Part shown: positions 1 through 64,000 of the stretch, one piece after another
Layout: the number at the start of each line of letters is the position of its first letter
Position numbering within the stretch: position 1 is the first letter of the stretch
IMG/VR virus record: IMGVR_UViG_3300020048_000137
Location: 546 to 64,545 of that record
Reading direction: 5' to 3' (one strand)
From: a virus
Taxonomy: Duplodnaviria; Caudoviricetes
DNA length: 64,000 bases
The notes under the pieces: generated by a model
What the model was told of the DNA's origin: nothing
Database searches by the model: none
Seen by the model: only the letters and a program-made list of their open reading frames with translations
Position numbers and translations under genes: made by a program

Positions 1-449
1 CAGGTAGCCATCAGCCGATCACATGATACACCCAAGCAATGCGGATTCTGCGGAGAGTTCGCCAGTATGTGGGATTCTATTGGATGAGCGTCAAAGTGCA
101 TACACCGCTACCAGCGGGTGCCAGCAATGATGAAGTTTGTGGCCGTGCTATAATTCCAGCTAGCTAACCCCGTCGTTTACTCGACGGGGTTTTTATTTTA
201 CCCGGTTCAAATAACGCAACTATTTCGCATTTGAAGTAAATTTGCGCTTGCAACAAAACCATTTTAGTGGTTATCTCGCGTTATCCAACAACCCGACACG
301 CCCCCCTCGCGGCATTGTAGCGCATGTAAAAGTCAGGTTGGAGACAGGAAGCATTGCGGCGGGTTCTTATCCGTCACTTTCACCGACAGCTTCCCGGTGA
401 GTAACCAGCCCCAGAGGGCATCGACTCCAACTCCAATCAAAACAATACA

Positions 450-1784
450 ATGAGCACCACAGCACACCTATTCAGCCAAACTGATGGCACCACTAACATC
501 GACACCTGGCTCACTCAAGAGGCAGGTCGTATCGGCAAGGACATCCACAAGCACAGCTTGCACACATCTCCTTGGTATGACCTTATTCGTAAGGGGAACT
601 TCATGGCGGGCATGGGTTATCGCCAGTCCACGCTGATCTATGACCGCGTCCTCCCAAACACGGGGCAGAACGCCAGTGCAGACCAAGGCACTCTCGGCCT
701 CGCTTGGACGGCTCTCGGTGGTACCCTGCTCACCTCCGCCGCGCTCACCGACTCGCTCGGTCAGTCGCTCATCGGAGCCAACCCTGATAACCTCGGACCA
801 CAGGACGCGAAGTCTTACCTTCATTTCCAGCGCAGCATCAAGCAGTTCAACCTGTCCCGTGCGGTCATTGAGTCCCCGCGCCTTGATGTGGAAGACCTCC
901 GCCAATCTGTCGAAGGTCTGCAACAGCTCACAGCCATCGTTGATCTGATGAAAGAAGCAGTTCGCCGCAGCTGGGAAGAGCGCAACCGCGACGAGTATGA
1001 CGCAGCTTGCGCCAACCTCGTTCCTTGCCTCACCTCGGGTACGCCGATCCTACAAGTCATCGACGTGTCTGCTGGCACTCTTTTTGAGGGCGTCCAGACT
1101 TGGGCAGTGGACTTCAACAACGACTTCGTCACAGGCGGCACCGATGTGGACTACACCCCCACCGCTCACCTCTCTAACGCAGTGCTTGACCGTATTGCCC
1201 TTCGCCTCCGTCGCGAAGGTGCTAAGGTCAACGCCTACGGTATCGAGGACGGCAAGGCGATCTTCGGACTCGTCTTGGGTTCGCAGGCTTCGCTCTTCAT
1301 CAAGCAAGAGCCGGGCTACCGCGAAGACATCCGCAAAAACGCAGGTAAGGTGAGTGATCTCATCAAGCCCCTCGGTGTGGATGGTTCGTTCCGCGACTTC
1401 TACCACATCTGCGATGACCTTGCCCCCCGTGGCACGATCAGCTCCGGCACGATGACCCGCGTGTACCCTGAGACGATGACCAACGGCATCCTCACCACTA
1501 ACGCCGCGTACGAGACTGCCGACTACGAAGTCGCGTATGTTCTCCACATGGACGTGGTGGAGTGCCTAATTCCATCGCCGCTATCTGGTGCCGGTCCAGT
1601 CAAGTTCGATCCTCTCTCTTATACTGGAGACTTCAAGTGGAAGAACATCGCGAACGAGACTACCAACCCTGACGGCACTATCGGTTATTTCCGTGGTGTT
1701 CTTGCCTCCGCTTCCAAGCGGATCAAGACTCGCTTCGGTTTCGCCGTAGTGTTCCGCCGGACATCCAATGTCCCCGCTGCATAA
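450..1784 (+). CDS. Probable major capsid protein (444 aa)
   Basis: Size, phage-typical codon use, followed by a strong terminator and structural genes; would follow portal-scaffold if the genome is circularly permuted. No diagnostic motif, so positional inference. Confidence 0.7.
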   Translation: MSTTAHLFSQTDGTTNIDTWLTQEAGRIGKDIHKHSLHTSPWYDLIRKGNFMAGMGYRQSTLIYDRVLPNTGQNASADQGTLGLAWTALGGTLLTSAALTDSLGQSLIGANPDNLGPQDAKSYLHFQRSIKQFNLSRAVIESPRLDVEDLRQSVEGLQQLTAIVDLMKEAVRRSWEERNRDEYDAACANLVPCLTSGTPILQVIDVSAGTLFEGVQTWAVDFNNDFVTGGTDVDYTPTAHLSNAVLDRIALRLRREGAKVNAYGIEDGKAIFGLVLGSQASLFIKQEPGYREDIRKNAGKVSDLIKPLGVDGSFRDFYHICDDLAPRGTISSGTMTRVYPETMTNGILTTNAAYETADYEVAYVLHMDVVECLIPSPLSGAGPVKFDPLSYTGDFKWKNIANETTNPDGTIGYFRGVLASASKRIKTRFGFAVVFRRTSNVPAA

Positions 1785-1791
1785 TCAACTA

Positions 1792-1820
1792 AAAGGCGCG
1801 GGGTAACTCCCGCGCCTTTC
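1792..1820 (+). terminator. Intrinsic terminator after capsid gene
   Basis: Stem AAAGGCGCGGG / CCCGCGCCTTT directly after the stop codon. Confidence 0.75.
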
Positions 1821-1841
1821 ACATCCCCACACACTACGAAT

Positions 1842-2252
1842 ATGACAGTTGAAGAAATCAAGATATTCCCCCGCACCCGCACCGTGGAATCCACGGACTT
1901 ACTTGTGGTTGCCAAAGAGGATTCAAAAACTCCTCAGTCGGTCACTGTTGCGGACTTCCTTGCGCGTGCTCCGCAGCTTTTGAGCGGTGCAGGCGCGGTC
2001 AACCTCACCACAGAGGTTACTGCGTTCACAAGTACTGGCGCGGCGCAAGCGTTGACACTCGCGGACGGCACACCGGGACAGGTCAAGGTAATCATCCATG
2101 AGGTTGACGGCGGAAGTGGCGTTCTCACCCCGACAACTAAAACAGGTTTCACCACCATCACGTTTACCGCCGTGGGTGATTCCTGCGTCCTCCGCTATCT
2201 AGCCACTCGTGGTTGGATGATCGAAGCACTCAGAGGTGCAGTCGCAGCTTAA
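1842..2252 (+). CDS. Small virion structural/decoration-like protein (136 aa)
   Basis: Thr/Gly/Ala-rich beta-type sequence (LTLADGTPGQVKVII) directly after capsid gene. Confidence 0.5.
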   Translation: MTVEEIKIFPRTRTVESTDLLVVAKEDSKTPQSVTVADFLARAPQLLSGAGAVNLTTEVTAFTSTGAAQALTLADGTPGQVKVIIHEVDGGSGVLTPTTKTGFTTITFTAVGDSCVLRYLATRGWMIEALRGAVAA

Positions 2253-2266
2253 TCTGCCTAAACCAT

Positions 2267-2310
2267 AGCAAGCCCTCCGAGATTTCCCATCACGGAGGGC
2301 TTGCTTTTTT
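2267..2310 (+). terminator. Intrinsic terminator
   Basis: 13-bp stem AGCAAGCCCTCCG / CGGAGGGCTTGCT followed by a T-run. Confidence 0.85.
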
Positions 2311-2336
2311 GTTGGCATAACCTCACACTAACCCCC

Positions 2337-3530
2337 ATGCCTCAACGCCCCTCATCCGTTCGGCAAAGAACGACTATCCTGCCTACGCCGCTTGTCGCGG
2401 ATGTGATATTCTCGGAACGCGTTGTCAATCAGACTCGCGTAGTTCCCGCCTATGGCACACCTCACCCAAATACTGCGCGGTGGCCAAATCATAAATTCGC
2501 TTACGCACGGGAGAGAGATGAACCCGATTCGCAGGACACGTTTGATTATTTCTACGTAGCTGACAGGGCAAACCAGGATCAGTATAATTTCAGTTTCACA
2601 AAGGCCGACATCGGCGGTACGAAGTTCGACGCAGTGGCAAGGACGTATGTAACGCTCCGCTCCGCGTTCACGCCGAACACCCCCGCGATGGGAGCGGCGA
2701 TGCCCAACGTCCCCACGTCGCTGTTCGCAGGAACCTACGTCCTTGCAGAGAAAAAGCAGACCCGCATCGAGGATCAGGAACTCGACAGTCTATACGTGGC
2801 CGAGGTTCACGTCTATGTGAAGCGTTGCAACATCACACAACTCGGCGTCGATTCACTAAATGGTAAGACACTTACGAGTACCTCTACTCTCTACTATGCC
2901 TCCGAGACCGTGACCGGGTCAACCACCGCTGCCCAGCTTTTTGCCGATCCAACAAATGCTTACTGGGGGCTGCAATCAGACGGCACTCAGCGCACTGGGA
3001 GACAGCTATCGTGCGAATGGTATGAGATCACATCCGAGGTCATTGTCTCTGGCACCTTCACTGGCGGCGCGGTGACAATACGAACTTACGAAACTACGCA
3101 GTCTTATTATTGGCCACCGATTCTCAATAGCCTTGAGATCAGGCTGTGGAGTCGGAGAGACGGAGGCGAGCAAAGGTACGTGAGGCCGATCTTTTCCAAA
3201 GAGGGGTATCGGGGTGAGTGCAAGGCTGAAGTGGTGGACACGTTCCATGTCACCGCGCCCGCGATCACTGCACCGAGCGTGATGCTCCCCCTACCCATTA
3301 GCATCCAGAACCCTTTCTACGGGGTATCCATCGGAGCATGTCTTTTCGCTGGAGCCACTTACTCGTTCACGAACGGCACGGACGACCTGACATACGAATA
3401 CACTGTGGATAATTACACCTTCCCGGCCACTAGTCCCGTAACTTGGCCGGACTTCATCACGATCATAAACGTGCAACCGTTCCGAGGTGGTTACATGAAG
3501 TCCACCATAAAAATCTTCAAGCCCGCATGA
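2337..3530 (+). CDS. Putative virion structural protein
   Basis: Long ORF in structural operon; start moved to ATG 2337 (CCCCATG context). Confidence 0.55.
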   Translation: MPQRPSSVRQRTTILPTPLVADVIFSERVVNQTRVVPAYGTPHPNTARWPNHKFAYARERDEPDSQDTFDYFYVADRANQDQYNFSFTKADIGGTKFDAVARTYVTLRSAFTPNTPAMGAAMPNVPTSLFAGTYVLAEKKQTRIEDQELDSLYVAEVHVYVKRCNITQLGVDSLNGKTLTSTSTLYYASETVTGSTTAAQLFADPTNAYWGLQSDGTQRTGRQLSCEWYEITSEVIVSGTFTGGAVTIRTYETTQSYYWPPILNSLEIRLWSRRDGGEQRYVRPIFSKEGYRGECKAEVVDTFHVTAPAITAPSVMLPLPISIQNPFYGVSIGACLFAGATYSFTNGTDDLTYEYTVDNYTFPATSPVTWPDFITIINVQPFRGGYMKSTIKIFKPA

Positions 3531-4045
3531 TGAACGAGGAATTTCAAGCCTACCCACTCGTTGCGCCCGATCATGGCGGGTCATCTGTTGAGTATAGGGA
3601 GCGGTTTCGAGACGGCGGCTCGCCTGCCGAGTCCGGCTCTTGTCCCTTCGGTGAGATCATTGTGGTAGCGGGGGATACCTATCTGCGCGGCGGAACTCTC
3701 TACGGCGGCGATGCGAACAGGAACGTCGCAGACTACCTCATCGACCTAGAAACCGACAGCGAAATGCTCGTCTGGTTGCGGGTCGCCGTCACCGCCAACA
3801 CCGAAGACAGCGTTCTCATGCCCGGTCTGGAAACCTGCGCCGCCCCGACATGGGAGACCGGAACGGTGGCGGCAGACTACCCCGACAACACCGCCCCGGA
3901 CATCACGACGGGTGCAGGAGTCCGCATTGTTCCCCTCGGCATCCTCACCGTCGCGGATGGAGCGGCCACTTTTGATCGCACTGGTTGCGGTAACATCACC
4001 CTTGGCTTCTGCCCGCCGAATACCCTCAGCATCACCCGAGCATGA
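3527..4045 (+). CDS. Putative virion structural protein
   Basis: ATGA overlap with upstream stop and with downstream gene. Confidence 0.5.
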   Translation: MMNEEFQAYPLVAPDHGGSSVEYRERFRDGGSPAESGSCPFGEIIVVAGDTYLRGGTLYGGDANRNVADYLIDLETDSEMLVWLRVAVTANTEDSVLMPGLETCAAPTWETGTVAADYPDNTAPDITTGAGVRIVPLGILTVADGAATFDRTGCGNITLGFCPPNTLSITRA

Positions 4046-5211
4046 TTGAGACCGTGCAGGAATGGAACACGCGGCTAGGCTACTGCGGCTGCTGCCCGAT
4101 GCCTGTTTGCCCGGAGCCGCTGATGGTGTGCGAGAGTAAAAGCGTTACGACTACGCCGTCAGATATACAGCCCGTCCCAGATCCTCTGCCTGATGATACG
4201 ACATGGCTGACCGGGGGAGCAGGGTATGTCCCGTTCGAGGTAGAGGGCGCGGCTCCCGGAGATCCGCTTCCTGCCCTCTATGCCTCCCTGAAAACCACTC
4301 ACGAAAGCCCCACTTACAACGGCATATATGCCATATTCAGCGCGGAAACGGTTACTGGAAATTACACCGTGTTTAGGCATCTAAAGCAGACACTGGAATT
4401 AAATGGGCTCTATACAGAGCGTCTCCGCAGACAGGTCTATCTTTGGATTTCAGGGGCGTGGTCTTTGGTCGAGGATGTGGATAATACATCCCCACCCACC
4501 GATCCGAGATTCGGGGCTGGTTTTGCAGACGGGGCGGAATGGACTCGTGTTAGGGAGGCGGAACCGGATTGCGATGCCTTAACTCCGACTCTTTACCGTT
4601 ATCTAGGCTACCGCGACGAGATCCCTGACAGCGGAACAGATTTAGGCGACCCTTGGCCGTCTCCGCCCTTTGGAAATATCCCTGCAACTGAGTATTTTTC
4701 TGACTGCTGGATTGAGGGTGGCGATACAGAATATGAGTTGGGTGCGCCCATCTACCTCAGCGATTTAACAGACGCTCCCATAACGGATGAGTATGCACCG
4801 GGTGTCTGCGTATCAGCTCTGGATGTGGCTTGGCCAACTGTCGGGACTTATCCTTGTCCGCCGAGTTTTGACCAGTCGATTGCCTCCGCGCAAAAAACTG
4901 CTGTGCGCGTCCGTTTTCGCATCCCGAATACCCACCTCGGATCGAAATTTTACATCACCTACGACATCGGAGAGGTACCCGACGATGGAGATCCTTTTTA
5001 CGTCTCGCGAGACAACGTCCTCGAATGGACTGGTCCCGGCACTGGAGATCAGGACGATCCCTCATGGCTCACTGAATGGGTAGAGATCGACCCACCCGAT
5101 GCGCCGGGCGAGCGCCGGATAGTGAACATCCGTTACACCTGCTACTCTGGGACGAAATTCGGAGTGAAACCGCAGGTGATGGGAGAAGCCCTAGAAATCC
5201 CGGAGCCATGA
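4042..5211 (+). CDS. Putative virion/tail protein (389 aa, acidic, Pro-rich, N-terminal Cys cluster)
   Basis: Coupled ORF in structural operon; N-terminus GYCGCCPMPVC. Confidence 0.5.
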   Translation: MIETVQEWNTRLGYCGCCPMPVCPEPLMVCESKSVTTTPSDIQPVPDPLPDDTTWLTGGAGYVPFEVEGAAPGDPLPALYASLKTTHESPTYNGIYAIFSAETVTGNYTVFRHLKQTLELNGLYTERLRRQVYLWISGAWSLVEDVDNTSPPTDPRFGAGFADGAEWTRVREAEPDCDALTPTLYRYLGYRDEIPDSGTDLGDPWPSPPFGNIPATEYFSDCWIEGGDTEYELGAPIYLSDLTDAPITDEYAPGVCVSALDVAWPTVGTYPCPPSFDQSIASAQKTAVRVRFRIPNTHLGSKFYITYDIGEVPDDGDPFYVSRDNVLEWTGPGTGDQDDPSWLTEWVEIDPPDAPGERRIVNIRYTCYSGTKFGVKPQVMGEALEIPEP

Positions 5212-5396
5212 GCGATTCGCCAAAGCCCCTGCCCCGCGTCTCCGCGAAGCATTACGCTCCGCAGCCCGCCGCCGCGAAGGTGCGTTTCCGCGCCAAGGGC
5301 AGCCCGCATGAGGGCGATGTGTATCACGGGCAAAAACTCATCATCCCGTGCAAGGGGTGCGGTAAACATCAATCTACGCTTGCTAAATCACCATGA
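5208..5396 (+). CDS. Small hypothetical protein
   Basis: ATGA-coupled to previous gene; CxxC motif. Confidence 0.45.
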   Translation: MSDSPKPLPRVSAKHYAPQPAAAKVRFRAKGSPHEGDVYHGQKLIIPCKGCGKHQSTLAKSP

Positions 5397-5415
5397 CTAA
5401 GTATATCCTCCCCCC

Positions 5416-6402
5416 ATGCCCGCCACTACCTATGGTCAACTTCAGACACTCCTTGCCACGGCTGGGACGAGTAACGCCGGGAATTACCTAGAACCGGGGG
5501 CGAGTTTTGCGAATGCTCTGAACGAAATCGGGCCGCGTGTTTACGCGATGGGCTACTGGAAAGACCTGACGGAGGAGCAGGTTTATTTAGGGTCGGACGG
5601 GTATATATCTCTCGACCGCAACGCGGACTCGGTAATGTTCGCAAACATCAACAATCTGCCGCAGCGGGTGTTCTCGGCGTTCCACGATCTTTCCGCTCTC
5701 GGTAACACAACATTCCTTCCCGACAGATACGGGCTGGTCGATCAGAATTATCACGCGATGAAGCGCGACCTCCTCAACATACAGGAAGTCACATCCATTG
5801 AGGACGTGACACCTGTCACAGCACTGTGGCTTCTGACCGAGGGGGGTGATCCCGTGACAAACGTATCAATCGCCAGTGGAACAATCACAGCCCGTGGACG
5901 CACTGCTGGAGGAGTTCCCGCAAACGCAACGGTTATTGGGACAACAGCTCTGTCACTTAACTTCCCTTTCGGGATCACTTTCATCGACGAGATTGTTGGC
6001 ACTAACCTCCCCTTCAACGTGCATCTCTGCACTACTACGGCGGCTACCGTTGAAACTACTGTGGCCGAAGTTCATCGAGGCTACGACGTCGTTCGATACC
6101 GCCGCTTCCGCGTGGGCGGGGCGAGAGACTCCACCTATGTACACGTTTTGGTGAAACTTGCGTGGGAGCCTGTCTCGGTATCTACGGACATTGTTCGTCT
6201 CGGCAATATCTCTGCGTGGAAACACGCGCTTCTCGGCAAGCTCGCCGAAGACAACGCAGATGTTGAACGCGCCAGCTATCATTGGGGTGCGTGCCGCCAG
6301 CTTCTTGAAGACGAGGTCGGAGCAGCCCGTGGGGCTGCAATTCCAAAAATTAATATCGACTTGGCTGGCGGAGCCGCCTACCCTATCCACAGCAACTACT
6401 AA
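5416..6402 (+). CDS. Putative tail adaptor/tubular structural protein (328 aa)
   Basis: Size and position in structural operon; function is inference. Confidence 0.45.
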   Translation: MPATTYGQLQTLLATAGTSNAGNYLEPGASFANALNEIGPRVYAMGYWKDLTEEQVYLGSDGYISLDRNADSVMFANINNLPQRVFSAFHDLSALGNTTFLPDRYGLVDQNYHAMKRDLLNIQEVTSIEDVTPVTALWLLTEGGDPVTNVSIASGTITARGRTAGGVPANATVIGTTALSLNFPFGITFIDEIVGTNLPFNVHLCTTTAATVETTVAEVHRGYDVVRYRRFRVGGARDSTYVHVLVKLAWEPVSVSTDIVRLGNISAWKHALLGKLAEDNADVERASYHWGACRQLLEDEVGAARGAAIPKINIDLAGGAAYPIHSNY

Positions 6403-6406
6403 ATCC

Positions 6407-6697
6407 ATGACGAACCACACTTCAAAGCAGATGTTCTCCGAGGGCGGCACAATTACGTTGACCCCTGCGGGCGGCGCAGTAACCGGAGAGTTTTGCACGA
6501 TCCAGTGCATCGGCGACACTACATTCACCACGCTCATTGACACTGGGGCAATCGCGCCTTCGGCTGCGGGGGGTTCCGGGGCGAACCTCGCCTCCTCACA
6601 GACATATCCTGCGGGCTTCACTATGATGGGTCGGTTCTCAGTTATCGACGTTAACACGGGTGTCGTTCGCATCTCCTTAGCCGCCTCACGAGTATAG
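6407..6697 (+). CDS. Small structural hypothetical protein
   Basis: Start moved to ATG 6407; Gly/Thr-rich. Confidence 0.5.
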   Translation: MTNHTSKQMFSEGGTITLTPAGGAVTGEFCTIQCIGDTTFTTLIDTGAIAPSAAGGSGANLASSQTYPAGFTMMGRFSVIDVNTGVVRISLAASRV

Positions 6698-6701
6698 CAA
6701 T

Positions 6702-6839
6702 ATGATTACACTCGGGCTATACCTCGGACTCCCCGGCATCTTGGCGGACATTGAAGACGCCCCAGCGGTAGGTGCTTACGTCCCAACCATTGAGGGATAC
6801 GCAATAATAATCCAAGGATACTTAATCACAATCACTTAA
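6702..6839 (+). CDS. 45-aa hypothetical protein (not in ORF track)
   Basis: ATG...TAA fills the gap between 6697 and 6844 (MITLGLYLGLPGILAD...). Confidence 0.45.
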   Translation: MITLGLYLGLPGILADIEDAPAVGAYVPTIEGYAIIIQGYLITIT

Positions 6840-6843
6840 AAAT

Positions 6844-8790
6844 ATGGCAATTACACCTGGAACAGCCCTGACAGCATTCCCGATCCCGACAGCGGATACG
6901 GCTACAAACGCAGCTGATATACGATTAGCCCTAGGAGTTGAGGAGCCTCTTATCAGCGGGAATGCCCTGCCCCTCACACGCCGGAAAATCGCGACATCCA
7001 CGCAGACAGGCTCTCCCGCGCCGCTGCGGATCTGCCAGATGATCCTCGGCGATAGTTTCGCCACTGGACTACCCATCAACCGATCCGTCCAGACCGTCCG
7101 TGAGTTCGGAGATTTCACCTCAACGGTATCCGGCGGAGCAGTATGGGAAACAGGACAGCATAATCTAGCACCGAGCGGATCGGTTTATCGCATGTCCGGC
7201 TCCGGGCATATTGTCACTTCGAGTATCCTTCCGAAAATCGCCCACCGAGTTTCCTGCATTTACTCCACGGGTTCGGGAGGCGGCACGTTCGCGTTGGAGG
7301 TGAGGACGGACGGCGGATCATGGGTGGAAGTCCCCGGCGCGACTACAGCCAGCCCAATCAGCACGAACAACGGAGGTGCGGCATCCGCAGGGGTTTTCAC
7401 ATATGCCTACAGCGACTCTCGCCCTCGCGAAATCCGAGCAAAATGGGTTAGCGGCACATCCAGAGTGGCATACTTTGTCGTGTCAGATGTGCAATCCAAC
7501 TCTGGCACTCGGCGCGGCGGATCGTGCGAACACAACCTCGCCCTCGGTGGAATCACAATCGCAAACTACGCGACAACTCCCGATGCGATTTGGCAGGTAT
7601 TCCTAGACACGATCCTTCCTGATTTCCTGACTATCAAATCGGACGATGACTACGCCATCAACCCGATCAGTAGCGTTTACTCAAAACTGGCTGCGCTCCG
7701 TGCTATGGATTGGATTTTCCTATCCAATCATCCGACAGCCGGCTCCCCCACACAGGTTTTAAGTGCATCCGATCAGATCTTAAAAACCCTCGCCCTTGCC
7801 AATGGACAGGCGTTTTTCGACTGCCGCCGCGCCCTGCCAAACCACGCGGGGATCGTCGCACTCGGACTGACAACCGACAATTATCATCTCAACCCAGCGG
7901 GTCAGGATGTTTTGCAAACGGCCATGATGGATGCGGCGGGGCGCGGACTACTAGAGGGCGCGCAAATGCACCCCGTCGCCGTTCAAAATTCCCCTAACCA
8001 TTTCAGTGGCACGGGTGAGTTTTTGGTCGAGGGATACAACTCATTCCTAGATATTCTAGGGGCTGGAGTTTACAGAGACGGCACGAATCAAAACATCGAG
8101 ACATACTGGGGGCTGCGAATCCCAGTATTAGGGCAGGTAGTGGAAAAATTTGGAATCTATGGTCGCCAACTGTTTAAAAACGGGCGGCGCATTTTTAGCG
8201 GTGGAACGGGCGGACTTGGATTTGCTCAATCCGTCCACACCAACATGACTCGCGACCCTCACGCGGCGGTTGAATTCCATCCCGGAAATCAAAATGTTGC
8301 TTCTGCTGCCATTAGCGCACCGCCCGGTTTCGTAGGGGATGCTTTTTTCGGACAGCAAGACACCTTGTTGACCACCGCCGGATCGCGAGCTTGGGGAACA
8401 AACGCCTATGGAGACTGGGATTTTAAGACAATGCGCTCCGCCCCAGTCACGGTTGCTGGACTCGCCGCCCTCGTTAATACTACATCAGGCGGAACTATCG
8501 CTGACGATACGATGACGACGGGGCTGTATTACCGGATCGTATCGGTTGGGACTACCGATTTCACCACGCTCGGAGCTGCATCAAATACTGTTGGGCTGAT
8601 TTTCCAGAAAAACTCCGCGATAACCTACGGGACAGGAACGGTCGTCCTGATGGCCACGGCTACTGGCACAAATGCTTTTGTGACAGACTCGCTTGTCCCT
8701 CATGTCGGAAATTCCGGAACCGTTGTCCTTGGCGGCGGAGCAAACGCCCTGCCCGTTTACTTCAACGGCGCGAACTGGGTGATTTTTTAA
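6844..8790 (+). CDS. Tail spike/fiber with SGNH/GDSL esterase domain (648 aa)
   Basis: Block I ILGDSF, block V DNYH, last gene of structural operon before lysis genes. Confidence 0.7.
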   Translation: MAITPGTALTAFPIPTADTATNAADIRLALGVEEPLISGNALPLTRRKIATSTQTGSPAPLRICQMILGDSFATGLPINRSVQTVREFGDFTSTVSGGAVWETGQHNLAPSGSVYRMSGSGHIVTSSILPKIAHRVSCIYSTGSGGGTFALEVRTDGGSWVEVPGATTASPISTNNGGAASAGVFTYAYSDSRPREIRAKWVSGTSRVAYFVVSDVQSNSGTRRGGSCEHNLALGGITIANYATTPDAIWQVFLDTILPDFLTIKSDDDYAINPISSVYSKLAALRAMDWIFLSNHPTAGSPTQVLSASDQILKTLALANGQAFFDCRRALPNHAGIVALGLTTDNYHLNPAGQDVLQTAMMDAAGRGLLEGAQMHPVAVQNSPNHFSGTGEFLVEGYNSFLDILGAGVYRDGTNQNIETYWGLRIPVLGQVVEKFGIYGRQLFKNGRRIFSGGTGGLGFAQSVHTNMTRDPHAAVEFHPGNQNVASAAISAPPGFVGDAFFGQQDTLLTTAGSRAWGTNAYGDWDFKTMRSAPVTVAGLAALVNTTSGGTIADDTMTTGLYYRIVSVGTTDFTTLGAASNTVGLIFQKNSAITYGTGTVVLMATATGTNAFVTDSLVPHVGNSGTVVLGGGANALPVYFNGANWVIF

Positions 8791-8795
8791 AAAAT

Positions 8796-9461
8796 ATGAC
8801 CCCCCCACACCTAACCGCCCTATCGCTCGGCATACTCCTCGTGGCGAGTAGCTGCGCCCCTGCGCCGCGTGCGATCATCCCGCCCGCCTCAGTGGTGCGC
8901 GAGCTTAACGTGCAGCCCGTGGCTGAGGCGGGCAACCGCACCCGGGATGCAGTCCGGGAAAGCGGTAAGGCAAACGCCCAAGCACGCGAGGCGGGCGGGA
9001 GAGTCAGCGATGCAGCCCGCAGACTCACCGGGAGTATCGCCCGTGCAGAAGCCCTCGCCACCGCCAATGCGGAGATCAGCAAAGCCCTCGCTGAAACCCG
9101 CGCCTTTGCGAACGAGCTAGATGCAGAGGTTACGAGGCTCACCGCCGCCCTGACCCTCTCGGAGGAAAAAGACCGCATCGCCCTCGAAACCATCGACTCG
9201 CTCATTTCCGAAATCGGACTTCTAAAATCAAACTCCGCCGCACAGAGCGTAGAACTCCGCACCGCCAAGGTCGCCGAAACTACCCTCCGCAGTCAGGTAG
9301 AAGCCCTCGCAAAATCCGCCGAGCGCCTAGTCATCGCCGTGGAGAAACTGGCGTGGTGGCGCAAAGCGGCGGGACTCACATGGGCAATGCTGGCCGTGTT
9401 CATTATCATCCGCTTTTTCAGTTCCACCATTTTAACCTACCTCCGCGCATTACGACCATGA
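8796..9461 (+). CDS. Spanin-like lipoprotein
   Basis: N-terminal lipoprotein signal (LLVASS-C), long coiled coil, C-terminal hydrophobic helix; lysis cluster. Confidence 0.55.
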   Translation: MTPPHLTALSLGILLVASSCAPAPRAIIPPASVVRELNVQPVAEAGNRTRDAVRESGKANAQAREAGGRVSDAARRLTGSIARAEALATANAEISKALAETRAFANELDAEVTRLTAALTLSEEKDRIALETIDSLISEIGLLKSNSAAQSVELRTAKVAETTLRSQVEALAKSAERLVIAVEKLAWWRKAAGLTWAMLAVFIIIRFFSSTILTYLRALRP

Positions 9462-9619
9462 AGACGAACCCGCCTACCGCCGTCACTTTGAAGGTATCCA
9501 TCTCTTGTGCCCTGCTCGCCGTGATCTCCCTGTGTGCAGGGCAGTTCGTCCTCGCCTCAGTCTTCGGTTGCATCGCCGCCGCGAACCTCATCATTGGGAA
9601 TCTCAAAACCGGATACTGA
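9458..9619 (+). CDS. Small membrane protein in lysis cluster
   Basis: Two hydrophobic segments; ATGA-coupled. Confidence 0.45.
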   Translation: MKTNPPTAVTLKVSISCALLAVISLCAGQFVLASVFGCIAAANLIIGNLKTGY

Positions 9620-9620
9620 C

Positions 9621-10100
9621 GTGCAAGATCCTTACCACGAAACCCTCCGTCAATCTCCTAACGTGGGAGGCAAGATCGCGCCAAAGTTCATCGTCCTGCA
9701 CCATAGCAGTGGGAATTACGCCGGATCGGTGTCGTGGTGTCTTGATCCAAAAAGCAAGGTTTCGTATCACTACATCATCGACCCGCGAGACGGATCGCGG
9801 ACGCAGCTTGTTTACGACACGCGCCGAGCGTGGCACGCCGGGGTGAGCGAATGGAGTGGACTGACAAACATGAACTCCCACAGTGTTGGGATCGCCTTCG
9901 ACCGCGACACCAACACACGGACACCATCACCCACGGAGATCGACTCTTGCGCCCACAAATGTTTATACCTGATGGAAAAGTTCGGGATCAAAACGGAAGG
10001 AATACTCACGCACGCAATGATTTCACCGGGGCGCAAAAACGACACTTCCGCAGAGACGCACCAACTGGTCAAGGAACGTATCAACCAACTTACGAAGTAA
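9621..10100 (+). CDS. Endolysin, N-acetylmuramoyl-L-alanine amidase (Amidase_2 type)
   Basis: IVLHHS, SYHYII, AWHAG, SVGI, THAMISPGRKND motifs; probable GTG start at 9621. Confidence 0.88.
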   Translation: MQDPYHETLRQSPNVGGKIAPKFIVLHHSSGNYAGSVSWCLDPKSKVSYHYIIDPRDGSRTQLVYDTRRAWHAGVSEWSGLTNMNSHSVGIAFDRDTNTRTPSPTEIDSCAHKCLYLMEKFGIKTEGILTHAMISPGRKNDTSAETHQLVKERINQLTK

Positions 10101-10103
10101 CCG

Positions 10104-10385
10104 ATGGACTGGCTCACAAATGAAATAAAAACCCTACTCGCTGGCGGATTCTTTGGCACGGCGGTTCGCGTTATGCTCAAGCCTGATAAATGCTGGCGAC
10201 AATGGGTGATCCAGATGTTTGTAGGACTTACCGCCGCCATTTTCATCGGACAGATTCTCGGGCATTTGATAATCTCAGCGGTCGGGCGTGAAGCCGCAAG
10301 CGCCGCTTACTACGCGGCAGGATACATCATCGGCACTGCTGCCGAAAAGGTCATCGAAAAGATCCAAGCGAAATTCCTCAACTGA
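10104..10385 (+). CDS. Putative holin
   Basis: 93 aa, 2-3 hydrophobic helices, adjacent to endolysin. Confidence 0.6.
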   Translation: MDWLTNEIKTLLAGGFFGTAVRVMLKPDKCWRQWVIQMFVGLTAAIFIGQILGHLIISAVGREAASAAYYAAGYIIGTAAEKVIEKIQAKFLN

Positions 10386-10660
10386 TGTCAGAGATCATCC
10401 AGCAGCTTTCGCTTCACGCGTGTTTCCTGACCGCGTTCGCGATTCTATTGCGTATGCGCCAAGCAAAAGTAAGTCTAAAAGATGGACTGCTTGGAATGCT
10501 CCTGAATCTCGGGATGCTTTCCCTTTCCAGTGCATACCTCCAAAAAGCGTTCTCCCGCATTGACGGCGAACCCGCCTCGCTTATTGACCTGTGGAGGGAA
10601 TGTTCGCTCCTGCTCATCGTCATCATCCGCGTTATCATAGGCGGTAAAGAAAGGAATTGA
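10385..10660 (+). CDS. Membrane protein (holin/antiholin-like)
   Basis: Three hydrophobic segments, basic C-terminus. Confidence 0.45.
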   Translation: MSEIIQQLSLHACFLTAFAILLRMRQAKVSLKDGLLGMLLNLGMLSLSSAYLQKAFSRIDGEPASLIDLWRECSLLLIVIIRVIIGGKERN

Positions 10661-10664
10661 ACTT

Positions 10665-12017
10665 CTACACACTCCTCAAAAGTTGAAGTGCTTTGAGCGC
10701 GTTGAGTAACCCGCTCTGTGTGTCCGACTTGTCTTTCAGTGCCTCAACCACTGCTTCATCGACAGTGCCGGAGCATATAATCCGGTAGATAAGCGTCTCG
10801 GCGGACTGTCCAGTGCGGACAAGACGGGCATTGGTCTGAAGGTACGATTCATTGCTCCATGTCAGGGTCATCCACACGGCGATACGCCCGCCATCCTGAA
10901 GCCCATCAATCCCGTGGCTCATTGACCTTGGGTCACAGACCATAGTGTGAATTTTGCCTTGTCGCCAATTAGGGATGAGGTTCTCGTGGAACGGCACGGA
11001 GCCGGGTATCGCGGCAAGCACCCTCGCCGCCTCGTGCTTGAACGCGGTGAGGACGAGCATCGGCTCCTTGCCGTGCTTCGACCGCAGTTTCTTGAGAGCG
11101 TCGATCTTGGCGGAGTGGACTTCGTTGACAACCCGCTCCTCGCCATACACCGACCCGCTGGTGATCTGGAGCAGCTTGCCCGTGAGTGTGGCTGCGTTCA
11201 ACGCCACGACTTCGGACTTGCGAAGTTGAATGAGAAGCTCTTTCTCCAAGGTTTTGTATGCGACCTTCGCCTCTGGCGGCAGCGCGACCTCGACGTCCTC
11301 AGTGGTGCATGACGGCACGTCGAGGTAGTCATCGCCGAGCATCACGAGGCAAAGGTCGGCGAGCTTGGTGTCGATGGTTTTCTTGGCTCCGGGTTTGATC
11401 GTCCACTTGTAACCCATAAAATCGCTGTCGAAGTATGCCTGTTTGTAGCGTGTGAAGCTGCGACCGAGGCGTTCGCCGTCGTCGAGCAGTTTGATTTGGG
11501 CGAACAGGTCGAGGTAGCTGTTTGGCACCGGGGTTCCCGTGAGTCCGATCCGCTGGGTGAAACGGTCGAGGTGTTTGGATAGAGCCTTGAACCGGACACT
11601 AGACGGGTTCTTCGCCACCGATAGTTCGTCGATCACCAGCATGTCAGCGGGGATGCGCTTCTGCTTCATCATCTGCGGCAGGAGCTTCGGCATCATCTCG
11701 GGGTTGATAAGGTATATGTCGGCGGTTCCGTTCTCCCACGCTTCCATACCTTCCTTAGTCCGCAGGTTGACACACTTCAACCAAGCGGAGTGCTCCCACC
11801 TGCGGACTTGGGTAGGCCAGGTGACAAGTCCTACTCGTATGGGGGCGCATACCAAAACCCCACGACAGCGACCTTCGAGGATGCGGTCGGCGATGATCTT
11901 CAGGGTGACGGGGGTTTTACCTAAACCACAACTACAAAAATACGCGAATGAGTCTCGATTTTCGGCGAAGGAAATCATCTCTAACTGATGAGGGAACGGG
12001 GAAAAAACTTCACTCAT
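10665..12017 (-). CDS. SNF2-family helicase
   Basis: GLGKT Walker A, VIDELS, GLTGTP, QTNARLVRTGQ; start at ATG 12017 overlapping VRR-NUC stop. Confidence 0.9.
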   Translation of the reverse strand: MSEVFSPFPHQLEMISFAENRDSFAYFCSCGLGKTPVTLKIIADRILEGRCRGVLVCAPIRVGLVTWPTQVRRWEHSAWLKCVNLRTKEGMEAWENGTADIYLINPEMMPKLLPQMMKQKRIPADMLVIDELSVAKNPSSVRFKALSKHLDRFTQRIGLTGTPVPNSYLDLFAQIKLLDDGERLGRSFTRYKQAYFDSDFMGYKWTIKPGAKKTIDTKLADLCLVMLGDDYLDVPSCTTEDVEVALPPEAKVAYKTLEKELLIQLRKSEVVALNAATLTGKLLQITSGSVYGEERVVNEVHSAKIDALKKLRSKHGKEPMLVLTAFKHEAARVLAAIPGSVPFHENLIPNWRQGKIHTMVCDPRSMSHGIDGLQDGGRIAVWMTLTWSNESYLQTNARLVRTGQSAETLIYRIICSGTVDEAVVEALKDKSDTQSGLLNALKALQLLRSV

Positions 12018-12289
12018 GGCTCCAACCCCGCAAAGAATTTCTTCCCGTCCTCGAAGTTGTCGATCCAAGTCGCCTTGAACCCTGCTTCGCGGAGATCCTT
12101 GATCCATTTGTTCTGCAACGCCGTCGGCAGTTTCTCTGGTGCCTTGTATTCCACGAACACGGTGACGCCGCGACGGAGATACATCCTGTCCGGCTTGCCC
12201 CGGTCGTGTGTGCCGGACAGCTTCAGTGACATCCACCCCAGTTTTTTCGCATGGGCGGTAACAGCTTTTTCAATGGCTGATTCTCTCAT
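12014..12289 (-). CDS. VRR-NUC domain nuclease
   Basis: MRESAIE...GKPDR...FVEYKAP...LQNKW motifs. Confidence 0.88.
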   Translation of the reverse strand: MRESAIEKAVTAHAKKLGWMSLKLSGTHDRGKPDRMYLRRGVTVFVEYKAPEKLPTALQNKWIKDLREAGFKATWIDNFEDGKKFFAGLEP

Positions 12290-12597
12290 TCTTCGCCCCC
12301 CTTCACAGGTTCCTTCTGCGGAGCCAGTAACCCCATGATCGCATCATCAATCGCACTGCGTTCCCTCTTCTGGATCGCTACGATGAGGTCGTAGCACACG
12401 CCACGGCTGATTGCGGTGAGAGGTGAACGGTTCGAGTTCAGGGCGCGGAACACCTCGATCATCACGGCACGCTTCAGGTCGTCGGTGGACGGATCGGTCT
12501 TGATCCACTGGCGCAGGACGTTTCGGTTCTTGATGTGTCCGAAGATTCGGAGGGTGTCGTCTCGGGAGACTTTCGGTTGGTCGGGGAATATGTTCAT
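12286..12597 (-). CDS. Hypothetical protein
   Basis: Coupled ORF in replication operon. Confidence 0.6.
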   Translation of the reverse strand: MNIFPDQPKVSRDDTLRIFGHIKNRNVLRQWIKTDPSTDDLKRAVMIEVFRALNSNRSPLTAISRGVCYDLIVAIQKRERSAIDDAIMGLLAPQKEPVKGGEE

Positions 12598-12602
12598 GGC
12601 GG

Positions 12603-14726
12603 TTAGGATTTACAGTAGCTTCGCACCACGTCTGTTGTAGCGTCGAGAGGGAATCCCTTGAACCAGTCTGGGACGGTGCAAAGGAGGGCGTTAAACTCCT
12701 CGGGGTTGCCGTGTTCCGGCGCAAGGCATTGGTCGTGGACGACGAAGAACGGTGCGTATCCAACGGTTTCTGTTTGTAGCACACCTTCGACAAGGAGGTC
12801 AACGCCCGTAGCCTGGGTAGCGGATTGCAGACAGTCGCCCCCGTACGTCTTCACCCTGCCATAGTTCACACCCTTAGTGTGGCCGTAGAACGAAAGCTCC
12901 CATGTGTGGAAGTGGCTTCCGTAGCGTAAGCCCGGATTGATGAACGCATCGCCGAACTGGAAATCCTTTCGGATCTGAGCCTCGGTAAGATGCCCAAATG
13001 CCCGCTCCCACCTGTTCAGTGTTCCGTCTTCGTTGTCCACCCGAACCATGGTGATCGGGTCTTTCGCAGGGTAGGGGAGGATGATCTTCCTGCCAGACGG
13101 CAGCCGGACAGCCATGCGCGGGAAGGGGGCTTTCTTGGTGTATCCGTAGGCGACATACTTTCCGGCTTCCTGCCACTGTCCGGGGTTGTCGAGGGCGGCG
13201 GCGAAGGCGTCCGCGAACGTGCGCCATGCTTCAGGAAACTCGGGGTTCTTCTCGCGAATCAGTGACACGACCTTGGCGCACTTGTCCATCGACCATGTTT
13301 TTCCGGTGGCAGTAAACACGGCGTTCTTGCCGCCGCCAAACTGGGTGGCGAGAACCAATGTCTTCCCGTGGTCGCGGGTCAGTGTTTCGCCGAACATGGC
13401 TCCCACGTCGCGGGCGGTGTTGGAATACAGGTCGCCGTCCGTTCCGAACGTGTCGAGGATGCGCTGGCACCCGATAAGCTGGGGGAGAATCTTAGCCTCC
13501 ACGCTCGCGAAGTCCGCGTCTAAAATGTTAAGGTCGTCAAAGCGCACGAAATAGCGGGCGAGGCAGGCGATTACCTTGTAGGGGTTTCCATAGACGCCCT
13601 CAATGTAGGAGAGCGGCACGCCGCTGCGGACATCCTGATACGCGGCCTCGATGTCGTCGCGGAGATCCTTCTCGGGTTTCTTCATGTTCTGCCATTGGGG
13701 TGTTTTGCACGACCATCTTCCGGTCTTCTGCGCCCCGCACCACATGAACGACCCGCGTATCCGCCCGTCGGACATCACGCACTGGAGCATGGAGGGGATC
13801 TTCTTGACGGCGGCGTATGACAGTTCGGCCATGAGGCGCAGCGCCCGCTTGGCCTCGGGGGTCATTGATTCACTCTTTCCGTAAAGCACACGGGATTCCT
13901 TGTTGAGCTTCACCCCTTTGTAGCCGCGCTCCTGCAACCACTTCAGACACTTCGCGTTCTGCGTGGGGGCAAGTCCTGTAATGGTCTTGAACTCCGTGGT
14001 CAGGATGACGCGGTATTCATCGACGAGACTGTTCGCCGCGAGCAGGGCGGGGACATCCACGGGGACACCCCTGTCGTTCATCCGTGCGTCAAGCAGGAAA
14101 GAGTCAAGTTGCCGCCCGGTCAGGGTGAACGGCTCCATCGTTTTTGCCACGAGCATCTCGGTCTCCACGTCCCGGACGCAGTAGCCCACGAACTTCTGGA
14201 ACGCGGTGGCGTCGGTATGCTTCTCCCCGCCCACAGTGTAGGTGTCGGTCGTGTCATGGAACCCACGGAACACGCCGTCCTTCTGCGGTATCGAGAACTT
14301 CCCGATCAGCGGCCCGCCCATCTTATCCTTCTGGATGGGCAGCTTCAGGAACTCGGCGGCACGGGCAAGAGACGGCGGAAGTCCGGCAGCGCGGCACACG
14401 GCGGCGGTGCATCGCATCCGGTTGACATCCGGCACGGGGAAGCCCCACTGGCGGGTCGCCACATACTTCAGGATGGCATACTCGAACTGTGAATTGAAAG
14501 CGTGGATCTCCCAGCTTTCGGTAATCGCCTGATACAAAATGTTGAGAGCGTCGTTCGTGGCTACGCGCTGCCGTGCGTCCCATGTGAGGATAGCACCCCC
14601 GTTGTGCGACACCGCCACAATGAGTATCTCCGTGCTTGCGTCCTCGGCGTAGCGGAACGCTCCCACACTCCTGATGTCGGCGCTGCTGCGGGTCTCGAAG
14701 TCCAGATTGATGCGGTTCATGCTCAC
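12603..14726 (-). CDS. Family A DNA polymerase with 3'-5' exonuclease
   Basis: Exo I LDFET; motif A DADFASVEAK; motif B RDHGKTLVLATQFG; motif C VHDQ. Confidence 0.92.
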   Translation of the reverse strand: MSMNRINLDFETRSSADIRSVGAFRYAEDASTEILIVAVSHNGGAILTWDARQRVATNDALNILYQAITESWEIHAFNSQFEYAILKYVATRQWGFPVPDVNRMRCTAAVCRAAGLPPSLARAAEFLKLPIQKDKMGGPLIGKFSIPQKDGVFRGFHDTTDTYTVGGEKHTDATAFQKFVGYCVRDVETEMLVAKTMEPFTLTGRQLDSFLLDARMNDRGVPVDVPALLAANSLVDEYRVILTTEFKTITGLAPTQNAKCLKWLQERGYKGVKLNKESRVLYGKSESMTPEAKRALRLMAELSYAAVKKIPSMLQCVMSDGRIRGSFMWCGAQKTGRWSCKTPQWQNMKKPEKDLRDDIEAAYQDVRSGVPLSYIEGVYGNPYKVIACLARYFVRFDDLNILDADFASVEAKILPQLIGCQRILDTFGTDGDLYSNTARDVGAMFGETLTRDHGKTLVLATQFGGGKNAVFTATGKTWSMDKCAKVVSLIREKNPEFPEAWRTFADAFAAALDNPGQWQEAGKYVAYGYTKKAPFPRMAVRLPSGRKIILPYPAKDPITMVRVDNEDGTLNRWERAFGHLTEAQIRKDFQFGDAFINPGLRYGSHFHTWELSFYGHTKGVNYGRVKTYGGDCLQSATQATGVDLLVEGVLQTETVGYAPFFVVHDQCLAPEHGNPEEFNALLCTVPDWFKGFPLDATTDVVRSYCKS

Positions 14727-14788
14727 CCGAAAACCCGCGCCCCCATTTTCAGGAGACGCGGGTGGGTCAATCAGGGTTTCCCCGTCAC

Positions 14789-15343
14789 TTAAATGTCGTC
14801 GTCCTCGTCCTCCAGTGATGGCATGACATCCGCTGCGCGAGGTGCCGATCCGCCGAACGGTTCGTCGTCCTTCACGAACTGCACGATCTCAAGCCCACAG
14901 CAGACCTTGCCCCATGTCGGCGACCAGTACACCGAGATGAGGAAATTACACCAGCATCCGGCATACGGTTTCCCATCGGTTTCGTGTAGCGGGGTGCGAC
15001 CGTCACGGTCAACAATCTGCGGGCGACCCTGCGACTCGTTGCGGTTTGCGCTGATGACCCAGAAACCCTTGGAGTTCTCGTCGCCGTCCTCACCGTCGCC
15101 GTCCTTGATAAACAGGTCTGCCGCTTTGGGCATCTTGCCCTTCAGGTGCGTCTTGACAATGCGTTCAAGTTCGGCGTCGAACTGCCCCTTGGTTTTGGTG
15201 TCGGACTTCGGAAGCATGATCTGGCATCCGTAGCGGGGTTTGTTGGCGGGGTTGTTCTTGTAAGGAACCGGGCGATACAGCTTTGGGTAGCCGAGGCGGG
15301 ATTTGGGGGTAAGAATTTGACCCTCTTTCAGTTGTGTACTCAT
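14789..15343 (-). CDS. ssDNA-binding protein, DUF2815-like
   Basis: RLGYPKLY, PYAGCWCN, GLEIVQFVKDDEPFGG, acidic tail; typical DUF2800-DUF2815-PolA order. Confidence 0.85.
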   Translation of the reverse strand: MSTQLKEGQILTPKSRLGYPKLYRPVPYKNNPANKPRYGCQIMLPKSDTKTKGQFDAELERIVKTHLKGKMPKAADLFIKDGDGEDGDENSKGFWVISANRNESQGRPQIVDRDGRTPLHETDGKPYAGCWCNFLISVYWSPTWGKVCCGLEIVQFVKDDEPFGGSAPRAADVMPSLEDEDDDI

Positions 15344-15420
15344 TTTCGTATTTTCTGTTTTTGTTGTTGCGCGGAGTCTTTGGGAACCCCCACCCGCTCC
15401 GCACGGGTGGGGGAGATTGT

Positions 15421-15633
15421 TCAGTTGTGGAACGTGACCACGCTATCGTTCGGAAATGCTGCGCTGCACATGCACTCTTTGAAATTTGCAGCTTGCAATG
15501 AGTCTAGGTTAAAGGTTTCCGATTTCCCAGCCTCGACTTGAATCATCACAGGGGTTGCCCCATTAGCATTTCCAAGCTCAGCATAGACGCCATTAGCCTG
15601 CGGTGCTGTCCAAGTAATTGTTTGCGTGTTCAT
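15421..15633 (-). CDS. Small hypothetical protein (AT-richer insertion)
   Basis: 70-aa ORF overlapping upstream stop, followed by a hairpin at ~15385-15415. Confidence 0.5.
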   Translation of the reverse strand: MNTQTITWTAPQANGVYAELGNANGATPVMIQVEAGKSETFNLDSLQAANFKECMCSAAFPNDSVVTFHN

Positions 15634-17240
15634 ACCTCGTAGTCCCCCTCGTTCGGCATTATCTCACCCGGCGTCGGCAATGCGGGTCGCTTGTCCTCGG
15701 CAGGCACCAGCACGGGGCGTCCCTCGCTCCGTGAGACGAGAGCCTCGAACCTGTTCCGCGTGCGGGCGTTCTTGAGCTTCTCCTTGAGCGCGGCCTCAAT
15801 CTGAGCGGGGGTCTTGAGCTTGATGGTACAACGCTCGTCTTGTTTAAGACCTTGACGACGTGCGAAACCCTCGGCCTCGTCCTCGTTCGCCCATGTCCTG
15901 TTGCCCGGACGACCTTGCACATACTTAAACCCGAGTCGGGTGAGTGTGTCCACGTCGAGGTGGGCGAGGTAGTCCTCCACGTCACCAAGCCACTTTTCAA
16001 TCCTTGTGCGGTTCTTCAGCGCGGCGGCGAGGAACTCCAGCTTCAGGGTCTCCCCGTCCTTTGCGACAAGCTCGTCGATGACGATCTCCATGTCGAGAAC
16101 CTCGGCGGTCATGTCCGGCATGACGGCGAGCATGTCGGTGTGGCCTGATGTGTTGTGGGCGTGGCGGACTCCGCAGAATGCTTTCGCACGGCACCAGCGG
16201 CAGCTTCCGCCGTCGCCGTCCTGCGGGACGAACTCAGCGTGGGGTGCCGAATACTCGTGGATGAAACCGACGACCTCGTCAGGTGACACATTGACACCTT
16301 CACTCAGATCCTCCCTGCGAATAATCTCGACAGCCTGTGTGGCAACTTTCGCTTTCTCTTCAATCTCCGCGCAGAACTTCCGGAACTCTGAGAGCGGTAG
16401 CACCCAAGGGTCGTCGTCCTCGGCCATGTGGTGCCGGGGCTGGACGACCTTGATGTCGATGACCGTGTCGTCGGTGAAGTCGTAAATGTCCTCCAGATGT
16501 TTGATGAGGGAGTAGGCGTAGATCGCAAGCTGGGTGTTCCCCTCGCTCGTGACGAGGACTCCGGCACCGTGCTTGTAATCGCGGATCACGACTCGCTCGT
16601 CCATGATAACTGCGAAGTCGCAAGTTCCGGTGCTGTCAGATTGGTAGAACAGCGGGCATTGAACCTCCACCTCATACCTCACGCCATTGGGGACGAGGGC
16701 GAGGCAGTGTGCCACGTATTCACCGATGGATTCCCGCATCTCAGCAGGGACTTCGTCGAGGGTTTTCTTCTTCAGGAGAACGTCGGCTGCGTGGTCGTGG
16801 GCAACGGTGCCCTCATGGGAGTAGATCGACGACGTGTCCTCAGGGATCAGATGCTTGTTCGCTTCGCAGTATGCCAGTGCGGCGGTGCAGGTCGCCCAGG
16901 TTTTAGAGTGCGACGGGGCAAGACGTGCGTGAGTGTTGTGACTGCCGGAGGTTCCAGCCTCGGGTTTGTCTAACGACTCGTCGCGGACAATGTCACCTAC
17001 GTAGGTGGCATCAGTCTCGTCCGAGTAATCGGTATCCGGCACGATCCGCACCCCGTCACGCCTCACCTCGGCTCCCGCCTCGATGGAATTCTGGAGCATG
17101 GTGTCAAATATCTCGCGGGGATGGGTCAGGGTCATGCCGTTGTAGATGCACTTCGCGGTGGCCTTGGTCAGCGTCGTGATAACAAGGGGCTTGAAACCTT
17201 CGCGGATCAGGCTGTCGTTCTCTTTAGGCTCGTATTTCAT
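15630..17240 (-). CDS. PD-(D/E)XK exonuclease, DUF2800/Cas4-like, with N-terminal extension
   Basis: HARLAPSHSKTW, EGTVAH, GTCDFAV, IRDYKHG, TQLAIYA, CRWC. Confidence 0.85.
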   Translation of the reverse strand: MKYEPKENDSLIREGFKPLVITTLTKATAKCIYNGMTLTHPREIFDTMLQNSIEAGAEVRRDGVRIVPDTDYSDETDATYVGDIVRDESLDKPEAGTSGSHNTHARLAPSHSKTWATCTAALAYCEANKHLIPEDTSSIYSHEGTVAHDHAADVLLKKKTLDEVPAEMRESIGEYVAHCLALVPNGVRYEVEVQCPLFYQSDSTGTCDFAVIMDERVVIRDYKHGAGVLVTSEGNTQLAIYAYSLIKHLEDIYDFTDDTVIDIKVVQPRHHMAEDDDPWVLPLSEFRKFCAEIEEKAKVATQAVEIIRREDLSEGVNVSPDEVVGFIHEYSAPHAEFVPQDGDGGSCRWCRAKAFCGVRHAHNTSGHTDMLAVMPDMTAEVLDMEIVIDELVAKDGETLKLEFLAAALKNRTRIEKWLGDVEDYLAHLDVDTLTRLGFKYVQGRPGNRTWANEDEAEGFARRQGLKQDERCTIKLKTPAQIEAALKEKLKNARTRNRFEALVSRSEGRPVLVPAEDKRPALPTPGEIMPNEGDYEV

Positions 17241-17525
17241 GGTTTCATTGTGGCGGTTCACAAGTATTTCAATTTCTGTGGGAGGAATGCAACGTCTGCG
17301 ATCATACGCCCCGTGTAAAGATTGTGATCTGTTAACCATGCGATCTGTGAAGGGTGGTAACGATTTGACGGCGGACGACTCCGACAGATAGATCCGCTAC
17401 ATTTTATTGTCCTATTCTGCTCGGGAATATAAGTAATCGTAGTCTTCATGCTGTTAATATGTATATGGTTATCGGTGTAATCACAAAAAGAATTATTGCC
17501 GCTAGTGTGTCTTGGATTATAGCTC

Positions 17526-17834
17526 TCATTTAGCAAGTGTTTCGGGTGGCCACGCGGCGATGATGATGTCGATTGTTGCGGCGTTGCCTGTCATATCAAA
17601 CCGCAGTTTGTTTATCGCAGCAATCGTCGAACGCCATCCTGCCTCGGCGGTTCCGACACAGGCGGCGAAATAGTTGGTAACTTCAGGCGTGTCGTCAAAG
17701 TCCACCCAAGCAGAAAAATTGACACTCATGTATTTACCCATTCTCTCTATGTCTTTTATTCTTGCTTTGTCAGCGAGTGCTAGGAGTTCATTGCAGCGGG
17801 CTATGATTGCGTCTAAGTGTTCGATGGTTGTCAT
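17526..17834 (-). CDS. Hypothetical protein
   Basis: MTTIEHLDAIIARC..., coupled to upstream gene. Confidence 0.55.
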   Translation of the reverse strand: MTTIEHLDAIIARCNELLALADKARIKDIERMGKYMSVNFSAWVDFDDTPEVTNYFAACVGTAEAGWRSTIAAINKLRFDMTGNAATIDIIIAAWPPETLAK

Positions 17835-18058
17835 GGTTTCCAAAGGTTCTCCCATTGATGATCCTTTACCCACATATATTGCCCATCGTGGAACTTCCAC
17901 CCGCAAGCCTCCGCAATCGCGATTCGTTGTGCTTCTGGGGTCATTTTTGCCTTGTCCATAAGTGCTTGCTTGTTTTCTGCGTCAATTTCTTGTTGCAGCT
18001 TGTATTCTTTCGCGAGTCCCATGTCGTCGCAGTCGGGGTATCCGTTTGTGGTTGTCAT
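17831..18058 (-). CDS. Hypothetical protein
   Basis: MTTTNGYPD...QRIAIAEACGW; start moved to ATG 18058. Confidence 0.55.
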   Translation of the reverse strand: MTTTNGYPDCDDMGLAKEYKLQQEIDAENKQALMDKAKMTPEAQRIAIAEACGWKFHDGQYMWVKDHQWENLWKP

Positions 18059-18099
18059 TTTGTTCGGTTTTGTTCTTTGTTTGTAATGTATTGATGCTA

Positions 18100-18164
18100 A
18101 GAGACTTAGCGAGCGCACGTTTGTAGTGAAATCTTCCTATGGTTGTCATAACAACTTGTTGTGC
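18100..18164 (+). repeat. Array-start half-site, copy 1
   Basis: 54/61 identical to 26958-27018; ends in core GTT. Confidence 0.85.
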
Positions 18165-18457
18165 CAATGAATCTCGCATTCACGTTGCGCGAGTTCCTTT
18201 GACATGTTTGGACGTGGAGCGTTGTTCGGAATATACTCGTATCCTCCGCCGTTGGCAGGAGAGACAACAGCAACCCACCCTGAGTCTCCCGCCGATTTAA
18301 TGACCGAGTAAGTGGTTCCGCAGGGTGTTTTTGCAACCCACATCGGGTTAGCTGTCGCGCAGTCAGTCCATTCTAAAGAAGATGCACAACAAGCCGCAGC
18401 ACGCGGACTTCGAGGAAGTTGGCTCGCAAGATTGGGGGTGTCGGAGATTTCAGTCAT
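18146..18457 (-). CDS. Cassette-borne hypothetical protein starting inside attC
   Basis: ATG in attC loop, reads through inverse core (RAAACCAS), stops at TGA within the half-site. Confidence 0.65.
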   Translation of the reverse strand: MTEISDTPNLASQLPRSPRAAACCASSLEWTDCATANPMWVAKTPCGTTYSVIKSAGDSGWVAVVSPANGGGYEYIPNNAPRPNMSKELAQRECEIHWHNKLL

Positions 18458-18514
18458 TTCGTTTTTTTTTGTTGTTGGTTACGGCCTCGCAGCCCGTGTG
18501 CTTAGACGTTAGCC
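18384..18514 (+). repeat. attC-like site
   Basis: GCACAACAAG...CAGCACGCGG / CCCGTGTGCT...GACGTTAGCC imperfect inverted repeat. Confidence 0.8.
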
Positions 18515-18548
18515 GGAGAACGGAAGACCCACTCTCCGGCTTGGTTGG

Positions 18549-18737
18549 TTATTCCGTCACGGGTGGTTCCGTCTTCCATCCGCCAGCTGGTGGCATGGCG
18601 ACGAGCGCGTTGCGGCTTTCAATGCGGGCGCACGCCGAAGCGATTGCCATGTAGTCGGCCACGTCTTCGGGGTTGAGATTGCCGACGGACATTCCGTATG
18701 CCAACTCCCGTATCTCTTTCAGTTGTTCTGGTGTCAT
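18549..18737 (-). CDS. Cassette-borne hypothetical protein
   Basis: MTPEQLKEIRELAYGMSV... Confidence 0.55.
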   Translation of the reverse strand: MTPEQLKEIRELAYGMSVGNLNPEDVADYMAIASACARIESRNALVAMPPAGGWKTEPPVTE

Positions 18738-18770
18738 ATGTTTATTTGGTTTTTCCGACGCACCCCCAAC

Positions 18771-18857
18771 GGCTAACAAGACGGTGATGGGAACGGCGAG
18801 AAAGTCTATTGTCGGGGCGGAGTCTTGGGGTCGCCGTCCCATACCTCTGCGTTAGGT
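18771..18857 (+). repeat. attC-like site
   Basis: GGCTAACAAG...GATGGGAACGGCGA / TCGCCGTCCCATAC...GCGTTAGGT. Confidence 0.85.
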
Positions 18858-19010
18858 GGAGAGAATCATGTGAACGATTACCGCGCCTGCGAACGCACAC
18901 ATGAGGTTCATGCCGCCAGGAACCTTCATCACTCTTGGTGACAAGGCTCCGATAAATTCGGGAATCATCCAGCCCGTGCAGGCTCCCGCAATGCAATATA
19001 GTATGGTCAT
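18852..19010 (-). CDS. Cassette-borne 52-aa membrane peptide (not in ORF track)
   Basis: MTILYCIAGACTGWMIPEFIG...HMILST; stop TAA is the TTA of the core site. Confidence 0.55.
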   Translation of the reverse strand: MTILYCIAGACTGWMIPEFIGALSPRVMKVPGGMNLMCAFAGAVIVHMILST

Positions 19011-19045
19011 TTTTTCTTTTGGTTCGGTGTTTGAGATAGGTTCGC

Positions 19046-19135
19046 GCCTAACAAGCGGATCGTGGCGACGGCGAGCAAGCCGTCAGATGTGGTTGGGAGT
19101 CTGATTCCGCCGCCGCCACATCCCTTGCGTTAGCG
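19046..19135 (+). repeat. attC-like site
   Basis: GCCTAACAAG...GATCGTGGCGACGGCG / CGCCGCCGCCACATC...GCGTTAGCG. Confidence 0.85.
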
Positions 19136-19525
19136 AAACCTCGCTTCGGTGATGTATAGGCCATCGGAAAACCTCCCTTTGCGGTATCGCACTAGAACTT
19201 TCTGCCCCGTTTGAGCTTCGTCGTGAGTGCGCTCTGAGACTGTTACACTGTCGGAAAGCTCACCCACCCGCATTACTACAGCCCAGCTTTCTGGATGGTA
19301 GATGAACTGAGTCCACCCGCCTCCGTTGCCGTTGCTGTGATAGATAGTCTGCACCCATGCGGGGCTGTAGTTGTGCCCGCAGACTTCGGCGGTGCCTTCA
19401 CGGTCATCAATGAACCATGAGTCAGCGGCACGGAATACACCCCAGCAAACCAGCCAGAGAACGACAGCCACACAAGCGGCCATCAAGAGAGCTAATAGCT
19501 TTTCGAGCCAATCGCCTTTGAGCAT
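19130..19525 (-). CDS. Cassette-borne membrane-anchored protein
   Basis: N-terminal hydrophobic helix then beta-rich (OB-like) domain; stop within core site. Confidence 0.6.
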   Translation of the reverse strand: MLKGDWLEKLLALLMAACVAVVLWLVCWGVFRAADSWFIDDREGTAEVCGHNYSPAWVQTIYHSNGNGGGWTQFIYHPESWAVVMRVGELSDSVTVSERTHDEAQTGQKVLVRYRKGRFSDGLYITEARFR

Positions 19526-19546
19526 GTCGAGAAAATCGGAAATCAT

Positions 19547-19637
19547 CGCTAACAAGAAAAATGCAGACAACCGCCGAGGGGCGTCTGCTGTGTTGATTTA
19601 CGCCCTCGGCGGCGGTGCCTGATTTTTGACGTTCGCA
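19547..19637 (+). repeat. attC-like site
   Basis: CGCTAACAAG...CAGACAACCGCCGAGGGGCGT / ACGCCCTCGGCGGCGGTGCCTG...GACGTTCGCA. Confidence 0.85.
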
Positions 19638-19885
19638 GGACAAATAATCCATTCTTCGCGCTCGCCAGTCAGCGGCACTCGATAGACGGTCACATCAATC
19701 TTGCATTCGTATTGGTCGCGGACGAGTTTCCCAGCCTGTTTCTTGGACTTCGCGGCAACATATTTCCACCATCCTCCCTTGAATGTCTCGTCGGACACGT
19801 CATAGACCAGTGCCTTATACAGCCTCAAAACCTGCGAACAAGGCGTCGCTGATAACGGGGACTCGCCCCGAGTTGAAGTTTTCAT
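19598..19885 (-). CDS. Cassette-borne hypothetical protein starting and ending inside attC sites
   Basis: MKTSTRGESPLSATPCSQ... to ...CPANVKNQAPPPRA. Confidence 0.6.
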   Translation of the reverse strand: MKTSTRGESPLSATPCSQVLRLYKALVYDVSDETFKGGWWKYVAAKSKKQAGKLVRDQYECKIDVTVYRVPLTGEREEWIICPANVKNQAPPPRA

Positions 19886-19953
19886 TTTGGTTTGGTAGTT
19901 GTGGGAGCAGTCAGCGGGCGCTCCCGCCCCCGTATCAGGACTCATCGTTCTCA
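19833..19953 (+). repeat. attC-like site
   Basis: TGCGAACAAG...CTGATAACGGGG / CCCCGTATCAG...ATCGTTCTCA with one extrahelical base. Confidence 0.85.
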
Positions 19954-20141
19954 CCATTCCGCTCATACGCCTTGGAGTCCAGCGGCAGATTGCAGGCGGC
20001 GGCGGAGAGTTCTCGCGTCAGGCTTTCAATCTCCACTTTTGCGCGTTTGAGCATATCGCCCTCCCGGCTGTTCGGGAATGCGTAGCTGCCGTCAGTTTGA
20101 GCGTAGGCGTGATGGATGTTTTCGAGATATACAGATTTCAT
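19935..20141 (-). CDS. Cassette-borne hypothetical protein
   Basis: MKSVYLENIHH...; C-terminus encoded by attC arm. Confidence 0.55.
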   Translation of the reverse strand: MKSVYLENIHHAYAQTDGSYAFPNSREGDMLKRAKVEIESLTRELSAAACNLPLDSKAYERNGENDES

Positions 20142-20173
20142 TGAAATCGGAGCTTGAGATGGTTTCGGAAGAG

Positions 20174-20264
20174 TGAGAACCAGTCAGCGATGGCGACGCC
20201 GAGCAGCGTCCCCATTTAGGTTGGGAGTCCTTTCCCGTCGTCGCGCCTCACATCAGCGTTAGCA
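20174..20264 (+). repeat. attC-like site (last of array 1)
   Basis: TGAGAAC...GATGGCGACG / CGTCGCGCCTCACATC...GCGTTAGCA; central part shared with 30270-30325. Confidence 0.8.
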
Positions 20265-20482
20265 ATATCATGGACAACGAAGGCGCGTTCACTTGTTTCG
20301 GGGTCGTAGGTTCGGATCACGCCAAACCCTTTTTTCAGAGCTTGGTCGATCAGAGCTTCCACTGCGTATTTGAGGCCTCGGATGCTTTCGGCTTGGCAGA
20401 TAGCGTCCTCGGTCAATACAAAGCGCATGGGGAGCTTCGCGAATGGATCAGGCTGGGATATTACGGAATCGTTTGGTTTCAT
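20216..20482 (-). CDS. Hypothetical protein ending inside attC
   Basis: C-terminus ANADVRRDDGKGLPT is attC-encoded. Confidence 0.55.
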   Translation of the reverse strand: MKPNDSVISQPDPFAKLPMRFVLTEDAICQAESIRGLKYAVEALIDQALKKGFGVIRTYDPETSERAFVVHDIANADVRRDDGKGLPT

Positions 20483-20524
20483 CAGAGTTTTCAGGTTGTT
20501 CGGTTTCGCCCATTTGGTGCTGTA

Positions 20525-21007
20525 TCACCACCGTAAAACGGTAGCGTAAAATTCTGAAACCTGGTCGTCGGTAAGTTCCTTAATCACGCTCACCCCGTAT
20601 TTCGCACGGAGGGCGTCGAAGGTGGCCTTCACCGTGCCTTCGGTGTCGGCGAGGAGCTTGCCCTTGATGACCTCCTTCAGCGCGTTGCGAAGTTCGGCGA
20701 CGGGGAGGTCGGGGACTTCGGGTGCAGCTTCGACCGTGCCTCCGCAGTCTTCTTCGGCGGGATGGATGTCGAGGTCGGAGCCGCCGTTCTCTTCGGGGGT
20801 TTCCTCAGCGACGGGTGCAAGGCACTCGGGTTCCGGCTCGGGTTCGACGACGGCGAGCAGTGCGGCTTTCGCGGCACGCTTCTTCGGCGTGGTCGGAACC
20901 AGTGTGTCGGCGGCGGTGACGGCTCCGACGCTCAGGATCTCCCGGAGCGCGGCGGTGTTTTCTTTGAGAGCTTGGGTAAGCTCGGCGAGTTGTTGTTCAA
21001 TGGTCAT
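20525..21007 (-). CDS. Phage protein typical of DUF2800/DUF2815/PolA clusters
   Basis: N-terminal coiled coil, acidic linker, C-terminal helical domain (AKYGVSVIKEL). Confidence 0.6.
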   Translation of the reverse strand: MTIEQQLAELTQALKENTAALREILSVGAVTAADTLVPTTPKKRAAKAALLAVVEPEPEPECLAPVAEETPEENGGSDLDIHPAEEDCGGTVEAAPEVPDLPVAELRNALKEVIKGKLLADTEGTVKATFDALRAKYGVSVIKELTDDQVSEFYATVLRW

Positions 21008-21278
21008 ACGGTGTGTTTCTGGTTAAGTGCCGCCGCGATTGCGAAGGCGGTGAGAGTGGCTGCGATGAGGATGAGTTTCATGTCAGCCTCTTTCCTTGAT
21101 GAGGGTGACAAGAAACCATGTGAAGCAGAGGATGGCGATCCCTTGCACGGCAGGGTGGAACTCGGTAATTACGGTGGCGATCATGGTCGGTCTGAGTTAC
21201 GAAAACAATATGCGGTAATTTGTCAAAATGTCGAGAAGTTTTTTCGGAAATCGTTGGAGGGCTTATGGGGTAAGGGAT

Positions 21279-22046
21279 TCAGATGTCGATGGAGTCCACG
21301 TATGCGCGGTGAATCCGCCCCTGACAGATGGCAAAATACTCCTCGTCGCGCTCGATGCCGATGAAGCGACGACCCGTGTTCATGCAGGCTACGCCCGTCG
21401 TCCCGCTGCCCATCGTGTTGTCGAGGACGAGTTCTTCGGGGTTGGTGTAGGTCTTGGTGAGATACTCCATCAGGGCGACGGGTTTCGCTGTTGGATGGAT
21501 ATTCAGACCGTCGGTTGCAAATTCCAGGACGGTATTAGGGTATCCGGTCTGCTTCTGGACATAAGCTCCGTGGGAAGGACTTTTCCTGAAATGCACATCC
21601 GAATTGCTCTTGCCTTTGTAATCCCGTTTCTCGTTGATTTCGGTCAGACCTTGTGGGAAGTAAGGCATTCTGTTCTCACTCAGATTGGCGTGGTTTGTGG
21701 TGGCCGAACTGAAAACGCACACGTCCTCGTGCTTCTTCATCGGCTTGTTTTTAGCGTGGGCAAAATTCGTCGGGCGGTTCTTCACCCACACCCAGCAATA
21801 CTTGAACATGCTGAGATTCGACGCGATCAGGACACTCGTGAAAGGCTGCGATGCCGTCAGCACAATCGCCGCGTTCTTCTTCGTCACCCGCCGATACGCT
21901 TCCCATAGCGGCTCAAACGGGATGACTGTGTCCCACTTGCACGCAGTCGTCCCATACGGCAGATCGCAGAGGATCATGTCGATGCTCCCGTCGGGAATCT
22001 CTTTCATCCGTTCCAACGTGTCTCCTAGTTTCAGTTCGTAGTTCAT
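21279..22046 (-). CDS. DNA N6-adenine/N4-cytosine methyltransferase (beta class)
   Basis: Catalytic DLPY precedes SAM motif DNTMGSGTTG; HPTAKP. Confidence 0.92.
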   Translation of the reverse strand: MNYELKLGDTLERMKEIPDGSIDMILCDLPYGTTACKWDTVIPFEPLWEAYRRVTKKNAAIVLTASQPFTSVLIASNLSMFKYCWVWVKNRPTNFAHAKNKPMKKHEDVCVFSSATTNHANLSENRMPYFPQGLTEINEKRDYKGKSNSDVHFRKSPSHGAYVQKQTGYPNTVLEFATDGLNIHPTAKPVALMEYLTKTYTNPEELVLDNTMGSGTTGVACMNTGRRFIGIERDEEYFAICQGRIHRAYVDSIDI

Positions 22047-24589
22047 AAATCAGGCATCCTCTCTTCCAAAAGTTCAATCGGGTCATCAAGTCCATCCATA
22101 AACCCGTCGATGCTCACATACACCCGAGTCCGCTCACCGCCGACCTCGAACACCTTTGCGTTCTCGTAAGCACGGTATCCCAAAATGTGCAGGTAATGTG
22201 AAGCCCGTGCATTGTTCCGCCCAAGCAGCGCGGTCTCCCGCTCGACCTGTGCGTAGTGGATCACGTCCTTCCCGATCAGGGGATACGCGGGGTCGGCGAT
22301 GAGGTCTTCGATCTGGATGAGCATGGGGTTCTTGCCAGCATCGACAAGCTCATGGCGGAACACGGTGTCGGGGGCGTGGCCGTTCGGATTGAATGTTTCG
22401 CTGATCTGATATGTCAGGTAGAACTGGCGGAACGCACCGGGGTTATCCCTTATCAGGTCGTGAATCCGTGTGCAGACGCCCGTGTTCAGGAACGCGACGA
22501 CCTGCGACTTCGATTGCAAGCGGCTTTTCAGGATCATGTATCTGCGGTCGCTGTCCTCCAGCACCAGTGCGTCGTGTTTATTTGATGTCACGAAGTAGTT
22601 CGTGACGTTCACGATGTTCCGCAGGTCGCGGAACTTCTGCTGGACGGGGATGCGGTCGTTCGCGATGGCGTCCTTCAAACTGTTGTTGACTTCGTGACGG
22701 TTCGACCCCGCCGAGAAAAGCTCGTCGATGTAATTGAGATGTACACCTTCGCGCCACTCGTCGAACCCGCTGCCCGTCATCTTCGACCCTGTGATGATCC
22801 TGAAATTGGCTTCACCGATGGCGGCTTGCACGGTGTCCATGAGGGTTCCCTTGCCGCAGCCCTGCCCACCTTGGAGGAACGGCGACCACCGGATCTTGTG
22901 ACCCGGACGCTGGACGCAGTAGGCGAGCCAGTCGAGGACGTGGCGAACGTGGTTCTCGTCGGCGAGGTTCGCCCGTAGCAGGGCTAGGATGAGGTTGCCC
23001 GCCCGCTCGGCACCGATGGGGGAAGCGGACGGCACGGAGGACTTCAGGTAGGTGTTCACGAACCACTTGCCGTCCCGCTCAAAGTAAATGTCGTCGCCCT
23101 TTTTCTCCTTGTCCCCGTCGAACGCTTCGCGGGGATCATACACCGAGTCGTCCACGATCTTGATCCCTGCGGTGAACAGGGCATACGAGGATGCGGAGAT
23201 CGGGACATCGCCGTCCGGGGTGACGAGGTTCCGCCCGAACGTGTGGTTGAAAGCATCGGTGGTGTATTCCGCCCCAGTGACAGTGTTCCTGAAACGGTCA
23301 CGCGGACCTATGAAGCAGAACGGCAGCATCCAGGATGGTTTCTCGGCCTTCGCGCCGTCGTGCTTCTCCTGCCTGCGGAGACGTTTCATGTCCTTGAGGA
23401 TGGATGTCTTGCTGACCGACTTCCCGGATCGCTTGACCGCTTTCACGATCATGTCGGCCATCATCTCCTCGTCGGTGTCGGACGGTATGGGGAGCGCGGC
23501 GATCTTGCGGATGCCTTCCCGCAGCACGGTGTCCCCGTCCGTCGCCTCGCACCACTGCGAGAAAGCCGCGACGATTCCGTTAGTGAGTTTCTCGTGCGTC
23601 CACCCGGACTGCATGGCGTGGTGGAACAGGGTGCGGAGGGTGATCGGGTTCCGGCCTTCGGGGTAGGGCTTGAAGCTGCGCCACTTCAGGAGACACTCGT
23701 CCCTGTCCTTGTACTTCGCACCCTGCGACGACCATTCGTGGAACATCTCGAACGCTTCGCGGGCGATGTCCTCCTCGGTGAACTGGTGGCGGAGGGCTGC
23801 GGCGATCTCATACCACTCTCGGTAGCCGCAGTCAGCCGAGATGGCGTAGAGAGGTTCCCGGATGTCGTCGAGCGACATACCCGTTAAGGGTAGATTCAGG
23901 ATGCTGCCCTCCTTCATGTCACCCGCCTCGGGGGTGTAGGCATACCCGCTATCGTCCGGTGTAGGTGACTCGGTCGTCTCGGGCAGGGTCGTAGCGTCGA
24001 GCCGCTTCCCGTCGAGGCGGTCTGCGATCACGGCGTTGTAGTCCTCCCCCTGAAAGTGAAGGGGGCGGTATTGGGGCTGTGAGATGATGAGGGACTCGGG
24101 CTTGCCTTTGAAGGAAGCGGGGAGTCCGAGCAGCCCGATGACGTGCAGCACGGCACGCTTGAATAGCGCGGGTTCCACCGTTAGGCAGTCCACCATGATC
24201 TTGATGCGCGGCTCTGCGGGCGTATGCTTCGCTGTCGTCCATGCCACGAAGTTGTAGGGTGACAGGGCTTCGCGGATCGTGTCCGGCGAATTGAAAAAGT
24301 CGGCGGCTTCCGCACCGTCGAGGTCGATGATGATGAGGTTGAACCCCGTCGCACTTTCGTTCAGCCTTGCACACTCATCTTCTGGGTAAGTGGCAGCACC
24401 GAGCCACGCGCCGTCCTTCAGCTTGTCCCTGTCCGGGTGTGCAAGGAAGTCCCGACGCTTCATCGGGAACGCGACGGGAACGTGGACTTGCGACTGCACG
24501 AGATCCTTGAACGTCTCGGCGGCGAGGAGGCGGACGCGGCCACCTTGAACACTGCGACCACCAAAGAAGCGTGTGGGGGTGTCACTCAT
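22043..24589 (-). CDS. Primase-helicase (PriCT_2-like plus SF3/DUF5906-like ATPase)
   Basis: YREWYEIAAAL...WSSQGAKY; Walker A GGQGCGKGT; NYIDEL; DSDRRY. Confidence 0.88.
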   Translation of the reverse strand: MSDTPTRFFGGRSVQGGRVRLLAAETFKDLVQSQVHVPVAFPMKRRDFLAHPDRDKLKDGAWLGAATYPEDECARLNESATGFNLIIIDLDGAEAADFFNSPDTIREALSPYNFVAWTTAKHTPAEPRIKIMVDCLTVEPALFKRAVLHVIGLLGLPASFKGKPESLIISQPQYRPLHFQGEDYNAVIADRLDGKRLDATTLPETTESPTPDDSGYAYTPEAGDMKEGSILNLPLTGMSLDDIREPLYAISADCGYREWYEIAAALRHQFTEEDIAREAFEMFHEWSSQGAKYKDRDECLLKWRSFKPYPEGRNPITLRTLFHHAMQSGWTHEKLTNGIVAAFSQWCEATDGDTVLREGIRKIAALPIPSDTDEEMMADMIVKAVKRSGKSVSKTSILKDMKRLRRQEKHDGAKAEKPSWMLPFCFIGPRDRFRNTVTGAEYTTDAFNHTFGRNLVTPDGDVPISASSYALFTAGIKIVDDSVYDPREAFDGDKEKKGDDIYFERDGKWFVNTYLKSSVPSASPIGAERAGNLILALLRANLADENHVRHVLDWLAYCVQRPGHKIRWSPFLQGGQGCGKGTLMDTVQAAIGEANFRIITGSKMTGSGFDEWREGVHLNYIDELFSAGSNRHEVNNSLKDAIANDRIPVQQKFRDLRNIVNVTNYFVTSNKHDALVLEDSDRRYMILKSRLQSKSQVVAFLNTGVCTRIHDLIRDNPGAFRQFYLTYQISETFNPNGHAPDTVFRHELVDAGKNPMLIQIEDLIADPAYPLIGKDVIHYAQVERETALLGRNNARASHYLHILGYRAYENAKVFEVGGERTRVYVSIDGFMDGLDDPIELLEERMPDL

Positions 24590-26399
24590 GCGGGATTACC
24601 TCCATGCAGATTTCGATAAACATGGCTGCGAGCGGGGCTACGATGGAATTCCCGTAACCCTTCAAGCGCATCACCCTTGCTTCCGACGTTTCGTTGGCAT
24701 AGCCCGGTGCGCCCGGATCGCAGCTTGGCACCACTCCACGGGGTAGCCCTGCAACCAACGGGGCAGAGCCGCGTTGAGTACGCCGGGCTTTGCCGTCGCG
24801 GCAGGGGATGAGGTCAAAGTCTGACCAGAATCCAGTCCGTCGGGGTCGGTGAGCTTCGCCTGATGACCGAGCATCTGCTGCATCTTCGACCCCGGCAGAC
24901 CCGCTGCGTCGTCGTTCGCTGACGGCGTGAGCCATCCGCTGATCTGCTTCGGCTGAGTCAGTCCAACTTGTCGCCCCAGCTGGTCGAGCCTGTTGCGGAT
25001 GCTGCCGTCCGGGTTCACTCCCGTCTCCGACATTCCCGGCGAGTCCTTGTGATCCCTCGCTCCGGGTGTCGCCCATCCAGCGAGCGTAAAGCACTCCGTC
25101 GCGCTCGTCATAATCGTACCCATCTTGGATGGGGCCGGGACATTCGCAGTCCTCGGCGTAGGTGAGTCCGCAGATGGAGCATTCGTCTCCGGGTTCATCG
25201 TCGCCCCCTCCGAGGCAGTCAGCGGCGAAGGATACGCGTTTCCAACCATCACTGATGCCTGTTCCCCCAAATTCCCCGGCACATACTGGCGACCCATCGA
25301 CTCTCGGTAAGCTATCCGCTTCTCCATCCCCTCTTTCGTGCGAGTCATATTCGTGGTTGTGGGGGTCATCCATCCGCAGATTGGCATCGCAGCCTGCGCC
25401 TCGTGAGTCAGACCCACTTGGGCAAGCCGTCCCGTGATCTTGTCGTAAGCCCTCTGCCCCGGTGTCCACGGGTTGCCCTCCGAGTCCACAAGTCTGTCGA
25501 GGCTGACTCCCGGCTCCGACGTTGCGGGGCTGCGCCATCCGGTGATCGGTGGTTCGGTCAGATGTTGCGCTGTGTGCGCCAGTTGCGATGAATGGTTCGG
25601 TCTCGCCATCCACCGCGCCGAGTATGCTTGTGGATCGCTGCTCCTGGATGCGTTCACGTCCGCGCAGTTCGGTGTCGGCCATCCTGCTATTGGTTGACTC
25701 GCAGCTTCCGCTGCCAGATTCATCTGACCGCCGCCCTTGCGTTTCGCGAAGTGAACCTTCTCGCAGTTGTCCGTGGTCTTCGGAGTGTTCGGAGTGTTCG
25801 GAGTGTTCGGAGTGTTCGGAGTGTTCCACCCCACGATATGCGACCCAGTAGAGCCGCTGCCGGATGTGGGGTGCCCCGATGACGATTCGCTCCCAAGTCT
25901 CCTGATCTCCACGCACAAGCCGTCCTTCGCCGTCCTCCCCCGCGCACGGAGCGCATAGATCGAGGGCTGTGACGGGATAGCCCATTGCTTGCAAGTCCAG
26001 ACATACTCCGGGGAACCATTTTTCCCTTGCAATCTTGCTGCTAACTTGTTCGCCAATAAGGACTGGAGGTCGGCACTCGCTGACAAGGCGTTGAAAGACA
26101 GGCCAGAGGTGTCGCTCGTCGTCGGTTCCTGCTTGCTTTCCGGCGGATGAGAAGGGCTGACATGGGAGGCTGGCTGTCCACACGGGTCGGTCGTCCGGCC
26201 ATCCTGCGAGCTTGAGGGCGAGACTCCAGCCTGATACTCCAGCGAACCAATGTGCCTGCGTAAAACCGCGCAGATCGGATGGTTCGACTTCAGTAATGCT
26301 TCGATCATCGACATGTCCGTAAGGTATTTGTTTGTCCGCGATAAGCTGGCGTACCCACGCCGCTGCCGTTGGACAAAATTCGTTGTAATATGATGCCAT
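24582..26399 (-). CDS. C5-cytosine DNA methyltransferase, large (alpha) chain
   Basis: Motif I FAGVSG, IV LPCQPFS, VI GEQV, VIII HIRQRLYW, X LKGYGNSIV; no motif IX in this frame. Confidence 0.85.
   Translation of the reverse strand: MASYYNEFCPTAAAWVRQLIADKQIPYGHVDDRSITEVEPSDLRGFTQAHWFAGVSGWSLALKLAGWPDDRPVWTASLPCQPFSSAGKQAGTDDERHLWPVFQRLVSECRPPVLIGEQVSSKIAREKWFPGVCLDLQAMGYPVTALDLCAPCAGEDGEGRLVRGDQETWERIVIGAPHIRQRLYWVAYRGVEHSEHSEHSEHSEHSEDHGQLREGSLRETQGRRSDESGSGSCESTNSRMADTELRGRERIQEQRSTSILGAVDGETEPFIATGAHSATSDRTTDHRMAQPRNVGAGSQPRQTCGLGGQPVDTGAEGLRQDHGTACPSGSDSRGAGCDANLRMDDPHNHEYDSHERGDGEADSLPRVDGSPVCAGEFGGTGISDGWKRVSFAADCLGGGDDEPGDECSICGLTYAEDCECPGPIQDGYDYDERDGVLYARWMGDTRSEGSQGLAGNVGDGSEPGRQHPQQARPAGATSWTDSAEADQRMAHAVSERRRSGSAGVEDAADARSSGEAHRPRRTGFWSDFDLIPCRDGKARRTQRGSAPLVAGLPRGVVPSCDPGAPGYANETSEARVMRLKGYGNSIVAPLAAMFIEICMEVIPHE
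24671..26314 (-). CDS. Nested alternative-frame ORF, putative MTase beta chain (547 aa)
   Basis: Open over 1.6 kb in +1 frame; repeated W-x-[TS]-P modules; motif IX-like LNAALPRWLQGYPVEW. Confidence 0.72.
   Translation of the reverse strand: MSMIEALLKSNHPICAVLRRHIGSLEYQAGVSPSSSQDGRTTDPCGQPASHVSPSHPPESKQEPTTSDTSGLSFNALSASADLQSLLANKLAARLQGKNGSPEYVWTCKQWAIPSQPSIYALRARGRTAKDGLCVEIRRLGSESSSGHPTSGSGSTGSHIVGWNTPNTPNTPNTPNTPKTTDNCEKVHFAKRKGGGQMNLAAEAASQPIAGWPTPNCADVNASRSSDPQAYSARWMARPNHSSQLAHTAQHLTEPPITGWRSPATSEPGVSLDRLVDSEGNPWTPGQRAYDKITGRLAQVGLTHEAQAAMPICGWMTPTTTNMTRTKEGMEKRIAYRESMGRQYVPGNLGEQASVMVGNAYPSPLTASEGATMNPETNAPSADSPTPRTANVPAPSKMGTIMTSATECFTLAGWATPGARDHKDSPGMSETGVNPDGSIRNRLDQLGRQVGLTQPKQISGWLTPSANDDAAGLPGSKMQQMLGHQAKLTDPDGLDSGQTLTSSPAATAKPGVLNAALPRWLQGYPVEWCQAAIRAHRAMPTKRRKQG
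25779..25823 (+). repeat. Tandem repeat (TTCGGAGTG)x5
   Basis: Exact 9-bp unit; encodes (HSE)5 in one frame and NTP repeats in the other. Confidence 0.95.
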
Positions 26400-26405
26400 A
26401 TAGGT

Positions 26406-26606
26406 TCACGCTCCCTCCCCAGTGAGGTAGTCCTCTAACATCTGAGCGTCATTGAAAGACATTTTCTCAGTCTCACCTTTCAGGACGCGGCGCAGACGGT
26501 AATAGCCTATGCCTGTGAGGGTGGACAAAAGGGAAACTGCCACTCCAGTTTTTTCAATATGAGAGCGGGTGCGGTTAATGATATTCTCAGTCGGATCGTC
26601 AGTCAT
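26406..26606 (-). CDS. Small HTH (XRE/Cro-like) regulator
   Basis: AVSLLSTLTGIGYYRLRRVLKGE...MSFNDAQMLEDYL. Confidence 0.6.
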   Translation of the reverse strand: MTDDPTENIINRTRSHIEKTGVAVSLLSTLTGIGYYRLRRVLKGETEKMSFNDAQMLEDYLTGEGA

Positions 26607-27007
26607 GGTGCGGGAGACAGGGTGGTTGTTTGGTGTTTTGGTGTCAATGGCTTTTTTGCAAATTTCTTTCCGAGTAGAACCGGACGGACTTTTTCCAGTA
26701 TCCACGCCATGCCATGAGGCTTCGACTTCCACCCATCTGGCGTGCGTAAGCGGAAATTATTGATGCGATCTCCGCGCTCAATCACCCAAGAGGTGACTTT
26801 ACCAGATGCAAAGTCGTGGTATCGGATCGAGCCTAGCGCGGAACCTTCCCGCAGCGGCGGATTCATTTCCAATTCGCGCAAAACTTCCGGCGTAATCTCT
26901 GCCAGTCGCCGATCACGCTGCACCTGCTGTGATCGCTTTCCCATAGCACTCATTCTTAGAGACTTAGCGAGCGCACGTTTGCGGGAGAATCTTCCCATGG
27001 TTGTCAT
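26603..27007 (-). CDS. Hypothetical protein starting in array-2 half-site
   Basis: MTTMGRFSRKRALAKSL...; ATG overlaps TGA of upstream antisense ORF. Confidence 0.6.
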   Translation of the reverse strand: MTTMGRFSRKRALAKSLRMSAMGKRSQQVQRDRRLAEITPEVLRELEMNPPLREGSALGSIRYHDFASGKVTSWVIERGDRINNFRLRTPDGWKSKPHGMAWILEKVRPVLLGKKFAKKPLTPKHQTTTLSPAP

Positions 27008-27022
27008 AATAACTTGTTCGGC
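26958..27022 (+). repeat. Array-start half-site, copy 2
   Basis: Colinear copy of 18100-18164. Confidence 0.85.
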
Positions 27023-27067
27023 AGAGAAATTTTTTGTTTCCACAAGACATAGATAAGGATCGCGGCC

Positions 27068-27793
27068 ATGCCCCAAAACGACAAGCAGACGCAACCAGCA
27101 AAGAATGCCGCACCCCATAATAAAACAATGTCTGAATCTATCGAATGGTGGTCTGTATTCTGGGCTGTTTCTGGCTTAGTTCTAGGTGGAGCTGTAGCCA
27201 TTGTCGCATTTGTGGCTTTCTTTTTTTCATGGAAGGCAGGCAAACTCAAGGATGCGGAGTTCAAATTATACAAGGAGGACTCTGCAAAAGCTGTCGCCTC
27301 GGCAGACGCTACGGCGGCAGACGCTAACAAGATCGCGGCAAAGGCTAATGAACGAGCAGCAAACCTTGAGAAAGAAGCCGCTGACAGCCGCCTAGAACTT
27401 ATGAAGCTACAGCAGAAGCTCGCATGGCGCATCATCGAAGAACCTGCACGGAATGCCTTCTTCAATGCCACGGCAACCGTGCCAAAAGCTAAAATCCAAA
27501 TTTCATATCTATCAAATAGTGAGGAGGTTTTAAACTTTACAGCGCAGCTTGTAGAGATGTTTAGAGAGGCTGGATATGATTGCCCAAAATCTTTCGATGA
27601 AATGGGTTCTTTTATGCCAATGGGGCTTGCGATAGGGCTAGTAATCACCGTCAGAGACGAGAGCCACCAAGAGGGAGCGCAATTCCAGCACGCTTTAATG
27701 CGTGCTGGAATTGAAGCGTCAGTCCGATTTATTTCCGAGATTGGCAATGACGACATTCTTCTTGAGATCGGAGCTAAACCATCAAATAAATAA
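27068..27793 (+). CDS. Top-strand cassette gene: TM helix, coiled coil, globular domain
   Basis: Stop immediately before inverse core; AT-richer than phage core; start may be ATG 27128. Confidence 0.75.
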   Translation: MPQNDKQTQPAKNAAPHNKTMSESIEWWSVFWAVSGLVLGGAVAIVAFVAFFFSWKAGKLKDAEFKLYKEDSAKAVASADATAADANKIAAKANERAANLEKEAADSRLELMKLQQKLAWRIIEEPARNAFFNATATVPKAKIQISYLSNSEEVLNFTAQLVEMFREAGYDCPKSFDEMGSFMPMGLAIGLVITVRDESHQEGAQFQHALMRAGIEASVRFISEIGNDDILLEIGAKPSNK

Positions 27794-27917
27794 GCCGAAC
27801 AAGGCGGCGCATACAGCCCGCCGCCCGCTGTTGAATCAAAGTTACTCATGATTACTCTCCTTTCCGTCCATACGTCCGCGCTGAGTGGCAGCGGTTGCAT
27901 GGCCTAAGACGTTCGTT
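27794..27917 (+). repeat. attC-like site
   Basis: GCCGAACAAGGCGGCGCATACAGCCCGCCGCC / GGCAGCGGTTGCATGGCCTAAGACGTTCGTT. Confidence 0.9.
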
Positions 27918-27945
27918 AAGAAATTTTTCATAATACAAAATCGAG

Positions 27946-28215
27946 ATGAGATTAAAAGACAAGATACTGGTCGCCGCTGTGGCATTGCTGATTATCACTT
28001 GGTTGATCCCACCCACTAATGATGTGCAACAAGTTTATCGTTACAGGAAAGTGGAGGCAGTAGAGGAGTTTGTAGGATTCCATTTTATTTTCTTCAAAGA
28101 CCGGTATCGAAGAGAACTCAAGATTGATTGGGCGAAGCTGTCGTTGCTGAATCTGGCCATTTTGGGTGCAGGTGGGGCGGCATATTTTCTGGTTTCTAAG
28201 AAGGGTGAATTATGA
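27946..28215 (+). CDS. Top-strand cassette gene, 2-TM membrane protein
   Basis: Hydrophobic N- and C-terminal helices. Confidence 0.65.
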   Translation: MRLKDKILVAAVALLIITWLIPPTNDVQQVYRYRKVEAVEEFVGFHFIFFKDRYRRELKIDWAKLSLLNLAILGAGGAAYFLVSKKGEL

Positions 28216-28577
28216 GTGAGTTGCCTGAGACCCTAGACGAGTGGCGCGATCACTACATCCCGCAAGGATTGGAAGTCATAGAAGCGGTAGTCAACCACTC
28301 CAATAAGGTCGGGAATCAACGCCTTGGTGCGGTAGCGGCTAAGGTTCATCTGGAGCGGGCGCGTCACGAGGATCTGCTTCGTAAGATTGCGGAATCTGGG
28401 AAGCACCATTGGTCGGCGACTCCTGGGTTTTGGGTAGCTGTTGGCGGATTTCTTCTAGCTGGTCTTGCAGCATGGTTTGCTTGGCAGTCAATACCTCATC
28501 CCACGCCGCAAGACGCAGGTTCCCAACCGAGTTCATCACCGACGCCGCCCCCAACAGTATCACCGACGCCCCCGTAA
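28212..28577 (+). CDS. Top-strand cassette gene, membrane protein with Pro-rich tail
   Basis: ATGA-coupled second ORF in same cassette. Confidence 0.65.
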   Translation: MSELPETLDEWRDHYIPQGLEVIEAVVNHSNKVGNQRLGAVAAKVHLERARHEDLLRKIAESGKHHWSATPGFWVAVGGFLLAGLAAWFAWQSIPHPTPQDAGSQPSSSPTPPPTVSPTPP

Positions 28578-28588
28578 TAATGAAGAGT

Positions 28589-28713
28589 AACGAACAAGGC
28601 GGCGCATTGCAACCCGCCCCCCGCTTTCCATTCAGGTCGCTCACTTGTCACCTCTCTTTCCGTGCTGCGGAGTGCGCTGAGTGGGAGCGGGTGCATGGCC
28701 TTTGACGTTAGCC
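28589..28713 (+). repeat. attC-like site
   Basis: Close relative of 27794 and 29220 sites. Confidence 0.9.
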
Positions 28714-28733
28714 ATGAAAGAAGAGTTCCCATT

Positions 28734-29225
28734 ATGAGCGCCACCGACCTCGCGAAAGACGCGATCCGCATTGTCAGCACCGCCGGACTCAGCAAAGATG
28801 TTATCGACCTTCTCAGCCTGAAGATCACGCTTCTGGATGACAAGATTTCGATGCTCTCGCAGGAGGTTCTCACGCTCACGCAGGAGGTTCTTACTCTCAA
28901 GGGTAAGAATTTTGACCTTCTTCGAGAGCTTGAAGAGCTTAAAAAGCAGAAGGGCGACTTGTCCCCATTTCCTGATGGATTCGACGACACGACGAACAGG
29001 ATTGTTGACACGATGTTTGGTGCTCGGGATGTTTCCAAGGAGGATATTGCCGGACATTTGGGAATTGAGTTTGGAGTTGCGGAGTATCATTTCGATTTAT
29101 TGTTGAGGGAGAGTTTTATATACCAGACTAGGATAGGCATGACTTTCAATCATGGACGAACCCCGGCGGGATTCAGTTTGACACCTGAAGGGCGAGCATA
29201 TGCCGTCAAAATGAAGAAAGGCTAA
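28734..29225 (+). CDS. Top-strand cassette gene: coiled coil plus winged-helix-like domain (163 aa)
   Basis: Start ATG 28734; FSLTPEGRAY wing motif; stop is inside inverse core. Confidence 0.7.
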   Translation: MSATDLAKDAIRIVSTAGLSKDVIDLLSLKITLLDDKISMLSQEVLTLTQEVLTLKGKNFDLLRELEELKKQKGDLSPFPDGFDDTTNRIVDTMFGARDVSKEDIAGHLGIEFGVAEYHFDLLLRESFIYQTRIGMTFNHGRTPAGFSLTPEGRAYAVKMKKG

Positions 29226-29344
29226 CAAGGCGGCGCATTGCAACCCGCTGCCCGCTGTGGAATCAAAGTTACTCATGGTCACTCTCCTTTCCGGTTATCG
29301 ACCCGCGCTGAGTGGCAGCGGGTGCATGGCCTTTGACGTTCACC
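29220..29344 (+). repeat. attC-like site
   Basis: GGCTAACAAGGCGGCGCATTGCAACCCGCTGCC / GGCAGCGGGTGCATGGCCTTTGACGTTCACC. Confidence 0.9.
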
Positions 29345-29616
29345 AGAGATTCCGTGGCGACGTTTTCCAGTTCTTCGAAAGTCGGTTCGCGGAACCGTCC
29401 GCATTGGAATCCTGGCTCGATTCCGTGTTGGTTAGGTCGGTTCTCCAGTTCGCGGAGTAGCACGGCGCATGTCCCGCGCAGCTTCCAGTCTTGGGCTGGC
29501 ACGATGTTCCGCACCGTGTAGATGTTTCCTTTGCGTGGGAGCGCGTTGAAGATGTCGTTGATTCCAGCAGGGAATCGGTCTTCGATGCAGACCACTTTGG
29601 CGTTGATGTCGAACAT
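29269..29616 (-). CDS. Bottom-strand cassette gene (phage-type hypothetical, SH3-like)
   Basis: KVVCIED...IYTVR...RFRE; ends inside attC loop. Confidence 0.65.
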   Translation of the reverse strand: MFDINAKVVCIEDRFPAGINDIFNALPRKGNIYTVRNIVPAQDWKLRGTCAVLLRELENRPNQHGIEPGFQCGRFREPTFEELENVATESLVNVKGHAPAATQRGSITGKESDHE

Positions 29617-29647
29617 GGTTTTTGAGTCGTTAGGTGATTCGGAAGAA

Positions 29648-29737
29648 GGTGAACAAGTCGTGGGTGGTCAACCGCCGGGAACGTCTTTCGGCAAAGCGGA
29701 GCCCAGCGTCGGCGGTGCCACCACTGGAACGTTCGGG
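29648..29737 (+). repeat. attC-like site
   Basis: GGTGAACAAG...GTGGGTGGTCAACCGCCG / CGGCGGTGCCACCAC...AACGTTCGGG. Confidence 0.85.
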
Positions 29738-30072
29738 CAATAGACTTCCAGCGCGTCATTGGCCGGGCGCGGTAGGTGGCCGACGATTTCACGCCAGCCG
29801 GTGATCGCTTCCCATCGGGCAACGCACGGATCGGATGGCGGAAGGTCGAGATAGTTCCGGCGGATGAGGTAAGTATCCCCTTCGTTTAGATTCACGGACC
29901 GGACGTTCATCCACGCGCCACTGTCGCCAAGACGCTTGAGCATATCGGAGATTGCTTCCGCGATTGAGATTTTCCGGGCTGCATCGGATCGTAGCACGGA
30001 AGCCTTATCCTTTAATGCCCGAACAATGCGTCGCTGATCGACGGGCTGAATCGTTCCATTTTCTTCACTCAT
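29668..30072 (-). CDS. Bottom-strand cassette gene starting and ending inside attC sites
   Basis: MSEENGTIQPVDQRRIVRA...; SD-like AAGGA in attC arm. Confidence 0.65.
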   Translation of the reverse strand: MSEENGTIQPVDQRRIVRALKDKASVLRSDAARKISIAEAISDMLKRLGDSGAWMNVRSVNLNEGDTYLIRRNYLDLPPSDPCVARWEAITGWREIVGHLPRPANDALEVYCPNVPVVAPPTLGSALPKDVPGG

Positions 30073-30116
30073 CGGCTTTTCCTTTTTCGCCTGCGTCAGG
30101 ACTTTTTGCGTTCATC
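30018..30116 (+). repeat. attC-like site
   Basis: CCCGAAC...CTGATCGACGGGC / GCCTGCGTCAG...GCGTTCATC with two extrahelical bases. Confidence 0.8.
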
Positions 30117-30219
30117 AAGAATGGAGATGGATAATCAGGGCTATCACCGCTCCAGCGAATAGCGAACCCGCGACGATGATGAATGTGCCAAGTTGCCAGT
30201 CTATTTTAGTTCCGTGCAT
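30115..30219 (-). CDS. Cassette-borne 34-aa single-TM peptide (not in ORF track)
   Basis: MHGTKIDWQLGTFIIVAGSLFAGAVIALIIHLHS; stop in core site. Confidence 0.5.
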   Translation of the reverse strand: MHGTKIDWQLGTFIIVAGSLFAGAVIALIIHLHS

Positions 30220-30252
30220 TTGTTGTGGCGTTGGTTGGTTTTAAATAAAGAT

Positions 30253-30325
30253 GATGAACAAGTTTGTAGAGGCGACGACGGGCAGCGTCCCCATTTAGGT
30301 TGGGAGTCCTTTCCCGTCGTCGCGC
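30253..30325 (+). repeat. Truncated attC-like site
   Basis: Inverse core GATGAAC and centre shared with 20174 site, but right L'/R' arm absent. Confidence 0.7.
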
Positions 30326-30675
30326 GATTGCTCGGCGTCCACTCGGTTCAAGGCGTCTGCTGCGGTGTCAAAATAGCCAAGGCTTTTTGTTCCGATCCGA
30401 GCTTGATATGGCTTGCGATAAAAAACGTTCGGCGGGAGCTTGGCACTCCCTGGAGACAGCGTCTTTGGTCGCCCTGCTTTCGCGTCGCTGAAAACTGCAC
30501 CTTCAGTGATTAACTTCTCATACGCGATGTCACGGTGAGCGCGTGCAAGGGTTTCGTCGGTCGTATTTAACGCGATGCGCCGCTGAATGCCGTCCTCGCG
30601 GAATAATAGAAACCACCTCCCCCTTACGCAGACGAGCCCGTGGTTTGGTTTATTGGATTTGTAGAGCTGGATCAT
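30295..30675 (-). CDS. DNA-binding protein (integrase-arm/AP2-like beta-sheet domains)
   Basis: RGRWFLLFREDG-RRIAL-TTD and YQARIG...LGYFDTAADA; no catalytic recombinase domain. Confidence 0.5.
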   Translation of the reverse strand: MIQLYKSNKPNHGLVCVRGRWFLLFREDGIQRRIALNTTDETLARAHRDIAYEKLITEGAVFSDAKAGRPKTLSPGSAKLPPNVFYRKPYQARIGTKSLGYFDTAADALNRVDAEQSRDDGKGLPT

Positions 30676-30678
30676 TAC

Positions 30679-31026
30679 TTAAGATATTACAGCGTTCACA
30701 TAACGGATACCTGTTTCAGTGAGGCTGAACTTTTTATTGCTTTCTCTGATATACCCCCGAGCCGCTAAAGCTCTGAGGTTATCCAATGCAGACTCGGCAG
30801 ACTTAGGGAACTGTCGGCGTTCGAGATACGTATCGGTGGTGGTGATTGTCCCCCCGTCGCCCCTTTTAGCGAGCAAAAGAAGAACGTGAATGTCAAAGAC
30901 GCTGATGGACGAGTAATTTTTGCGCCGCTTATCCATGTTTTTGGGGTCGGTAAACGCTTCCTCCTCCACAGCGTCTAATGCGCGTGCTTTCAAGATAAAC
31001 TGGGTAATATATTCCAAGCGTGTCAT
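30679..31026 (-). CDS. Winged-helix DNA-binding protein
   Basis: LRALAARGYI...FSLTETG motif. Confidence 0.6.
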   Translation of the reverse strand: MTRLEYITQFILKARALDAVEEEAFTDPKNMDKRRKNYSSISVFDIHVLLLLAKRGDGGTITTTDTYLERRQFPKSAESALDNLRALAARGYIRESNKKFSLTETGIRYVNAVIS

Positions 31027-31116
31027 CTTATTAGCAAACAGAGAATTGTAATGACGATGGGTAATCCCACTAGAAGTAATCCAATGAGTGTGTCGCGGGT
31101 CATTCGATAATCTCCT

Positions 31117-31404
31117 CTATTGACTTATTGACGTATTGAATTGTTCGACCCTTCGTTGAATGTCACGCTTCGCCTCTTCGGCTTCATACTCAATCTGCCT
31201 GCGAAGACTGTCAAGTTCATCCCGAACTTCATTTTTATACTCCTCCGGGTCTACGATCCCAACGAGCGGGAGAATATGCTCACAGATCAGACGCTCCGCG
31301 TCGTTGTCGGTGTTGATGTGGTGCCGTAAAAGTTCGGCGATTTCTGGTATGGTGTTCACGATGTTTATGGTGCTCATGGTGTTCATGGTGTTCATGGTGT
31401 TCAT
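31117..31404 (-). CDS. Hypothetical protein with MNT N-terminal repeats
   Basis: 9-bp tandem repeat encodes [12 protein letters not shown]. Confidence 0.55.
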
Positions 31405-31582
31405 GGTGTTATTTCGTCAAAACCCCCTCTTCCTCGGCGCAACGGATGATGTCCGCCATCGCTGCCCGAATGCTATGGGATTACTTCATGTAATTACCTC
31501 CATTGGTTGTGCGCCCGTAATAGGGGCTGGCACCCCGAAACCCGCTGGCTCTTGCGAACTCAGCGGGCGGGTCAAAGCGAAG

Positions 31583-31925
31583 TGGACATAGGGAGAGTCG
31601 AACTCCCGTCCTCGATGCGCGTCTTTGTCAGTCTCTACATGCTTAGTCCTTTCGGACGTTAGGGCGAACGGTTTCCTGCTCACCTCCACCACTCCGTCTT
31701 TACGGCTCGGAGTTCCGTTGTTTGCCCGGTTTGTTTCTCACCGCAGCGCGGGCGTTTCGGTGAGCGTGTTTTGCTTAGGCTACGAGAGCAACTGTGTTGC
31801 TTCCGAAGTTTCCGCGAATGACGTTGTTGCCATTTTTACTTTTGATCGGCTTTTCAGGAGGCCAACCGATCAACCTCCACATGCAACTGACAGATGGCGC
31901 ATCAAGTCGAAACCAGAATATGCCC
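31583..31925 (-). ncRNA. ssrA: tmRNA
   Basis: 5' GGGCAUAUUCUGGUUUCGAC; 3' T-arm GGGAGUUCGACUCUCCC and UAUGUCCA; G3-U70 pair; tag GNNVIRGNFGSNTVALVA-stop (31831-31775). Confidence 0.92.
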
Positions 31926-32133
31926 TTTGGTTTGCGGGGCTTCCCGCGAGTGCTAAGGAAGGGTTACTTCCAGAATCGCAGCGCGTCAAGTGCATTTCTG
32001 CAAAACTGCGAAAGTTTTTCTTTGCGGCGGGCGAATCGCTCGTCCCTTGCCCGTTTCTCGGCGAGGCGGGAGAGGATGGCGTAGGTGAGTGCCGGATCAA
32101 CGCCGACGGTAATGTGCTTTGTGTGTGTCATGT

Positions 32134-32331
32134 TCATGTTGTTGTCGGTGTGAGAATGAGAAGCCCGCCCGTCACGGCGCAGGTAAACTGGTCGGCGATC
32201 CGGTGGATTTCTTCGGGCGTGAAGTCGGACGCGGGGGTGCCTATCGTCACGCCTCCCGACGTGCGGGTGAGCGGTCGCGGGTGCGTGCGCTGACCGGTCG
32301 CGGGGTCGATGAATGTTATTTCGGCGGTCAT
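32134..32331 (-). CDS. Small early hypothetical protein
   Basis: MTAEITFIDP... Confidence 0.45.
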   Translation of the reverse strand: MTAEITFIDPATGQRTHPRPLTRTSGGVTIGTPASDFTPEEIHRIADQFTCAVTGGLLILTPTTT

Positions 32332-32561
32332 GGTTTCAGTGCGTTGAGTTTGTCGGCGCGGCGTTGCGCGGCCTCCATAGACCGGAACAGGATCGGTGAC
32401 TAGCTGCCCGTCATGGTCGACGTAGGGCTTCTGCTTGAACGGTGGGTATGATTTCATGGTGTTATTGTTTCAGTGTTCGGCGGGCGCATTGGAAGTCCCG
32501 CCCTATGCCACCGGGATTGTCCTGCTTATGGGGTTCCGGGGGGGGGCAACGGGCGAGGCTT

Positions 32562-33230
32562 TCAGGCCGGGGTGATTGGTTCGGCGTTCGCTATAATATC
32601 TCGGAATACCTTCGCCAGTTTCACGGCTGCGGTGATCGTCTCTTCGGTCATGGCGTGGTAGCCTGTACCGGGGTCGCGGTAAACCCCGTGCCGTGAAGTC
32701 CATGTACCCATCTTGTAAAGCCTCACATTCTCTCCGGTCATCAGGTCTTCGGCGAATACGCGCTTCCCGTTGTGGGTAGTTTTCGTGACCCTGAAAAACC
32801 CCTGCGGGCGTTCGAGAAACACGAAGCCGGACGCAGGCGGCTCCGCCGTCATGGGGGCTTCCTTGATCGCGGCTCGGAACGCCTCCAGCTTGCGCCTGTG
32901 CCTGTCCTGAAGGTGGCGGGACACGGCTTCACGGTAACAGCCCGCAACGTATGGTTCGGCTCCGCCAGCATAACCCGGTGTCCACCTGTCATACAGCCAC
33001 GGGTAGAGCGTGCGGAGTTCCTCGTGCGTTTCTTCGGCGATGCGGTAAGCCTCTTTCTTCCGCTTCTGGTGGGCAATGGAATCGGGGTGGGCATATTTCA
33101 CGGAATGATGTTCCTTGGCGAGCGAGCCACGGTTCCACCATTCCATACTCTCGTTGTCGGCGGCTATGACTTCCCGCACGGCTGCGGCGAGGCGTTCGAA
33201 GTCGGATCGTTTCATGGGGTTCGTTTTCAT
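32562..33230 (-). CDS. Early hypothetical protein
   Basis: Start at CCCACTGACACC-ATG leader. Confidence 0.6.
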   Translation of the reverse strand: MKTNPMKRSDFERLAAAVREVIAADNESMEWWNRGSLAKEHHSVKYAHPDSIAHQKRKKEAYRIAEETHEELRTLYPWLYDRWTPGYAGGAEPYVAGCYREAVSRHLQDRHRRKLEAFRAAIKEAPMTAEPPASGFVFLERPQGFFRVTKTTHNGKRVFAEDLMTGENVRLYKMGTWTSRHGVYRDPGTGYHAMTEETITAAVKLAKVFRDIIANAEPITPA

Positions 33231-33234
33231 GGTG

Positions 33235-33726
33235 TCAGTGGGTAGTCTGTCTGGCACATAGGTTTTCAACTGCCCGCTTGCCTTCATAGAGAGCCACGGT
33301 GAATCGTCCGGTGTAAGTGTCAGCAATTACGTTCCAAGTTTTTGTAGCTTCGGTCAGTGTGGTGCGCAACGTGGCGACGATCCGCCGCCCGACGTATATG
33401 GTATAAACCGTGGGGGAAGAGGCTTTAGCTTGCTTGCTGGTGAGTGCTTTCAGGCGCGTGTGATAGTGTCCACGGGGTAGCCGTTCAATAATTTCAAGGT
33501 CGTAGCCGTAACCCCGTGTCAGTGTTGAGGTCATGTCGGCAACCTGTTCTGGCGTTGCGGGGCGCGTGCGCCTCATACATACCTCAGGCCATGCTGATCC
33601 GTGCCCCTCGCCCGGTGCCCACGATTCGCAGAACGTGGGGTTGAGTGTTGCGCAGTGTTCAGGAAACAGAGCGAGCGGGGCGGCTTGCTTGTCCCTCCAT
33701 TGTCTAAATATCACTTTCGTTTGCAT
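33235..33726 (-). CDS. Early hypothetical protein
   Basis: MQTKVIFR...ALFPE...GEGHGSA...GYGYDLEII. Confidence 0.6.
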   Translation of the reverse strand: MQTKVIFRQWRDKQAAPLALFPEHCATLNPTFCESWAPGEGHGSAWPEVCMRRTRPATPEQVADMTSTLTRGYGYDLEIIERLPRGHYHTRLKALTSKQAKASSPTVYTIYVGRRIVATLRTTLTEATKTWNVIADTYTGRFTVALYEGKRAVENLCARQTTH

Positions 33727-33938
33727 TTCTTCAGTTCTTTCGTGGTTTGGTGTTAGCCCGCCGCGTGCTGGCGGGTAAATTCGTCGGTGGTCTCGGTGAG
33801 GAAGGCTTTCATTTTCTTCCAGAATTTCAATCCCTCGTAGCGGTCGCGGCTAACGCGCTTCCCGTTGACGAAGTATCTTGTGCGGTTTGTCCGGTGGTTG
33901 GTGGTTCTTGTAAAGGTCATGGTTTCGTGGGGTGGGGG

Positions 33939-34481
33939 TTATTCTCCGGCGTAGTTCGGTTTCTCCCCGGCTTTCACGATTGCATCCTCCAGCATCATCA
34001 TGTCGCTTTGGCTCAATCGCCTTGCGTGATAAGCCCGGTGGACTAGCTTCTGACATGCGGTGAGCATGGCGGCGTGTCCGGGGTCTAGGCTCCGCACGGT
34101 GCGGGCGAGGCCGCAAGGGGTCTTGCCGCCGTGCGTGGTTTCAATGTGCCCATCTTCCCGCCTGCGGCGGAGCTTCAGGACGCGGATCATTTCAAGGCCG
34201 ATTTCGTGGTCGGCTTGGTTCTCAGGGCTGATGTCTTTATCGTGTTTCATTGGTTCGGTTCTTTCGTGGGGTGGGGGTTGTGCGGTGGCGCGGGCGATTT
34301 CCTTTTCCTCATGTTCCGCCGTGGAGATTTCAGGATCTCCGACGACAAGGCCGCGATTTGTCCACTTCTCCCCGTCAATGGCGGCGAACTTGCGGGCGCG
34401 GTTCATGTTCGTATCGGCTAGGTAGCGTTCCCGCTCCCCGCCGTCGGCGTGCTTGCGTGTGTACAGACATACGGTTTTCAT
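33939..34481 (-). CDS. Early hypothetical protein
   Basis: Starts at shared CGAAAAACGAAAAT-ATG leader. Confidence 0.6.
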   Translation of the reverse strand: MKTVCLYTRKHADGGERERYLADTNMNRARKFAAIDGEKWTNRGLVVGDPEISTAEHEEKEIARATAQPPPHERTEPMKHDKDISPENQADHEIGLEMIRVLKLRRRREDGHIETTHGGKTPCGLARTVRSLDPGHAAMLTACQKLVHRAYHARRLSQSDMMMLEDAIVKAGEKPNYAGE

Positions 34482-34578
34482 ATTTTCGTTTTTCGTTTTA
34501 GGGTCGCTCCACATTTACCCAGGCTTGCGACTGGCGGGCGCGTCGTGCGCCCGGCTGTGTTACCCCTTGCGGGGCGGC

Positions 34579-34812
34579 TTACTGATACATGGCTTCATCC
34601 ACCACCAGTTCAAGGGCGCGGGTGTCCGTGAGTCGGCGGGGCACTGCAATAGGTGTTCCGTGCGCGGGCTTGTGGTATCGCGACTTAGTGTCAAACTTGC
34701 AGCCCTTGCTTTCATCATAACGGACTATCACGGCACAGCTTTCGGTGTCTTCGCATTCAGTCCATGCGGGGATGGTGATTCCCGCAAAGGTGTATTCCTC
34801 GGTCGTTTGCAT
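34579..34812 (-). CDS. Early hypothetical protein
   Basis: Starts at shared leader. Confidence 0.5.
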   Translation of the reverse strand: MQTTEEYTFAGITIPAWTECEDTESCAVIVRYDESKGCKFDTKSRYHKPAHGTPIAVPRRLTDTRALELVVDEAMYQ

Positions 34813-35098
34813 ATTTTCGTTTTTCGATTTTCGATTTAGGCGGGCGGCTGGCTTTTCCCGCCGCCCTTCGCCCAGGATGCCCGCGCCGGGGGTTAGTCCG
34901 GGCGGGCGGGGCTTGGGGTTATCGGGTGCGGGGTTAGGCGGTGATGCGTTCCGGGTTTCTTGTGATTCCCGAACGGGTGACAACCCCTCCGACTCTCACT
35001 TGGTAAAAGTAGCGGGACACTCCGCGCAATTCGTAAACCTGAATTAGAGAGGGCTTGATTGGCTTTATGGTGATTCGCGTATTCATGGGGTGCGGGGT

Positions 35099-35545
35099 TT
35101 AGAGATACGTGGGGGTCATTTGCGCGAGCTTGGCGCATTCCTTTTCCGTGATCGCGCCGACGTGGGCGGCGGTGTGCATGATGTCATAATTCACGGCAAA
35201 GACCATATTCATTCCGCAACCTCCAATTCTGAATCCTTCCTTTGCTGCGGGGGTGTAGCCAAGGGCACGGAAAAGGCCGTGGAAATTCAAGATACCGTGA
35301 TTCTGGCCGTTGTTCATTTTCTGGCTGTATTTTGCGCACTCGAAAAAGCTCATGTTCCGAGACATGCCGGAAGATGAGACGGAATGGATGACGCAGAAAA
35401 GCCGCCCATCGCGTACGGCTTTGACGTAGCGAAGGAGATTTTCGGCGAGTTCTTCCGGCGTGTTGTAAATGTCGGATTTCATCCATTTCTTGACTTCCGG
35501 GCGGGTGGAGAGTTTGGCGGCGATGCGTTCAATTTTCGTTTTCAT
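35099..35545 (-). CDS. Early hypothetical protein (SSSGMSR...GCGMNM family)
   Basis: Motifs recurrent in early phage/plasmid genes; starts at shared leader. Confidence 0.65.
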   Translation of the reverse strand: MKTKIERIAAKLSTRPEVKKWMKSDIYNTPEELAENLLRYVKAVRDGRLFCVIHSVSSSGMSRNMSFFECAKYSQKMNNGQNHGILNFHGLFRALGYTPAAKEGFRIGGCGMNMVFAVNYDIMHTAAHVGAITEKECAKLAQMTPTYL

Positions 35546-35653
35546 ATTTTCGTTTTTCGGTTTAGGCGGGCGCGTATTGTGTCCCGCGCCCAGAAAGCCC
35601 CGCCCCTCCATTACGGGGGCGAGGCGATGCTTGAGAGGGGGTCAGGGTTAGGG

Positions 35654-35824
35654 TTAGGGTATCAGGAGCCACGCTAGGGAGGCGAGGGCGACGATCCAGC
35701 CAGCAAGTGCCGTCAGCATGGCGAGGCGAGGTATTGACACAGCGAGCCATGGGCGGCGGTGATGCTTGGGCGCGGGCAACGGTAGGTTGCGAGCGCGGCG
35801 GGTGATGTATGGGGCGGGAGTCAT
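35654..35824 (-). CDS. Small membrane protein
   Basis: C-terminal hydrophobic helix; CCCACTGACACC-ATG leader. Confidence 0.45.
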   Translation of the reverse strand: MTPAPYITRRARNLPLPAPKHHRRPWLAVSIPRLAMLTALAGWIVALASLAWLLIP

Positions 35825-35987
35825 GGTGTCAGTGGGGTAATGGTTATATTGAGAGGGCGAGCACGGCGGCGAGGTATAGCGCGGCCATGAGGGCAAAGGT
35901 GGGTAGGATGTACCGCGCCAGTCCGCACGCCATGAGGGCGGCGAGGGTGAGGGCGGCGACGATTAGGAGCGAGGGGGTCATGGCGGG

Positions 35988-36521
35988 TTAGGCGTTAGCG
36001 GCGAGAAACGCGGTCAGCTCAGCGATAAAAGTTTCGGACTCCTTGAATTTAATCGCATCAACCCCGACAGTGATATTATCGTTGTACCGATTGGCAAGAG
36101 CCTCTTGCCACGTTGCAAACTTGCGCCGCGTGCCGTCAGACAGCATCATCGACTGCCCTTGCCACGTGCCGCCGCATGTCACATTGCGGCCCCATCCGCC
36201 GGGGTGTTTTGCGAAGCAGTTATGCCACTCGCAACCGTCATCGTTGATCTCTACGCTCAAAACGGGGCCATGATGTTTTGATCCGACGTAAAACCGGACA
36301 ACCTCCGCAGTCTCGCTGCGTTGCTCCAATGCGGTCTCAAAATAGCGGTTACTAGGCATGTCGCCGGATAGCCGCCCGCAAAACCTTTTGCCACCGAAAA
36401 TGACGGTGCGCCCCAAAAAGGGGAGGTCTTGGGCGTGGATTGTTTTGCCCGTCAGCGCGGCGAGCGCGGCGAGCTGGTCATCTGTCAGGGATGTGGGGAC
36501 TGCAGGCGGTATCGTTTTCAT
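35988..36521 (-). CDS. First early hypothetical protein
   Basis: Start after (AACCA)n leader. Confidence 0.55.
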   Translation of the reverse strand: MKTIPPAVPTSLTDDQLAALAALTGKTIHAQDLPFLGRTVIFGGKRFCGRLSGDMPSNRYFETALEQRSETAEVVRFYVGSKHHGPVLSVEINDDGCEWHNCFAKHPGGWGRNVTCGGTWQGQSMMLSDGTRRKFATWQEALANRYNDNITVGVDAIKFKESETFIAELTAFLAANA

Positions 36522-36837
36522 GGTTTGGTTTGGTTTGGTTTGGTGTTGCGTCGCTCTCACTGGCGACGGCGGGACAATACGCACGGGGAGAGGGGGAGGT
36601 CAAGCGGTTTTTGCTAAAAAAGCGAAAATAAATCGTTTTCGCAGGTTTTACGGGGTTGCGGGGCGGGGTGAGGGGTGAAAAGAGGGGGAAATGGAGCCGG
36701 ATTGGGATTTCCAATTTTCCAATTATAACCAACACTGTTATTTTTACCCTCTTGGTTATTTCTCAGAATCCCGCGTCAGGAAAGAAAAGAAGAATAGGGT
36801 TGCGCCCCGCAGGGTGGGGGAGTATCATCTCAACACT

Positions 36838-37653
36838 ATGCAGACAAGGACACGCGAAAAAATACGGTTGAGGATGGACGCGGGGAAAATCAAGCTACCC
36901 CTGGAGGTGGCAAAGGTGGTGACGCCGGAACTTGCCGACAAAATCATGGAGGTGCGGGAAAGGGGTGTGCAATCCGCGAACGGGTTACGCGCCCCCACCT
37001 TCTACCGGGACACGGCAGGGGGCTGGTGGTGGATGGGTATGCGTGCCCTGAATTTTGTGAAAGGTGAAAGGGTCTCACTCCATGGCCTGATGGTGGATGT
37101 AGAGAAGAAATACCTGGAATTTGACATGGGATGGCGGCGCGTTTGGGTGGCGGACGATTCCAGCTATGGGGACATGATGAAATTTCAGGCCCCCCATCCT
37201 CTTGAGACGGTGGAGGATGCAGAGAAGTATTTCCGCGATGGGATCGACGGCACGGCAAAGCCCGGTTATATCGCCGCGAAGTATAAATGGAGGGGTATGC
37301 GGGCGCGGGTGACGGCGGATGATCTGCGGAAACTTGTCCTTGCCGTGAAGCACGGAAACAAACCCCTGGCCGACACGTTGAGAAAAAGACTGGAAAGCTC
37401 CCTTGTATTCCCTGGCCGCGAGGAAAGGGTTGCGAAAATGTCATGGGAAGAGCTGTCGGCGATGTTTGCCCGCATGGAACGGGAGCTTGCGACGTTCCGC
37501 GAACGGGAGGCGGCGGCGAAGCTGGAGAATGAGAAACTGAAGGCAAGGCAGGAAAGCGCGGAGTCGCGGCTTATTCGGATGATTGAGGCGCAACGCAAGC
37601 AGATTGACACGTTGCGGGCGGAAATGTCCCGGCTTGCTGATCTCCTGATCTAG
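36838..37653 (+). CDS. Hypothetical protein with C-terminal coiled coil
   Basis: Isolated + ORF; start moved to ATG 36838. Confidence 0.6.
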   Translation: MQTRTREKIRLRMDAGKIKLPLEVAKVVTPELADKIMEVRERGVQSANGLRAPTFYRDTAGGWWWMGMRALNFVKGERVSLHGLMVDVEKKYLEFDMGWRRVWVADDSSYGDMMKFQAPHPLETVEDAEKYFRDGIDGTAKPGYIAAKYKWRGMRARVTADDLRKLVLAVKHGNKPLADTLRKRLESSLVFPGREERVAKMSWEELSAMFARMERELATFREREAAAKLENEKLKARQESAESRLIRMIEAQRKQIDTLRAEMSRLADLLI

Positions 37654-38352
37654 CGCGGCACGGTTGCCGGGATTCAGGGGCGCGGGGAAACCTTCGCCCC
37701 TTTTCCGCGCCCGCGATCCGAGAGTTCATTTCAGAATGAACATACGACAATGATGTCGTGAATCCGGTATCACGGTTTGCAGGTCGCCTCAACAGCGCAA
37801 TGGACAAAAACTGTCCATAAATAAGAATACCTGTATTCCTTACTAAACAACTAAGGATTCCCCTCGATCCCCCTTGATCCCCCTTGACCCCCTCTATCCG
37901 CCCCGAGCCCTGGCCGGAAACTGCCTGATGCTGTGTAACGCGTTGACGCTCTGGGTTTAAGGCTCCGCGCACGCACTGAGTTGGTGTTATGCGTGTTGTA
38001 ACAAGCGATCCCGCTTTTCCCTTGTAATATAAAGGGGGACAGCGTTGCCGGGATGCAGCGGGGAAGCGTGTTCCACACGCCACGGCACCCCGCCACAACG
38101 GGTGGTAGGTGACTACCTAGGTATCACACGGGAGCGGAGAGGCCGGGAGACAGACTACACGGGCGTGGCGTGGCATTGACCTGGAGCTGGGCTATTACCT
38201 GACGGGATACCCAGCTACCCCCCGCCCGGTTTTTTCGAGCGCGACATGATTATATATGCCCCCCTACAAAAAATTTTCGCTATTTTCGGAATCAGACCCC
38301 TATTCCCTGAATCGCTGAAACACATCCTCCCGATACGCAAAAGCCCTAAAGT

Positions 38353-38461
38353 GGGCCGCCCCATATCCTCACATCGGTGAAGGAAACCTCACCGCAAAAC
38401 CCCTAAATCGGGCCGCCCCATATCCTCACATCGGTGAAGGAAACCTCACCGCAAAACCCCT
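38353..38461. repeat. 52-bp exact direct repeat x2 (57-bp period)
   Basis: GGGCCGCCCCATATCCTCACATCGGTGAAGGAAACCTCACCGCAAAACCCCT at 38353 and 38410. Confidence 0.95.
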
Positions 38462-38805
38462 CAGATCGAATCCCCCACACCCGCAGCATAACCCGCCCGA
38501 AACGCGGCCTCGACCCTAGCCTCAATTACCGCTGCAATCCGGTTCGCGTTGATTCCCTGCAACGTGGTGTTGTCAAACCACTGCTTCGTGCGTTTCCAAG
38601 ATTGGAGTGCGGAGTCACTACCCGGCGGGGTAGCCGGAGTTGACTCAGCAGATGGCGGGGTAGCCGGAGTTGACTCAGGCGTAGTCAGAGCCTCCTGTCC
38701 CAACCCGTCGGGTTTGGCAATCACCGACTCGACTAGATTGCGGACTTGCGATCTTTTTGCAATCCTGGCTTCAGTTTTCGCTATGATTGATTTCTTACTG
38801 TGCAT
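38461..38805 (-). CDS. Hypothetical protein with duplicated ESTPATPP
   Basis: 114-aa ORF with 30-bp internal duplication. Confidence 0.5.
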   Translation of the reverse strand: MHSKKSIIAKTEARIAKRSQVRNLVESVIAKPDGLGQEALTTPESTPATPPSAESTPATPPGSDSALQSWKRTKQWFDNTTLQGINANRIAAVIEARVEAAFRAGYAAGVGDSI

Positions 38806-38894
38806 GGTGCGAAATCGTCACTCTCAGAACATTTTTTGTCAATCTGCAATTTTTTACTTGCGTTACTGCCATACCCCCGCATCGTCGTTGCGCC

Positions 38895-39104
38895 ATGAAC
38901 CACCACGGATCGCTTCACCGGATCGGCAGTTACGCCGCATACCAGAACAATTTCCCCCGCTCGTCAGTCCGCCCCGGTGATCTTATCACCGTTGAAGGGC
39001 GTGAAGGTATCACCGTGAAAAAAGACTACCACACAAACGAGTGGTTGGTGAAGTTCCCTGAAGGGGGTGATTACATTCACGAAAATCGAATCACACCACT
39101 ATGA
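38895..39104 (+). CDS. Small SH3/KOW-like protein
   Basis: VRPGDLITVEGREGITV...WLVKF. Confidence 0.45.
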   Translation: MNHHGSLHRIGSYAAYQNNFPRSSVRPGDLITVEGREGITVKKDYHTNEWLVKFPEGGDYIHENRITPL

Positions 39105-39325
39105 CACGAACCCAAAGAGTATTTAGAATACTGTCTGATCGTCTTGAGTACGACCCCGAGGATATTACACTGGGGATGAGACTGAAAGAAGACCTCGGCT
39201 GCGATTCCCTTGACCGTGAAGTGATCGCAAGCGAATTGGAGTCTCGCTATGGTGTGGATATACCCGTAGGGGCGGAGAACGAGTGGGTGACAGTAGAGGA
39301 TATTGTGAAGGCTGCACAAACATAA
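39101..39325 (+). CDS. acpP: Acyl carrier protein homolog
   Basis: 74 aa, acidic, EDLGCDSLD phosphopantetheine motif, TVEDIV. Confidence 0.85.
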   Translation: MTRTQRVFRILSDRLEYDPEDITLGMRLKEDLGCDSLDREVIASELESRYGVDIPVGAENEWVTVEDIVKAAQT

Positions 39326-39367
39326 AAACCTTGACCCGCCCGTAAAATCAGTTAACACCCAAGGAAC

Positions 39368-39682
39368 GTGAGAGCAAATTTGCCAAAATCAGTGATCGTG
39401 GGTGGGCATAAAGTCCGTATTGAGGTGTCCACCTCTCTCGAAGACTGGGGGCAATATGACCACGATAGGAAGGTTATTACCGTTTCCCACCACACGCTAG
39501 AGAAGGCATCACTTCTCCGCACTACCCTGAGACACGAACTCATGCACGCTGCTCTCTCAATTTCTGGTGTGTCGTATTGCACGGGCTTTCAAGAAGAGGC
39601 CGTGGTGCGTTGTTTTGATGAATTATTTTTCCCCACTTGGGATAAGCTGCACGCAAAACTCACAAAAATCGAAAAGCCATGA
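39368..39682 (+). CDS. HExxH metallopeptidase-like protein
   Basis: LRHELMHAAL...EEAVV. Confidence 0.7.
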   Translation: MRANLPKSVIVGGHKVRIEVSTSLEDWGQYDHDRKVITVSHHTLEKASLLRTTLRHELMHAALSISGVSYCTGFQEEAVVRCFDELFFPTWDKLHAKLTKIEKP

Positions 39683-40017
39683 AACTTGAAAGCCTAGAAC
39701 GGTGGGTCAAAGTCGGAACAGTAGTGCGAGACACACTGGGGAAAATTGAAGATGCGTTCATGGCATCACCCGAGAACTCGGTGAGTTCCGCTGTATGGGG
39801 CATGTTTAGCGAATACACCCGTAACCTCGCAACACAATTAGGTGATGATGGCAAGTGGCTCGATTGGTTCGCGTGGGAATGCGACTTTGGGCGCAACCCC
39901 AAAGAGGTGGTGTTTGCGGATGGGGAAAGACTTCTTGTGATTGGGGCATCTGACCTTTTTGACGCAATCTGCACAGACGAGAACGGATGCCGCGTTTTTG
40001 TATCTAACAAACCATAG
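39679..40017 (+). CDS. Hypothetical protein
   Basis: Coupled ORF (WLDWFAWECDFG). Confidence 0.55.
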   Translation: MKLESLERWVKVGTVVRDTLGKIEDAFMASPENSVSSAVWGMFSEYTRNLATQLGDDGKWLDWFAWECDFGRNPKEVVFADGERLLVIGASDLFDAICTDENGCRVFVSNKP

Positions 40018-40021
40018 AATT

Positions 40022-41023
40022 ATGAACACAGATTGGGGTAAGACAGTTCACGAAGTCGCCACACGCCGCCATGCGCGGACGCTCGGTGAGAAAGACAAGG
40101 AGATGAAACGCCTGCTCGGCATCATTGAGGAGCAAGAGAAGCAGGTGGAGGTTGCCTTACTTCTTGGCGCTTCGACAGGACTTGTCAGTGATATACCCAG
40201 CATTAAAACCGGGGCATCTGGCAGCGCGGTCGCGTTCGCCATCGCCTCAGACTGGCACGTAGAGGAGACGGTTGATCCGAGGAACGTGAACGGACTTAAT
40301 GCCTATGACCTCGTCATTGCGCAAGATAGGGTGAGGCAGTTTTTCCAGAAGGTCGTTCGTCTCACTGAGATTCAGCGGGCGGGAACGAAGATCGACACGC
40401 TCGTCCTCGCCATGCTCGGTGACATGATGACCGGATACATCCACGAGGAGCTTCGTGAGACGAACGGGCTGTCACCTACCGAGACCGTCCTCTGGCTTCA
40501 GGATGAGATCGCCTCCGGCCTCACGCTGTTGGAGAAACACTTCGACCGCATCATCATTCCGACGAGCTATGGGAACCATGGCCGAAATTCGTTTAAGTCC
40601 CGCCACGCTACGGGTGCGAAGAACTCTTACGAGTGGATGCTCTATCACATTCTGCGCAAGCAGTTCCCCCATTACGAGTGGCAGATTTCCGACAGCTACC
40701 ACAACTACCTTGAGGTGGACGGACGCATCGTCCGGTTTCATCATGGCGATGACCTGAAATATCAAGGTGGTGTCGGCGGGCTGACTATCCCAGTCGAGAA
40801 AGCCATCGCGCAATGGAACAAGGCGATCAAGGCTGACCTCGACGTGTTTGGCCACTGGCACCAGTCGCAGCAGAACCCGAAGTGGATCTCGAATGCGAGC
40901 TTGATCGGACATAGCGCATACGCCATCGCGATCAAGGCGGGCTTCGAGCCGCCGTCGCAGACCTTCTTCCTAATGGACAAGAAACGTGGTCGCACGGTCA
41001 CTGCACCGATCTACCTTGACTGA
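40022..41023 (+). CDS. Calcineurin-like metallophosphoesterase
   Basis: SDWH, GD, GNHG, HHGD, GHWH motifs. Confidence 0.88.
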   Translation: MNTDWGKTVHEVATRRHARTLGEKDKEMKRLLGIIEEQEKQVEVALLLGASTGLVSDIPSIKTGASGSAVAFAIASDWHVEETVDPRNVNGLNAYDLVIAQDRVRQFFQKVVRLTEIQRAGTKIDTLVLAMLGDMMTGYIHEELRETNGLSPTETVLWLQDEIASGLTLLEKHFDRIIIPTSYGNHGRNSFKSRHATGAKNSYEWMLYHILRKQFPHYEWQISDSYHNYLEVDGRIVRFHHGDDLKYQGGVGGLTIPVEKAIAQWNKAIKADLDVFGHWHQSQQNPKWISNASLIGHSAYAIAIKAGFEPPSQTFFLMDKKRGRTVTAPIYLD

Positions 41024-41217
41024 CACAATGCGGTGCCGTGATAGAGAGGCTCACGGGTAAATGGAGGTAAACGGGGAATCAGCAGCCGCACCACTCTCAC
41101 AACCGAACAAACCAACACCATGAAAATACTTCAAAAAATCAGACTGTGGTTATCCACATTCAGCCTCCGCGCCACAAGTCGGCAACTAAGCATCAAAAGG
41201 AACCGGAATTAAAAAAT

Positions 41218-41622
41218 ATGAAAACAAACTGGATCAAAACCGTGAATGAAATCAACCACAAGCGTTTCACCATCCCACCCGGATGGGATACGCGGGAACA
41301 GGTGGCGGAAAGCCTGCAATGCGCCCCTGACAAAGTGGCCGACATCCTGAAACCCGGCATCGCGTCAGGCGACATCGAGAAACAGGACTTCGCCGTTTGG
41401 GATGAGAAGCGCAGGATGGCGGTGAAGGTGCCGTGCTACCGGGTTGCGGGTAGGGATGCTGCGCCCATCACCGTCACTAGTGTAGATTGCATCCCCGCCG
41501 AGAAAGTTGTCCGCATCCTCGCCGCCCTCGGTCGCAACCCCGGAGCAACGAACCGTGAGGTTGCGAAGAAGATGTCCGGCGTGACATCGCGTGAGATTGA
41601 GGCAGTCCGAACGGCACAATGA
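41218..41622 (+). CDS. Hypothetical DNA-binding protein
   Basis: Two HTH-like segments; start moved to ATG 41218. Confidence 0.5.
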   Translation: MKTNWIKTVNEINHKRFTIPPGWDTREQVAESLQCAPDKVADILKPGIASGDIEKQDFAVWDEKRRMAVKVPCYRVAGRDAAPITVTSVDCIPAEKVVRILAALGRNPGATNREVAKKMSGVTSREIEAVRTAQ

Positions 41623-41954
41623 AAACCCCCGACGTAAAGAAAGAAGTCGGAGCGTCTAAGCCCCCGCTCGTCCTGATGCCGCCCGCCGCCGAGCGGTCGA
41701 TCTGCGAAGTCTTGAAGTTCGGAGCCGACCGGTATGGAGTGTGGAACTGGAGGCTGTCTCACATCGAAACGGCGACTTACATCAGCGCGATCAAACGTCA
41801 CCTCGCAGCCATCCACGAAGGCGAGTGGATCGACCCCGAGAGCGGACAGCCCCACATCGCACATATTGGGGCGAGTGCGTGCATTCTGCTCGACGCTGAC
41901 TTCTACTGCAAACTAACCAAACAAGTATGCAATCCAGAAAGTTTAGCGCAATAG
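41619..41954 (+). CDS. DUF5664-like (dATP/dGTP diphosphohydrolase N-terminal) protein
   Basis: KPPLVL...VLKFGADRYGVWNW...AIKRHL...IDPESGQPHIAH. Confidence 0.8.
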   Translation: MKTPDVKKEVGASKPPLVLMPPAAERSICEVLKFGADRYGVWNWRLSHIETATYISAIKRHLAAIHEGEWIDPESGQPHIAHIGASACILLDADFYCKLTKQVCNPESLAQ

Positions 41955-42139
41955 AGAGTCTCGCAAATGTGGCTATCGGCTACCTTGTGGCGGTCGGTAG
42001 CCAGATGGCGATCTTCCCGTTCTTCGGTATTCATATCCCCACCCACCAGAATTTCATCATGGGTTTGTGGTTTACCTTGATCTCTGTGGTTAGGAGTTAC
42101 ATCCTGCGGAGAGCATTTAACCGAATCAAACCTCGATGA
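41927..42139 (+). CDS. Small 2-TM membrane protein
   Basis: ESLANVAIGY...SVVRSYILRRAFN; common phage family. Confidence 0.65.
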   Translation: MQSRKFSAIESLANVAIGYLVAVGSQMAIFPFFGIHIPTHQNFIMGLWFTLISVVRSYILRRAFNRIKPR

Positions 42140-42327
42140 CCGACGACGACCAGCAGCACGTATTCACAAGAGAAATGGCGAAGCGCATGGATCAGTTGTG
42201 CGACGAACTCGACATCGACTACCTCTTCCTACTCGGATGGCTTCAGCGGCAGCAGTGGCGCATTCAGCAGGAGATGGATCTTGCGGAAATTGAAGAGATC
42301 ATGCGCGGGGATGACGAACCCACTTGA
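42136..42327 (+). CDS. Small acidic hypothetical protein
   Basis: Coupled ORF. Confidence 0.5.
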   Translation: MTDDDQQHVFTREMAKRMDQLCDELDIDYLFLLGWLQRQQWRIQQEMDLAEIEEIMRGDDEPT

Positions 42328-42362
42328 CACTGCCACGTAGATACCCCACTCTCCATACACAC

Positions 42363-45300
42363 ATGACCACCGAAGAAACCGCATCCGCTCTGCCGGAGCT
42401 TTCACTCCTCGCGTTCCCAGACTGGCAGGAACAGAACCAAGCCACCATCAAAGAGCCACTTCAGAAGTATCGGGGTTACTCCGACTACGTGAAGCAGGAG
42501 ACGCTGGCGCAAGGTCGATACAGCAATATCCTCGTCCAGAAGCTAGACGCAAAGCTCGCGGGGCTTGCCATCGAAGCAGGGGACTACACTCCCGCCGAAG
42601 GCACCGAGCCGCTCGTCAGCGACGTTCTCGCCCGTCCGAAGAGTGATGAACTACCACTCGACTCCATTATCAATTACGCCTATTCCTCCGAGACTCAGGA
42701 CGGTAATCCCCTCCGCACGGCGGCAGCGAACCTGAAAGCCCGCAGACAACTTGCGGACGAGGGACGCGGCACACCCGAGGAACTTGCGGCAGCTGAAGCC
42801 GACCTCCGCCAGCTCGCCACACCCGATCTGATAAATGCAGCCACTCGCAAGGATGTGAAAGAGGGGAACCAGCTTGCAATGGTCATCCCTCCTGCCGACC
42901 CAGATGGCGCACCTGACGTGTTTCTGAATAAGTCACTGCTTGAGTTCGTGAATCCCGAAGACGGGTCAATCGACACGGCGGCACTCGGCAAGACCTTGAA
43001 GATGAAAGGCACTGACCCGTCTTTGATTCCAGCGATCCTCACGAAGCTCACCACTCCGTCTGGTTACTCTAAAACAGCAATGGAATTGGAGATGCACGGT
43101 GACGAACTTTCAACCCTTGACGCCCTCGCCCGCACACGCGGCGAAGACGGGCAGTATCGTCTTTTTGATGAATTGAAGAAGGTTGCGAACTCCCGTGAGC
43201 GCGGGAACAGCTACGCCACTGAGTATGGTGAGTTTCGCCTGAAGCAGCTTACGAGGGGGACACCCTTGGAAGGCAAAGACTTGATGACTCTCGCTGATGA
43301 CTTCAACCGGATGAACGAGATGCCGGAGATCGACGAGGCCGACCCGTCCGCCGCACTCCGCACCTTGTCCACCGGAGCCGTCGTCGCCCCGCTAAACCTG
43401 ATGCTCAACGAGGCAGCGTTCACGAAAGCCCTCGACTCGGTTCCACCCGCCCAACGTCCTCACATCCAGGCGCAGCGTGATTACGCCGTCGAGTCCTCCG
43501 CCTCCGACGTGATCCGCACCCTTGCGGATGCCCCAGAGGGAGCCGACGAGTTCGTGTCGTACCTCGACGCGCAGCGTGCAGAAGGGAAGAAGGACTCCCA
43601 GATTGTGAAAGACTGGGTGGCGCAGGGGAAATACTCGTCCACCCGCACGATGCTTCAAGGAATCCGCTCGTCCCTCGGCGAAGCGGTCATGCCGCTCGTC
43701 GCTCTTGCTACCGGGGCAGACCCCGACGGTTTCGCGATCAAAGCGATGCAGGGAGCGCAGATTGAGGACGCCAACCGCCGCGCCGTTGCCGACTTGTTCG
43801 GGAAACCTGTCGGGATGGGATACGACCTCACCCGACTTGTCGCCCCCGTCGCTGTCGATCTCGGCGTGTCGTTCCTGACCCGTGGAGCGGCAGTCGGTGC
43901 GACCGCAGCAGCGAAGGCCACAGCGGGCGCAGCCGTGAAGTCCCTGTTCCGCACCGCCCTCACCTCCGAGACCCGCTCACTCGTCGGAGCATGGGTGCGT
44001 TCGTCCGCCCGCTCGGGCATTAAGTCCGCAGGGTTGCAAGCCACAGGTCGCGAGACCGTCGATGAGGTCGTGAGCATGGCAGGCCGCGACATTACGTCGA
44101 AGATCATCACCGGAACATCGAAGGCCACGTTCTACGCCAGCGCGTTCAACCGCACCGCGATGTCCACCTACGCCAGCCTGTCCACCACGCTTGCAGGGCA
44201 AACCAACCCCGACGGCTCCGCGAAGTATTCGCCCGGGGAAGTCAAGGAAATCAGCATGACCCACGGGCTTGCCGCTGGCGCGATCACCGTAGGGGCGATG
44301 GGCGCCATGGCGGGCGTAGGCATTCCCGGTATTGAGAAAGTGTTCAATGAGCGTTTGACCCGTGGGCAACTCAACAAAGTATGGGAGCGTTTCAGGAAGG
44401 ATGTCAGCAAACTCCCACAGGGGGCGGACATGTCCTCGGCACAAGCGATGGTGTCATCCATGGTGAAAGAGGGTGTCCGCCCAATCTTCAGCACCAAGAC
44501 TCTTGCAGGCAAAGCGGGTAACGTTCTCGCCGCGCTGCCGGAACCCGTGAAAGGCGCATTGTCGGAAGCCCCCGAGGAGGCTCTCGACGAGTTCATGCAG
44601 TATTTCAACGAGGCCATCGCCACGGGGGACAAGATTGACATTCGCAAGGCGGCGAGCACCGCCCTCTATTCAGCACTCCTCGGCGGAGCCATGGGTGGCA
44701 CGGTCACAGGCATTACATCCACCGTTCTGAACCGCACCGCGCCACTCGCACAGGTCGAAGCCGACATCCGCAGGGAGCGTCTGCTTGAAATGGCAGGTAA
44801 GCTCGAAGCCACTTCCCCGCAGACTGCACAGGTGTTCCGCAATTACGCGTTCCAGCAGCGGCAGATGTTGCCTCAGAGGCAGCAGCTTGAAGGCGACCTG
44901 AAAGTGGCAAAGACTCCTGAGGCGAAAGCCGCGATCAAAGCGAAGATCGACACACTCAATGAACAGTCCACACGATTTAGAACCGAGGAACTCGCTCCCA
45001 CCCAAGAAAGCATTCCTGAAGCTGATGCAGCAGAAGGGACTGTCGAGGCACCAGTCGATGCAGGCGTGGCTCCTGAAGGAGAAACTGTGGTTGAGGGAAC
45101 GCCGGAAGCAGGTGGTCGAAGAACCCTCGGAGGATTCACCGGAACACCCGTAGCCCAGCGGATGCGGGCGACACGGGAGACCGTGGAGACGGAGTTCAGT
45201 CAGATCGTCGAAGAAACCCCTGCGCCTGTGAGTGAAACACCGATTTCTGAACCATCTCCTAGCCAGACATGGATCACCCCGCAGGTTGCGGACGCACTCC

Positions 45301-48300
45301 GTAACCAAGGGTTTGATCCAGCGGACGCCCCAGTCGAAAGATTGCCAGACTCCGAGATGGTGAAATACCCAATCACGAAAGCCATTCTCAAAGCCGAAAA
45401 ATCACCCAGCCCGACAGACTCGCTACCTGAAGGACAGGTTGCCGATACGGGGGCGGCTACCGTCCCGACGACAGCGGATCAACTCAGAGCCAGCATCTCG
45501 AAACTCCAGACCCGTTACACGCCGAAGCAAGCGGAAAAGATCGTTGCGAATTTCCAACGTCTCAACAACGGGCTACCCGCCACTGAGGAACTTCACGAAT
45601 ACCGTGTCGCAGGGTTTGTCACCCGCAACCGCGAGACAGGGCGGATGACGTTGCATGTTACGTCAGGAGAAGGCAAGTCGATGCGGGTTGCCGCCGAGTC
45701 GGATGTCACCGATCAATATCTCGCTCCCGTTGCCGATACGGGGGCGACCCCCGAGGATCGTGTCGAGCTTGATCGCCTCGACGAATTGATGCTCAAGAAA
45801 GGGCAGAAGGAGAATAAGGTCGCCGGAGCCACTTTCACCGCCTCCGAGCGAAAGGAATACAACACTCTCATCTCCAAACATCGCCGCTACCTGTTCGCGA
45901 AAGTCACTCCCGAGAATGACACCGAGGTAGGGACGAACGCAGCAGGCGAAACACTTTACGAACAAGCGGACGGTCAGCGTTACCGGATGCGCTTCGACAG
46001 CCCGAAGACCCGCCCGAACGGATACCCTGACTTCGGCGGTGATCTAGCTCCGACCGGAGCCGACACACTCCCCGGCTTCACCATGCCCCCGCGCAAGCGG
46101 AGCCTGTCGTCCATGCGTGACGCCACCGTGGACAAGCTCGACACCATTGACCGCCGCCTCGCTCGTGAGTCCGACGAGGATAATATGGGAGTCCTCGAAG
46201 CCGGGAAGCAGCGGCTCACCGCATTGCTCGGCCAGATCGAGACCGTGATGATGACCGAGGCACAGGAAGCCCGTGCGCGTGCCGTCACACCCGATGGCGA
46301 AGTCCGTCCGTCCGCAGACCCCGAGGACGTAGTCGCGATTGCCGAGGCGCAGGACGTTCCTGTTGTGGAGGTGGTGAAACCGAAGCAGACACGGAAACCG
46401 AAAGCCGAGGAGTCTGACCCCGATGGCAAGAAACCTTTCCCCGGATTGCAGGCGAAATATCGTGAGCAAACAGGCGGCAATAGCATGGTCGAAGTGCAGG
46501 TTCTCGCGGGCAACAAACGATCAGGCATATCAGATCAAGAAGCTATTGACGCCACGGTCAAGTATTTTGCTGAAGGTAAGAGGTCTTTGGAACTTGCAAG
46601 GCAAGTGCCTACCGCCGTAGGAAACAAAGCACCCTTCTCGGTCACGGCTTTCAATGAGTATGGGCTGTCTCTACCCGATGGGTATGTCAGGCAAGGCGAC
46701 CTCTACGTCTATCAACCCGACACCACCGACCTAACCCCCGGCACCCCAATTACCTTCACCTCCACAGCCGTCCCCGGTTTCGCCGAGCCGACCCAAGGCA
46801 CGGTTGAACGTGTCGAGAACGGTCGCGTGTTCGCCCGTGTCGGCAGGACGGTGATTCCGGGAGTGACTGTGGTGTCCCAAGCTGAAAGCCAAGCTAACCA
46901 AGCTGAGATCAAGTCAGAAGAAGATTGGCGTTTTGACCTCGTCAAAGCTGAGGCTAAAGCAAAAGGGCTTACCGACGAAGAACTCACGTCTGAGTATCGG
47001 AAGTCGGGCAAGATACCCAACAACTCTTGGACATTCGTGTATCTTCGCGAACTGGAAAAAAGGGGGTTGCCGACGTATAACCTAGAAGCGACCACACCCA
47101 CCATCTCCGACATCCTAGCCGACGTTCCCGAAGGCTACCCCCTCGACCGCGACACCGCGAAGCTCGTGTCCGCCGCCGTCGTGATGCCCGGTGGACTGCT
47201 CTCAGCGATGAACGCGAACCCCGTCGTCGCGGATGCCGTGAAGCGGTATGCCGCGTCGAAGGGAGTGGACACGGGGAACGACCTCGCCGGACTCGCTTTG
47301 ATTATGCGCGGGGAGCTTGAGGCGGATAGCGTCCTTGCGGCGTTGCGGGGTGAACAGATTTCGCTTACATCGGAAAATCCACTCCAAGCCGGAAGCAGAA
47401 CCGGAACGCAGGTAGAAGCCGCAAGGACGCCGGATGCGGAAACAAATGCAGTAGCGGTCGAGGATACGCCGTCTGCCGATGTAAGCGAGACCTTTGTTGA
47501 GGGGGAAGTCACCATTGAGGACTTCGACATTGGGGGATGGCTGAATGGTGACTGGTATCCCGGCGTGCCACGCCGTCCCGACAATTACCGTCCCGGTGCG
47601 ACCCCGTGGGGTAAAGACCCAGCGAAAGGTCAAGCGACAAAACGTAACCGGAGCAAAAAAGCTCACGACACGAATGTTGAGTTTTTCAATCGTGAAGTAT
47701 TCCCTCTGATTGCAGGCAAGGTTGATAAAGACGAGCTATTCCGCATCTACAATGTCACGGGTAATCTCGACGCACTCCGCAAATCGGAATACCGACTGTG
47801 GAAAAAAGGCGACAAACAATCGTGGCTTCCTAAGGAAGACCCGAAAGAGGCTCAGGCGATTGAGATGGGTGCAACCATCGACGAATCGGTTTTCGGTAAC
47901 ACCCCCCGCAACCTCCCCTCCAGCACCCCGTCATCCGCAGTCACCGCTGAACTGAACAAGTTCGGTTTCTCCGAAGGACTGCCGACCTTCCTCGCGAACG
48001 TATCCAAAAAAGGAGGCAAGCAATACGCACCGCTCGCCAAGCTCCTGCTCGACGCCGGAGCGGGCAACGTGGACATCCGCACCGTGAACCTGCCGAACAC
48101 GGAGGCTGCGGGCTTCTACGTCGGGGCGAACGGTGTCGTGCATATCAACACCGCAAAGAACGGCCCACGCGGAGCCGTGGACACCGTGCTGCACGAACTC
48201 GTCCATGCCGTCACCGAGGGATCGCTGCGGAACCCGACACCGGAGCAGGCGAAAGTGATCGCCCGGATCGAGCGTGTCCGCGTCACCGTGACGAAGCGTG

Positions 48301-51300
48301 CGAAGGCGAACGGGACTTTCGACAATGATCTTCAATACGCATTGGGGGATAACGCCGAGTTCCTGACCCACTTCTTCACCAGCCAGCGGTTCCGCGACCA
48401 AGTGTCCGCGATGACACCGAAGTCCGAGAAGAACTGGCTCCAAGTGATCGCCGACCTCATCGCCGACCTGTTCACCGGACGCACGAAAGCGCAGAAGATG
48501 GAGGAATCGTTGAGGAAGGAACTGACCACGCTTATCACCGCACCACGGACGGGGCTTGCTCCAAGCGACGTGGTGATGCGGTTGCCCGCACCACAATCCC
48601 GAACACCAGAATTAGACAATGAACTCGAAAAATACATCACAGGAGATTGGTCTGCCAATCCCGACACCCGCCTTGTACAAAGCGTTGGCTTCGCTAAGGA
48701 GTGGGCAAAGAGATATGGAGACTTACCCGAGCGACTTCAGTTTCCCCCCACCAACGGTAGTGACGGAATACGGGCAACCCTGTCGAAAGAAGATAATGGC
48801 AAAAGAGTTCTTACGATCCCGAAGGATCGAATTGCTAAATTCACAGACGCAGACGAGTTCGGAACAAAGCGGCGGATTGCCCTAGTTCTCACCGAGGAGA
48901 TGTTCCACCTCGCCACCTTTAAAGCGATGATGGAGAAAACGGGCGGCAACGTGGACGCAGCATTCAAACAGATCCGGGACACATATGACAGTCTTGAGAA
49001 AGCGGCTGAGAGTAACCCGAGGCTTGCTTCAGCAATGGGCTTAAGCGCAGCCACCTACCGCGATTTCAAGATGGCACCGGAAGACTTTGATGGGCTTCTG
49101 CCGGACGACGGGCTATTGATAGTGGAAGGAAACAAACTGGTGATGGCGGGGGAGTTCGTTCGCCAGTTGTTTCAGCTTGAGCGCATCGGAATCACCACCG
49201 AGATCGGATTGGAGAAGGAAAACGTCGAGTGGGTTCAAGCCGCGTTCGACTACATCAAGGAGTCAGGTGTCAGCGAAACCATGGTCGATGAAGTTCTGGC
49301 ATTGTCGAAGCGGCAGATCGACAACCTCGGCATCCGGTTCCAACCCACCTCCGACGCCCGCAACGTCGCCCGGTTCCACCAACTCACGGAGTCCCTGTAT
49401 CGCGGACGCGACGAGGCCACGGCTGCGGAGATCGAAGCGTGGAAGGCGGAAAATGTGGGAGCATGGGAGGAACTTTCCGCGATGCGGGGAGAGGTGCTGC
49501 GTGCGGGGGGTCTTGAAAAGATTGAACCTACGGATTTCAAAAACCCCCACCACATAAAACCCCCCAACGCAATTTACGAGGGTCGCGAAAAGCATGTAGA
49601 AAGAATGGCTAGGCAGTTTATCAAGAACGGCTACCAAGGAAGACCAATCTTGTTAATCGGGGATTATGCTTTGACGGGTTCGCACAGAATCCATGCGGCT
49701 AGACGTGCAAACGAGTTGATCGAAGAGAGGGAACTTGAGATTGACGAGATTGAAGTTCCTGTTTTTGAACTCACCGAAGAGCAGGCGCAAGTTTTTGATG
49801 AGTGGATTCGTGAATCGGGCGAGTCAATCGCTATCGACTATGCCGATTACCATAAAACAAGCGGGGATGATTATGACAAAGCCAGCGACTTGAGGCGGGC
49901 GCATGAAGCCGGAGTTATCCCTCTTGAATTTGAAGCCCTGATGCGGGCGGAGGAAATGAGCAACGATGAAGTCGGAGGCTTTGAAGGCTTCAAAGGGGAC
50001 GTATTCGTCAGTCCCACCCAGATCAAGTCCGCCGAACCAATTTCACCGGGGAAAAAATTGACACCCGACCGATGGGCGGATGCCGCATCGCCCGACATCC
50101 GGTTCCAACCCGCTGCCGAGTCCGACGAGACACCCACTTACGAGGTCTATGACCGCAAAACAGGAGAAGTGGTGTGGGAAGGAAAACGCCGGGACATCGC
50201 CCGTCAGGTTCAGGATCGCAGGGACAACGCCTACGGCGGATACCGTTTCGCGGTCAGGGAAACGAAACCCGACATTCTCCAACAGCCTGCGCTCACCGAA
50301 CAGGACTTCACTCCTGCCCCCCTCCGCGACACCGCAACAGGCTTCCTCCCCGACGACGTTACCCTCGACGACCTGACCCTCGACTTCGACGACCTCGCGG
50401 ACATCACCGAGGGACTCGACCCCGTGAATGCGGAGAACACCGTCCACGCGGCGGTGAACCACGCCCTCGCCCGCCGCGCCGGAGAAGCCGCCATCCCGGC
50501 ACCCGTGCGGTCGGAGTTCGACAGCGACGAGGCGTTCGACGCCGCCACGACCGAACACGCCGCCGAGGTCGCCCGCCTCACCGATACTTACGAACTCATC
50601 ACACGCGGACGCCTGACTTCTGACGCGATGCTCCAGTATCGGGCGAACCCGAATGCTTTACAGCGTCTTGTCGATTATCTCACCGCAGCGATAAAGGCAG
50701 CTTACGCCCGCCTCACCACAAGGTATGACACCGGAACTGCCGTCGCCCTGAACCGAATGAGTCGTGACCTTGCGAAAGCAAGAGTGGGATTCAATCACGA
50801 CATTGAACCGATGGCGGCGTATGATGCGGATGCGGAGCCAGTGAGGTTCCTGCCCGCCACCCCTCAGAACTCCGCTCGCACTCAAGAAAAACTCTTGAAC
50901 GCAGGATCATGGGTGAAACGACTAGAGCTTCTGTTTAAGTTTGACCCAAGCACGAAAGCCAGTTCGGAAGCTGCACTGAGTGAGAGCAAATTCATAGGTA
51001 AGCTCCGCGAGGTGTTCATCAACCCATATGGGGCGTTGTCTAGTTCAAACACGAAGTCTTTGCAGAATAGAGATGCCGGGATGGCAGCAATCGCTAAGAC
51101 AGTGTTCAACGCGGTTAAAGACCTTGACGCTGCGCGTAACAGAGAAGAAGCGGATCACACGCTTGTCCAGCTCGCCGCAGGGAACGCTAACCCGGTGTTA
51201 ACTCCAGAGATGGAGAAGAAGATTGCCGACGACTTTAAGCAAGAGATTGAAGATGCTGAAACTAGAATTGAGGACATCTTCAAAAACGACATATCAGCTA

Positions 51301-54300
51301 CTCCAGCGCAAGCATTAGAGAACCGCAGGGATGCACTTGCCGAGGCACACCGCACCGCAGACATCAATCGGAGTAAAGCCATTTGGAAAGCCCGCAGTGA
51401 AGAAGCAGACGCACGCCGCACACAGCAACTCGAAGCACTGAGTATTCTTGAGCGCACAGCACCCGATACTTTTGAGGCAATCATTGATTTACGTGGTGCG
51501 GTCAACGAGCTTCAGCGTCTCGTCAAGGTCGTAAACCCTGACAACCCCGAGCTTCACGCAATCATTGACCAATCACAGGGAGTTTATCTTGTTCGATCAT
51601 ATGGCATTCACAATGATCCTAAACAGATTGACTTAATGATCCATTCAAAAGACCCAATGTACGAGCAGCGGCGGGATGCGCTTATCGGGTTTTTCAAACC
51701 GAGAGCCTTTGAGCAGATTGTTGAAGAGCTTGGGCGCGACCCGCAAACGTATAAAACCTATGGTGCAGACGTGGACTATGCTAAGGTGAAGCGCGACATT
51801 GAAGCTCGTGCGGAAACTCTAGCGGAGGAGCGTGCGTTCACCATGTTTGAGGATTACATGCTGTCACATCAGACGACCAATGGGGCGTTTTCCCAAGGTA
51901 GCACCGTGACGAACGAGATCCAGCGTTACATGAAGAAGGCAAATATGCCTCAGGAATTTCTTGATGCCCTCATGGTTAACGAAGACCCAGTGTTTAACCT
52001 CGCGAACACGGCGATGTCATTAGGCAGGCTAGTATGGAACTCGCGGATGCTCAATGAGATTCACGATTCCGGCATTGAGTCGGGTCGCTTCATCACGAAA
52101 GCGGAACTAGATTCAGGCATCACGTATGCTGACGGTAAAGAGGAGATGCGGCGAGTGTTTGGTATCGACGGTGAATATGAAGAGATCAAGAACCATGTCC
52201 TAAGTAAGCTCACAACACTCATCTCAAACGCCGCCTACGAACAGTATAACAGTGGTAGGGTTGACACGCCCCCTGATCTGGCAGGGCTGTTTGCTCAGGC
52301 AGAAGAGGCGATGAAAGCGTTCGCTTCGTCCCCGAACGTATCGCTTGCCGATGTGCTCCCTGAAATCGGTCGCAAGGCTGACCGTATCGCCACCGACGCG
52401 TTCATTTCCTACGAGTTTATCCCGAGTGAGATTCGTACGCGCTTAAATCCTCGTCGCGGAAGATTTTCAACATACAAGGCTCTCGTATCCGAAAACGTGG
52501 GGAACTCAGCTTTTGCACCGCTCGGAGGACTTTTCGCATCACCGGAGCAAGTGAACGCGTTTAGTGCCACCTTTCGGATAAATGCTATGGGAGCCGGACA
52601 CTTTGCGGACACATTCATGCAGCAAACCCACCGCGTCATTGTGGGCGCGGCAGGATTCTCTCTTGCGGTCGTAACGCAGGGAAACCCAGCGTTCTATCTC
52701 CGAAATATCTTAGGTAACACGTTCACTGCCGCGATGAGCGGTGTGACATTCTTCAACCCCGAGAACCTCGCCCTCGCAGCCAGAACAGCACGAGGTCTTA
52801 CATCTAATTCAGGCAAAGTAACGGAAGAGATGCAGGAGCTAATAGCGGCACGCATCATCAACGACGGCGCACACATCGGGTATATGAAGCAACTTTTCGA
52901 GGATGTCACAGGCAACCCTATGGGAACAATGGAGGACATCGTAAGTGAATCCGCCCTAGCCGACATCAAAGTGGGCAAATTAGCCAAGGGTAGCAAGAAA
53001 GCTGCGAAAGCATTTGTGGAGAAACTCAGTCAGTTTTCGGAAGCCTCAGAGTCCGTGTCCGCAGTGATGGTGTATTCAGATTTTAAGAGAATACTCGCCG
53101 AAGCAGAATGGGGTACGGAGACGGAGATTATTCAAGAAGCATCGCGTTTGTCCAAGAGGGTTCTGCCTTCACGGTCGGAAACATCATCAGGTGTGAACGC
53201 ATTTACTCGTAGCGGCTTTGGTGCGTTGTTCTCCCCGTTCTTGCGGTTCAGAGTTGACATTATTCGATCCACAGTTGGCGCATTCAAAGTCGCGCATGAA
53301 TGGTCACAATCAGAGAACCCCGTGTTGAAAAAGAACGGGCAGACCAAAATGGCCGCATGGTTTGGAACGGTGGCGTTACTCACTGTAGGAGTTCCACTCA
53401 TCATTCAACGCGCATTAGGTTTTGACGATGAGGATGATAAATACATTCGCGCCGCCTTACCTGACTACTACAAAGATTCGTCCCTCATATACTTCAGGAA
53501 TGAGGATAAGACAGGGTTGACGATTGTGAACACTACCTTCACGAATCCACTGGCATCCTACGGAGACCCCATCTCTCGCATTGTCAATTCAGTCGTGTCG
53601 GGAAACCCGTCTGAGATACCCGGTATCATGGGTCGCTACATTACCGGGGATGTCTTGGGAGAGAACATCGTTGCAGGCGCGGTTATTGACTGGAAGCGCA
53701 ATTTTGACCCTGACACGGGGATGCCCATCTACCTAGAAACCGAAAGCACGACAGATCAAGCTCTCAAAGTTGCGGCACATCTTGGTAAGGCTTACACCCC
53801 GAAGATCATAAGTCAGGGTTTTAAGTTCTACGATGCGCTTCGTCGTGAAAGTCAAGAGGAAGGTTGGAACTCACCGATGGGTGTCGCCTTAGCCACAGTC
53901 GCACCATTCAAACCTTTGACCAAAAGTTTTGATGAGATGGATCTTAAGATATTTCGCAGCGTCCACCGCGACACGGCAGAGCTATCTAGTATTACGTATC
54001 CGATCATTTCCCCTTACCCCACAAACGCCGGGGACTCCGCCGCAGCGTGGGAGAAACGCATGGATCTTCGGGTTAAGCAGGGGTCAAGGTTGCTCCGTCT
54101 TGCGGAGGCTTCTGTAAATATACGCGACGGCGACACAGGCAACTCCAAAAACGCAGTAAAACGAAATATGATCGCCGCGGGCAACTCCAAAAAATCAGTG
54201 AATTCACTACTCAGCCGAGGCGTGGTTGAAAAAGTAGTGCTCTCTAAAGAACAGATACAGAAAGCCAACACGATTGACCCGAGCCGGATGCGAGAGGTGC

Positions 54301-54344
54301 TAGATGCCATGTCGGAGTATTCCAGATATATTCCGGTAAGATAA
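42363..54344 (+). CDS. Giant (~3990 aa) polyvalent internal virion/ejection protein
   Basis: Uninterrupted 12-kb ORF; zincin HELVH, ParB-like domain (RPILL...LTGSHRIHAA), helical C-terminal region. Confidence 0.75.
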   Translation: MTTEETASALPELSLLAFPDWQEQNQATIKEPLQKYRGYSDYVKQETLAQGRYSNILVQKLDAKLAGLAIEAGDYTPAEGTEPLVSDVLARPKSDELPLDSIINYAYSSETQDGNPLRTAAANLKARRQLADEGRGTPEELAAAEADLRQLATPDLINAATRKDVKEGNQLAMVIPPADPDGAPDVFLNKSLLEFVNPEDGSIDTAALGKTLKMKGTDPSLIPAILTKLTTPSGYSKTAMELEMHGDELSTLDALARTRGEDGQYRLFDELKKVANSRERGNSYATEYGEFRLKQLTRGTPLEGKDLMTLADDFNRMNEMPEIDEADPSAALRTLSTGAVVAPLNLMLNEAAFTKALDSVPPAQRPHIQAQRDYAVESSASDVIRTLADAPEGADEFVSYLDAQRAEGKKDSQIVKDWVAQGKYSSTRTMLQGIRSSLGEAVMPLVALATGADPDGFAIKAMQGAQIEDANRRAVADLFGKPVGMGYDLTRLVAPVAVDLGVSFLTRGAAVGATAAAKATAGAAVKSLFRTALTSETRSLVGAWVRSSARSGIKSAGLQATGRETVDEVVSMAGRDITSKIITGTSKATFYASAFNRTAMSTYASLSTTLAGQTNPDGSAKYSPGEVKEISMTHGLAAGAITVGAMGAMAGVGIPGIEKVFNERLTRGQLNKVWERFRKDVSKLPQGADMSSAQAMVSSMVKEGVRPIFSTKTLAGKAGNVLAALPEPVKGALSEAPEEALDEFMQYFNEAIATGDKIDIRKAASTALYSALLGGAMGGTVTGITSTVLNRTAPLAQVEADIRRERLLEMAGKLEATSPQTAQVFRNYAFQQRQMLPQRQQLEGDLKVAKTPEAKAAIKAKIDTLNEQSTRFRTEELAPTQESIPEADAAEGTVEAPVDAGVAPEGETVVEGTPEAGGRRTLGGFTGTPVAQRMRATRETVETEFSQIVEETPAPVSETPISEPSPSQTWITPQVADALRNQGFDPADAPVERLPDSEMVKYPITKAILKAEKSPSPTDSLPEGQVADTGAATVPTTADQLRASISKLQTRYTPKQAEKIVANFQRLNNGLPATEELHEYRVAGFVTRNRETGRMTLHVTSGEGKSMRVAAESDVTDQYLAPVADTGATPEDRVELDRLDELMLKKGQKENKVAGATFTASERKEYNTLISKHRRYLFAKVTPENDTEVGTNAAGETLYEQADGQRYRMRFDSPKTRPNGYPDFGGDLAPTGADTLPGFTMPPRKRSLSSMRDATVDKLDTIDRRLARESDEDNMGVLEAGKQRLTALLGQIETVMMTEAQEARARAVTPDGEVRPSADPEDVVAIAEAQDVPVVEVVKPKQTRKPKAEESDPDGKKPFPGLQAKYREQTGGNSMVEVQVLAGNKRSGISDQEAIDATVKYFAEGKRSLELARQVPTAVGNKAPFSVTAFNEYGLSLPDGYVRQGDLYVYQPDTTDLTPGTPITFTSTAVPGFAEPTQGTVERVENGRVFARVGRTVIPGVTVVSQAESQANQAEIKSEEDWRFDLVKAEAKAKGLTDEELTSEYRKSGKIPNNSWTFVYLRELEKRGLPTYNLEATTPTISDILADVPEGYPLDRDTAKLVSAAVVMPGGLLSAMNANPVVADAVKRYAASKGVDTGNDLAGLALIMRGELEADSVLAALRGEQISLTSENPLQAGSRTGTQVEAARTPDAETNAVAVEDTPSADVSETFVEGEVTIEDFDIGGWLNGDWYPGVPRRPDNYRPGATPWGKDPAKGQATKRNRSKKAHDTNVEFFNREVFPLIAGKVDKDELFRIYNVTGNLDALRKSEYRLWKKGDKQSWLPKEDPKEAQAIEMGATIDESVFGNTPRNLPSSTPSSAVTAELNKFGFSEGLPTFLANVSKKGGKQYAPLAKLLLDAGAGNVDIRTVNLPNTEAAGFYVGANGVVHINTAKNGPRGAVDTVLHELVHAVTEGSLRNPTPEQAKVIARIERVRVTVTKRAKANGTFDNDLQYALGDNAEFLTHFFTSQRFRDQVSAMTPKSEKNWLQVIADLIADLFTGRTKAQKMEESLRKELTTLITAPRTGLAPSDVVMRLPAPQSRTPELDNELEKYITGDWSANPDTRLVQSVGFAKEWAKRYGDLPERLQFPPTNGSDGIRATLSKEDNGKRVLTIPKDRIAKFTDADEFGTKRRIALVLTEEMFHLATFKAMMEKTGGNVDAAFKQIRDTYDSLEKAAESNPRLASAMGLSAATYRDFKMAPEDFDGLLPDDGLLIVEGNKLVMAGEFVRQLFQLERIGITTEIGLEKENVEWVQAAFDYIKESGVSETMVDEVLALSKRQIDNLGIRFQPTSDARNVARFHQLTESLYRGRDEATAAEIEAWKAENVGAWEELSAMRGEVLRAGGLEKIEPTDFKNPHHIKPPNAIYEGREKHVERMARQFIKNGYQGRPILLIGDYALTGSHRIHAARRANELIEERELEIDEIEVPVFELTEEQAQVFDEWIRESGESIAIDYADYHKTSGDDYDKASDLRRAHEAGVIPLEFEALMRAEEMSNDEVGGFEGFKGDVFVSPTQIKSAEPISPGKKLTPDRWADAASPDIRFQPAAESDETPTYEVYDRKTGEVVWEGKRRDIARQVQDRRDNAYGGYRFAVRETKPDILQQPALTEQDFTPAPLRDTATGFLPDDVTLDDLTLDFDDLADITEGLDPVNAENTVHAAVNHALARRAGEAAIPAPVRSEFDSDEAFDAATTEHAAEVARLTDTYELITRGRLTSDAMLQYRANPNALQRLVDYLTAAIKAAYARLTTRYDTGTAVALNRMSRDLAKARVGFNHDIEPMAAYDADAEPVRFLPATPQNSARTQEKLLNAGSWVKRLELLFKFDPSTKASSEAALSESKFIGKLREVFINPYGALSSSNTKSLQNRDAGMAAIAKTVFNAVKDLDAARNREEADHTLVQLAAGNANPVLTPEMEKKIADDFKQEIEDAETRIEDIFKNDISATPAQALENRRDALAEAHRTADINRSKAIWKARSEEADARRTQQLEALSILERTAPDTFEAIIDLRGAVNELQRLVKVVNPDNPELHAIIDQSQGVYLVRSYGIHNDPKQIDLMIHSKDPMYEQRRDALIGFFKPRAFEQIVEELGRDPQTYKTYGADVDYAKVKRDIEARAETLAEERAFTMFEDYMLSHQTTNGAFSQGSTVTNEIQRYMKKANMPQEFLDALMVNEDPVFNLANTAMSLGRLVWNSRMLNEIHDSGIESGRFITKAELDSGITYADGKEEMRRVFGIDGEYEEIKNHVLSKLTTLISNAAYEQYNSGRVDTPPDLAGLFAQAEEAMKAFASSPNVSLADVLPEIGRKADRIATDAFISYEFIPSEIRTRLNPRRGRFSTYKALVSENVGNSAFAPLGGLFASPEQVNAFSATFRINAMGAGHFADTFMQQTHRVIVGAAGFSLAVVTQGNPAFYLRNILGNTFTAAMSGVTFFNPENLALAARTARGLTSNSGKVTEEMQELIAARIINDGAHIGYMKQLFEDVTGNPMGTMEDIVSESALADIKVGKLAKGSKKAAKAFVEKLSQFSEASESVSAVMVYSDFKRILAEAEWGTETEIIQEASRLSKRVLPSRSETSSGVNAFTRSGFGALFSPFLRFRVDIIRSTVGAFKVAHEWSQSENPVLKKNGQTKMAAWFGTVALLTVGVPLIIQRALGFDDEDDKYIRAALPDYYKDSSLIYFRNEDKTGLTIVNTTFTNPLASYGDPISRIVNSVVSGNPSEIPGIMGRYITGDVLGENIVAGAVIDWKRNFDPDTGMPIYLETESTTDQALKVAAHLGKAYTPKIISQGFKFYDALRRESQEEGWNSPMGVALATVAPFKPLTKSFDEMDLKIFRSVHRDTAELSSITYPIISPYPTNAGDSAAAWEKRMDLRVKQGSRLLRLAEASVNIRDGDTGNSKNAVKRNMIAAGNSKKSVNSLLSRGVVEKVVLSKEQIQKANTIDPSRMREVLDAMSEYSRYIPVR

Positions 54345-54389
54345 AATTAAGTTGCGGTTTTACCATCTTCGCAACACACTCCCACCACC

Positions 54390-54782
54390 ATGAGCAACGA
54401 CACTTCACAAGTCCACCCGTTCACTGCACGCCTCGTCGCGATGCGCGAAGCATTTGTCCCTGAACTCAGCGATCAGGAACTCCGTCAGATTAACGACATT
54501 GCGTTCGCGAATCCTGAACTTACTGACAAGGAACTTAACTCCAAGGTATCCACCGAGTTTGGACTCCAGAAACGCCACGACGCCGGAATCGCTCGCGAGC
54601 AAGACTCCGCAGCGATGGCTGATGAGATTCGTGCGTTTGTTGTGAAGTGGCGTATTCTTCCAATGGTTGACCCTACTCTCACCACGGGATACGTCCTTCA
54701 CAGTCTTACAGGACTTTCAGCCGTAGTTGGCGGGTTCATCGAAGACAAAATGTCAAGGGTTGACATGAAGCCTGCGGAGTGA
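54390..54782 (+). CDS. Hypothetical protein
   Basis: ACCACC-ATG start, 130 aa. Confidence 0.55.
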   Translation: MSNDTSQVHPFTARLVAMREAFVPELSDQELRQINDIAFANPELTDKELNSKVSTEFGLQKRHDAGIAREQDSAAMADEIRAFVVKWRILPMVDPTLTTGYVLHSLTGLSAVVGGFIEDKMSRVDMKPAE

Positions 54783-54794
54783 TTCACTTGCGGC

Positions 54795-55565
54795 ATGAGT
54801 AATCGTCGCCTCTTGGAAAGAGCCCAGCGTCTTGAGATTGAGCAGAAGTTCCCTGAACTTGGGAGAGGTCTGCGTAAACCCGGACAACCATCAAAGATCA
54901 TCAATCGTGAGGCACTTCAAGCATCATACGACCGTGAGCAGGAAGCAGCCGCCGCCATAGCCCGTGAGCGGAATGCCACTCAGACAGGGCAGACTGTCGT
55001 GCCTATAACAGCTGGACAGACTGAGTTGTCGGGAGTAGCTGGGCGAAGTGTGGGGTTCAACTCTACTGCCTCACCCTCACCCCCGAGGCGTGAAACTTTT
55101 GCTGAAGAGGACATTCGCACTCGCAGGGAAAAGACATTGTCTGGTGTGTTTGGTGAACAAGCTCAAGCAAAAGCTGAAAATCTTGAAGGTCGCAAAGGTC
55201 TTTTCGCAGAGATGCGAACTGCTGCAACCGAAGGAGGTAACACCTCGGGATTCCGTGACCGGGCGAAAACCCTCGGTATTGACGATGAAGGTTACAAACG
55301 AGGTATCGCTCGTGCTGAAGGAACTGCCGTCCCGTCTCCCGCCGCCCCTGCACCCACAACGCCGCTCACGGGTCGCGCTCTTGCCGAGAAAAACATCTCA
55401 ACGATGGGTGTGCAAGGAGCTGTCGCCGATTACGCCGAGCGCAACCCATCTTTTGCGGCGAAGTTTGCCGCAGAAGTTGATAAAGAAACAATACCTCTTC
55501 TAGCCGCTGCGCCTACGCAGAGAACAACTGGCAGACTGTTTGATAGAAACCCCCGAAAGAGGTAA
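54795..55565 (+). CDS. Putative internal virion protein
   Basis: Low-complexity Ala/Gly/charged, adjacent to ejection protein. Confidence 0.45.
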   Translation: MSNRRLLERAQRLEIEQKFPELGRGLRKPGQPSKIINREALQASYDREQEAAAAIARERNATQTGQTVVPITAGQTELSGVAGRSVGFNSTASPSPPRRETFAEEDIRTRREKTLSGVFGEQAQAKAENLEGRKGLFAEMRTAATEGGNTSGFRDRAKTLGIDDEGYKRGIARAEGTAVPSPAAPAPTTPLTGRALAEKNISTMGVQGAVADYAERNPSFAAKFAAEVDKETIPLLAAAPTQRTTGRLFDRNPRKR

Positions 55566-55569
55566 AAAC

Positions 55570-56619
55570 ATGGCCGACACACCCCTAGACCCGATGGCCG
55601 GATACGATCCGAACCGCGCCGTGCAGCTTCCGCCCCCCAAACCACCGCAGCCTGCGAGCTACGAGTTCGACCCGCAGAAGGAAATCACTCCCCTTGGTGG
55701 GAGGTTCTTCGACGATGTCGAGAACGACACCCGGTTATCGCGTGCTGAAAAGACCCGCATTCAAACTGAGTATCTGAATGGCATGGACGACATTCAAGCT
55801 CAACGCAAGAAAATCGAAAATGAGCGACTGAGGAGCCTAATAGACCGACAAACCCTTGAGAGGAATGACATGGCACTTGCTGAAGCCCGCAAGAAACAAG
55901 GTGAGGTCATTCGTCAGGCTGAAGTTCAAAAGTCTGCTGCTGGAACAGTCAAAGAAATCATTTCAAGCAACCTCCCTGCGGATGAGAAGCGCAGGCAGAT
56001 CGGGATGTTCAAGATCGAAAACGCAGCTGCAATCACCACTGATCCATCTTTTCGCACCATTGTTGACACAGCAGAGAGTTTGATCCCTGTGCCAGCAGCT
56101 CCGCTGTATTCGACTCAAGATATGAAGAGTAAACTTGAGAAAGGTATTCCCCCAGAGGTTGTAATGCGGGGGAACCCCCAAGAGATAGGTTTGTACGAGC
56201 GAATCATTGACACGCAGGGCAAGGAGCAATCAGACTCACTTTCGGAGCGGAAAGCCGCCGTCAAGGAATACCGCTCGACCATCTTAGACCTTGCGAAAGA
56301 GCTGCCGTCGTTTATGACAGAAGAGGAGGCCAAGCTCGCGGGTGTGAATGTGAATAGCCCAGAGGAAGGTGGAGACCCGAACGCCTTAAAATACCTCAAC
56401 CCTGAAAGCCACCAGAAGGGCCGCATCCTCATCGGACTCCTAAAAGGATCGGCGGGACTTGCCGAGTTTGAGAAGCTGTCAGACGCTGACAAGCGAGACG
56501 CAATTATGGTCGCCCAGCGGGATGCCATGTTTCAAGCTCTCCAAAAAGCGGATACCATCTCCGATACTTCGGAAGAGGATGTCACCGTGGACTCGTTACT
56601 CGCTCCGAAGAAGCGTTGA
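55570..56619 (+). CDS. Putative internal virion protein (helical)
   Basis: Coiled-coil rich; start ATG 55570. Confidence 0.5.
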   Translation: MADTPLDPMAGYDPNRAVQLPPPKPPQPASYEFDPQKEITPLGGRFFDDVENDTRLSRAEKTRIQTEYLNGMDDIQAQRKKIENERLRSLIDRQTLERNDMALAEARKKQGEVIRQAEVQKSAAGTVKEIISSNLPADEKRRQIGMFKIENAAAITTDPSFRTIVDTAESLIPVPAAPLYSTQDMKSKLEKGIPPEVVMRGNPQEIGLYERIIDTQGKEQSDSLSERKAAVKEYRSTILDLAKELPSFMTEEEAKLAGVNVNSPEEGGDPNALKYLNPESHQKGRILIGLLKGSAGLAEFEKLSDADKRDAIMVAQRDAMFQALQKADTISDTSEEDVTVDSLLAPKKR

Positions 56620-56690
56620 CACCTCCGCGTTATCTGCTATTGTCCTCACGACTCGCGGTTTTTCATAGTTTCCCCGCGTTTCATGGTTAG

Positions 56691-56722
56691 CGGCGTGAAG
56701 GTTTCGGCCTTCACGCCGTTTT
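56691..56722. terminator. Hairpin terminator between convergent genes
   Basis: CGGCGTGAAGG / CCTTCACGCCG with TTCG loop then TTTT. Confidence 0.8.
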
Positions 56723-58587
56723 CACGCCAAGTGAGGCTCATGCCCCAACGCACACGCATCGAGGTCGCCCATCGTCCTACGCGGGCGTCCGTTCAACGCT
56801 CGTAGTGAGACAGGTGCCCAAGGGTCGTCCGGCAGCGCGGCTTTCTCTGTAACTTTCACAGGGTCTTGCGGGACGAAGAAGTGTCGCTCCCGCGCACCTT
56901 CGAGAAGGATAAACGAGGCGTCCGTTTCGTCGGGCGATTCGCCCATGCGCTTTTTGTATTCCTCCTTCGGCTCAACCTGGAGAACCAGACCTTTCACGCC
57001 CTTGTGGGTCTTGAACAAACGACTAGTCATCTGCTTCACCATGTCACTTGAAATTCCGGCAAGCTGCTTCCCAAGGAGAAATTGCTTCCCGATGAAGAAA
57101 AGCTCAGACGCCCGGTTTCGGTAACGTTCGCGCCCCGTGGTCTTGGAGTCGTTCTTAATCTTCCTATCCGATGCGGCTCCGCCGAACTGGACACGCAGGA
57201 ACGAGTCGCTGTCGAACGCCATCTGGAGGATGTCGCAGAACGGAGCGCCCGCCCCCGTAGCATCGACCGCGAGATTTTCAGGTTTCACGCCTCGCTTTTT
57301 GCACTCATCGACAACCTTTTTCGCGACCTGCACGTTGCGGGGCTGCGAGCGGTCGGTGACATCCTCGTAGATTCGCACGGCTTCGCCGAACCGGAGAACG
57401 TGCTGCCCCGCATCGTCGTAACCCAGTGTCCCGATCTTCAAGACGGTGGCATCACCGTTGGACGAGAACGAGGGGTCGAGTCCGGCGAGGACAGTCACGG
57501 CTCCGAGTTCGCGGGTGTTCAGCGATTCGGACTTCGTGAGTTCTGCCACAGAATACACCGTCTCCCCGCCATCGGAGTCGTTGAACACCGCACGGAACAT
57601 TCGTAGGAACCCGCTTGACTTCGCCGCCTCATCCGGCGTAGCGCCGAGAGACTCAAGGGCTTCGTCGATGGTGCGCTGCGACGGCAGGTAGGGGTAGCCG
57701 TCAACAGGGTCGTCGTCCGTGAGATGGAAGTTCGGGCTATCGTAGGCGTCGAGCCGGATGTATGTTCCCCCGATCTGCATTTGCCAGCGCATGTCATTGA
57801 TGACATCCACTGCGTCCCAACCACCTTTCGGAATACAGAAGACACCGAACGGGTCGTACTTCGACGCGGGGTTCGACAGACCAACCATTTGCGTTTCAGG
57901 GTTCGTGGCAATGTTGGACGAGAAAGCCTCCTGCACAGACTCGGAGATGCCACCAAGCTCGTCGGCCACAAGGAGGACACGCGGGGCTTTGCCACCAATC
58001 ATCTTGTCGATCTTGCGCTTGCCCTGCTTCTTGTCAGCGGAGACGAGCTTGAGTCCCCTGTCCGCTTTGGACTTACCGTTTTGATCCTGATAAGCGATCA
58101 GACCGATGGAGTCCACGATACGGCACGGGGGGTCGGGAATGTCGTCGATGAGGTGCATGATCGCGCCCCATATCCGGTCACGCGCACCGGAAAGGTGGGT
58201 CGAGGTGAGCAGAACCTTCGTGTTGGCGGGGTCGCTCATCCACCAAACTAATGCGTACCCCGCTAAAACCCAACTCTTGCCGCCGCTAGCGGCTCCCCCC
58301 ACCCCGAGGTATCTATTGCGGCAACACTCACGGATAACCATCTTCGACCAATGGTGCTTGGACATCTTCTCCTTTCCACCAGAGTTCCACCAGATGTCCG
58401 CGATCCGCCAGAAGTAATACTCCCGTGCATCGGGGTCTTCCGTCCACCGGAAGCCGTAGAGAATCGCCGTCTCCAGATTACAAGGCGGAAGCTCGCCGCC
58501 TAAGACGGAGTAGCCCCCACCATTGAGGGCGCGAGGTTCATGGGTCGGGTTGATTCGCGTTCGCACTGCGGGGAGTATTATCGTCAT
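56722..58587 (-). CDS. Terminase large subunit
   Basis: Walker A GAASGGKS, Walker B LLVADE, nuclease LAGLDPS...DATV, SPDETDA. Confidence 0.9.
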   Translation of the reverse strand: MTIILPAVRTRINPTHEPRALNGGGYSVLGGELPPCNLETAILYGFRWTEDPDAREYYFWRIADIWWNSGGKEKMSKHHWSKMVIRECCRNRYLGVGGAASGGKSWVLAGYALVWWMSDPANTKVLLTSTHLSGARDRIWGAIMHLIDDIPDPPCRIVDSIGLIAYQDQNGKSKADRGLKLVSADKKQGKRKIDKMIGGKAPRVLLVADELGGISESVQEAFSSNIATNPETQMVGLSNPASKYDPFGVFCIPKGGWDAVDVINDMRWQMQIGGTYIRLDAYDSPNFHLTDDDPVDGYPYLPSQRTIDEALESLGATPDEAAKSSGFLRMFRAVFNDSDGGETVYSVAELTKSESLNTRELGAVTVLAGLDPSFSSNGDATVLKIGTLGYDDAGQHVLRFGEAVRIYEDVTDRSQPRNVQVAKKVVDECKKRGVKPENLAVDATGAGAPFCDILQMAFDSDSFLRVQFGGAASDRKIKNDSKTTGRERYRNRASELFFIGKQFLLGKQLAGISSDMVKQMTSRLFKTHKGVKGLVLQVEPKEEYKKRMGESPDETDASFILLEGARERHFFVPQDPVKVTEKAALPDDPWAPVSLRALNGRPRRTMGDLDACALGHEPHLA

Positions 58588-58658
58588 TTCTCGCTACTGC
58601 AACAAAATAGCGTTTTTTGTCTTGCCGCCCCCGCCGTTCCCACGCATAGTCCGCGCAG

Positions 58659-59372
58659 ATGGCCGCACCAAATGACCGCAGACCTTACCCACCCGAGCTT
58701 CTTCGGCGCGTGATCGCGGATATTGCGAATGAAGGCATCACCTCCACAAAAATTGCCGACCTTATCGGAGTCATCCCAATCACTCTCAAAAACTGGACGA
58801 CCCGCGCAAAAGTGAAAAAGGGTTGCCCGATGACTGATGAGCAAATTGAAGAAGCAGTCATCATTTGCTTGACCCACGGGCGAAAGGACTTTGAAAAAAT
58901 CACAGACCTAGAATACAAAGACAAGGGATTCCGTAGTCTTACCGCCAAGCAGAAGGAGTATGTTGAGAAGGGGTTCCACCTTACGGACATATCCTCACCA
59001 ACAAACACTGCGGAGAGTGCCGTTGCGTTTGCGGGGGTGCTTGCATGTGTAGAGCGGCAGCTCAATTACCTTGAGCAACAGGCGGAACGTTCCGAGACGA
59101 TACAGGACGTTGCCGCTGCGTTAACCGCAGGCATCGGTCTTAAGCAGCTCAAGGACATTTACACTAATCCCCCCCGCATCGACAACTGGAAGGATGTCAA
59201 GATTATCAATGATATGGTACGTGACTCCCTTGGGATGAACCGCAAGGAAAATAAGGAACCGCCGAAACACGGAGGCGTCGATGCCAAGATACTTGGATTT
59301 CACCCAAACCAAGTAAAATCTGCGAAGGGCGTGACGCTCGACGTGGAAACCTTTAACGAAGAAATCCCATGA
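58659..59372 (+). CDS. HTH protein, putative terminase small subunit
   Basis: N-terminal HTH (STKIADLIGVIPITLKNW), helical core, next to TerL and portal. Confidence 0.55.
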   Translation: MAAPNDRRPYPPELLRRVIADIANEGITSTKIADLIGVIPITLKNWTTRAKVKKGCPMTDEQIEEAVIICLTHGRKDFEKITDLEYKDKGFRSLTAKQKEYVEKGFHLTDISSPTNTAESAVAFAGVLACVERQLNYLEQQAERSETIQDVAAALTAGIGLKQLKDIYTNPPRIDNWKDVKIINDMVRDSLGMNRKENKEPPKHGGVDAKILGFHPNQVKSAKGVTLDVETFNEEIP

Positions 59373-61630
59373 GTATTACAACACCGCTGGATGCGATTGA
59401 CCAGATTAGCTCAGACCTTGCGCTCCTTGACGAAAAGGGTAAAGCACCCAAGCACCGCGCCATGTCGGCGGGGGTCATTCGAGCGAACTACAACAAAATG
59501 ATCCAGGACGACGAGGGCAGCGCCACGATGCGTGTCCGCGTTCAAGGAATGCTGGATGGCGACCCGCCATACAATCCTGCCGCCCGCCGCGCACAGAAGC
59601 AGTCCTCGCTCGCCAACGCGAACTTCCTGCAAGGAGCAAAGATCGTTCAGAAAGTGGCGAACGGTTACAACGACATCATCTTCTCAGTCAAAACCTTGAT
59701 CTCTGTGGAGACAGAGTTTGGTGAGGACGCAGAACGCTTTGAATATAACCGTGTTCTTGCCGAGGAAGGTTCTCGCACAATGCGAAAATGGTCTTCGTTT
59801 GCCGCGCATTTCCAGATGCTTGTCCGCAAGTTTGTGGATCACGGTGTCGGGATCGGCTACTTCCCTGACACCGAGGATTGGCGTTACGAGGTCGCTGGGT
59901 TCGGTGATTTCCAGATTCCCCGGCAGACGCCCGCCACCGAGGAGAAAATCCAGATCGCCGTGTCCAAGCAGGACATGCCTGTAACGAACCTATTCGACAT
60001 GATCCGTGACGAGGAGACCGCGAGCGATCTCGGGTGGAACGTTAAGGCCGTGAAGAAAGCCGTCGCCCGCGCCACCGACAAAGCCTCCACCGGGGAACTC
60101 GGAGAGTATGAGGCTCTCCAGATGGAGATCAAAAATAATGACGCCACCTTCAACCGGAAGTACCAATACGTCCGCGTGCTGCGTGCGTTCGTCCGCGAGT
60201 TCGACGGAACCATATCGTTCTACATCCTCGAACGCGACGGCTACGGCGAGTGTCTCTATTACCGTCCGTCACACTACAAGACTGTGAACGAAGCGTTTGT
60301 GTTCTTCTGCTACGGCATCGGGAACGGCACATTCCACGGTGTCCGTGGACTCGGGCATATCCTCTACCCGCTTGTCCAGCTTCACAACCGCCTGATGTGT
60401 ATGTTGTCGGACTCGGCTATGATGTCCAGTTCGCTCTTGGTTCAGCATAATAGCCAGAAGGCTCTTGATGAACTCTCCATTCAACTTGTGGGGCCGCTCA
60501 CAGTTTTATCCCCAGGTATGGACATCGTGCCGAACCGACTGATACCCGATCTCACACAGTCATCGCTCCCCATGCTCACAGAGGTCAAAGACAGGATGGC
60601 CGAGAGCGGTAGTCAGTTTTCCGTCTCTCCCGGTGGCCAGACCTACCGCAACCGCCTTGAGTCTGAGGCAAACATGGAGGAAGCGGCGGGCGGTGCGTCC
60701 GCGAACGTCGATCTGTTCTACGCTTCGTGGGATCGCCTCATCCGTGAGATGTTTAAGCGCATCTGCAATGGTGATAAGTCCGACCCGCTCGTCGCCGAGT
60801 TCCATCGCCGTGTCGCGAAACGCGGCGTCCCGCCCGAGGCGATCAAGGGGATCGACCACGACTCGACGTATGCCACCCGCGCCATTGGTGCAGGCAACCC
60901 CGCGTTCCGCACGGTCGGACTCAGCCGCCTCATTCAGCTTCTCCCGAACCTCGACGAAATCGGCCAGAAACGGCTAATTCATCAGATCGTCGCAGACGTG
61001 GTGGGTTACAACAACGCCAGTTTTTATGCGGCAGAGCCGGAGGAAAATCGCGTGAACGTAGAGGCAAAGGTCGCCGAGCTAGAGAACATCCTCCTGTTCC
61101 AAGGAAGCCCCATCGGTGTGAACCCGCAGGAGCTTCACGCTACTCACGCGATGATTCATGTCGTGCCGTTGCAACAGATGATCGAAGGCATCGAACGTGG
61201 GGAGATAGACCCGGTCGCCGCGCTACCTGGACTCCGTGCGATGCTCGACCACCTCGGCAAGCACGCCGAACCCCTCGCCCGCGACCCCGCACAGCGTCAG
61301 GTCTTCGGTGTGGTCAAGGAAGGCATCAACAACCTCACACAGATCGTGGACAACTTTGAGCGGTCGATCCGTTCGCAGGAACGCACGGGTGAGGCGGCTC
61401 CGCAAGGCGGCGAGCAGGACACTGAGGGTGCGGCAAAATCTCGACTCGCAGAGCTTCGTGTTGCCGAGGCCGAGTTCAAGTTACAACTCGCGCAGCGCAT
61501 CGGTGAAATCAAGATCGCCGAACTTCAAGCGAAATCGCAACAGTCCCTCGCACTGAATGATGCGCGTGGCGCAGCGATGGCGGCAAAGGCATTGTCCTCG
61601 CCCGCACTCTCATATAACGAACGCAGATAA
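59369..61630 (+). CDS. Portal protein (podovirus-type, 753 aa)
   Basis: Size, position, C-terminal coiled-coil barrel-like region. Confidence 0.75.
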   Translation: MSITTPLDAIDQISSDLALLDEKGKAPKHRAMSAGVIRANYNKMIQDDEGSATMRVRVQGMLDGDPPYNPAARRAQKQSSLANANFLQGAKIVQKVANGYNDIIFSVKTLISVETEFGEDAERFEYNRVLAEEGSRTMRKWSSFAAHFQMLVRKFVDHGVGIGYFPDTEDWRYEVAGFGDFQIPRQTPATEEKIQIAVSKQDMPVTNLFDMIRDEETASDLGWNVKAVKKAVARATDKASTGELGEYEALQMEIKNNDATFNRKYQYVRVLRAFVREFDGTISFYILERDGYGECLYYRPSHYKTVNEAFVFFCYGIGNGTFHGVRGLGHILYPLVQLHNRLMCMLSDSAMMSSSLLVQHNSQKALDELSIQLVGPLTVLSPGMDIVPNRLIPDLTQSSLPMLTEVKDRMAESGSQFSVSPGGQTYRNRLESEANMEEAAGGASANVDLFYASWDRLIREMFKRICNGDKSDPLVAEFHRRVAKRGVPPEAIKGIDHDSTYATRAIGAGNPAFRTVGLSRLIQLLPNLDEIGQKRLIHQIVADVVGYNNASFYAAEPEENRVNVEAKVAELENILLFQGSPIGVNPQELHATHAMIHVVPLQQMIEGIERGEIDPVAALPGLRAMLDHLGKHAEPLARDPAQRQVFGVVKEGINNLTQIVDNFERSIRSQERTGEAAPQGGEQDTEGAAKSRLAELRVAEAEFKLQLAQRIGEIKIAELQAKSQQSLALNDARGAAMAAKALSSPALSYNERR

Positions 61631-61636
61631 CATACC

Positions 61637-61810
61637 ATGGACGAACAAACTAAAATCGAACTCGGCAAGAAACTTGTCGAAAACGCACATCAATTATTCA
61701 TCGACATCGCGGGCACGGGTCTGACGCTATCCGATTTCCTTAAAGCGAAGGGTCTTACCATTCGTAAAGTCAGGAAAAACGCGGACGGGGATTTCCGGGA
61801 AATTTTCTGA
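61637..61810 (+). CDS. 57-aa hypothetical protein (not in ORF track)
   Basis: ACC-ATG...TGA fills gap between portal and 61815. Confidence 0.5.
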   Translation: MDEQTKIELGKKLVENAHQLFIDIAGTGLTLSDFLKAKGLTIRKVRKNADGDFREIF

Positions 61811-61814
61811 AATT

Positions 61815-62120
61815 ATGAACCTCACCTACGAACGCAACATCAAGCTCCTCGACACGCTGGAAAGCAGAGAGCGTCTCCGCAGCATTCTCGCAGACCCCGT
61901 GTTCCTCGCCGCGATGGCAGTGGTTCAGGAGGACTGCCGCGTGAAACAATCCGACCTCGACAAGTATCCAGACCTCGTCGTCACTCGCCGCATGGCTTAC
62001 CATTCAGGCGTGTCTGAGGTGGCTGAGAAACTCCGCTATCTGTCCCGCAAGAAGCACGCCGAGGATACCCCCGAAGAAGAGGAAGAACCTTTCGCCTATC
62101 TCATTAACAACGACCAATAA
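61815..62120 (+). CDS. Hypothetical head-assembly-associated protein
   Basis: Small gene between portal and scaffold. Confidence 0.5.
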   Translation: MNLTYERNIKLLDTLESRERLRSILADPVFLAAMAVVQEDCRVKQSDLDKYPDLVVTRRMAYHSGVSEVAEKLRYLSRKKHAEDTPEEEEEPFAYLINNDQ

Positions 62121-62126
62121 CACACC

Positions 62127-63338
62127 ATGAGTACTGAACTATCAGAACCAGCTATCGAGGGCGCACCACCCGCATCCCTTCCCACCGAGGACGTGTCCTT
62201 CGTGGACAGCTTCCAAGCATTCATGCAGACCGGGACAAAGCCCGCGCCCGCGCCCGTCGTGGAGCCTGAGCTAGAGACAGAACCCACCCCTGCGCCGAAA
62301 CCTGTAAAGGGAAAAGCCCTCAGCCCGATCAAAGCTCTCGACGACGCCGCACCGCAGGACGACCCCGACTCCATGAACTTACCCATTGACGGGATGGGGG
62401 AATCCGAACAAACCGAAGACCCGGACGCGGACAAAGACAACCCCTACGAAAAAGGTACACCGCAGCATCATCGTTTCCACGAGATGCGAAAAGAAGCTGG
62501 GGTTCTGAAAGGTGAACTCGACTCCGAACGTCAGTCACGCACCCAGCTTGAAGCCAAGGTGAAAGAAATTGAGGCCACCGCCGCCCGCGCCATTGAGTTA
62601 GAGGAGAAGATTAAAGAGTATGAGGCGAAGATCACTGTCACCAACCTCACCGAGAGCGCGGCTTATCAAGAGCAGATCGCAAAACCCCTCATTGGCATTC
62701 TCAATCGGTCAGACGAGATCGCAGACCGCTACGGCATCGACAAAGACCAGCTTGCCGAAACATTGGAAATCGCAGACGCCAACGCTCGCAGCAAGGCATT
62801 TAAGGATCTGACATCTGGATTAGACATTGACCCAGAGGATGCTCTTGAAATGCGTGCGCTTGCTAGGGAGGTGCAACCACTCAAAGCCCGCCGAGATGAA
62901 CTTCTCGCCAACGCTGACAAAGCACTTGCCGAACTAGACGCCGGGAAGACCCGAGCCGAGCAAGAACGCACGCTTCAAGCCGCCGAGGATCGCAAAGCCA
63001 CGGTGGATAAAGTAGCCAAACACATCACTACCAAACTTCCGTTTTTGAAGACCCTTGAAGGAGTGGACTTCGACACCTTGGTTGCAGGTGTTCGGGAATC
63101 GGACTTCGATTCCATCGACACCCAGAACAAGGCCTACTCGCAGATCGCCGCGCAGCTTCTCCCTAAATTGGTGAAGTCCTACGACGCCGCTATCCGCCAA
63201 GTGGAGCAACTCAGCGACGACCTTGCGAAATACAAGAAGCAGACGCCGAGAGTAACACATGACTTTGGTGGCGACAACACGGACGACGATGATGAGACAT
63301 TCATGGATCGTGCAAGAAGACAATTTACTGGAGGGTAA
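62127..63338 (+). CDS. Capsid scaffolding protein
   Basis: Acidic/Pro N-terminus, long coiled coil, C-terminal acidic patch then helix. Confidence 0.7.
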   Translation: MSTELSEPAIEGAPPASLPTEDVSFVDSFQAFMQTGTKPAPAPVVEPELETEPTPAPKPVKGKALSPIKALDDAAPQDDPDSMNLPIDGMGESEQTEDPDADKDNPYEKGTPQHHRFHEMRKEAGVLKGELDSERQSRTQLEAKVKEIEATAARAIELEEKIKEYEAKITVTNLTESAAYQEQIAKPLIGILNRSDEIADRYGIDKDQLAETLEIADANARSKAFKDLTSGLDIDPEDALEMRALAREVQPLKARRDELLANADKALAELDAGKTRAEQERTLQAAEDRKATVDKVAKHITTKLPFLKTLEGVDFDTLVAGVRESDFDSIDTQNKAYSQIAAQLLPKLVKSYDAAIRQVEQLSDDLAKYKKQTPRVTHDFGGDNTDDDDETFMDRARRQFTGG

Positions 63339-63348
63339 CAGCCTCCAG
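63328..63348 (+). terminator. Hairpin overlapping scaffold stop
   Basis: CTGGAGG / CCTCCAG. Confidence 0.5.
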
Positions 63349-63383
63349 AAACTCTAGTCGCTGAAAAATGATATTTTTTTGTG

Positions 63384-63411
63384 TTGACAAGTTACATAAT
63401 TGCCACATAGT
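63384..63411 (+). promoter_or_regulatory. Sigma70-like promoter driving into array 3
   Basis: TTGACA-16-CATAGT, ATG at 63420. Confidence 0.55.
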
Positions 63412-63430
63412 GTGTAACCATGAAATTACA

Positions 63431-63517
63431 AACGAACGTCATAGGCCATGTGCGCCGCGATGAACTCCAACCAGATCAGACGCCTTCAACGGCGTCGCAT
63501 GTGCCGCCTTGTTCGCT
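63431..63517 (-). repeat. attC-like site
   Basis: + strand AACGAAC...GGCCATGTGCGCCG / CGGCGTCGCATGTGCC...CTTGTTCGCT, two extrahelical bases. Confidence 0.85.
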
Positions 63518-63594
63518 TGGTCTTTTTCACGATGCACGCCAAACCGCCGCATTGGCACCGACAAATGGGGAACTTCCTCGGGGGACTGAAGAGC

Positions 63595-63864
63595 TTAGGC
63601 GTTCGACGGCTTCGGTTCGTGAGTTTTTATGGTCTTGTAGTCCGCCACACTTGCGACATAAACGCCCGACCCGTCTTGGATTGTGGCTGCGACAGTCGCA
63701 AGCAGGTCGTCTAGTTCAAACTCTGTGTCTGTGGTTATATGATACACAGCTCCGTGTATATGAAAGTGTGGTTGGAACTGCTGCATCAGAGCGTGATAGG
63801 CGCGATAATCGGCTAAGTTACCTTTTGGATTTAGAGAGATGGCGTAGCGGTATTCCGAGTTCAT
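63595..63864 (-). CDS. Top-strand cassette gene, possibly ferredoxin-fold (Cas2/VapD-like pattern)
   Basis: 89 aa within cassette; YAISL...Y..L...YHITT pattern; fold is a guess. Confidence 0.55.
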   Translation of the reverse strand: MNSEYRYAISLNPKGNLADYRAYHALMQQFQPHFHIHGAVYHITTDTEFELDDLLATVAATIQDGSGVYVASVADYKTIKTHEPKPSNA

Positions 63865-63895
63865 GCGTGGAGTTGGAGTTCAGGGATTATTTTTT

Positions 63896-63982
63896 AGCGA
63901 ACGACCAAGTGGAGGCACGCCGGAAATGAATACCGAATCCAAGAAAGACGTTATCGGCGTTGCCTCGCACGCCTTGTTCGGC
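63896..63982 (-). repeat. attC-like site
   Basis: + strand AGCGAAC...TGGAGGCACGCCG / CGGCGTTGCCTCGCA...CTTGTTCGGC, two extrahelical bases. Confidence 0.85.
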
Positions 63983-64000
63983 TCTTCTGTTTTGATTCGG

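Follow-up and report, generated by a model that had tools for sequence, protein, structure and literature searches.

Background

Integrons are the gene-capture devices of bacteria. The superintegron of Vibrio cholerae, with its VCRs, is a sedentary chromosomal integron with a homogeneous family of attC sites. Chromosomal integrons can also hold inverted cassettes, such as toxin-antitoxin cassettes with promoters of their own, and these are a minority in bacteria. Clusters of attC sites without intI, known as CALINs, have been published from phage genomes (Qi, Rajabal, Ghaly, Tetu, Gillings 2023, PMC9892861), and that work showed IntI1 to recombine five of six virulent-phage attC sites at G/TTRRRY (PMC9892861). 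Loot et al. (bioRxiv 10.1101/2022.09.11.507474) describe how IntI can insert a cassette at a bare GTT outside attI and attC, termed attG. Phage attC clusters have hitherto been reported only as small, rare CALINs of the usual layout, and a reversed cassette layout in such clusters was not found in the published literature.

Here we describe cassette arrays in a window of 64,000 nucleotides (the whole stretch of DNA that was analysed) from a phage genome of 64,545 bp, which carries direct terminal repeats and is rated 100% complete by CheckV. Three arrays with at least 14 attC sites make up roughly 9% of this genome. We believe the best explanation, at a probability of about 0.8, is an integrase-less cassette array in a complete phage whose cassettes are moved by a host IntI acting in trans.

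A chain of six cassettes

Positions 18158-20264 of the window are a chain of six integron-type cassettes in the order E, A, B, C, F, D. This is array 1, which lies in the early/replication gene block. Its parts are as follows.

18158-18164, plus strand: first core of the array, GTTGTGC
18159-18508, plus strand: cassette E, opening core (G)TTGTGC; attC E at 18384-18514 (131 nt)
18146-18457, minus strand: cassette E gene, 103 aa, start inside the attC loop
18509-18851, plus strand: cassette A; attC A at 18771-18857 (87 nt)
18549-18737, minus strand: cassette A gene, 62 aa
18852-19129, plus strand: cassette B; attC B at 19046-19135 (90 nt)
18852-19010, minus strand: cassette B gene, 52 aa, hydrophobic, stop codon TAA within the core
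19130-19631, plus strand: cassette C; attC C at 19547-19637 (91 nt)
19130-19546, minus strand: cassette C gene, 138 aa, transmembrane helix and beta-barrel
19632-19947, plus strand: cassette F; attC F at 19833-19953 (121 nt)
19598-19885, minus strand: cassette F gene, 95 aa, start in the attC loop
19948-20258, plus strand: cassette D; degenerate attC D at 20174-20264 (91 nt)
19935-20141, minus strand: cassette D gene, 68 aa
20216-20482, minus strand: adjoining backbone gene, crosses the core into attC D, stop in the attC D loop

The six sites are 87-131 nt long, inside the 57-141 nt range taken for attC, and each has AAC at its left end and GTT at its right. They conserve AAC-AAG (AAC-CAG in D) and C-GTT. 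The cores chain from one cassette to the next. Each R'' differs from the reverse complement of the preceding site's R' by 0, 0, 1 (a G-T pair), 0, 0 and 0 bases, and from the R' of its own site by 3, 2, 2, 2, 1 and 2. Only one of the 720 permutations reaches the observed total, and five exact matches would arise by chance with an analytic probability of about 7e-12. The complementarity ends at the 7-mer. Exact pairs include GTTGTGC / GCACAAC in cassette E, GTTAGCC / GGCTAAC in A, GTTCGCA / TGCGAAC in F and GTTCTCA / TGAGAAC in D; the wobble is in B (GTTAGGT / GCCTAAC). The backbone gene at 20216-20482 has no TGCTAAC partner core downstream in the top-strand view, and its last 9 residues are common to an ORF at 30298-30675 that ends in a homologous attC.

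Bottom strands were folded as DNA and scored against 200 shuffles. Those of A, B and C fold into bulged hairpins that run end to end (z -3.6, -3.2 and -4.4 respectively) and that 0 of 200 shuffles equalled, and that of F folds end to end at z -1.9, with 10 of 200 shuffles as good. In all four the single-base bulges lie on the 5' arm as read on the top strand (the 3' arm of the bottom strand), and these four hairpins are solid. The minimum free energy folds of E and D do not run end to end. The attC of E is weak, a 131-nt site with a long loop, yet it scores 28 bits with an attC model, and D is a degenerate attC that retains both cores. The original prediction had called six attC-like sites of these lengths and ends, each opening 7-mer complementary to its closing inverse core (five exact, one G-T), and on both points it was right. 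It had also called all six imperfect hairpins and proposed bottom-strand folding as a check, and the folds bear this out for A, B, C and F.

The attC model is a surrogate covariance model, R1, trained on 50 attC sites from Verrucomicrobial bacterial genomes only. Its seed pattern came from the phage's own array 2, so R1 is biased toward one attC sub-family. In array 1 it finds F (48.3 bits, E 3.7e-9), A (34.6 bits, E 3.3e-6), C (30.3 bits) and E (28.0 bits, E 8.9e-5), all on the plus strand and all at E<1e-4. It gives B just 12.7 bits (E 0.18), yet B is a clean bulged hairpin, and it misses D. Across the window 11 sites reach E<1e-3 with ends that agree with those called by hand; the hits of arrays 1 and 2 are all on the plus strand, and the best of the unrelated hits reaches 10.8 bits. 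No Rfam family covers the array 1 sites, the lone match there being a chance miRNA at E 0.05. Two hand-made hairpin scanners were dropped in favour of the covariance model, being too noisy or missing known sites. The loop motif GGTTGGGAGTC...CCG.CG was also tried on viral_contigs and abandoned: its six matches were all coding sequence, with 0 attC.

A CALIN has at least two attC sites close together and no intI nearby, and here there are six sites in 2.1 kb. A complete integron has intI with an adjacent attI and Pc; intI is absent here. Array 1 is a CALIN, a genuine cassette array of the integron type that lacks an integrase.

Relatives of the sites and the host of the phage

A pattern of the attC family derived from the phage matched 50 stretches in 185,579 species genomes, where we estimate about 2 would be expected by chance, and 48 of the 50 are in Verrucomicrobiota. 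An IntI above the TIGR02249 cut-off is present in four of five matched genomes tested. By this sequence comparison, the phage sites are homologues of attC in real bacterial integrons.

Chromosomal integrons of Verrucomicrobiales use the same attC family as the phage, so the host is probably a member of that order. The assignment is one of attC-family similarity. The phage itself is complete and probably infects Verrucomicrobia. No isolate phage is close to it, and its DUF2800 protein has one distant viral relative only. Its tmRNA is 69-78% similar to that of five Verrucomicrobial genomes over 75-264 nt, a comparison that was uncontrolled and was not used as host evidence.

The genes face backwards

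The polarity of the array can be anchored on the complete genome of Oceaniferula spumae (NT6N), where intI is on the minus strand (394 bits) and at least 20 attC sites lie upstream on the plus strand. Two further intI loci, L063 and L065, have the same divergent layout. Because the O. spumae integron anchors the polarity, the plus strand of the window reads as the attC top strand.

The genes of array 1 do not have the typical layout with cargo on this top strand. All of them had been predicted to lie on the bottom strand, and codon-usage log-odds bear this out for A, B, C, F and D (0.12-0.38 per codon for the minus-strand ORFs), five of the six cassettes; E is near 0 and thus neutral. Every plus-strand alternative ORF in the array has negative log-odds, and homology agrees for C. 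With the genes on the bottom strand, each attC therefore precedes its own gene. In bacterial arrays of the same attC family the longest ORF occupies the top strand in 64 intervals, against 10 for the bottom strand. Strand in the phage arrays was judged by codon log-odds and the source gene calls, since the longest-ORF heuristic is noisy where genes extend deep into attC sites.

One cassette has moved between genomes

The ORF of cassette C has 12 homologues, found only on phage-like contigs, some of which lack any attC. Another viral-like contig, L073, shares only 19129-19637 with the phage, at 90.6% identity, and the flanks are unrelated. The match is bounded by CGCTAAC at one end and by the distal core of attC C at the other. 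A metagenome run from an unrelated study, X4, has 19128-19635 at about 99%, and the sequence to either side is unlike that of the phage. The shared unit includes the attC 5' of the gene in the mRNA sense. Since the flanks differ exactly from the core sites outward in L073 and X4, these comparisons show that cassette C has moved between genomes as a canonical cassette, gene plus attC, and that the shared unit is the one predicted by G/TT cutting on the polarity given above.

The gene of cassette C is not always tied to one attC. Two phage-like contigs, L066 and L068, have it at 70% identity between the same cores, GTTAGCG / CGCTAAC, with other attC sites adjoining. In L074 the attC stem of cassette C carries two compensatory pair changes, and a decayed copy of that attC is present.

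No array 1 gene gets a function from Pfam or PHROGs, searches with the proteins of cassettes E and F recovered no homologues other than the queries, and tblastn of the array ORFs against bacterial loci matched only translated attC sequence. The cassette C protein has a confidently predicted fold (pLDDT 86.8) with a long helix and a beta-barrel; Foldseek returned nothing at E<=0.001 for it, and its likeness to DUF2500 and the OB-fold is weak. The bottom-strand genes with phage-like codons, and the restriction of cassette C homologues to phage-like contigs, support the original prediction that phage accessory genes are packaged as cassettes. Related genomes were proposed there as a check on whether breakpoints fall at the cores, and they do for cassette C, the only cassette with such a comparison.

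A shared putative entry element and two more arrays

Array 1 begins at an element that is repeated elsewhere in the genome.

18094-18160, plus strand: 67-nt putative entry element, ends ...AACTTG/TT at the crossover of the first cassette
26952-27018: second copy of the 67-nt element, 87% identical, heads array 2
27016-30350, plus strand: array 2, the same putative entry element and then six attC
27794-27917, 28589-28713, 29220-29344, 29648-29737, 30018-30116 and about 30253-30350, plus strand: attC sites of array 2
63431-63982, minus strand: array 3, a third, small array on the opposite strand, with two attC at 63896-63982 and 63431-63517

The identity between the two copies of the element stops exactly after GTT. 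We take it as a candidate for an attI-like site or a secondary insertion site, attI-like in its position only, and new cassettes probably enter at it in both arrays. It had no match in viral_contigs, in bacterial loci including the intI loci, or in other phage loci, and it resembles no bacterial attI region examined.

Array 2 belongs to the same system as array 1. It gives R1 scores of 72.9, 68.8, 58.1, 34.8 and 24.1 bits, and its junction cores all read as exact matches in sequence. Two array 2 sites have counterparts in array 1: attC F is related to attC S5 of array 2 (family D11), and a 70-nt stretch of attC D is 87% identical to the final array 2 site (30256-30325). A minor contig in X1 joins two array 2 sites inside their shared CGTT, a weak observation with a 24-nt side. 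On the minus strand, R1 gives the two array 3 sites 45.0 and 39.6 bits; their cores, GTTCGCT / AGCGAAC, are complementary. Phage-like contigs other than this genome have such sites as well. L068 has 18 R1 hits, 12 of which reach E<=0.01. Every one of the 18 runs antisense to the genes called there, and 10 of the contig's 17 adjacent core pairs are exact; L066 has 5 R1 hits.

How the cassettes may move

Across the whole 64,545-bp genome there is no match to PF00589 or TIGR02249 (tyrosine recombinase, IntI), no credible match to PF00239 (serine recombinase) and no match to PF01797 (Y1 transposase). As the phage encodes no recombinase, a host integron integrase acting in trans during infection is the most likely enzyme. 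The mobile unit would read (G)TTxxxx, cargo, xxxxAAC, attC body, G, with the cargo gene inverted. This inversion would make the attC bottom strand mRNA-sense and place the attC upstream of or around the start of its own gene. Excision and insertion would take place on folded bottom strands of attC, at G/TT. The cassettes run in the same direction as the phage genes on either side and would presumably be expressed by read-through. We infer that array 1 cassettes may still be mobile and that IntI is likely to be what moves them. Phages in integron-bearing hosts could then trade accessory genes cassette by cassette.

An enzyme other than IntI has to be considered. An unrecognised phage-encoded recombinase, or some other non-IntI enzyme acting on attC-like hairpins, would make this a phage-run analogue of an integron. 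Three arrays and at least 14 sites in a genome that encodes no integrase would fit such an enzyme, and it could hide among the many phage ORFs that have no family assignment. We find it unlikely: the sites are homologous in sequence and structure to bacterial attC beside true IntI genes, and a genome rated 100% complete has no tyrosine, credible serine or Y1 signature. The arrays might instead be inert relics of a host chromosomal integron, acquired by illegitimate recombination and now immobile. The degenerate D, the poor fold of E and the decayed cassette C attC in L074 are what decay would leave, and array 1 is without variation across the three samples that hold the phage. However, the genes are co-oriented with phage transcription and have phage-like codons while host arrays are oriented the other way (64 vs 10), five of six core pairs are still exact, and two arrays begin at the same element ending exactly at GTT. 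Cassette C at about 99% in another context from an unrelated study is hard to reconcile with immobility, and so, weakly, is the X1 contig. We consider relics somewhat less probable even than a phage enzyme.

The least probable reading by a wide measure, which we give very little credence, is that the hairpins are intergenic regulatory structures such as terminators or RNA-processing sites, or that the contig is an assembly chimera of phage and host. The hairpins do lie between small genes, and the record does come from a metagenome assembly. But no T-run follows the stems, and neither chained cores nor cassette-level homology breakpoints would be expected of terminators. As for a chimera, Logan contigs obtained independently from three runs span both phage backbone and array (a single piece covers 17000-19874, for instance), phage genes flank the arrays on both sides, and the genome has its direct terminal repeats. 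Movement by a host IntI in trans is in our opinion the reading that fits these data best.

A more ambitious version of host IntI action, to which we give slightly less than even odds, is that phages of integron-bearing bacteria keep their own pool of reversed cassettes together with their own entry sites, borrow the host integrase to swap early accessory genes from one phage genome to another, and that the reversal is functional. The recombinogenic bottom strand would be the non-template, mRNA-sense strand, so that the attC would act as the 5' leader of its gene and as its start region. Where a gene crosses a core, AAC would be kept as an in-frame codon. Early-region transcription or replication could expose the strand needed by IntI.

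The back-to-front cassettes, the common putative entry element and the one moved cassette point to a cassette economy on the phage side that runs on a host enzyme. If this is true, phage mosaicism gains a mechanism, the exchange of single genes at defined sites. Host and phage, with genes of opposite polarity on one attC family, would offer a natural contrast for studying cassette birth and the role of polarity. The attC family could also be used to predict hosts of uncultured phages.

Comparison with known systems

The phage CALINs of PMC9892861 are like these arrays in being attC clusters in phage genomes from which intI is absent. The present genome has three arrays, totalling at least 14 sites, and all array 1 genes are on the attC bottom strand. 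The putative entry element common to two arrays and the cassette moved between genomes are further differences.

Insertion at attG, as described by Loot et al., would account for an array that starts at GTT in phage DNA with no attC on its left. Because the same sequence heads two arrays, the 67-nt element resembles a dedicated entry site more than it does a random GTT.

Verrucomicrobial chromosomal integrons share the attC family, xxxxAAC AAGGCG ... GAC GTTxxxx, typically about 117 nt from AAC to GTT, and both they and the phage arrays have chained cores and small orphan cargo genes. The Verrucomicrobial arrays adjoin intI and have top-strand genes (64 vs 10), whereas the phage arrays have no intI and bottom-strand genes. 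Inverted cassettes of bacteria also have a cargo gene antisense to the attC top strand. In array 1 and in L068, however, inversion is the rule, and the phage genes are packed closely together, starting within attC loops and stopping in cores.

The six-cassette array of the original prediction is confirmed, and its reading, that accessory genes of this phage are packaged as mobile cassettes, is supported. Evidence for it comes from the chained cores of array 1, matches to an attC model built from bacterial sites, and the movement of one cassette.

Sites and cores of array 1

The sites of the six cassettes, in the order E, A, B, C, F, D, were placed by sequence reading and site alignment.

Core and attC sites of array 1
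18158-18164, lone core GTTGTGC
18384-18514, plus strand, attC E
18771-18857, plus strand, attC A
19046-19135, plus strand, attC B
19547-19637, plus strand, attC C
19833-19953, plus strand, attC F
20174-20264, plus strand, attC D

The left ends read xxxxAAC, followed by AAG in E, A, B, C and F and by CAG in D; all six right ends read C-GTTxxxx. The closing 7-mer of one site is the reverse complement of the next site's opening 7-mer, with 0, 0, 1 (a G-T wobble), 0, 0 and 0 mismatches along the chain. The two 7-mers of the same site differ at 3, 2, 2, 2, 1 and 2 positions. These counts are identical to the five exact pairs and one wobble first reported. Among the 720 permutations of core partners, 1 reaches the observed mismatch total, and the chance of five exact 4-nt core matches is about 7e-12. 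The complementarity does not extend past the 7-mer.

Hairpins had been claimed for all six sites, and this stands for four of them. When the bottom strands are folded as single-stranded DNA, A, B and C pair end to end (z -3.2 to -4.4, 0 of 200 shuffles equal), as does F (z -1.9); E and D show no end-to-end fold at minimum free energy. We therefore regard four hairpins as solid, E as weak and D as degenerate.

A Verrucomicrobial attC family

A pattern drawn from three near-identical array 2 sites (27794-29344) was scanned in one genome per prokaryote species. It matched 50 stretches against about 2 expected by chance, and 48 of the 50 lie in Verrucomicrobiota (Luteolibacter, Haloferula, Akkermansiaceae, Oceaniferula, Prosthecobacter and others). 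The span between ends is 117 nt in most matches, the same as in the phage. Of five matched genomes tested, four have an integron integrase that scores above the curated TIGR02249 cut-off, and the alignment of the 50 bacterial sites shows compensatory variation.

The covariance model R1 was built from these bacterial sites only and run on the whole window with filters off. It finds 11 sites at E<1e-3, with ends equal to those called by hand: F (48.3 bits), A (34.6), C (30.3) and E (28.0) in array 1, five sites in array 2 (24-73 bits), and two on the minus strand at 63431-63982. B scores 12.7 bits (E 0.18), the top unrelated match in the window scores 10.8, and D is missed. R1 is biased to its seed sub-family, so the matches that carry information are those to A, C, E and F.

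The chromosomal integrons of Verrucomicrobiota themselves have a strongly conserved attC family, about 117 nt from AAC to GTT, common to several orders (loci L008-L057 and L088, the last being Oceaniferula spumae chromosome 2797000-2812000). The Luteolibacter pohnpeiensis assembly is broken by small contigs of these repeats.

Reversed gene orientation

The polarity of the sites can be read from bacterial layouts. The complete Oceaniferula spumae genome carries intI (394 bits) on its minus strand, and at least 20 R1 matches, all plus, run from about 1.9 kb upstream of it, with none on the other side; two further intI loci (L063 and L065) have the same divergent layout. R1 in its forward direction therefore reads the canonical top strand, and for arrays 1 and 2 that strand is the plus strand of the phage. 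Single-base bulges lie on the plus-strand 5' arm, which is the bottom-strand 3' arm, in agreement with this polarity. Characterised attC sites (attC aadA7, VCR) have their bulges on this arm as well.

Across ten bacterial arrays of the same family, the longest inter-site ORF is on the top strand 64 times and on the bottom 10 times, with 4 ties. This typical layout, with the cargo ORF on the attC top strand, is not what we find in array 1. We scored codon usage by log-odds trained on the long genes of the phage; for comparison, the mean score is 0.34 for windows in frame and -0.42 for windows off frame. On the minus strand, the ORFs of A, B, C, F and D are positive (0.12 to 0.38 per codon) and that of E is near zero, and all plus-strand alternatives in array 1 are negative. 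The cassette C ORF also has 12 homologues at 48-93% identity. The array 1 genes thus lie on the attC bottom strand, as predicted, with cassette E neutral on the point.

In the mRNA sense every array 1 attC is directly upstream of its own gene. Genes E and F have their start codons within attC loops, the stop codon of genes B and C is the TAA of a CTAAC core, and in the four genes that cross a core (18158, 19631, 19947, 20258) the core AAC is always an in-frame Asn codon.

No function could be assigned to the array 1 cargo. The cassette C protein is predicted to combine a long N-terminal helix with a beta-barrel (pLDDT 86.8), a structure with weak likeness to DUF2500 or OB folds; its Atlas cluster has 951 members, most often viral where the taxon is known. 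The cassette B product is a hydrophobic peptide of 52 residues.

Movement of cassettes

Comparison of breakpoints on other contigs, judged from sequence, shows that cassette C has moved. The JGI metagenome contig L073 resembles the window at 19129-19637 alone (90.6% identity). Identity begins at the distal core of attC C and ends at CGCTAAC, with unrelated flanks on both sides, and the shared stretch spans the attC, the core GTTAGCG, the start codon and the entire gene. Such a unit, cargo plus the attC 5' of the gene in mRNA sense, is the expectation for a bottom-strand cut at AA|C of each site. Logan contigs from run X4, of another study and year, match 19128-19635 at about 99% identity, each piece with 1-3 differences, and carry unlike sequence beyond the cassette on both sides; almost nothing else of window 17000-31500 is present in that run.

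L066 and L068, both viral-like contigs on which terminase, portal and capsid genes are present, carry the cassette C gene (70% DNA identity) between the cores GTTAGCG and CGCTAAC, and their adjoining attC sites differ. A further locus, L074, keeps the CGCTAAC breakpoint with a decayed attC carrying two compensatory stem changes. More distant homologues occur on two phage-like contigs (L070, L071) in which no attC was found. All 18 R1 matches on L068, of which 12 reach E<=0.01, run antisense to its called genes, and 10 of its 17 adjacent core pairs are exact; L066 has five R1 matches. The reversed design is therefore not unique to the phage genome studied here.

Array 1 is identical in the three runs of one aquatic study that contain the phage. 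In run X1, one low-depth Logan contig (depth 2.1 versus 7-8) joins 28705 to 30109, skipping 1403 nt, and the join falls within the CGTT common to two array 2 sites. This resembles an attC x attC deletion, but it is a hint only because the shorter side is 24 nt in a repeated attC arm.

A candidate entry site and the other arrays

A 67-nt element heads array 1 (18094-18160) and has a second copy, 87% identical, at 26952-27018, where array 2 begins.

27016-30350, plus strand, array 2, six attC sites

Both copies share the end ...AACTTGTT, beyond which they are no longer identical. The bases that follow, GTGC and CGGC respectively, open the first cassettes, and these openings pair with their own inverse cores (GCACAAC at 18384, GCCGAAC at 27794). 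No attC lies to the left of either copy. By its position the element is attI-like and a candidate entry site. It shows no resemblance to the bacterial intI-proximal regions examined and is absent from the other viral contigs searched. In silico removal of all six cassettes at G|TT would leave the backbone gene from 20482 with the end ...ANKLL-stop, its TGA overlapping an ATG inside the element; the cassette-free state would be an ordinary phage gene junction.

Both arrays end in related degenerate sites (20177-20246 and 30256-30325, 87% identical). Two unrelated genes share the C-terminal residues ..RDDGKGLPT (20216-20260, 30295-30330) because both cross the core into the homologous degenerate attC, which supplies tail and stop codon. 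The first three array 2 sites differ little from the bacterial family (58-73 bits). Judged by codon score, the genes of array 2 may be of mixed polarity: a plus-strand ORF scores as coding in the first cassette, and at 28714-29219 a minus-strand ORF scores better than the long plus-strand one. The third array (63431-63982, minus strand) lies 18 nt from the genome end and has two attC sites, whose cores GTTCGCT and AGCGAAC match. Its outer-core partner would lie beyond the end of the window or of the terminal repeat.

The phage genome

The IMG/VR record is 64,545 bases in full, of which the window covers 64,000, with direct terminal repeats and a CheckV completeness of 100%. Array 1 sits within a block of minus-strand genes.

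Recognisable genes of the phage
10665-12236, minus, SNF2 helicase
12603-14726, minus, family A DNA polymerase
14789-15343, minus, Enc34-type ssDNA-binding protein
15630-17339, minus, DUF2800/PD-(D/E)XK protein, small ORFs next in the block
21279-22046, minus, N6/N4 methylase
22043-24589, minus, primase/VapE-like protein
24582-26399, minus, C5 methylase
31580-31925, minus, complete phage-encoded tmRNA gene (Rfam RF00023, 120 bits)
56722-58587, large terminase

An exonuclease is also recognisable. ARAGORN makes no call for the tmRNA, which has partial DNA similarity (69-78%) to loci in five Verrucomicrobial genomes. No close isolate phage was found; the polymerase reaches about 30% identity at best, and a DNA match to the array is absent. 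The C5 methylase ORF contains a 9-nt repeat of the GTGTTCGGA type five times in tandem (25768-25830). Another 9-nt unit (GGTGTTCAT) occurs four times in tandem at the start of a minus-strand ORF (31365-31405), where it reads as repeated ATG-AAC-ACC codons. In the late region one plus-strand ORF of 4006 residues spans 12 kb (42324-54344).

Source of the recombinase

The phage genome has no match to PF00589, TIGR02249 or PF01797, and to PF00239 only a sub-threshold one (12.9 bits). Searches by tblastn with three bacterial IntI proteins found no match in the window or in the examined parts of L066, L068, L073 and L074. The simplest reading would be that a host IntI acts in trans on the phage cassettes.

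The linear viral record IMGVR_UViG_3300034082_004705 (65% complete) encodes, within 9652-13857, an IntI-like tyrosine recombinase flanked by two very strong attC sites (119-122 bits). Across about 280 aa the recombinase is 27-31% identical to three IntI proteins of Verrucomicrobia. The record may represent a phage that carries an integron integrase of its own, or else a junction between prophage and host.

Comparison with known phage attC clusters

Qi et al. 2023 (PMC9892861) describe 17 phage CALINs of two or more attC sites each and show that IntI1 recombines 5 of 6 attC sites taken from virulent phages. Clusters of attC sites on phage genomes are therefore already known. In our full-text literature search, no account came up of systematically reversed cargo in phage arrays, of arrays in phages of Verrucomicrobia or of an entry element that recurs. 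Qi et al. describe the usual orientation for the cassettes of the two virulent phages they name, whereas the genes of array 1 are on the bottom strand. What this case offers is a link to a host clade through the attC family, cassette C in three contexts, and an entry element common to two arrays.

Follow-up and report, generated by a model that had tools for sequence, protein, structure and literature searches.

A short attI-like site bordering a conserved phage gene heads two cassette arrays in an integrase-less phage genome

The stretch of DNA analysed here, a window of 64,000 nucleotides (IMG/VR record IMGVR_UViG_3300020048_000137, positions 546 to 64,545), derives from a complete phage genome and carries a short attI-looking site in two copies, each at the head of an array of six cassettes. 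The copies are part of a unique 67-nt repeat pair on the minus strand (copy A, 18094..18160; copy B, 26952..27018), with 87% identity in the repeat search and 88% over 68 nt by blastn. Over the 61 nt first singled out (18100-18160 and 26958-27018), we counted seven differences in a colinear alignment, the same 54/61 identity that a sequence-only reading had given. An exact 24-nt stretch of the repeat has two occurrences only, in copies A and B, with 0 expected in shuffles. Both copies terminate in AACTTG|TT, where the bar marks the crossover. Read on the minus strand, both give AAC AAG TTR TTA TGA overlapping ATG ACA ACC, the start of MTT(I/M)GRF..KRALAKSL, and the stop/start overlap TTATGA described in that reading is found in each.

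The frame that opens at 27007 in copy B is gene Y (Y1, 26603..27007, minus strand), which encodes 134 aa, has 13 homologues and is consistently found beside the site, where an integron would have its intI. Most of the repeat is 5'-terminal sequence of this conserved phage gene: copy B consists of its native first ~19 codons with the attI-like core at the outer edge. In copy A, which opens at 18149 and also ends in a core, homology to Y stops after ~20 codons and unrelated sequence follows, in agreement with the earlier description of a long gene and a truncated remnant. Copy A is free of protein constraint, because seven of its nine base differences fall in five codons with a changed residue. 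It is a partial duplicate of which ~67 nt survive, copy B is part of the gene Y that remains intact, and the 61-bp length is the footprint of the duplication. The left flank of copy A was also found in a contig from another study.

Among homologues, the N-terminus of Y, M(T/R)T.GRFSRKRALAKSLRMSAMGKRSQ, is conserved at the protein level. Searches of Y against Pfam, NCBIfam and PHROG returned no family, and its AlphaFold2 model (pLDDT 78) had no Foldseek match in the PDB at E <= 0.001; VIA-align with this model matched the long N-terminal helix alone (Z <= 5), and a score of 0.82 in the ESM Atlas was uninformative. The exact 24-nt core of the repeat had no match in IMG/VR, and relatives were therefore sought via the Y protein. 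An Rfam scan, with a library that holds no attC model, reported a tmRNA only, and a consensus scan of the repeat found no Pc-like promoter from which array B could have its plus-strand cassettes transcribed.

Array A (18159..20258) has its attC sites, from R'' start to R' end, at 18384-18514, 18771-18857, 19046-19135, 19547-19637, 19833-19953 and 20174-20264, with the cassette genes on the minus strand. In array B (27017..30346), where the first three cassettes appear to hold plus-strand genes, they lie at 27794-27917, 28589-28713, 29220-29344, 29648-29737, 30018-30116 and 30253-30352. Because the arm on the R'' side exceeds the other by 2 nt, the top strand of the attCs can be assigned to the plus strand in both arrays, which places the repeat at the attI end of each. 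All 12 cassettes, including the two at the repeat, obey the integron rule that the 7 nt from G|TT onward are the reverse complement of the R'' of the cassette's own attC. The match is exact for five of the six cassettes of array A and has one mismatch in the sixth (arm scores 13-25); it is exact in 6/6 for array B, as read by eye (the automatic chain chose a different R' for the first site, b1). When chains of attC sites were anchored on the junction rule and compared with shuffled controls, chain length reached 6 in the real window and at most 2 in shuffled windows. With six attC sites in the same orientation per array and no integrase, these arrays are of the CALIN type; the phage lacks the intI of a complete integron. 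No recognisable family was found for the cassette proteins.

A second repeat (20192..20246, partner 30271-30325), with 96% identity across 55 nt, forms the middle of the final attC in each array. The minus-strand genes to the right, X2 (20216..20482) beside array A and X1 (30295..30675) beside array B, have the same borrowed tail, ...RRDDGKGLPT* and ...RDDGKGLPT* respectively, encoded in the last attC. On precise in-silico excision of array A, X2 regains ...DIANKLL*, with its stop overlapping a Y-type ATG, and on excision of array B, X1 regains ...ADALNKLL*. A third array in the same phage begins at a terminator-like hairpin without the core; arrays can therefore also form elsewhere.

At both copies of the repeat, the GTT is the exact cassette boundary. 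Core B (27005..27022, plus strand; CATAATAACTTG|TTCGGC) has its crossover between 27016 and 27017, and its junction 7-mer, GTTCGGC, corresponds in reverse complement to the R'' of attC b1 at 27794 (GCCGAAC). Core A (18147..18164, plus strand; CATAACAACTTG|TTGTGC) has its crossover between 18158 and 18159, and its 7-mer, GTTGTGC, corresponds in the same way to the R'' of attC a1 at 18384 (GCACAAC). The GTT thus opens the first cassette where attI would sit, as had been proposed, and contigs from two other samples span core B. The sequence-only reading took the whole 61-bp element as the unit, whereas the DNA-level feature is limited to the outer 12-14 nt of the repeat, ATAA(Y)AAC-TT-G|TT. We refine the functional unit to these ~12-14 nt rather than 61 bp, the remainder being Y coding sequence conserved as protein. 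An extended attI of 61 bp with accessory repeats was rejected: identity at synonymous sites of Y codons 1-20 is not consistently above that of the rest of the gene, and the GATAT motif that lies ~35 nt upstream in host attI is absent from the repeat.

The same reading had likened the minus strand of the repeat to the left arm of an attC, which our analysis contradicts. Within 160 nt neither copy has a partner arm, the best scores being 0 and 6, where the 12 real attC sites reach 13-25 and the median of the window is 10, and an attC hairpin (R''-L''...L'-R') was rejected on these scores. Single-strand folding of the copies is weak (-3.7 to -8.5 kcal/mol). A motif of the attI-core type lies near the GTT at 21 of the 1996 GTT sites of the window and is absent from the 12 internal attC ends.

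The core adjoins Y in all 14 distinct Y loci examined, two in the window and 12 fetched (L001, L002, L006/7, L008, L009, L010, L011, L012, L013, L015, L016/17 and L018), at Y identities of 41-95%. Scans of metagenomes and genomes contributed just 4 loci, and the Y contigs P0002 and P0004 were considered as gene maps alone, outside the DNA comparison. The consensus of the phage core is ATAATAAC(N)TG|TT, and it is retained where Y begins 9-12 nt further on (L001, L006, L012, L016). In many loci the core overlaps coding sequence, namely the upstream tail NKLL* and the start of Y, which could add to its conservation. Cassettes are chained to the core in all 10 loci with ~850 nt or more upstream (7-8 in L001, 7 in L011, 6-7 in L013). 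The junction rule holds at dozens of junctions in these relatives, and the first-cassette R'' is complementary to the junction also in L001, L002, L011, L012, L013, L015, L016 and L018. No empty site was found among the Y loci examined, and the ancestral state is therefore only inferred.

Cassettes are replaced exactly at the site. The loci L007 and L008 encode an identical Y protein and show 100% identity from GAAC on, with unrelated sequence ahead of it (beyond the core); L015, with a Y 95% identical, has a different first cassette; and a contig from another study departs from the window directly after 27018. Part of this evidence is thin, the X5 contigs having little length and depth. With the core beside every Y homologue examined and cassettes that differ at its GTT between near-identical phages, the proposal of a reusable attI-like insertion point stands. 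Like an attI, the site heads a cassette array, with a G|TT crossover and a first R'' complementary to the junction, and has received cassettes repeatedly (L007 vs L008; L015 vs the window; the X5 contig). Judged by likeness, its core is of the type that the cognate integrase recognises. No divergent intI adjoins it, the neighbour being gene Y.

The likely host is a verrucomicrobium from fresh water, belonging to the Luteolibacter family. One Luteolibacter MAG holds a Y-bearing Mu-like prophage region, and of 81 genomes in the family to which this MAG belongs, 36 have an IntI whose score exceeds the curated cut-off. Between the attCs of array B and those of host-family genomes, identity is 72-88%, and this likeness includes the first attC of one chromosomal integron in the family. 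Neither this complete genome nor the complete record of L001 contains a tyrosine recombinase, and TIGR02249 and PF00589 had no match in the complete phage genome. An integrase in the L013 record was rejected as an IntI, being Xer-like. A derivation of Y from an N-terminal extension of host IntI was also rejected, the Y profile being blank in 30 host intI loci (E > 1).

We located the attI core of the Luteolibacter family, with the consensus TAATAAaACTG|TT. Seven host attI junctions were found by rule alone, of the form TAAT(A/T)A..(C)TG|TT or TAATTAACG|TT, and five further host attI at the same distance from intI; that of L054 reads AAATAACTTG|TT. The Shewanella attI ends ...CACTAATAAAATGTT (PMC9892861). 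The phage site, which had been called non-canonical, has a sequence much like that of the attI cores in the host clade and in Shewanella. This likeness covers ~12 nt and the phage sites are mutually homologous, and it amounts statistically to about one coincidence (about 1%) plus conservation.

Taken together, we consider it rather probable that the phage carries an attI-like site on which host IntI acts in trans, with the array built and renewed upstream of Y. The motif ATAA(Y)AAC-N2-3-G|TT at the outer edge of the Y start would be a short double-stranded site working like attI. During infection, host IntI would recombine the folded attC of free cassettes with the phage site at G|TT, and such recombination would build and renew the cassette array just upstream of Y. 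Use of an attI-like site through host IntI in trans is well supported by these comparisons of sequence. We infer that host IntI is the enzyme, that duplex DNA is the form of the substrate and that coupling to Y is of importance.

A cassette gene entering in the AAC frame of the Y strand would end on a stop that overlaps the Y ATG, which would allow translational coupling. This stop overlaps the Y ATG in 11 of the 14 loci and precedes it by 6-8 nt in the remaining three, and coupling is therefore a plausible conserved property of the site. The earlier suggestion that the site keeps the downstream operon coupled holds to this extent; it is limited to cassettes with a gene on the Y strand and is therefore inapplicable to the first three cassettes of array B.

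A host origin of the site itself would be an alternative: an ancestor may have taken a host attI core together with cassettes by illegitimate recombination, in which case the site would descend directly from a genuine attI and be joined to the start of Y. This equals our best explanation in function, and we regard it as unlikely, though far from negligible. Up to 11 nt of the phage core agree exactly with the host attI of L054, the attCs of the phage fall into attC families of the host, and the CALIN of the Shewanella M16-3 prophage is headed by a host-type attI (PMC9892861). However, the likeness is confined to the core, with nothing host-like to its left (where the Y profile was blank in the 30 host intI loci) and no GATAT motif, and 12 nt are too few to tell descent from convergence.

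Alternatively, the arrays could go back to a single strike of IntI at an ordinary GTT (attG) with no special affinity for the enzyme, the array then being inherited and the repeat arising as a segmental duplication of its left flank. IntI does insert cassettes at many genomic GWT sites as duplex (bioRxiv 10.1101/2022.09.11.507474), the third array starts at an unrelated site, and duplication alone explains the 61-bp identity. The terminal attCs of the two arrays also have a 96%-identical core in common, and their penultimate attCs a similar arm, in keeping with descent of both from one array. Against this, the first cassette varies among phages with identical or 95%-identical Y, the break falls exactly at G|TT, and the first-cassette R'' matches the junction wherever the attC is readable (including L015, 95% Y); these differences therefore require repeated recombination at the site itself. 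Moreover, the core resembles the attI of the host clade, as do only about 1% of GTT sites, and it is kept down to 41% Y identity, even outside the Y coding sequence. A one-off insertion is thus distinctly improbable. It is very hard to credit that the repeat is an ordinary gene-start duplication, a paralogous 5' end kept for a ribosome-loading or coupling signal beside repeats that are not integron cassettes, for although the repeat is mostly coding sequence of a conserved protein and TTATGA stop/start overlaps are common in phages, the cassette rule holds at 12/12 junctions here and dozens in relatives, the attCs show arm asymmetry and likeness to those of the host, and copy A lacks protein constraint (7/9 base differences in five residue-changing codons).

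Integrons are seen as devices for gene capture in bacteria, with three components: integrase, attI site and cassettes. The phage attI-like site likewise lies at the integrase-proximal-type end of the array, with a G|TT crossover and a first R'' that matches the junction, and, as in the attI of chromosomal integrons, the G is preceded at 2-5 nt by a left box that is AT-rich and of TAATAA type. The intI/attI/cassettes geometry is also the same, with the neighbouring phage gene transcribed away from the array. In contrast to chromosomal integrons, the phage has no intI beside the site or anywhere in the genome; the neighbour is instead Y, a protein of 110-134 aa without known fold, whose start codon the site overlaps, and the genome holds two copies of the site without the host-type upstream motif.

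CALINs in phages have been reported as rare, mostly unexplained clusters. The attC sites of CALIN-bearing phages were shown to be substrates of IntI1 by Qi et al. 2023 (PMC9892861), and like those clusters the present arrays are integrase-less groups of attC sites in phage DNA. In the cryptic Shewanella prophage M16-3, a CALIN begins with a host-type attI, and the prophage also holds a complete integron (PMC9892861). Here, by contrast, the site is conserved across an integrase-less phage family and tied to one phage gene, and there is direct comparative evidence for cassette turnover at it. Insertion at attG resembles the phage site in that cassettes enter outside an integron at G(W)T, as duplex in attG, and G|TT agrees with the minimal GWT consensus of attG; yet attG sites occur in large numbers, are only loosely defined and mostly serve a single time, whereas the phage site is reused, and its conservation over 14 loci and its attI likeness exceed the published description (bioRxiv 10.1101/2022.09.11.507474). 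Loot et al. proposed in the same work that attI evolved from genomic hotspots such as attG, and the phage site provides a natural example for this proposed route.

In the present case, the place and manner of cassette entry into a phage genome are accounted for by a site that is both defined and conserved. That an attI-like, reused site is common to phages with as little as 41% Y identity suggests that phages can retain the docking site, the inexpensive component of an integron, and borrow the enzyme. Tentatively, and with somewhat less than even confidence, we propose that a family of freshwater Verrucomicrobiota phages keeps an integrase-less integron platform, in which Y takes the position of intI, the Y start codon is overlapped by an attI mimic, and arrays of 6-8 cassettes are renewed by host IntI in trans. 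Y itself may take part in such a platform, for instance by binding the site, or by recruiting or modulating IntI. The bacterial cassette pool is rich in defence genes, and phages with this platform, if it is real, would tap their host's own pool. Borrowing the enzyme would give them fast access to these cassettes, and would make them carriers of cassettes between hosts.

The arrays to the right of the two repeat copies (copy A, 18094-18160; copy B, 26952-27018) are genuine integron cassettes. Each comprises six inverted repeats, imperfect and 87-131 nt long, beginning xxxxAAC-AAG and ending ...G↓TTxxxx (arrow, junction). Their 5' arm exceeds the 3' arm by 2 nt, which fits the extrahelical bases of an R''-L'' arm. 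This makes the plus strand the top strand of the attCs and places the repeat at the attI end of either array. The junction rule, by which the 7 nt from each G↓TT, once reverse-complemented, give the R'' box of the cassette's own attC, held for 12 of 12 cassettes with one mismatch (array A, cassette 3), and rule-match chains numbered 6 in the real window vs at most 2 in ten shuffled windows. It extends to the repeat itself: AACTTG↓TTGTGC of array A pairs with R'' GCACAAC at 18384 and AACTTG↓TTCGGC of array B with R'' GCCGAAC at 27794, bearing out the sequence-only reading that this GTT opens the first cassette. The attC left arm seen there does not hold, as the repeat has no partner arm and is thus not an attC. 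Both strands of array B's first cassette are open: the minus-strand frame (27004-27900; AAC frame) starts behind a GGAGAG box that lies within the attC and runs for 298 codons, and the plus-strand frame (27068-27793; TM helix and coiled coil) has 241; judging by composition only, we take the plus-strand protein as real.

The source IMG/VR record (64,545 bp, nearly all of it in the window; CheckV completeness 100%) has a "terminal repeat" that is a 46-nt overlap, so that the contig closes on itself. Neither an integron integrase nor a tyrosine recombinase of any kind was found in this complete genome. The minus-strand genes of 12.6-31 kb form a replication module, with DNA polymerase, a PD-(D/E)XK-type protein, primase-helicase (PriCT_2/DUF5906) and two methyltransferases. 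A C5 cytosine methyltransferase ORF (24582-26399, minus, 605 aa) overlaps a second open frame of 547 aa and contains a 9-nt tandem repeat (25768-25830), and a phage-encoded tmRNA lies at 31580-31925 on the minus strand (Rfam RF00023, 120 bits, full length).

The repeat copies are 87-88% identical over 67-68 nt, with the previously reported 54/61 reproduced over that span, and the exact 24-nt core of the repeat has two copies only within the window (expected 0). On the minus strand both read AAC AAG TTR TTA TGA, overlapping ATG ACA ACC. In copy B this ATG opens gene Y (26603-27007, minus; start 27007, 134 aa), which has 13 homologues in a large protein collection; family and structure searches found neither a known family nor a fold match. 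At the protein level the homologues have a conserved N-terminus, M(R/T)T.GRFSRKRALAKSLRMSAMGKRSQ, so that ordinary coding sequence makes up most of the repeat. Across relatives, Y codons 1-20 showed no consistent excess of synonymous-site conservation over the remaining codons; the 61 bp proposed as a docking site therefore represent a duplication footprint and do not measure how long a functional site is. Copy A (start 18149) does carry the truncated gene suspected earlier: about 20 Y codons are retained before unrelated sequence, and 7 of its 9 base differences fall in five codons with a changed residue, indicating a decaying remnant. The Y-site module may have been duplicated and the second Y then lost, or copy A may have been imported together with an array. 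The gene after the remnant also begins ATGACAACCA (MTTT...), preceded by GAACAAA (18049-18058 vs 18140-18149, minus); this may be a further degenerate Y-start copy, or chance.

Related Y loci were drawn from IMG/VR (L001, L011, L012, L013), metagenome assemblies (L002-L010, L015-L017) and a Luteolibacter MAG (L018). In 14 of 14 distinct loci the Y-adjacent top strand carries the outer 12-14 nt of the repeat, the core, as ATAA(Y)AAC (once AATAAG), 2-3 nt and G↓TT, past which sequences are unrelated from locus to locus. The core is kept both where the Y ATG overlaps it and where the ATG lies 9-12 nt on (L001, L006, L012, L016). Whether cassettes always follow the element, as was asked, can be answered affirmatively at all loci with about 850 nt upstream or more, where rule-obeying cassettes are chained to the site (7-8 in L001, 7 in L011, 6-7 in L013, 2 in L015, at least 1 in L012, L002, L016/17 and L018). 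A fixed junction, which would have counted against the sequence-only reading, is contradicted by L007 and L008, which encode an identical Y protein and are 100% identical from GAAC onward with unrelated sequence before, and by L015 (Y 95% identical), with different cassettes at the same G↓TT and a matching R''. Such first-cassette replacement with the rule kept requires recombination at the site itself. The source study has two further samples with contigs that span the junction in the window's arrangement. A run of another study yielded one contig of about 90% identity that departs from the window directly after 27018, and a second that joins the repeat to the copy A left flank; short and low-depth as these contigs are, the latter suggests the two-copy arrangement in a relative too.

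When each array is excised in silico exactly at its outer G↓TT points, both right-hand genes, X2 (20216-20482, minus, array A) and X1 (30295-30675, minus, array B), again end in ...NKLL-stop, the stop overlapping a Y-type ATG. Their present tail, RDDGKGLPT-stop, is borrowed from the last attC, whose central 55 nt are 96% identical between arrays; these 55 nt form a second, sharply bounded repeat (20192-20246 and 30271-30325), which supplies this minus-strand tail, the stop and a TAAATG restart for two unrelated genes. Arrays A and B may derive from one ancestral array. Their penultimate attCs have a common 26-nt arm (19835-19859, 30020-30045). At the Y end, the AAC frame is the longest incoming open frame in most of the 14 loci, and its stop overlaps the Y ATG in 11/14 and lies 6-8 nt ahead of it in 3/14. 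The proposed translational coupling is thus supported for Y-strand cassette genes; it would not apply to cassettes 1-3 of array B, whose genes appear to lie on the plus strand and for which a scan found no promoter.

A third array of attC sites (63434-64000, continuing across the contig ends to about 168; minus strand as attC top strand) has a proximal junction, AGCTAAC↓CCCGTCG... (162-168), with one mismatch to the rule. It begins at a terminator-like hairpin with a T-run behind it, without a Y-type core, and the core is therefore not the sole entry point.

The Luteolibacter MAG carrying L018 has an IntI above the curated cut-off, as have 36 of 81 genomes sampled from its family. The junction rule alone located seven host attI junctions, which precede the conserved IntI domain by 570-615 nt and have the sequence ...TAAT(A/T)A..(C)TG↓TT or TAATTAACG↓TT; among five more at equal distance, the integron locus L054 matches the phage core with AAATAACTTG↓TT. 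Of 1996 GTT sites in the window, only 21 have such an AT-rich box no more than 11 nt away, as do 0 of 12 internal attC ends. A Shewanella-type attI, ending ...CACTAATAAAATGTT, heads the CALIN (attC cluster without integrase) of prophage M16-3 (PMC9892861). The phage attCs are 72-88% identical to attCs of the same bacterial family, one match being the first attC of a chromosomal integron; no likeness to Y was found in the host intI loci. The core may be an attI by descent or attI-like by convergence, and we infer the recombining enzyme and the phage's host. Eight host loci of this verrucomicrobial family (L019, L039, L042, L044, L045, L047, L048, L049) have IntI open frames of 440-500 aa vs a 315-position model, attI at a near-constant 589-618 nt before the conserved domain and a (C/G)TGATAT-like motif about 35 nt before the crossover.

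Earlier work has described phage CALINs whose attCs are IntI1-competent, among them an attI-headed CALIN of a cryptic prophage (PMC9892861), as well as genomic attG insertion sites (bioRxiv 10.1101/2022.09.11.507474); in the literature searched, no conserved attI mimic linked to a gene was reported for phages that lack an integrase. The neighbourhood of Y varies, from the replication module (here and in L002) to a small terminase (L003) and, elsewhere, a Mu F-like gene or Mu-type portal, so that Y, its site and the array move as a unit.

What the first reader, a model, noticed from the sequence alone, without database searches (positions are those of the whole stretch)
18146..30325. attC bottom strand doubles as a translation module (start, stop, SD, coupling)
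Seen: genes start inside attC loops and read out through the inverse core (ATG 18457, 19885, 30072; also 27849, GTG 28644, 29276). Genes stop in the core TTA/TCA (18852, 19130, 30115) or read through the arm into the loop (19598, 19935, 20216, 29269, 29668). In the 27794/28589/29220 family the loop carries GGAAAGGAGAG or GGAAAGAGAGG upstream of the start. At 29269-29276 the stop lies next to the following start. In all three arrays the bottom strand is the phage mRNA strand. Known: classical cassettes are expressed on the top strand from Pc. Inference: an inverted plug-and-play system in which recombination sites contribute protein termini and keep operons coupled after shuffling.
Basis: partly seen in the sequence, partly recalled or inferred. 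Interest (0 to 1): 0.88.

Follow-up and report, generated by a model that had tools for sequence, protein, structure and literature searches.

The report
Phage integron cassettes read backwards, in-frame
This freshwater phage carries three arrays of genuine integron-type gene cassettes whose genes lie on the opposite strand to classical cassettes, so gene ends overlap the recombination hairpins and cross the recombination point in one fixed reading frame. Phage cassette arrays were already known; this layout appears to be a new variant.

Summary
The hairpins are canonical attC sites, and the window is almost a whole 64.5-kb phage genome with no recombinase of its own (a CALIN).

**Confirmed**
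- In all three arrays the attC bottom strand is the phage mRNA strand.
- Cassette genes stop in the R' core (18852, 19130, 30115) or read through it into the next attC.
- ATGs at 18457, 19885 and 30072 lie in attC loops behind the A/C-rich leaders typical of this phage.

**Not supported**
- The starts at 27849, 28644 and 29276 open shadow ORFs antisense to real + strand genes.
- Shine-Dalgarno use is rare in this phage.
- The 29269/29276 stop-start overlap therefore couples to nothing real.
- Stops in the core occur about as often as chance predicts.

**New here**
- Every long bottom-strand ORF that crosses the crossover reads AA|C as the codon AAC (about 21 of 21).
- 34 of 37 attCs carry a stop in that frame.
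- One cassette protein has different C-terminal tails beside different attCs in other phages, diverging exactly at the crossover.
- The insertion site ends in a TGA that overlaps the ATG of a conserved downstream gene.
- A Mu-like phage contig carries a shared cassette beside an IntI homologue.

Orientation is clade-specific: phage TJE1 is canonical, P12002L is inverted.

Verdict: a new variant of a known kind. Other notes of this scan cover the same arrays.

The parts
18158..18164 (+). Entry (attI-like) core GTTGTGC of array 1. On the mRNA strand it reads AA|C AAG TTG TTA TGA, and the TGA overlaps ATG 18149 of the next ORF.
18384..18514 (+). attC a1 (131 nt, top strand +). ATG 18457 of the 103-aa ORF 18146..18457(-) lies in its loop behind an A-rich leader.
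18771..18857 (+). attC a2. The ORF 18852..19010(-) stops at TAA, the TTA of the R' core GTTAGGT.
19046..19135 (+). attC a3. The ORF 19130..19546(-) stops at TAA in the R' core GTTAGCG.
19547..19637 (+). attC a4, the own site of the 138-aa cassette gene, whose ATG 19546 abuts R''. The upstream ORF crosses R' in phase 2 and stops at 19598 in the loop. The whole cassette recurs in L021/L022.
19833..19953 (+). attC a5 (121 nt). Candidate starts 19885 (loop) and 19945 (L' arm). The upstream ORF 19935..20141(-) crosses R' in phase 2 and stops 4 codons later.
20174..20264 (+). attC a6, the last site of array 1. The flanking gene 20216..20482(-) crosses R' in phase 2 and stops in the loop. It is 87% identical to the site at 30256-30325.
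27016..27022 (+). Entry core GTTCGGC of array 2. On the mRNA strand it reads AA|C AAG TTA TTA TGA, overlapping ATG 27007 of a conserved 134-aa gene (26603..27007, -).
27794..29344 (+). Three related attCs: b1 27794-27917, b2 28589-28713, b3 29220-29344. They follow classical top-strand genes 27068..27793, 27946..28215, 28212..28577 and 28734..29225 (+). Their loops carry the GGAAAGGAGAG-type motif plus ATG/GTG on the minus strand.
It is the own site of the 115-aa gene 29269..29616(-), which crosses b3's R' at GGTGAA|C in phase 2 and ends in b3's loop. The ORF 29668..30072(-) ends in its L'' arm.
30018..30116 (+). attC b4. ATG 30072 of the 134-aa gene lies in its loop. The 34-aa ORF 30115..30219(-) stops at TGA on the edge of the R' core GTTCATC.
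30253..30325 (+). Truncated attC b5 (R'' GATGAAC, no proper R'). The flanking gene 30295..30675(-) ends in it.
63431..63982 (-). Array 3, top strand on minus: c1 63517->63431 and c2 63982->63896, with a third site c3 at record 264->223 (L001). The neighbouring phage genes are on +.

Best explanation
The phage carries integron cassette arrays without an integrase (CALINs). Its cassettes are 'inverted': the gene lies on the attC bottom strand, so it is co-transcribed with the phage's replication-module and neighbouring operons.

In mRNA order each cassette is its own attC, then the gene, then the crossover AA|C. This has three consequences.
1. A gene's leader and sometimes its first codons lie in its own attC. 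In the long 99-131-nt sites they lie in the loop.
2. A gene either ends with its own stop, often TAA|C, or has none. Without a stop it crosses the crossover with AA|C read as the Asn codon AAC and terminates a few to about 30 codons later in the neighbour's attC.
3. At the insertion site the same frame ends in a TGA overlapping the ATG of the conserved downstream gene.

Shown: canonical attC anatomy, the orientation, cassette exchange exactly at the crossover, context-dependent tails, and the frame rule.

Inferred:
- The frame rule is selected because only that frame terminates at the ATGA when a cassette enters.
- Ribosomes running into the 5' arm of the RNA hairpin open it for the next initiation.
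- The integrase comes in trans, from the host or from IntI-encoding temperate phages such as L021.
For: attC anatomy:
- R''/R' boxes, a ~5-nt unpaired spacer and two bulges 6 bp apart on the AAC arm of the top strand, in 33 sites (rule from PMC5027507).
- Matched-core chain: 14 links against 0-1 in shuffles.

Recombinase: no IntI or other tyrosine recombinase in the complete genome.

Relatives:
- Phages with 96, 90 and 60% identical primases carry arrays in the same orientation.
- Their cassette contents are unrelated.

Cassette exchange:
- The 115-aa protein belongs to a 30-member cluster at 90% identity. Its tails diverge exactly after ...LVN, the AAC of GGTGAA|C. It sits beside three different attCs in another phage lineage.
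- The 138-aa gene with its own attC recurs in L021/L022 with different neighbours on both sides.
- L021 also encodes an IntI homologue. It scores 220.8 bits on TIGR02249, and its best solved relative is VchIntIA 2A3V (E 5e-35, full length).

Frame rule:
- Phase 2 holds the long upstream ORF at every crossed junction in the window and in L002, L003, L007, L013 and L021.
- This includes a Pfam DNA-methylase cassette that ends AAC AGA TGA.
- About 21 of 21 when public gene calls are used.
- Null from the phage's own genes: AAC is in frame 49% of the time and AACG 65-67%.
- A phase-2 stop lies inside 34 of 37 attCs, against 23 and 17 for the other phases.

Entry site: the ATGA overlap occurs at both window entry sites and in L007.

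Population hint: one metagenome contig joins the R' cores of b2 and b4 across a 4-nt CGTT overlap, skipping three cassettes.
Against: - No RNA, ribosome or protein data. No listed run is on record as RNA.
- Start codons are inferred. Three of the six array-1 genes start outside or at the edge of their attC (19010, 20141, 19546). The 19598 ORF has several candidate starts.
- Read-through tails are not conserved, so they may be tolerated junk rather than functional termini.
- Arrays 1 and 2 share both flanks, and the relatives' arrays sit at a homologous place. Orientation therefore counts as only a few independent events.
- The frame rule is partly expected from codon structure (null up to 0.67).
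- The ATGA explanation was seen only where the conserved downstream gene exists. No matching entry core was found in L002 or L003.
- The excision joint rests on one contig at depth 2 with a 24-nt side.
Confidence: 0.68

Rival explanations
1. Passive overlap only. The sites are attCs, but the overlaps of starts and stops with them are a neutral by-product of inverted gene orientation in a tightly packed phage genome. No translation-related function or standard exists.
For: - Tails differ between contexts and are not conserved.
- Stops in the core are used at about chance frequency: 3 of 7 cores that contain TAA or TGA.
- Half of the array-1 genes start outside the attC.
- Long open antisense frames are common in this genome, so open frames alone mean little.
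- AAC tends to be in frame in any coding sequence.
Against: - About 21 of 21 crossings are in one frame, against a null of 0.49-0.67.
- Phase-2 stops lie inside 34 of 37 sites, against 23 and 17 for the other phases.
- The ATGA overlap at the entry site is conserved across phages whose primases are only 60% identical.
Confidence: 0.22
2. attC loops are dedicated translation modules with a Shine-Dalgarno sequence, a start, a stop and stop-start coupling. This includes the 27794/28589/29220 family, whose loop starts would drive translation through the neighbouring cassettes.
For: - The motif plus ATG/GTG is present in all three loops.
- The 281-codon frame from 27849 has no stop, against 4.6 expected under synonymous shuffling (P 0.002). 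It ends at the entry-site ATGA.
- A similar frame crosses the array-3 cassette (P 0.017).
Against: - Pipelines call the + strand genes.
- The 241-aa + gene has homologues at 44-47% identity, E 1e-47 to 6e-49.
- The antisense ORF has only weak hits, E 1e-7 or worse.
- Shine-Dalgarno motifs are rare upstream of confident genes.
- Antisense runs of 100-300 codons are usual here.
- b1 and b3 are 85% identical, so motif conservation can be by descent.
Confidence: 0.07
3. The hairpins are not recombination sites but RNA-level signals, such as RNase III sites or terminators, between phage genes.
For: - They are intergenic or gene-end hairpins on the transcribed strand.
- attC hairpins are thought to act as weak terminators (PMC9892861).
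Against: - Matched cores between successive sites.
- Canonical bulges.
- Identical cassettes in unrelated phages with breakpoints exactly at AA|C.
- An IntI homologue beside such an array.
Confidence: 0.03

Closest known systems
Clusters of attC sites lacking an integrase (CALINs) in phage genomes (Qi et al. 2023, PMC9892861)
   Same: attC arrays in virulent phages without IntI, cassettes of unknown function and methylases, and an array boundary at a terminator-like site (array 3). Their P12002L site also has its top strand opposite to the flanking methylase genes.
   Different: That paper does not describe gene orientation relative to the attC strand, overlap of coding ends with attC, or any reading-frame regularity. 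TJE1, its clearest array, is classical: top strand is the gene strand.
Classical integron cassette arrays (class 1, Vibrio chromosomal integrons)
   Same: Same site anatomy, crossover at G|TT, cassette = gene + attC, and matched cores. In L021 the geometry is the same too: intI lies at the attI side, antisense to the attC top strand.
   Different: Classical genes are on the top strand and are expressed from Pc at the attI end. Here most genes are on the bottom strand and read towards the insertion site (towards intI in L021). A newly inserted cassette is therefore last, not first, in the operon. About three quarters of these genes lack their own stop.
ORF-11/ORF-18 in attI1 and short ORFs inside attC (reviewed in PMC8876359)
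   Same: Translation signals embedded in recombination sites. The stop for ORF-11 is supplied by the GTTRRRY core of the inserted cassette. Termination-reinitiation and hairpin melting help the next cassette.
   Different: Those act on the top-strand transcript of mobile integrons and involve short leader peptides. Here full-length cassette proteins cross the core on the other strand, in one fixed frame.
Reverse-oriented cassettes in chromosomal integrons (for example toxin-antitoxin cassettes; from my own knowledge, not checked here)
   Same: The gene lies on the attC bottom strand.
   Different: Those are a minority, carry their own promoters, and are antisense to the array transcript. Here the inverted genes are the majority and follow the operon's direction.

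Membership tests
integron attC site | Conserved AAC (R'') and GTT (R') triplets in 7-nt inverse-core and core boxes at the two ends | tested here: met
   All sites; the flanks read ....AAC-AAG and C-GTT..... Several boxes depart from strict RYYY/RRRY.
integron attC site | Imperfect hairpin with an unpaired central spacer and 2-3 extrahelical bases on the R''-L'' arm, first and last 6 bp apart | tested here: met
   Constrained folds of 33 sites. The second bulge is A on the top strand, T on the bottom, as in the rule quoted from PMC5027507.
integron attC site | Length 57-141 nt with a variable terminal structure | tested here: met
   87-133 nt for most. One site of 42 nt (c3) and one of 63 nt (L021) are at or below the usual range.
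integron cassette array | R'' of each cassette complementary to the R' preceding it (footprint of circular cassettes) | tested here: met
   14 exact links against 0-1 in shuffles. The relation is strand-symmetric, so it does not by itself assign the strand.
integron cassette array | The same cassette found in different arrays with breakpoints at G|TT | tested here: met
   The 115-aa gene and the 138-aa gene with its attC.
complete integron | Integron integrase and attI next to the array | tested here: not met
   No TIGR02249 or PF00589 match in the 64.5-kb record, so the window holds CALINs. An IntI homologue is present in L021.
integron attC site | Recombined by an integron integrase as a folded bottom strand | not testable with these tools
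   Only an indirect hint: one contig joins two R' cores.
integron attC site | Score above threshold with the IntegronFinder or HattCI models | not tested
   Those models are not among the tools. Rfam gave only the tmRNA.
classical cassette expression | Gene on the attC top strand, transcribed from the attI end | tested here: not met
   9 of the window's cassette genes are on the bottom strand. Only the b1-b3 cassettes and one array-3 cassette are classical.
   The motif exists, but the ORFs are shadow ORFs and the phage rarely uses such motifs.
   18457, 19885/19945 and 30072 in the window, and 5146, 5855, 6168 and 6683 in public gene calls of L002. No experimental start mapping.
   The phase-2 rule and phase-2 stops.

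The most novel reading that the evidence does not exclude
A phage dialect of the integron with a reading-frame standard. Most cassettes carry no stop and end so that the invariant AA|C is an Asn codon. Every attC supplies a stop in that frame, and long attCs also supply the next gene's leader and start. The insertion site supplies a TGA overlapping the ATG of the gene behind it. Any order of cassettes then gives a translatable, coupled operon read towards the integrase end. The integrase is supplied by temperate phages such as L021.
Probability: 0.35. Interest if true: 0.85.

Novelty: new variant of a known kind. Interest (0 to 1): 0.66.

Why it matters
Integrons are studied as bacterial gene-capture devices read from one promoter on one strand. 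Here several phage lineages use the same recombination chemistry with the genes turned round, and cassettes are exchanged between unrelated phages.

The coding frame is locked to the crossover. If this holds in a wider survey, it would be a clear case of a site-specific recombination system and translation constraining one another. It would also identify a gene-exchange network among phages that current tools report only as orphan attC clusters. Finally, it would give simple sequence rules for finding phage accessory genes and their true ends.

Tried and rejected
- Energy-only and duplex-only hairpin scans were unspecific and dropped.
- A single-protein search for relatives in viral contigs found nothing. 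Named phages are only about 25-28% identical in primase.
- A pattern for the b-type attC found no other viral contig. It found three chance matches in bacterial genomes, none an attC, so no host or donor integron was identified.
- Relatives cannot be drawn for a virus record, and the loci's records are not held.
- Pfam gave no family for any cassette protein. PHROGs named only the terminase and a virion protein.
- No RNA holder was listed among the sequencing runs, so transcription strand and 5' ends could not be examined.
- A search for more IntI-encoding viral contigs gave only two distant partial hits.
- The idea that the 281-codon antisense frame is a selected 'bridge' ORF was considered. 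It is kept only as an unexplained oddity: P is 0.002 in one test, but long antisense frames are usual here.
- The weak resolvase-like match (12.9 bits) was dismissed.


Full report
**What the window is.**
The window is bases 546-64545 of a 64,545-base IMG/VR virus record rated 100% complete. Its 'terminal repeat' is a 45-base assembly overlap. It encodes:
- a minus-strand replication module: SNF2 helicase, family A polymerase, Enc34-type SSB, DUF2800 nuclease, two methylases and a PriCT-2/DUF5906 primase;
- an amidase;
- a large terminase and a 4006-aa virion protein;
- a tmRNA.

It has no integron integrase, no other tyrosine recombinase and no credible serine recombinase. The runs that hold the phage are aquatic and freshwater metagenomes.

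**Are the sites real attCs?**
Reading the sequence shows hairpins of 87-131 nt that begin ....AAC-AAG and end C-GTT..... The 7-mer at the start of each site is the exact reverse complement of the 7-mer ending the previous site. An automatic detector using these rules found 14 links in the window, against 0-1 in 20 shuffles.

That relation is strand-symmetric, so I assigned the strand from structure. In constrained folds of 33 sites from the window and its relatives, the stem carries two single-base bulges 6 bp apart on the arm that also carries AAC. The second bulge is A. Nivina et al. 2016 state that extrahelical bases lie on the AAC arm in the top strand, and that a 6-bp spacing and a bottom-strand T are typical (PMC5027507). 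So + is the top strand in arrays 1 and 2, and minus is the top strand in array 3. In all three arrays the bottom strand is the strand of the surrounding phage genes.

**Evidence that cassettes move.**
- Relatives with 96, 90 and 60% identical primases (L002, L003/L004, L007) have arrays upstream of the primase in the same orientation. Apart from one attC, nothing between their attCs matches the window by blastn, although the core genes do.
- No counterpart of array 1 was detected in L002, L003 or L005. It shares both flanks with array 2.
- The 115-aa cassette protein (29269..29616) belongs to a 30-member cluster at 90% identity with lengths of 96 to 152 aa. Aligned, the members are the same up to ...ESLVN and then differ.
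- The N of that motif is the AAC of GGTGAA|C, the reverse complement of R' GTTCACC. The divergence point is therefore the crossover. These homologues sit in a different phage lineage, next to other attCs.
- The 138-aa gene (19130..19546) together with its own attC recurs in two Mu-Gam-type phage contigs with different neighbours on both sides.
- One of those contigs, L021, encodes an IntI homologue. It scores 220.8 bits on TIGR02249, below the curated 265. Its best solved relative is VchIntIA 2A3V, aligned over the full length including the integron-specific insert. The gene lies at the attI end and antisense to the attC top strand, as in a classical integron.
- One metagenome contig joins 28705 to 30109 across a shared CGTT. 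These are the R' cores of b2 and b4, and the joint skips three cassettes. This is weak evidence, but it is in the right place.

**The translation claims.**
ATG 18457, 19885 and 30072 are in loops, preceded by A/C-rich leaders like those of most confident genes of this phage. Public gene calls in L002 independently place four starts inside attCs and stops in the core or loops.

Three array-1 genes start outside or at the edge of their attC. The 19598 ORF has several possible starts, and pipelines chose 19945.

The b1/b2/b3 part fails:
- Pipelines call the + strand genes.
- The 241-aa + gene has homologues at 44-47% identity.
- The 281-aa antisense ORF has only weak hits.
- Antisense open runs of 100-300 codons are usual in this genome.
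- Shine-Dalgarno motifs are rare.
- So the stop/start overlap at 29269-29276 couples a real gene to a shadow ORF.
- Stops in the core are used in 3 of 7 cores able to supply one, which is about chance.

**What I found beyond the finding.**
At every junction where a long bottom-strand ORF crosses the crossover, AA|C is read as the codon AAC. This holds for six ORFs in the window. It also holds in L002, L003, L007, L013 and L021, including a Pfam DNA methylase ending AAC AGA TGA.

Counting only public gene calls, this is about 21 of 21. In the phage's own genes AAC is in frame 49% of the time and AACG 65-67%, giving P between roughly 3e-7 and 2e-4. ORFs in the other two frames all stop in or before the core.

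A stop in that frame lies inside 34 of 37 attCs, against 23 and 17 for the other frames.

At both window entry sites the frame runs AAC AAG TT(G/A) TTA TGA, with the TGA overlapping the next ATG. In L007 a different sequence gives the same ATGA overlap onto a homologue of the same downstream gene. The other two frames would either fuse to that gene or run into it out of frame.

**Interpretation.**
The descriptive core is solid: phage CALINs with inverted cassettes, and termini partly encoded by attCs.

The functional reading is inferred:
- Selection for one frame at entry keeps the downstream gene coupled.
- Ribosomes running into the hairpin's 5' arm help the next initiation. This is analogous to ORF-11 and to the short ORFs inside attCs known from classical integrons (PMC8876359).

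The changing, unconserved tails argue that the attC-encoded C-termini themselves are tolerated rather than useful.

**How general is it?**
It is not universal. Tetrasphaera phage TJE1, whose attCs were shown to be functional by Qi et al. 2023, has the classical orientation. Polaribacter phage P12002L has an attC whose top strand opposes its flanking methylase genes. Arrays 1 and 2 and the relatives' arrays are related by descent, so independent orientation events are few.

Phage CALINs are published (PMC9892861). The inverted layout, the stop-less cassettes and the frame rule are not mentioned in that paper or in the 2022 review of cassette expression that I searched. I therefore rate this a new variant of a known kind.

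Noticed in passing
L021:4536-7966: A Mu-Gam-type phage contig with an IntI homologue directly downstream of, and co-directional with, a four-cassette inverted array. The attI-proximal cassette encodes a C5 DNA methylase. This is a complete integron in a phage whose cassettes are read towards intI.
   Followed up: partly
window 18094-18160 and 26952-27018: A 67-nt element (87% identical) marks the insertion end of arrays 1 and 2. It contains the start of paralogous ORFs (MTTIGRF.. and MTTMGRF..). The array-1 copy heads only a 55-aa ORF, whereas the array-2 copy heads a conserved 134-aa gene with a homologue in L007.
   Followed up: partly
window 28705/30109: One contig of metagenome run X1 joins the R' cores of two attCs across a shared CGTT, deleting three cassettes. 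Another contig leaves the reference at 29725 and continues into a different core (GTTATGC). This suggests cassette variants within one sample.
   Followed up: partly
window 27004-27849 (-) and 63420-63929 (+): Bottom-strand frames stay open across whole classical (top-strand) cassettes and end at ATGA overlaps. Synonymous shuffling gives P 0.002 and 0.017, but long antisense frames are common in this genome.
   Followed up: partly
window 31580-31925 (-): A complete tmRNA gene (Rfam 120 bits) inside the phage genome, close to the upstream end of array 2.
   Followed up: no
window 25768-25830 and 31349-31411: Two runs of 9-nt tandem repeats (TGTTCGGAG x5 inside the C5 methylase gene; ATGGTGTTC-like x5).
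   Followed up: no
window 42324-54344 (+): A 4006-aa ORF with only a faint virion-structural PHROG match. Relatives L008 and L009 have similar 3800-4400-aa genes next to the primase region.
   Followed up: no
L025 (Polaribacter phage P12002L) 30005-30061: The attC between two methylase genes has its top strand on +, while both genes are on the minus strand. This is an inverted cassette in an isolated phage.
   Followed up: partly
whole window: Most confident genes have A/C-rich leaders without a Shine-Dalgarno motif, suggesting a host that initiates translation without one. The host was not identified.
   Followed up: partly

Follow-up and report, generated by a model that had tools for sequence, protein, structure and literature searches.

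In the window, that is, the whole 64,000-nt stretch of phage DNA analysed, one gene on the minus strand carries two long reading frames: ORF A and, nested in it, ORF B, whose start lies 85 nt from that of A, so that B falls in the +1 frame. Comparison with relatives shows that each of the two frames is conserved, kept open and subject to frame-specific selection. The best explanation, to which a probability of about 0.6 is given, is a two-chain enzyme in which A would be the catalytic core and B would supply the recognition modules and the counterpart of motif IX, with B as a putative subunit. By its profile matches and start position, the gene is a member of a dual-frame phage methylase family (phrog_363 together with phrog_1008 and phrog_31772, with an internal start at 79-131 nt). 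A sequence-only reading had already described both ORFs with their motifs and seven modules; its coordinates proved exact, and all the modules were verified by translation (Table 1).

Table 1. Coordinates of the two overlapping ORFs, their segments and the neighbouring gene in the window
Feature	Position	Strand	Description
ORF A	24582..26399	-	605 aa; assigned as C5 cytosine methyltransferase catalytic chain
A aa 1-190	25830..26399	-	Predicted folded catalytic domain, pLDDT > 90; A-frame selection dominates
A aa 191-525	24825..25829	-	Acidic linker, predicted disordered
A aa 381-446	25062..25259	-	Cys4 island, CxxC-x7-CxC, ...RDGVLYARW; conserved in the A frame
A aa 526-605	24585..24824	-	Predicted beta-hairpin (DxDxxxCRDGKxR) and motif X helix (GYGNSI)
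9-nt tandem repeat	25779..25826	-	5.3 copies; NTP in B, HSE in A
ORF B	24671..26314	-	547 aa; +1 frame, wholly within A (1,644 nt)
B aa 1-76	26087..26314	-	Leader, without B-frame constraint
B aa 77-130	25925..26086	-	Predicted helix and beta-hairpin, pLDDT 80-89; LQxxLxxxL...GSPEYxxTxKxW...ALRA
B aa 163-500	24815..25828	-	GW-x-[TS]-P module array
WNTP	25817-25828	-	B module
WPTP	25670-25681	-	B module
WRSP	25526-25537	-	B module
WMTP	25361-25372	-	B module
YPSP	25223-25234	-	B module
WATP	25064-25075	-	B module
WLTP	24923-24934	-	B module
B aa 501-547	24674..24814	-	SSPAxTxKxGxLNxxLxRWLQGYPxEW and basic tail; motif IX-like
Primase/helicase gene (PriCT_2, DUF5906)	22043..24589	-	Downstream of A

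ORF A is a C5 cytosine methyltransferase by its motifs, its Pfam score and its predicted fold. The motifs are FAGVSGW (I; F52 and G54 invariant), PCQPFS (IV; P79, C80 and Q81 invariant in 63 sequences, PCQ including the catalytic Cys), GEQV (VI, canonically ENV; G116, E117 and Q118 invariant), RQRLYW (VIII, QxRxR; R180 and R182 invariant) and GYGNSI (X; G583 and N584 nearly invariant), and a motif II/III-like segment is located upstream of motif I within the catalytic domain. PF00145 matched A at 49.4 bits (cut-off 22), the match spanning profile positions 65-218 only; the NCBIfam model dcm stayed below its cut-off (32.7 vs 100.65), and phrog_363 matched A with an E of 1.9e-62. The A profile aligned to residues 3-32 of M.HhaI, where motif I falls, and to residues 71-175, where motif IV falls, and the predicted fold is similar to the M.HhaI large domain (about 209 columns out of 327, with a Foldseek E of 2e-8). 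The motif X helix (A aa 588-601) has a high pLDDT and lies downstream of the B stop, where selection acts on A only. Between motifs VIII and X, a stretch that holds a low-confidence hairpin and the Cys island, no recognition domain was recognised in A; motif IX was not found in A either, and the sole motif IX-like element is in frame B. Outside the Cys island, the linker of A is unconserved and is simply what the B module array yields when read out of frame. The A stop overlaps the start of the primase/helicase gene by 8 nt (ATGAGTGA), and this gene appears, from that overlap, to be translationally coupled to A. The region has a G+C content of 62%, and several short antisense ORFs are present in it.

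ORF B consists of a leader, a short element predicted to fold that overlaps motifs VI-VIII of A in a dual-coded stretch, the module array and a C-terminal element. The array is anchored by W163, W212, W260, W315, Y361, W414 and W461, which give six W-x-[TS]-P cores and one YPSP core; in addition, NPWTP makes an eighth module. The best-conserved segment of B is LNxxLxRWLxGxPxxW in the C-terminal element, with LNAALPRWLQGYP at aa 513-525. In the AlphaFold2 model the array is disordered, and residues 510-540 are confidently modelled, with a pLDDT of 82-92 for the motif IX-like element. The B family, matched by phrog_1008 and phrog_31772, is virus-rich and has no Pfam model. No match was obtained when PDB sequences were searched with the B profile, the module profile and the C-terminal profile, when Pfam was searched with the B C-termini, or when NCBIfam was searched with B. 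Comparison of the B model with 48,161 PDB chains gave a best Z of just 3.2, and a structure search with a stored B homolog, whose model is poor, gave low-TM matches alone. In none of the best 150 B relatives was a catalytic domain present in the same chain, that is to say, no fused forms were found among them.

Diverged relatives have the two-frame layout as well. For the nearest B homologs, contigs came from a metagenome scan; a search of genome contigs with a single protein found no relatives. The sequence-only reading had named an interruption of the nested frame as refuting, and the frame is intact in relatives: A with B in the +1 frame was found in 81 of 84 loci when B served for the search and in 72 of 77 when only A did, and it also occurs in the cultured phages epsilon15, K1ind2, VLCpiM12a, RcCWillis and Vaitephage. 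After synonymous shuffling of A, all 200 shuffled versions had more +1 stops (mean 11.2) than the 4 of the actual gene, a null that is weak because the residues in the middle of A are themselves dictated by B. Given the recurring layout and the shuffles, the two open frames are not a product of chance. B also has its own conserved internal start, as read from the relatives: a B-frame ATG lies at +79 to +131 nt from the A start in 57 of 67, 42 of these 57 having a Shine-Dalgarno-like motif, and the +2 frame, used as the control, gave 2 ATG and no such motif. In the phage studied here, B has ATG codons 85 and 91 nt past the A start, inside this conserved start range, and the Shine-Dalgarno motif is weak.

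To locate the frame under selection, the nucleotides were compared, without regard to frame, with those of L087, which is the nearest relative, and mismatches were counted at codon positions 1/2/3 of A. The wobble position belongs to A in A aa 1-106 (7/6/17), to B in the module array (14/7/2) and in the motif IX region (12/4/6), and again to A in motif X (2/2/8); that is, its frame changes along the gene. Codon entropies over the whole family agree with these counts, so that selection on both frames, as the proposal of dual coding implied, is borne out. In the middle of the gene, which aligns poorly, codon entropies obtained with protein guidance are biased, and frame-blind nucleotide alignments were relied on there. 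In B aa 79-162, close relatives show an A-type wobble (4/2/9), and the B-frame constraint assigned to this stretch is based on the family-wide entropies and the fold confidence. In the array, the B frame is dominant outside the Cys island.

The middle of A had been described as looking like low-complexity filler. This description fails for aa 381-446, a conserved Cys4 island under A-frame selection, opposite which B is itself of low complexity. The 9-nt repeat keeps both A and B in frame, and its copy number is variable, with a 599-aa variant of A having two fewer units. The modules vary as well: relatives have from 0 to 7 W.[TS]P cores per gene, and whole module cassettes are replaced between relatives that are about 90% identical at the ends, which fits the earlier idea of an expandable array.

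As for motif IX, the C-terminus of B is its best counterpart, the match being short and weak. The B C-terminal profile aligned to the canonical motif IX and nowhere else in canonical enzymes, with P=0.01 over 17 columns and a probability of 4% (hhalign), and the best-conserved element of B stands at approximately the canonical spacing of motif IX from motif X. The motif IX-like sequence reported earlier is present, at aa 513-525. The GW-x-TP module profile had no match to the canonical methyltransferase profile, a lack of hits that does not argue against homology.

Several other explanations were weighed against the two-chain reading. If one frame only were expressed, the other would be open by GC-rich composition or by chance; a G+C content of 62% does lengthen spurious ORFs, and short antisense ORFs do occur, but in the loci retrieved through A only the +1 frame stays open for a median of 936 nt and the +2 frame for 186 nt, the wobble position changes frame along the gene, B has invariant W, P and G columns across about 30% identity, and matches to the B profile come from 33,104 representative clusters. 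This explanation is scarcely credible, and a chance open frame is effectively refuted by the layout at 81/84 and 72/77 loci and by the wobble switching. A pseudogene with two frameshifts was likewise rejected. A single polypeptide made through two programmed frameshifts, from A to B after motif VIII and from B back to A before motif X, would place the motifs as in canonical enzymes, with the recognition domain after motifs I-VIII and ahead of IX and X, and a median of 13 nt separates motif VIII from the start of the first GW core; on the other side, no conserved slippery site is seen at the junction, where 49 of 63 loci lack a homopolymer run in the interval from motif VIII to the first GW core, B has a start and a Shine-Dalgarno-like motif of its own, aa 77-130 of B are conserved and confidently folded although they lie upstream of the junction, and A stays open through the whole array, which frameshifting would not need. 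Programmed frameshifting was rejected as very improbable.

It is unlikely, though less so, that B is a real protein of another kind, an independent phage factor (for example DNA-binding, regulatory or counter-defence) overprinted on a tolerant linker. Such a role would suit a chain that has no detected similarity to any known domain, is mostly predicted to be disordered, bears only a weak likeness to motif IX and has homologs of which some contain HNH nuclease domains. However, in the sampled loci and phages B is nested in one methylase family only, its frame is +1 in every case, and it spans nearly the whole extent of A; moreover, A has neither motif IX nor a recognisable recognition domain, and the best-conserved element of B sits near the canonical place of motif IX relative to motif X. 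There is a smaller chance that A works as a full enzyme by itself, with low or short specificity and with its C-terminal hairpin as a minimal element for DNA recognition, B only modulating or broadening the targets. The hairpin (W..D.D...C.DGK.R) is conserved in the A frame with an A-type wobble, and the A frame is open across the entire linker, so that its N- and C-terminal parts must remain one chain. Yet the hairpin, at A 528-542, is modelled with low confidence (pLDDT 50-59), motif IX is absent from A as searched, and DNA recognition by A independent of B, which nothing supports, would be required.

The closest published precedent for the two-chain reading is M.EcoHK31I, a C5 methyltransferase of the alpha/beta type from E. 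coli HK31 with the target YGGCCR (Lee, Kam and Shaw 1995; account in PMC2836561 and PMC3404938). Its alpha chain carries motifs I-VIII and X, its beta chain carries motif IX, as the sequence-only reading had said, and activity requires both (PMC2836561, PMC3404938). Alpha also bears the recognition domain, and beta bears motif IX only (PMC2836561). In both cases, compared by description, the second ORF lies wholly inside the first in another frame. The difference is that the beta chain of M.EcoHK31I has about 61 aa, whereas the nested phage chain has 547 aa, 90% of the alpha length, and bears the whole candidate recognition array, which the phage alpha reads out of frame as a disordered tether. 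M.AquI (CYCGRG) is a two-subunit C5 methyltransferase with motifs IX and X on the smaller subunit, and no frame overlap is described for it (PMC3404938). It resembles the phage gene in its natural split, with recognition and C-terminal motifs on the second chain, but motif X of the phage enzyme stays on the catalytic chain. The two M.AquI genes are adjacent and are not known to overlap. In the multispecific C5 methyltransferases of the Bacillus phages SPR, phi3T and rho11s, tandem short modules of variable number follow motif VIII and precede motif IX, as part of the catalytic polypeptide and in its reading frame, and variation in length and modules was seen among modular single-chain phage enzymes of the canonical set. 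The GW-x-TP gene shares with them a tandem array of exchangeable modules that vary in number; unlike theirs, its modules belong to the nested chain, outside the catalytic frame, and have no detectable similarity to them. Rz1 of phage lambda is short, about 60 codons. Rz/Rz1 is an embedded +1-frame phage gene pair whose products cooperate (PMC6139136). The nesting is of the same kind, but about 550 codons are dual-read in the methylase gene, with selection alternating between the frames. The gene is usually annotated as a single protein in related phages; in the GenBank records of K1ind2, K1ind3, K1G and K1H, the same pair has both ORFs annotated, as a 'putative C-specific methylase' and an overlapping 'putative Mte8-like protein', a likeness of annotation only. 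No paper or functional statement on this phage gene pair was found in a literature search.

Under the two-chain reading, two proteins would be made from the one 1.8-kb gene through nested starts. Chain A, from 26399, would comprise the large domain (motifs I-VIII), an acidic and mostly disordered tether, and a small hairpin with the motif X helix. Chain B would begin at an internal +1-frame start, some 85-91 nt further on, and would have three parts: the helix and hairpin as a short docking element, the variable GW-x-TP module array, and the C-terminal LNPxxxRWLxGxPxxW element as a substitute for motif IX. A and B would then assemble into one enzyme whose DNA recognition comes from the modules of B, and this enzyme may have several specificities, possibly with the anti-restriction role that the sequence-only reading proposed.

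A wider interpretation, held tentatively, is that the gene represents a widespread class of phage cytosine methyltransferases each encoded by a single gene that is read in two frames along as much as 1.6 kb, with the GW-x-TP cassettes as new recognition modules; selection would then switch frame at least five times along the gene (A, dual, B, A island, B, A). If this is true, phages could alter or multiply their methylated targets by recombining the array while the catalytic chain is left untouched. If both chains are made and assemble, this would be, to our knowledge, among the longest conserved same-strand dual-coding stretches in phages, and a very common family (about 33,000 representative clusters) would have been missed by routine annotation. 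M.EcoHK31I, the single experimental case, would then be extended to a general phage design with a separate, recombining recognition chain, which would bear on the reading of phage methylomes, on restriction evasion and on the engineering of split methyltransferases. Since the selected frame alternates along it, the gene is a clean natural test bed for codon sharing.

The phage genome of the window is complete, 64.5 kb long and has terminal repeats. Since ORF B (candidate recognition chain) starts 85 nt downstream of the start of ORF A (candidate catalytic chain), it lies in the +1 frame. In Pfam, ORF A matches PF00145 (C-5 cytosine methylase; 49.4 bits, cut-off 22, residues 74-254), and in PHROGs it matches phrog_363 (E 1.9e-62); its stop shares 8 nt with the start of a PriCT_2/DUF5906 primase gene. 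Pfam and NCBIfam searches with ORF B gave no match, and two PHROGs, both labelled 'DNA methyltransferase', match it. The seven W/Y-x-[TS]-P cores and the motif IX-like element LNAALPRWLQGYP that the sequence-only reading had claimed for B are all present on translation.

Coordinates of the gene pair and associated features in the window
Feature	Position	Strand, frame	Description
ORF A	24582..26399	minus	605 aa; holds all of ORF B
ORF B	24671..26314	minus	547 aa; nested inside ORF A
A aa 1-45	26265-26399	minus	motif II/III-like YYNE..A..WL...VDERSI ahead of motif I FAGxGGW
Cys4 island in A linker (A aa 381-446)	25062-25259	minus, A frame	66 residues, CxxC-x7-CxC
9-nt tandem repeat	25779-25826		5.3 copies; NTP in B, HSE in A; in frame for both
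67-nt direct repeat, one copy	18094-18160		copies 87% identical; flank 8.9-kb methylase/primase block
67-nt direct repeat, other copy	26952-27018		overlies start of small ORF (MTTMGRFSRKRALAKSLR)

Both frames are very probably protein-coding and under selection. In a frame-blind nucleotide alignment with the nearest relative, locus L087 (shared blocks 86-94% identical), mismatches were counted at A codon positions 1/2/3, A position 1 being B position 3. The wobble is that of A over A aa 1-106 (7/6/17) and 107-190 (4/2/9), that of B over the module array (14/7/2) and the motif IX region (12/4/6), and that of A again at motif X beyond the stop of B (2/2/8). Family-wide codon-position entropies agree with this pattern: over A aa 1-106 H3 is far above H1 and H2, and at A aa 119-154 (B aa 91-126) the entropy is flat, about 1.0-1.2 at all three positions, which indicates dual constraint. 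Beneath LNxxLxRWLxGxP, the C-terminal motif IX-like element of B, the third position of A is almost frozen (H 0.56-0.73), while motif X is constrained in the A frame only and B is without B-frame constraint from aa 1 to about 70.

The layout is also present in epsilon15 (ORFs of 389 and 338 aa), in K1ind2, where both ORFs are annotated and the inner one is called 'Mte8-like', in Klebsiella phage VLCpiM12a, whose annotation covers the inner ORF only, and in Rhodobacter phage RcCWillis and Vibrio phage Vaitephage. In GenBank, the K1 phage records carry annotations for both ORFs and assign them no function, and our literature search found no paper describing the phage A/B gene pair. Among 84 B-ascertained loci (80 viral loci obtained via B alignment, three phages and the window), 81 pair an A-type ORF with B in its +1 frame, with an overlap of 227-1,732 nt that is always at least 570 nt where the A ORF is intact. 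The exceptions are viral contigs L007, L038 and L081, whose layout is broken by apparent frameshifts, possibly sequencing errors, possibly natural variation; L081 has an A N-terminus that continues in frame into the B C-terminus. Because searching with B biases the sample, a second retrieval used the A-only patterns PCQP[FL]SxAG and FAG[IV][GA]GW, yielding 80 loci, 77 of them scored. In 72 of these, an open +1 frame spans at least 70% of A. Open stretches have a median length of 936 nt in the +1 frame and 186 nt in the +2 frame. The nested frame, whose interruption in close homologs would have counted against the sequence-only reading by that reading's own terms, stays open in most loci of both sets, and the layout is not due to chance.

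AlphaFold2 models were built from alignments of 63 homologs for A and 116 for B. In A, residues 1-190 are confident (pLDDT > 90), 191-525 are predicted to be disordered (pLDDT 30-50), 528-542 form a weak hairpin and the C-terminal helix is confident. The top Foldseek match of the A model is M.HhaI (E 2e-8, about 209/327 columns), over the large domain only, and the A profile aligns over motif I (M.HhaI 3-32) and motifs IV-VIII (M.HhaI 71-175). In the A family the N-terminus is permuted relative to M.HhaI, with strand order beta2-beta3-beta1-beta4. The confident parts of B are a helix and hairpin at 77-130 (pLDDT 80-89) and residues 510-540 (82-92); for the module array (B aa 163-500) disorder is predicted, and the B model has no meaningful match in the PDB (Z <= 3.2).

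The linker of A that is predicted to be disordered is not conserved except at the Cys4 island (GWKRVSFAADC...DECSICGLTYAEDCECPGP...RDGVLYARW). Fourteen other A-type proteins, their flanks divergent and indel-rich, match the island at 64-86% identity, and it is found too in locus L006 and in the canonical single-chain methylase P0262. Across it the wobble returns to the A frame (4/6/12 against locus L088), B being of low complexity there; the earlier view of A's middle as filler thus fails at this stretch. Candidate identities for the island, which has no Pfam match, are a zinc knuckle and a mobile insert. In P0248, a 599-aa protein, the aligned stretch (A aa 181-605) is identical to A apart from having three units of the 9-nt repeat instead of five; therefore the copy number is polymorphic, with neither frame broken.

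The B of the window carries YPSP in addition to six strict W.[TS]P cores, the most among 78 B-ascertained loci (typically 2-3); seven occur in one A-ascertained locus, and B relatives reach 834 aa. The array is mosaic: compared with L087 and L088, its ends and some blocks have 85-94% nucleotide identity, and the remaining blocks no detectable similarity. L087 lacks the GWLTP module, and L088 shares the N- and C-terminal parts and has a different module set. The canonical single-chain phage methylases P0262-P0275 vary widely in length (308-577 aa among those printed) through differing in-frame recognition modules, e.g. VAYRVHGE.STAM.G.G and TLRAEGFDASEDGTG; their arrays are the in-frame counterpart of the one carried here in frame B.

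We read A and B as a two-chain enzyme, with a probability of about 0.6. The C-terminal profile of B has no match in PDB or Pfam; against a profile built from 105 phage methyltransferases of the canonical single-chain type (motif VIII to end), hhalign gave a sole alignment, LNPxxsrWLMGyPxeW with LTPxECERLQGFPDdyT, which is motif IX (P 0.01, 17 columns, a low probability of 4%), and the module profile showed no similarity to PDB sequences or to that same profile. At E <= 1e-3 the profile of B retrieves 33,104 representative clusters (9,266 at E <= 1e-30), and no catalytic domain shares a chain with B in the best 150 of the 33,104 or in the 120 word-search matches listed. HNH endonuclease domains occur in a few B homologs; in P0017 and P0112 they sit within the module array. 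That B is instead an independent overprinted protein is unlikely, and it is less likely still that A is self-sufficient with B as a modulator.

A single chain made by double frameshifting is very improbable: in the interval from motif VIII to the first GW core, 49 of 63 loci lack any slippery run and no such run is conserved, which argues against programmed frameshifting. B has a start of its own. Of 67 loci, 57 have a B-frame ATG 79-131 nt downstream of the A start, 42 of the 57 with GGAG, GAGG or AGGA 4-16 nt upstream, a Shine-Dalgarno-like motif frequently made of the Arg-Ser codons in A's VDERS motif; in the +2 frame, used as control, the counts are 2 for the ATG and 0 for the motif. In the window, the B ATG codons lie at +85 and +91 and the Shine-Dalgarno motif is weak. 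A second frame open merely by chance is scarcely credible.

In the two-chain enzyme, A would provide the catalytic core and carry motif X on a tether, and B would contribute a docking element, a counterpart of motif IX and the array for recognition. B is presumably a subunit, its modules may read DNA, and the enzyme may be multispecific. PMC2836561 and PMC3404938 describe M.EcoHK31I as having beta nested in alpha, motif IX from beta, and both chains required. The principle of a nested second chain supplying motif IX would be shared, the counterpart here being putative. Unlike in M.EcoHK31I, the nested chain carries the candidate recognition part, a stretch that alpha reads out of frame, so the principle would be taken much further here.
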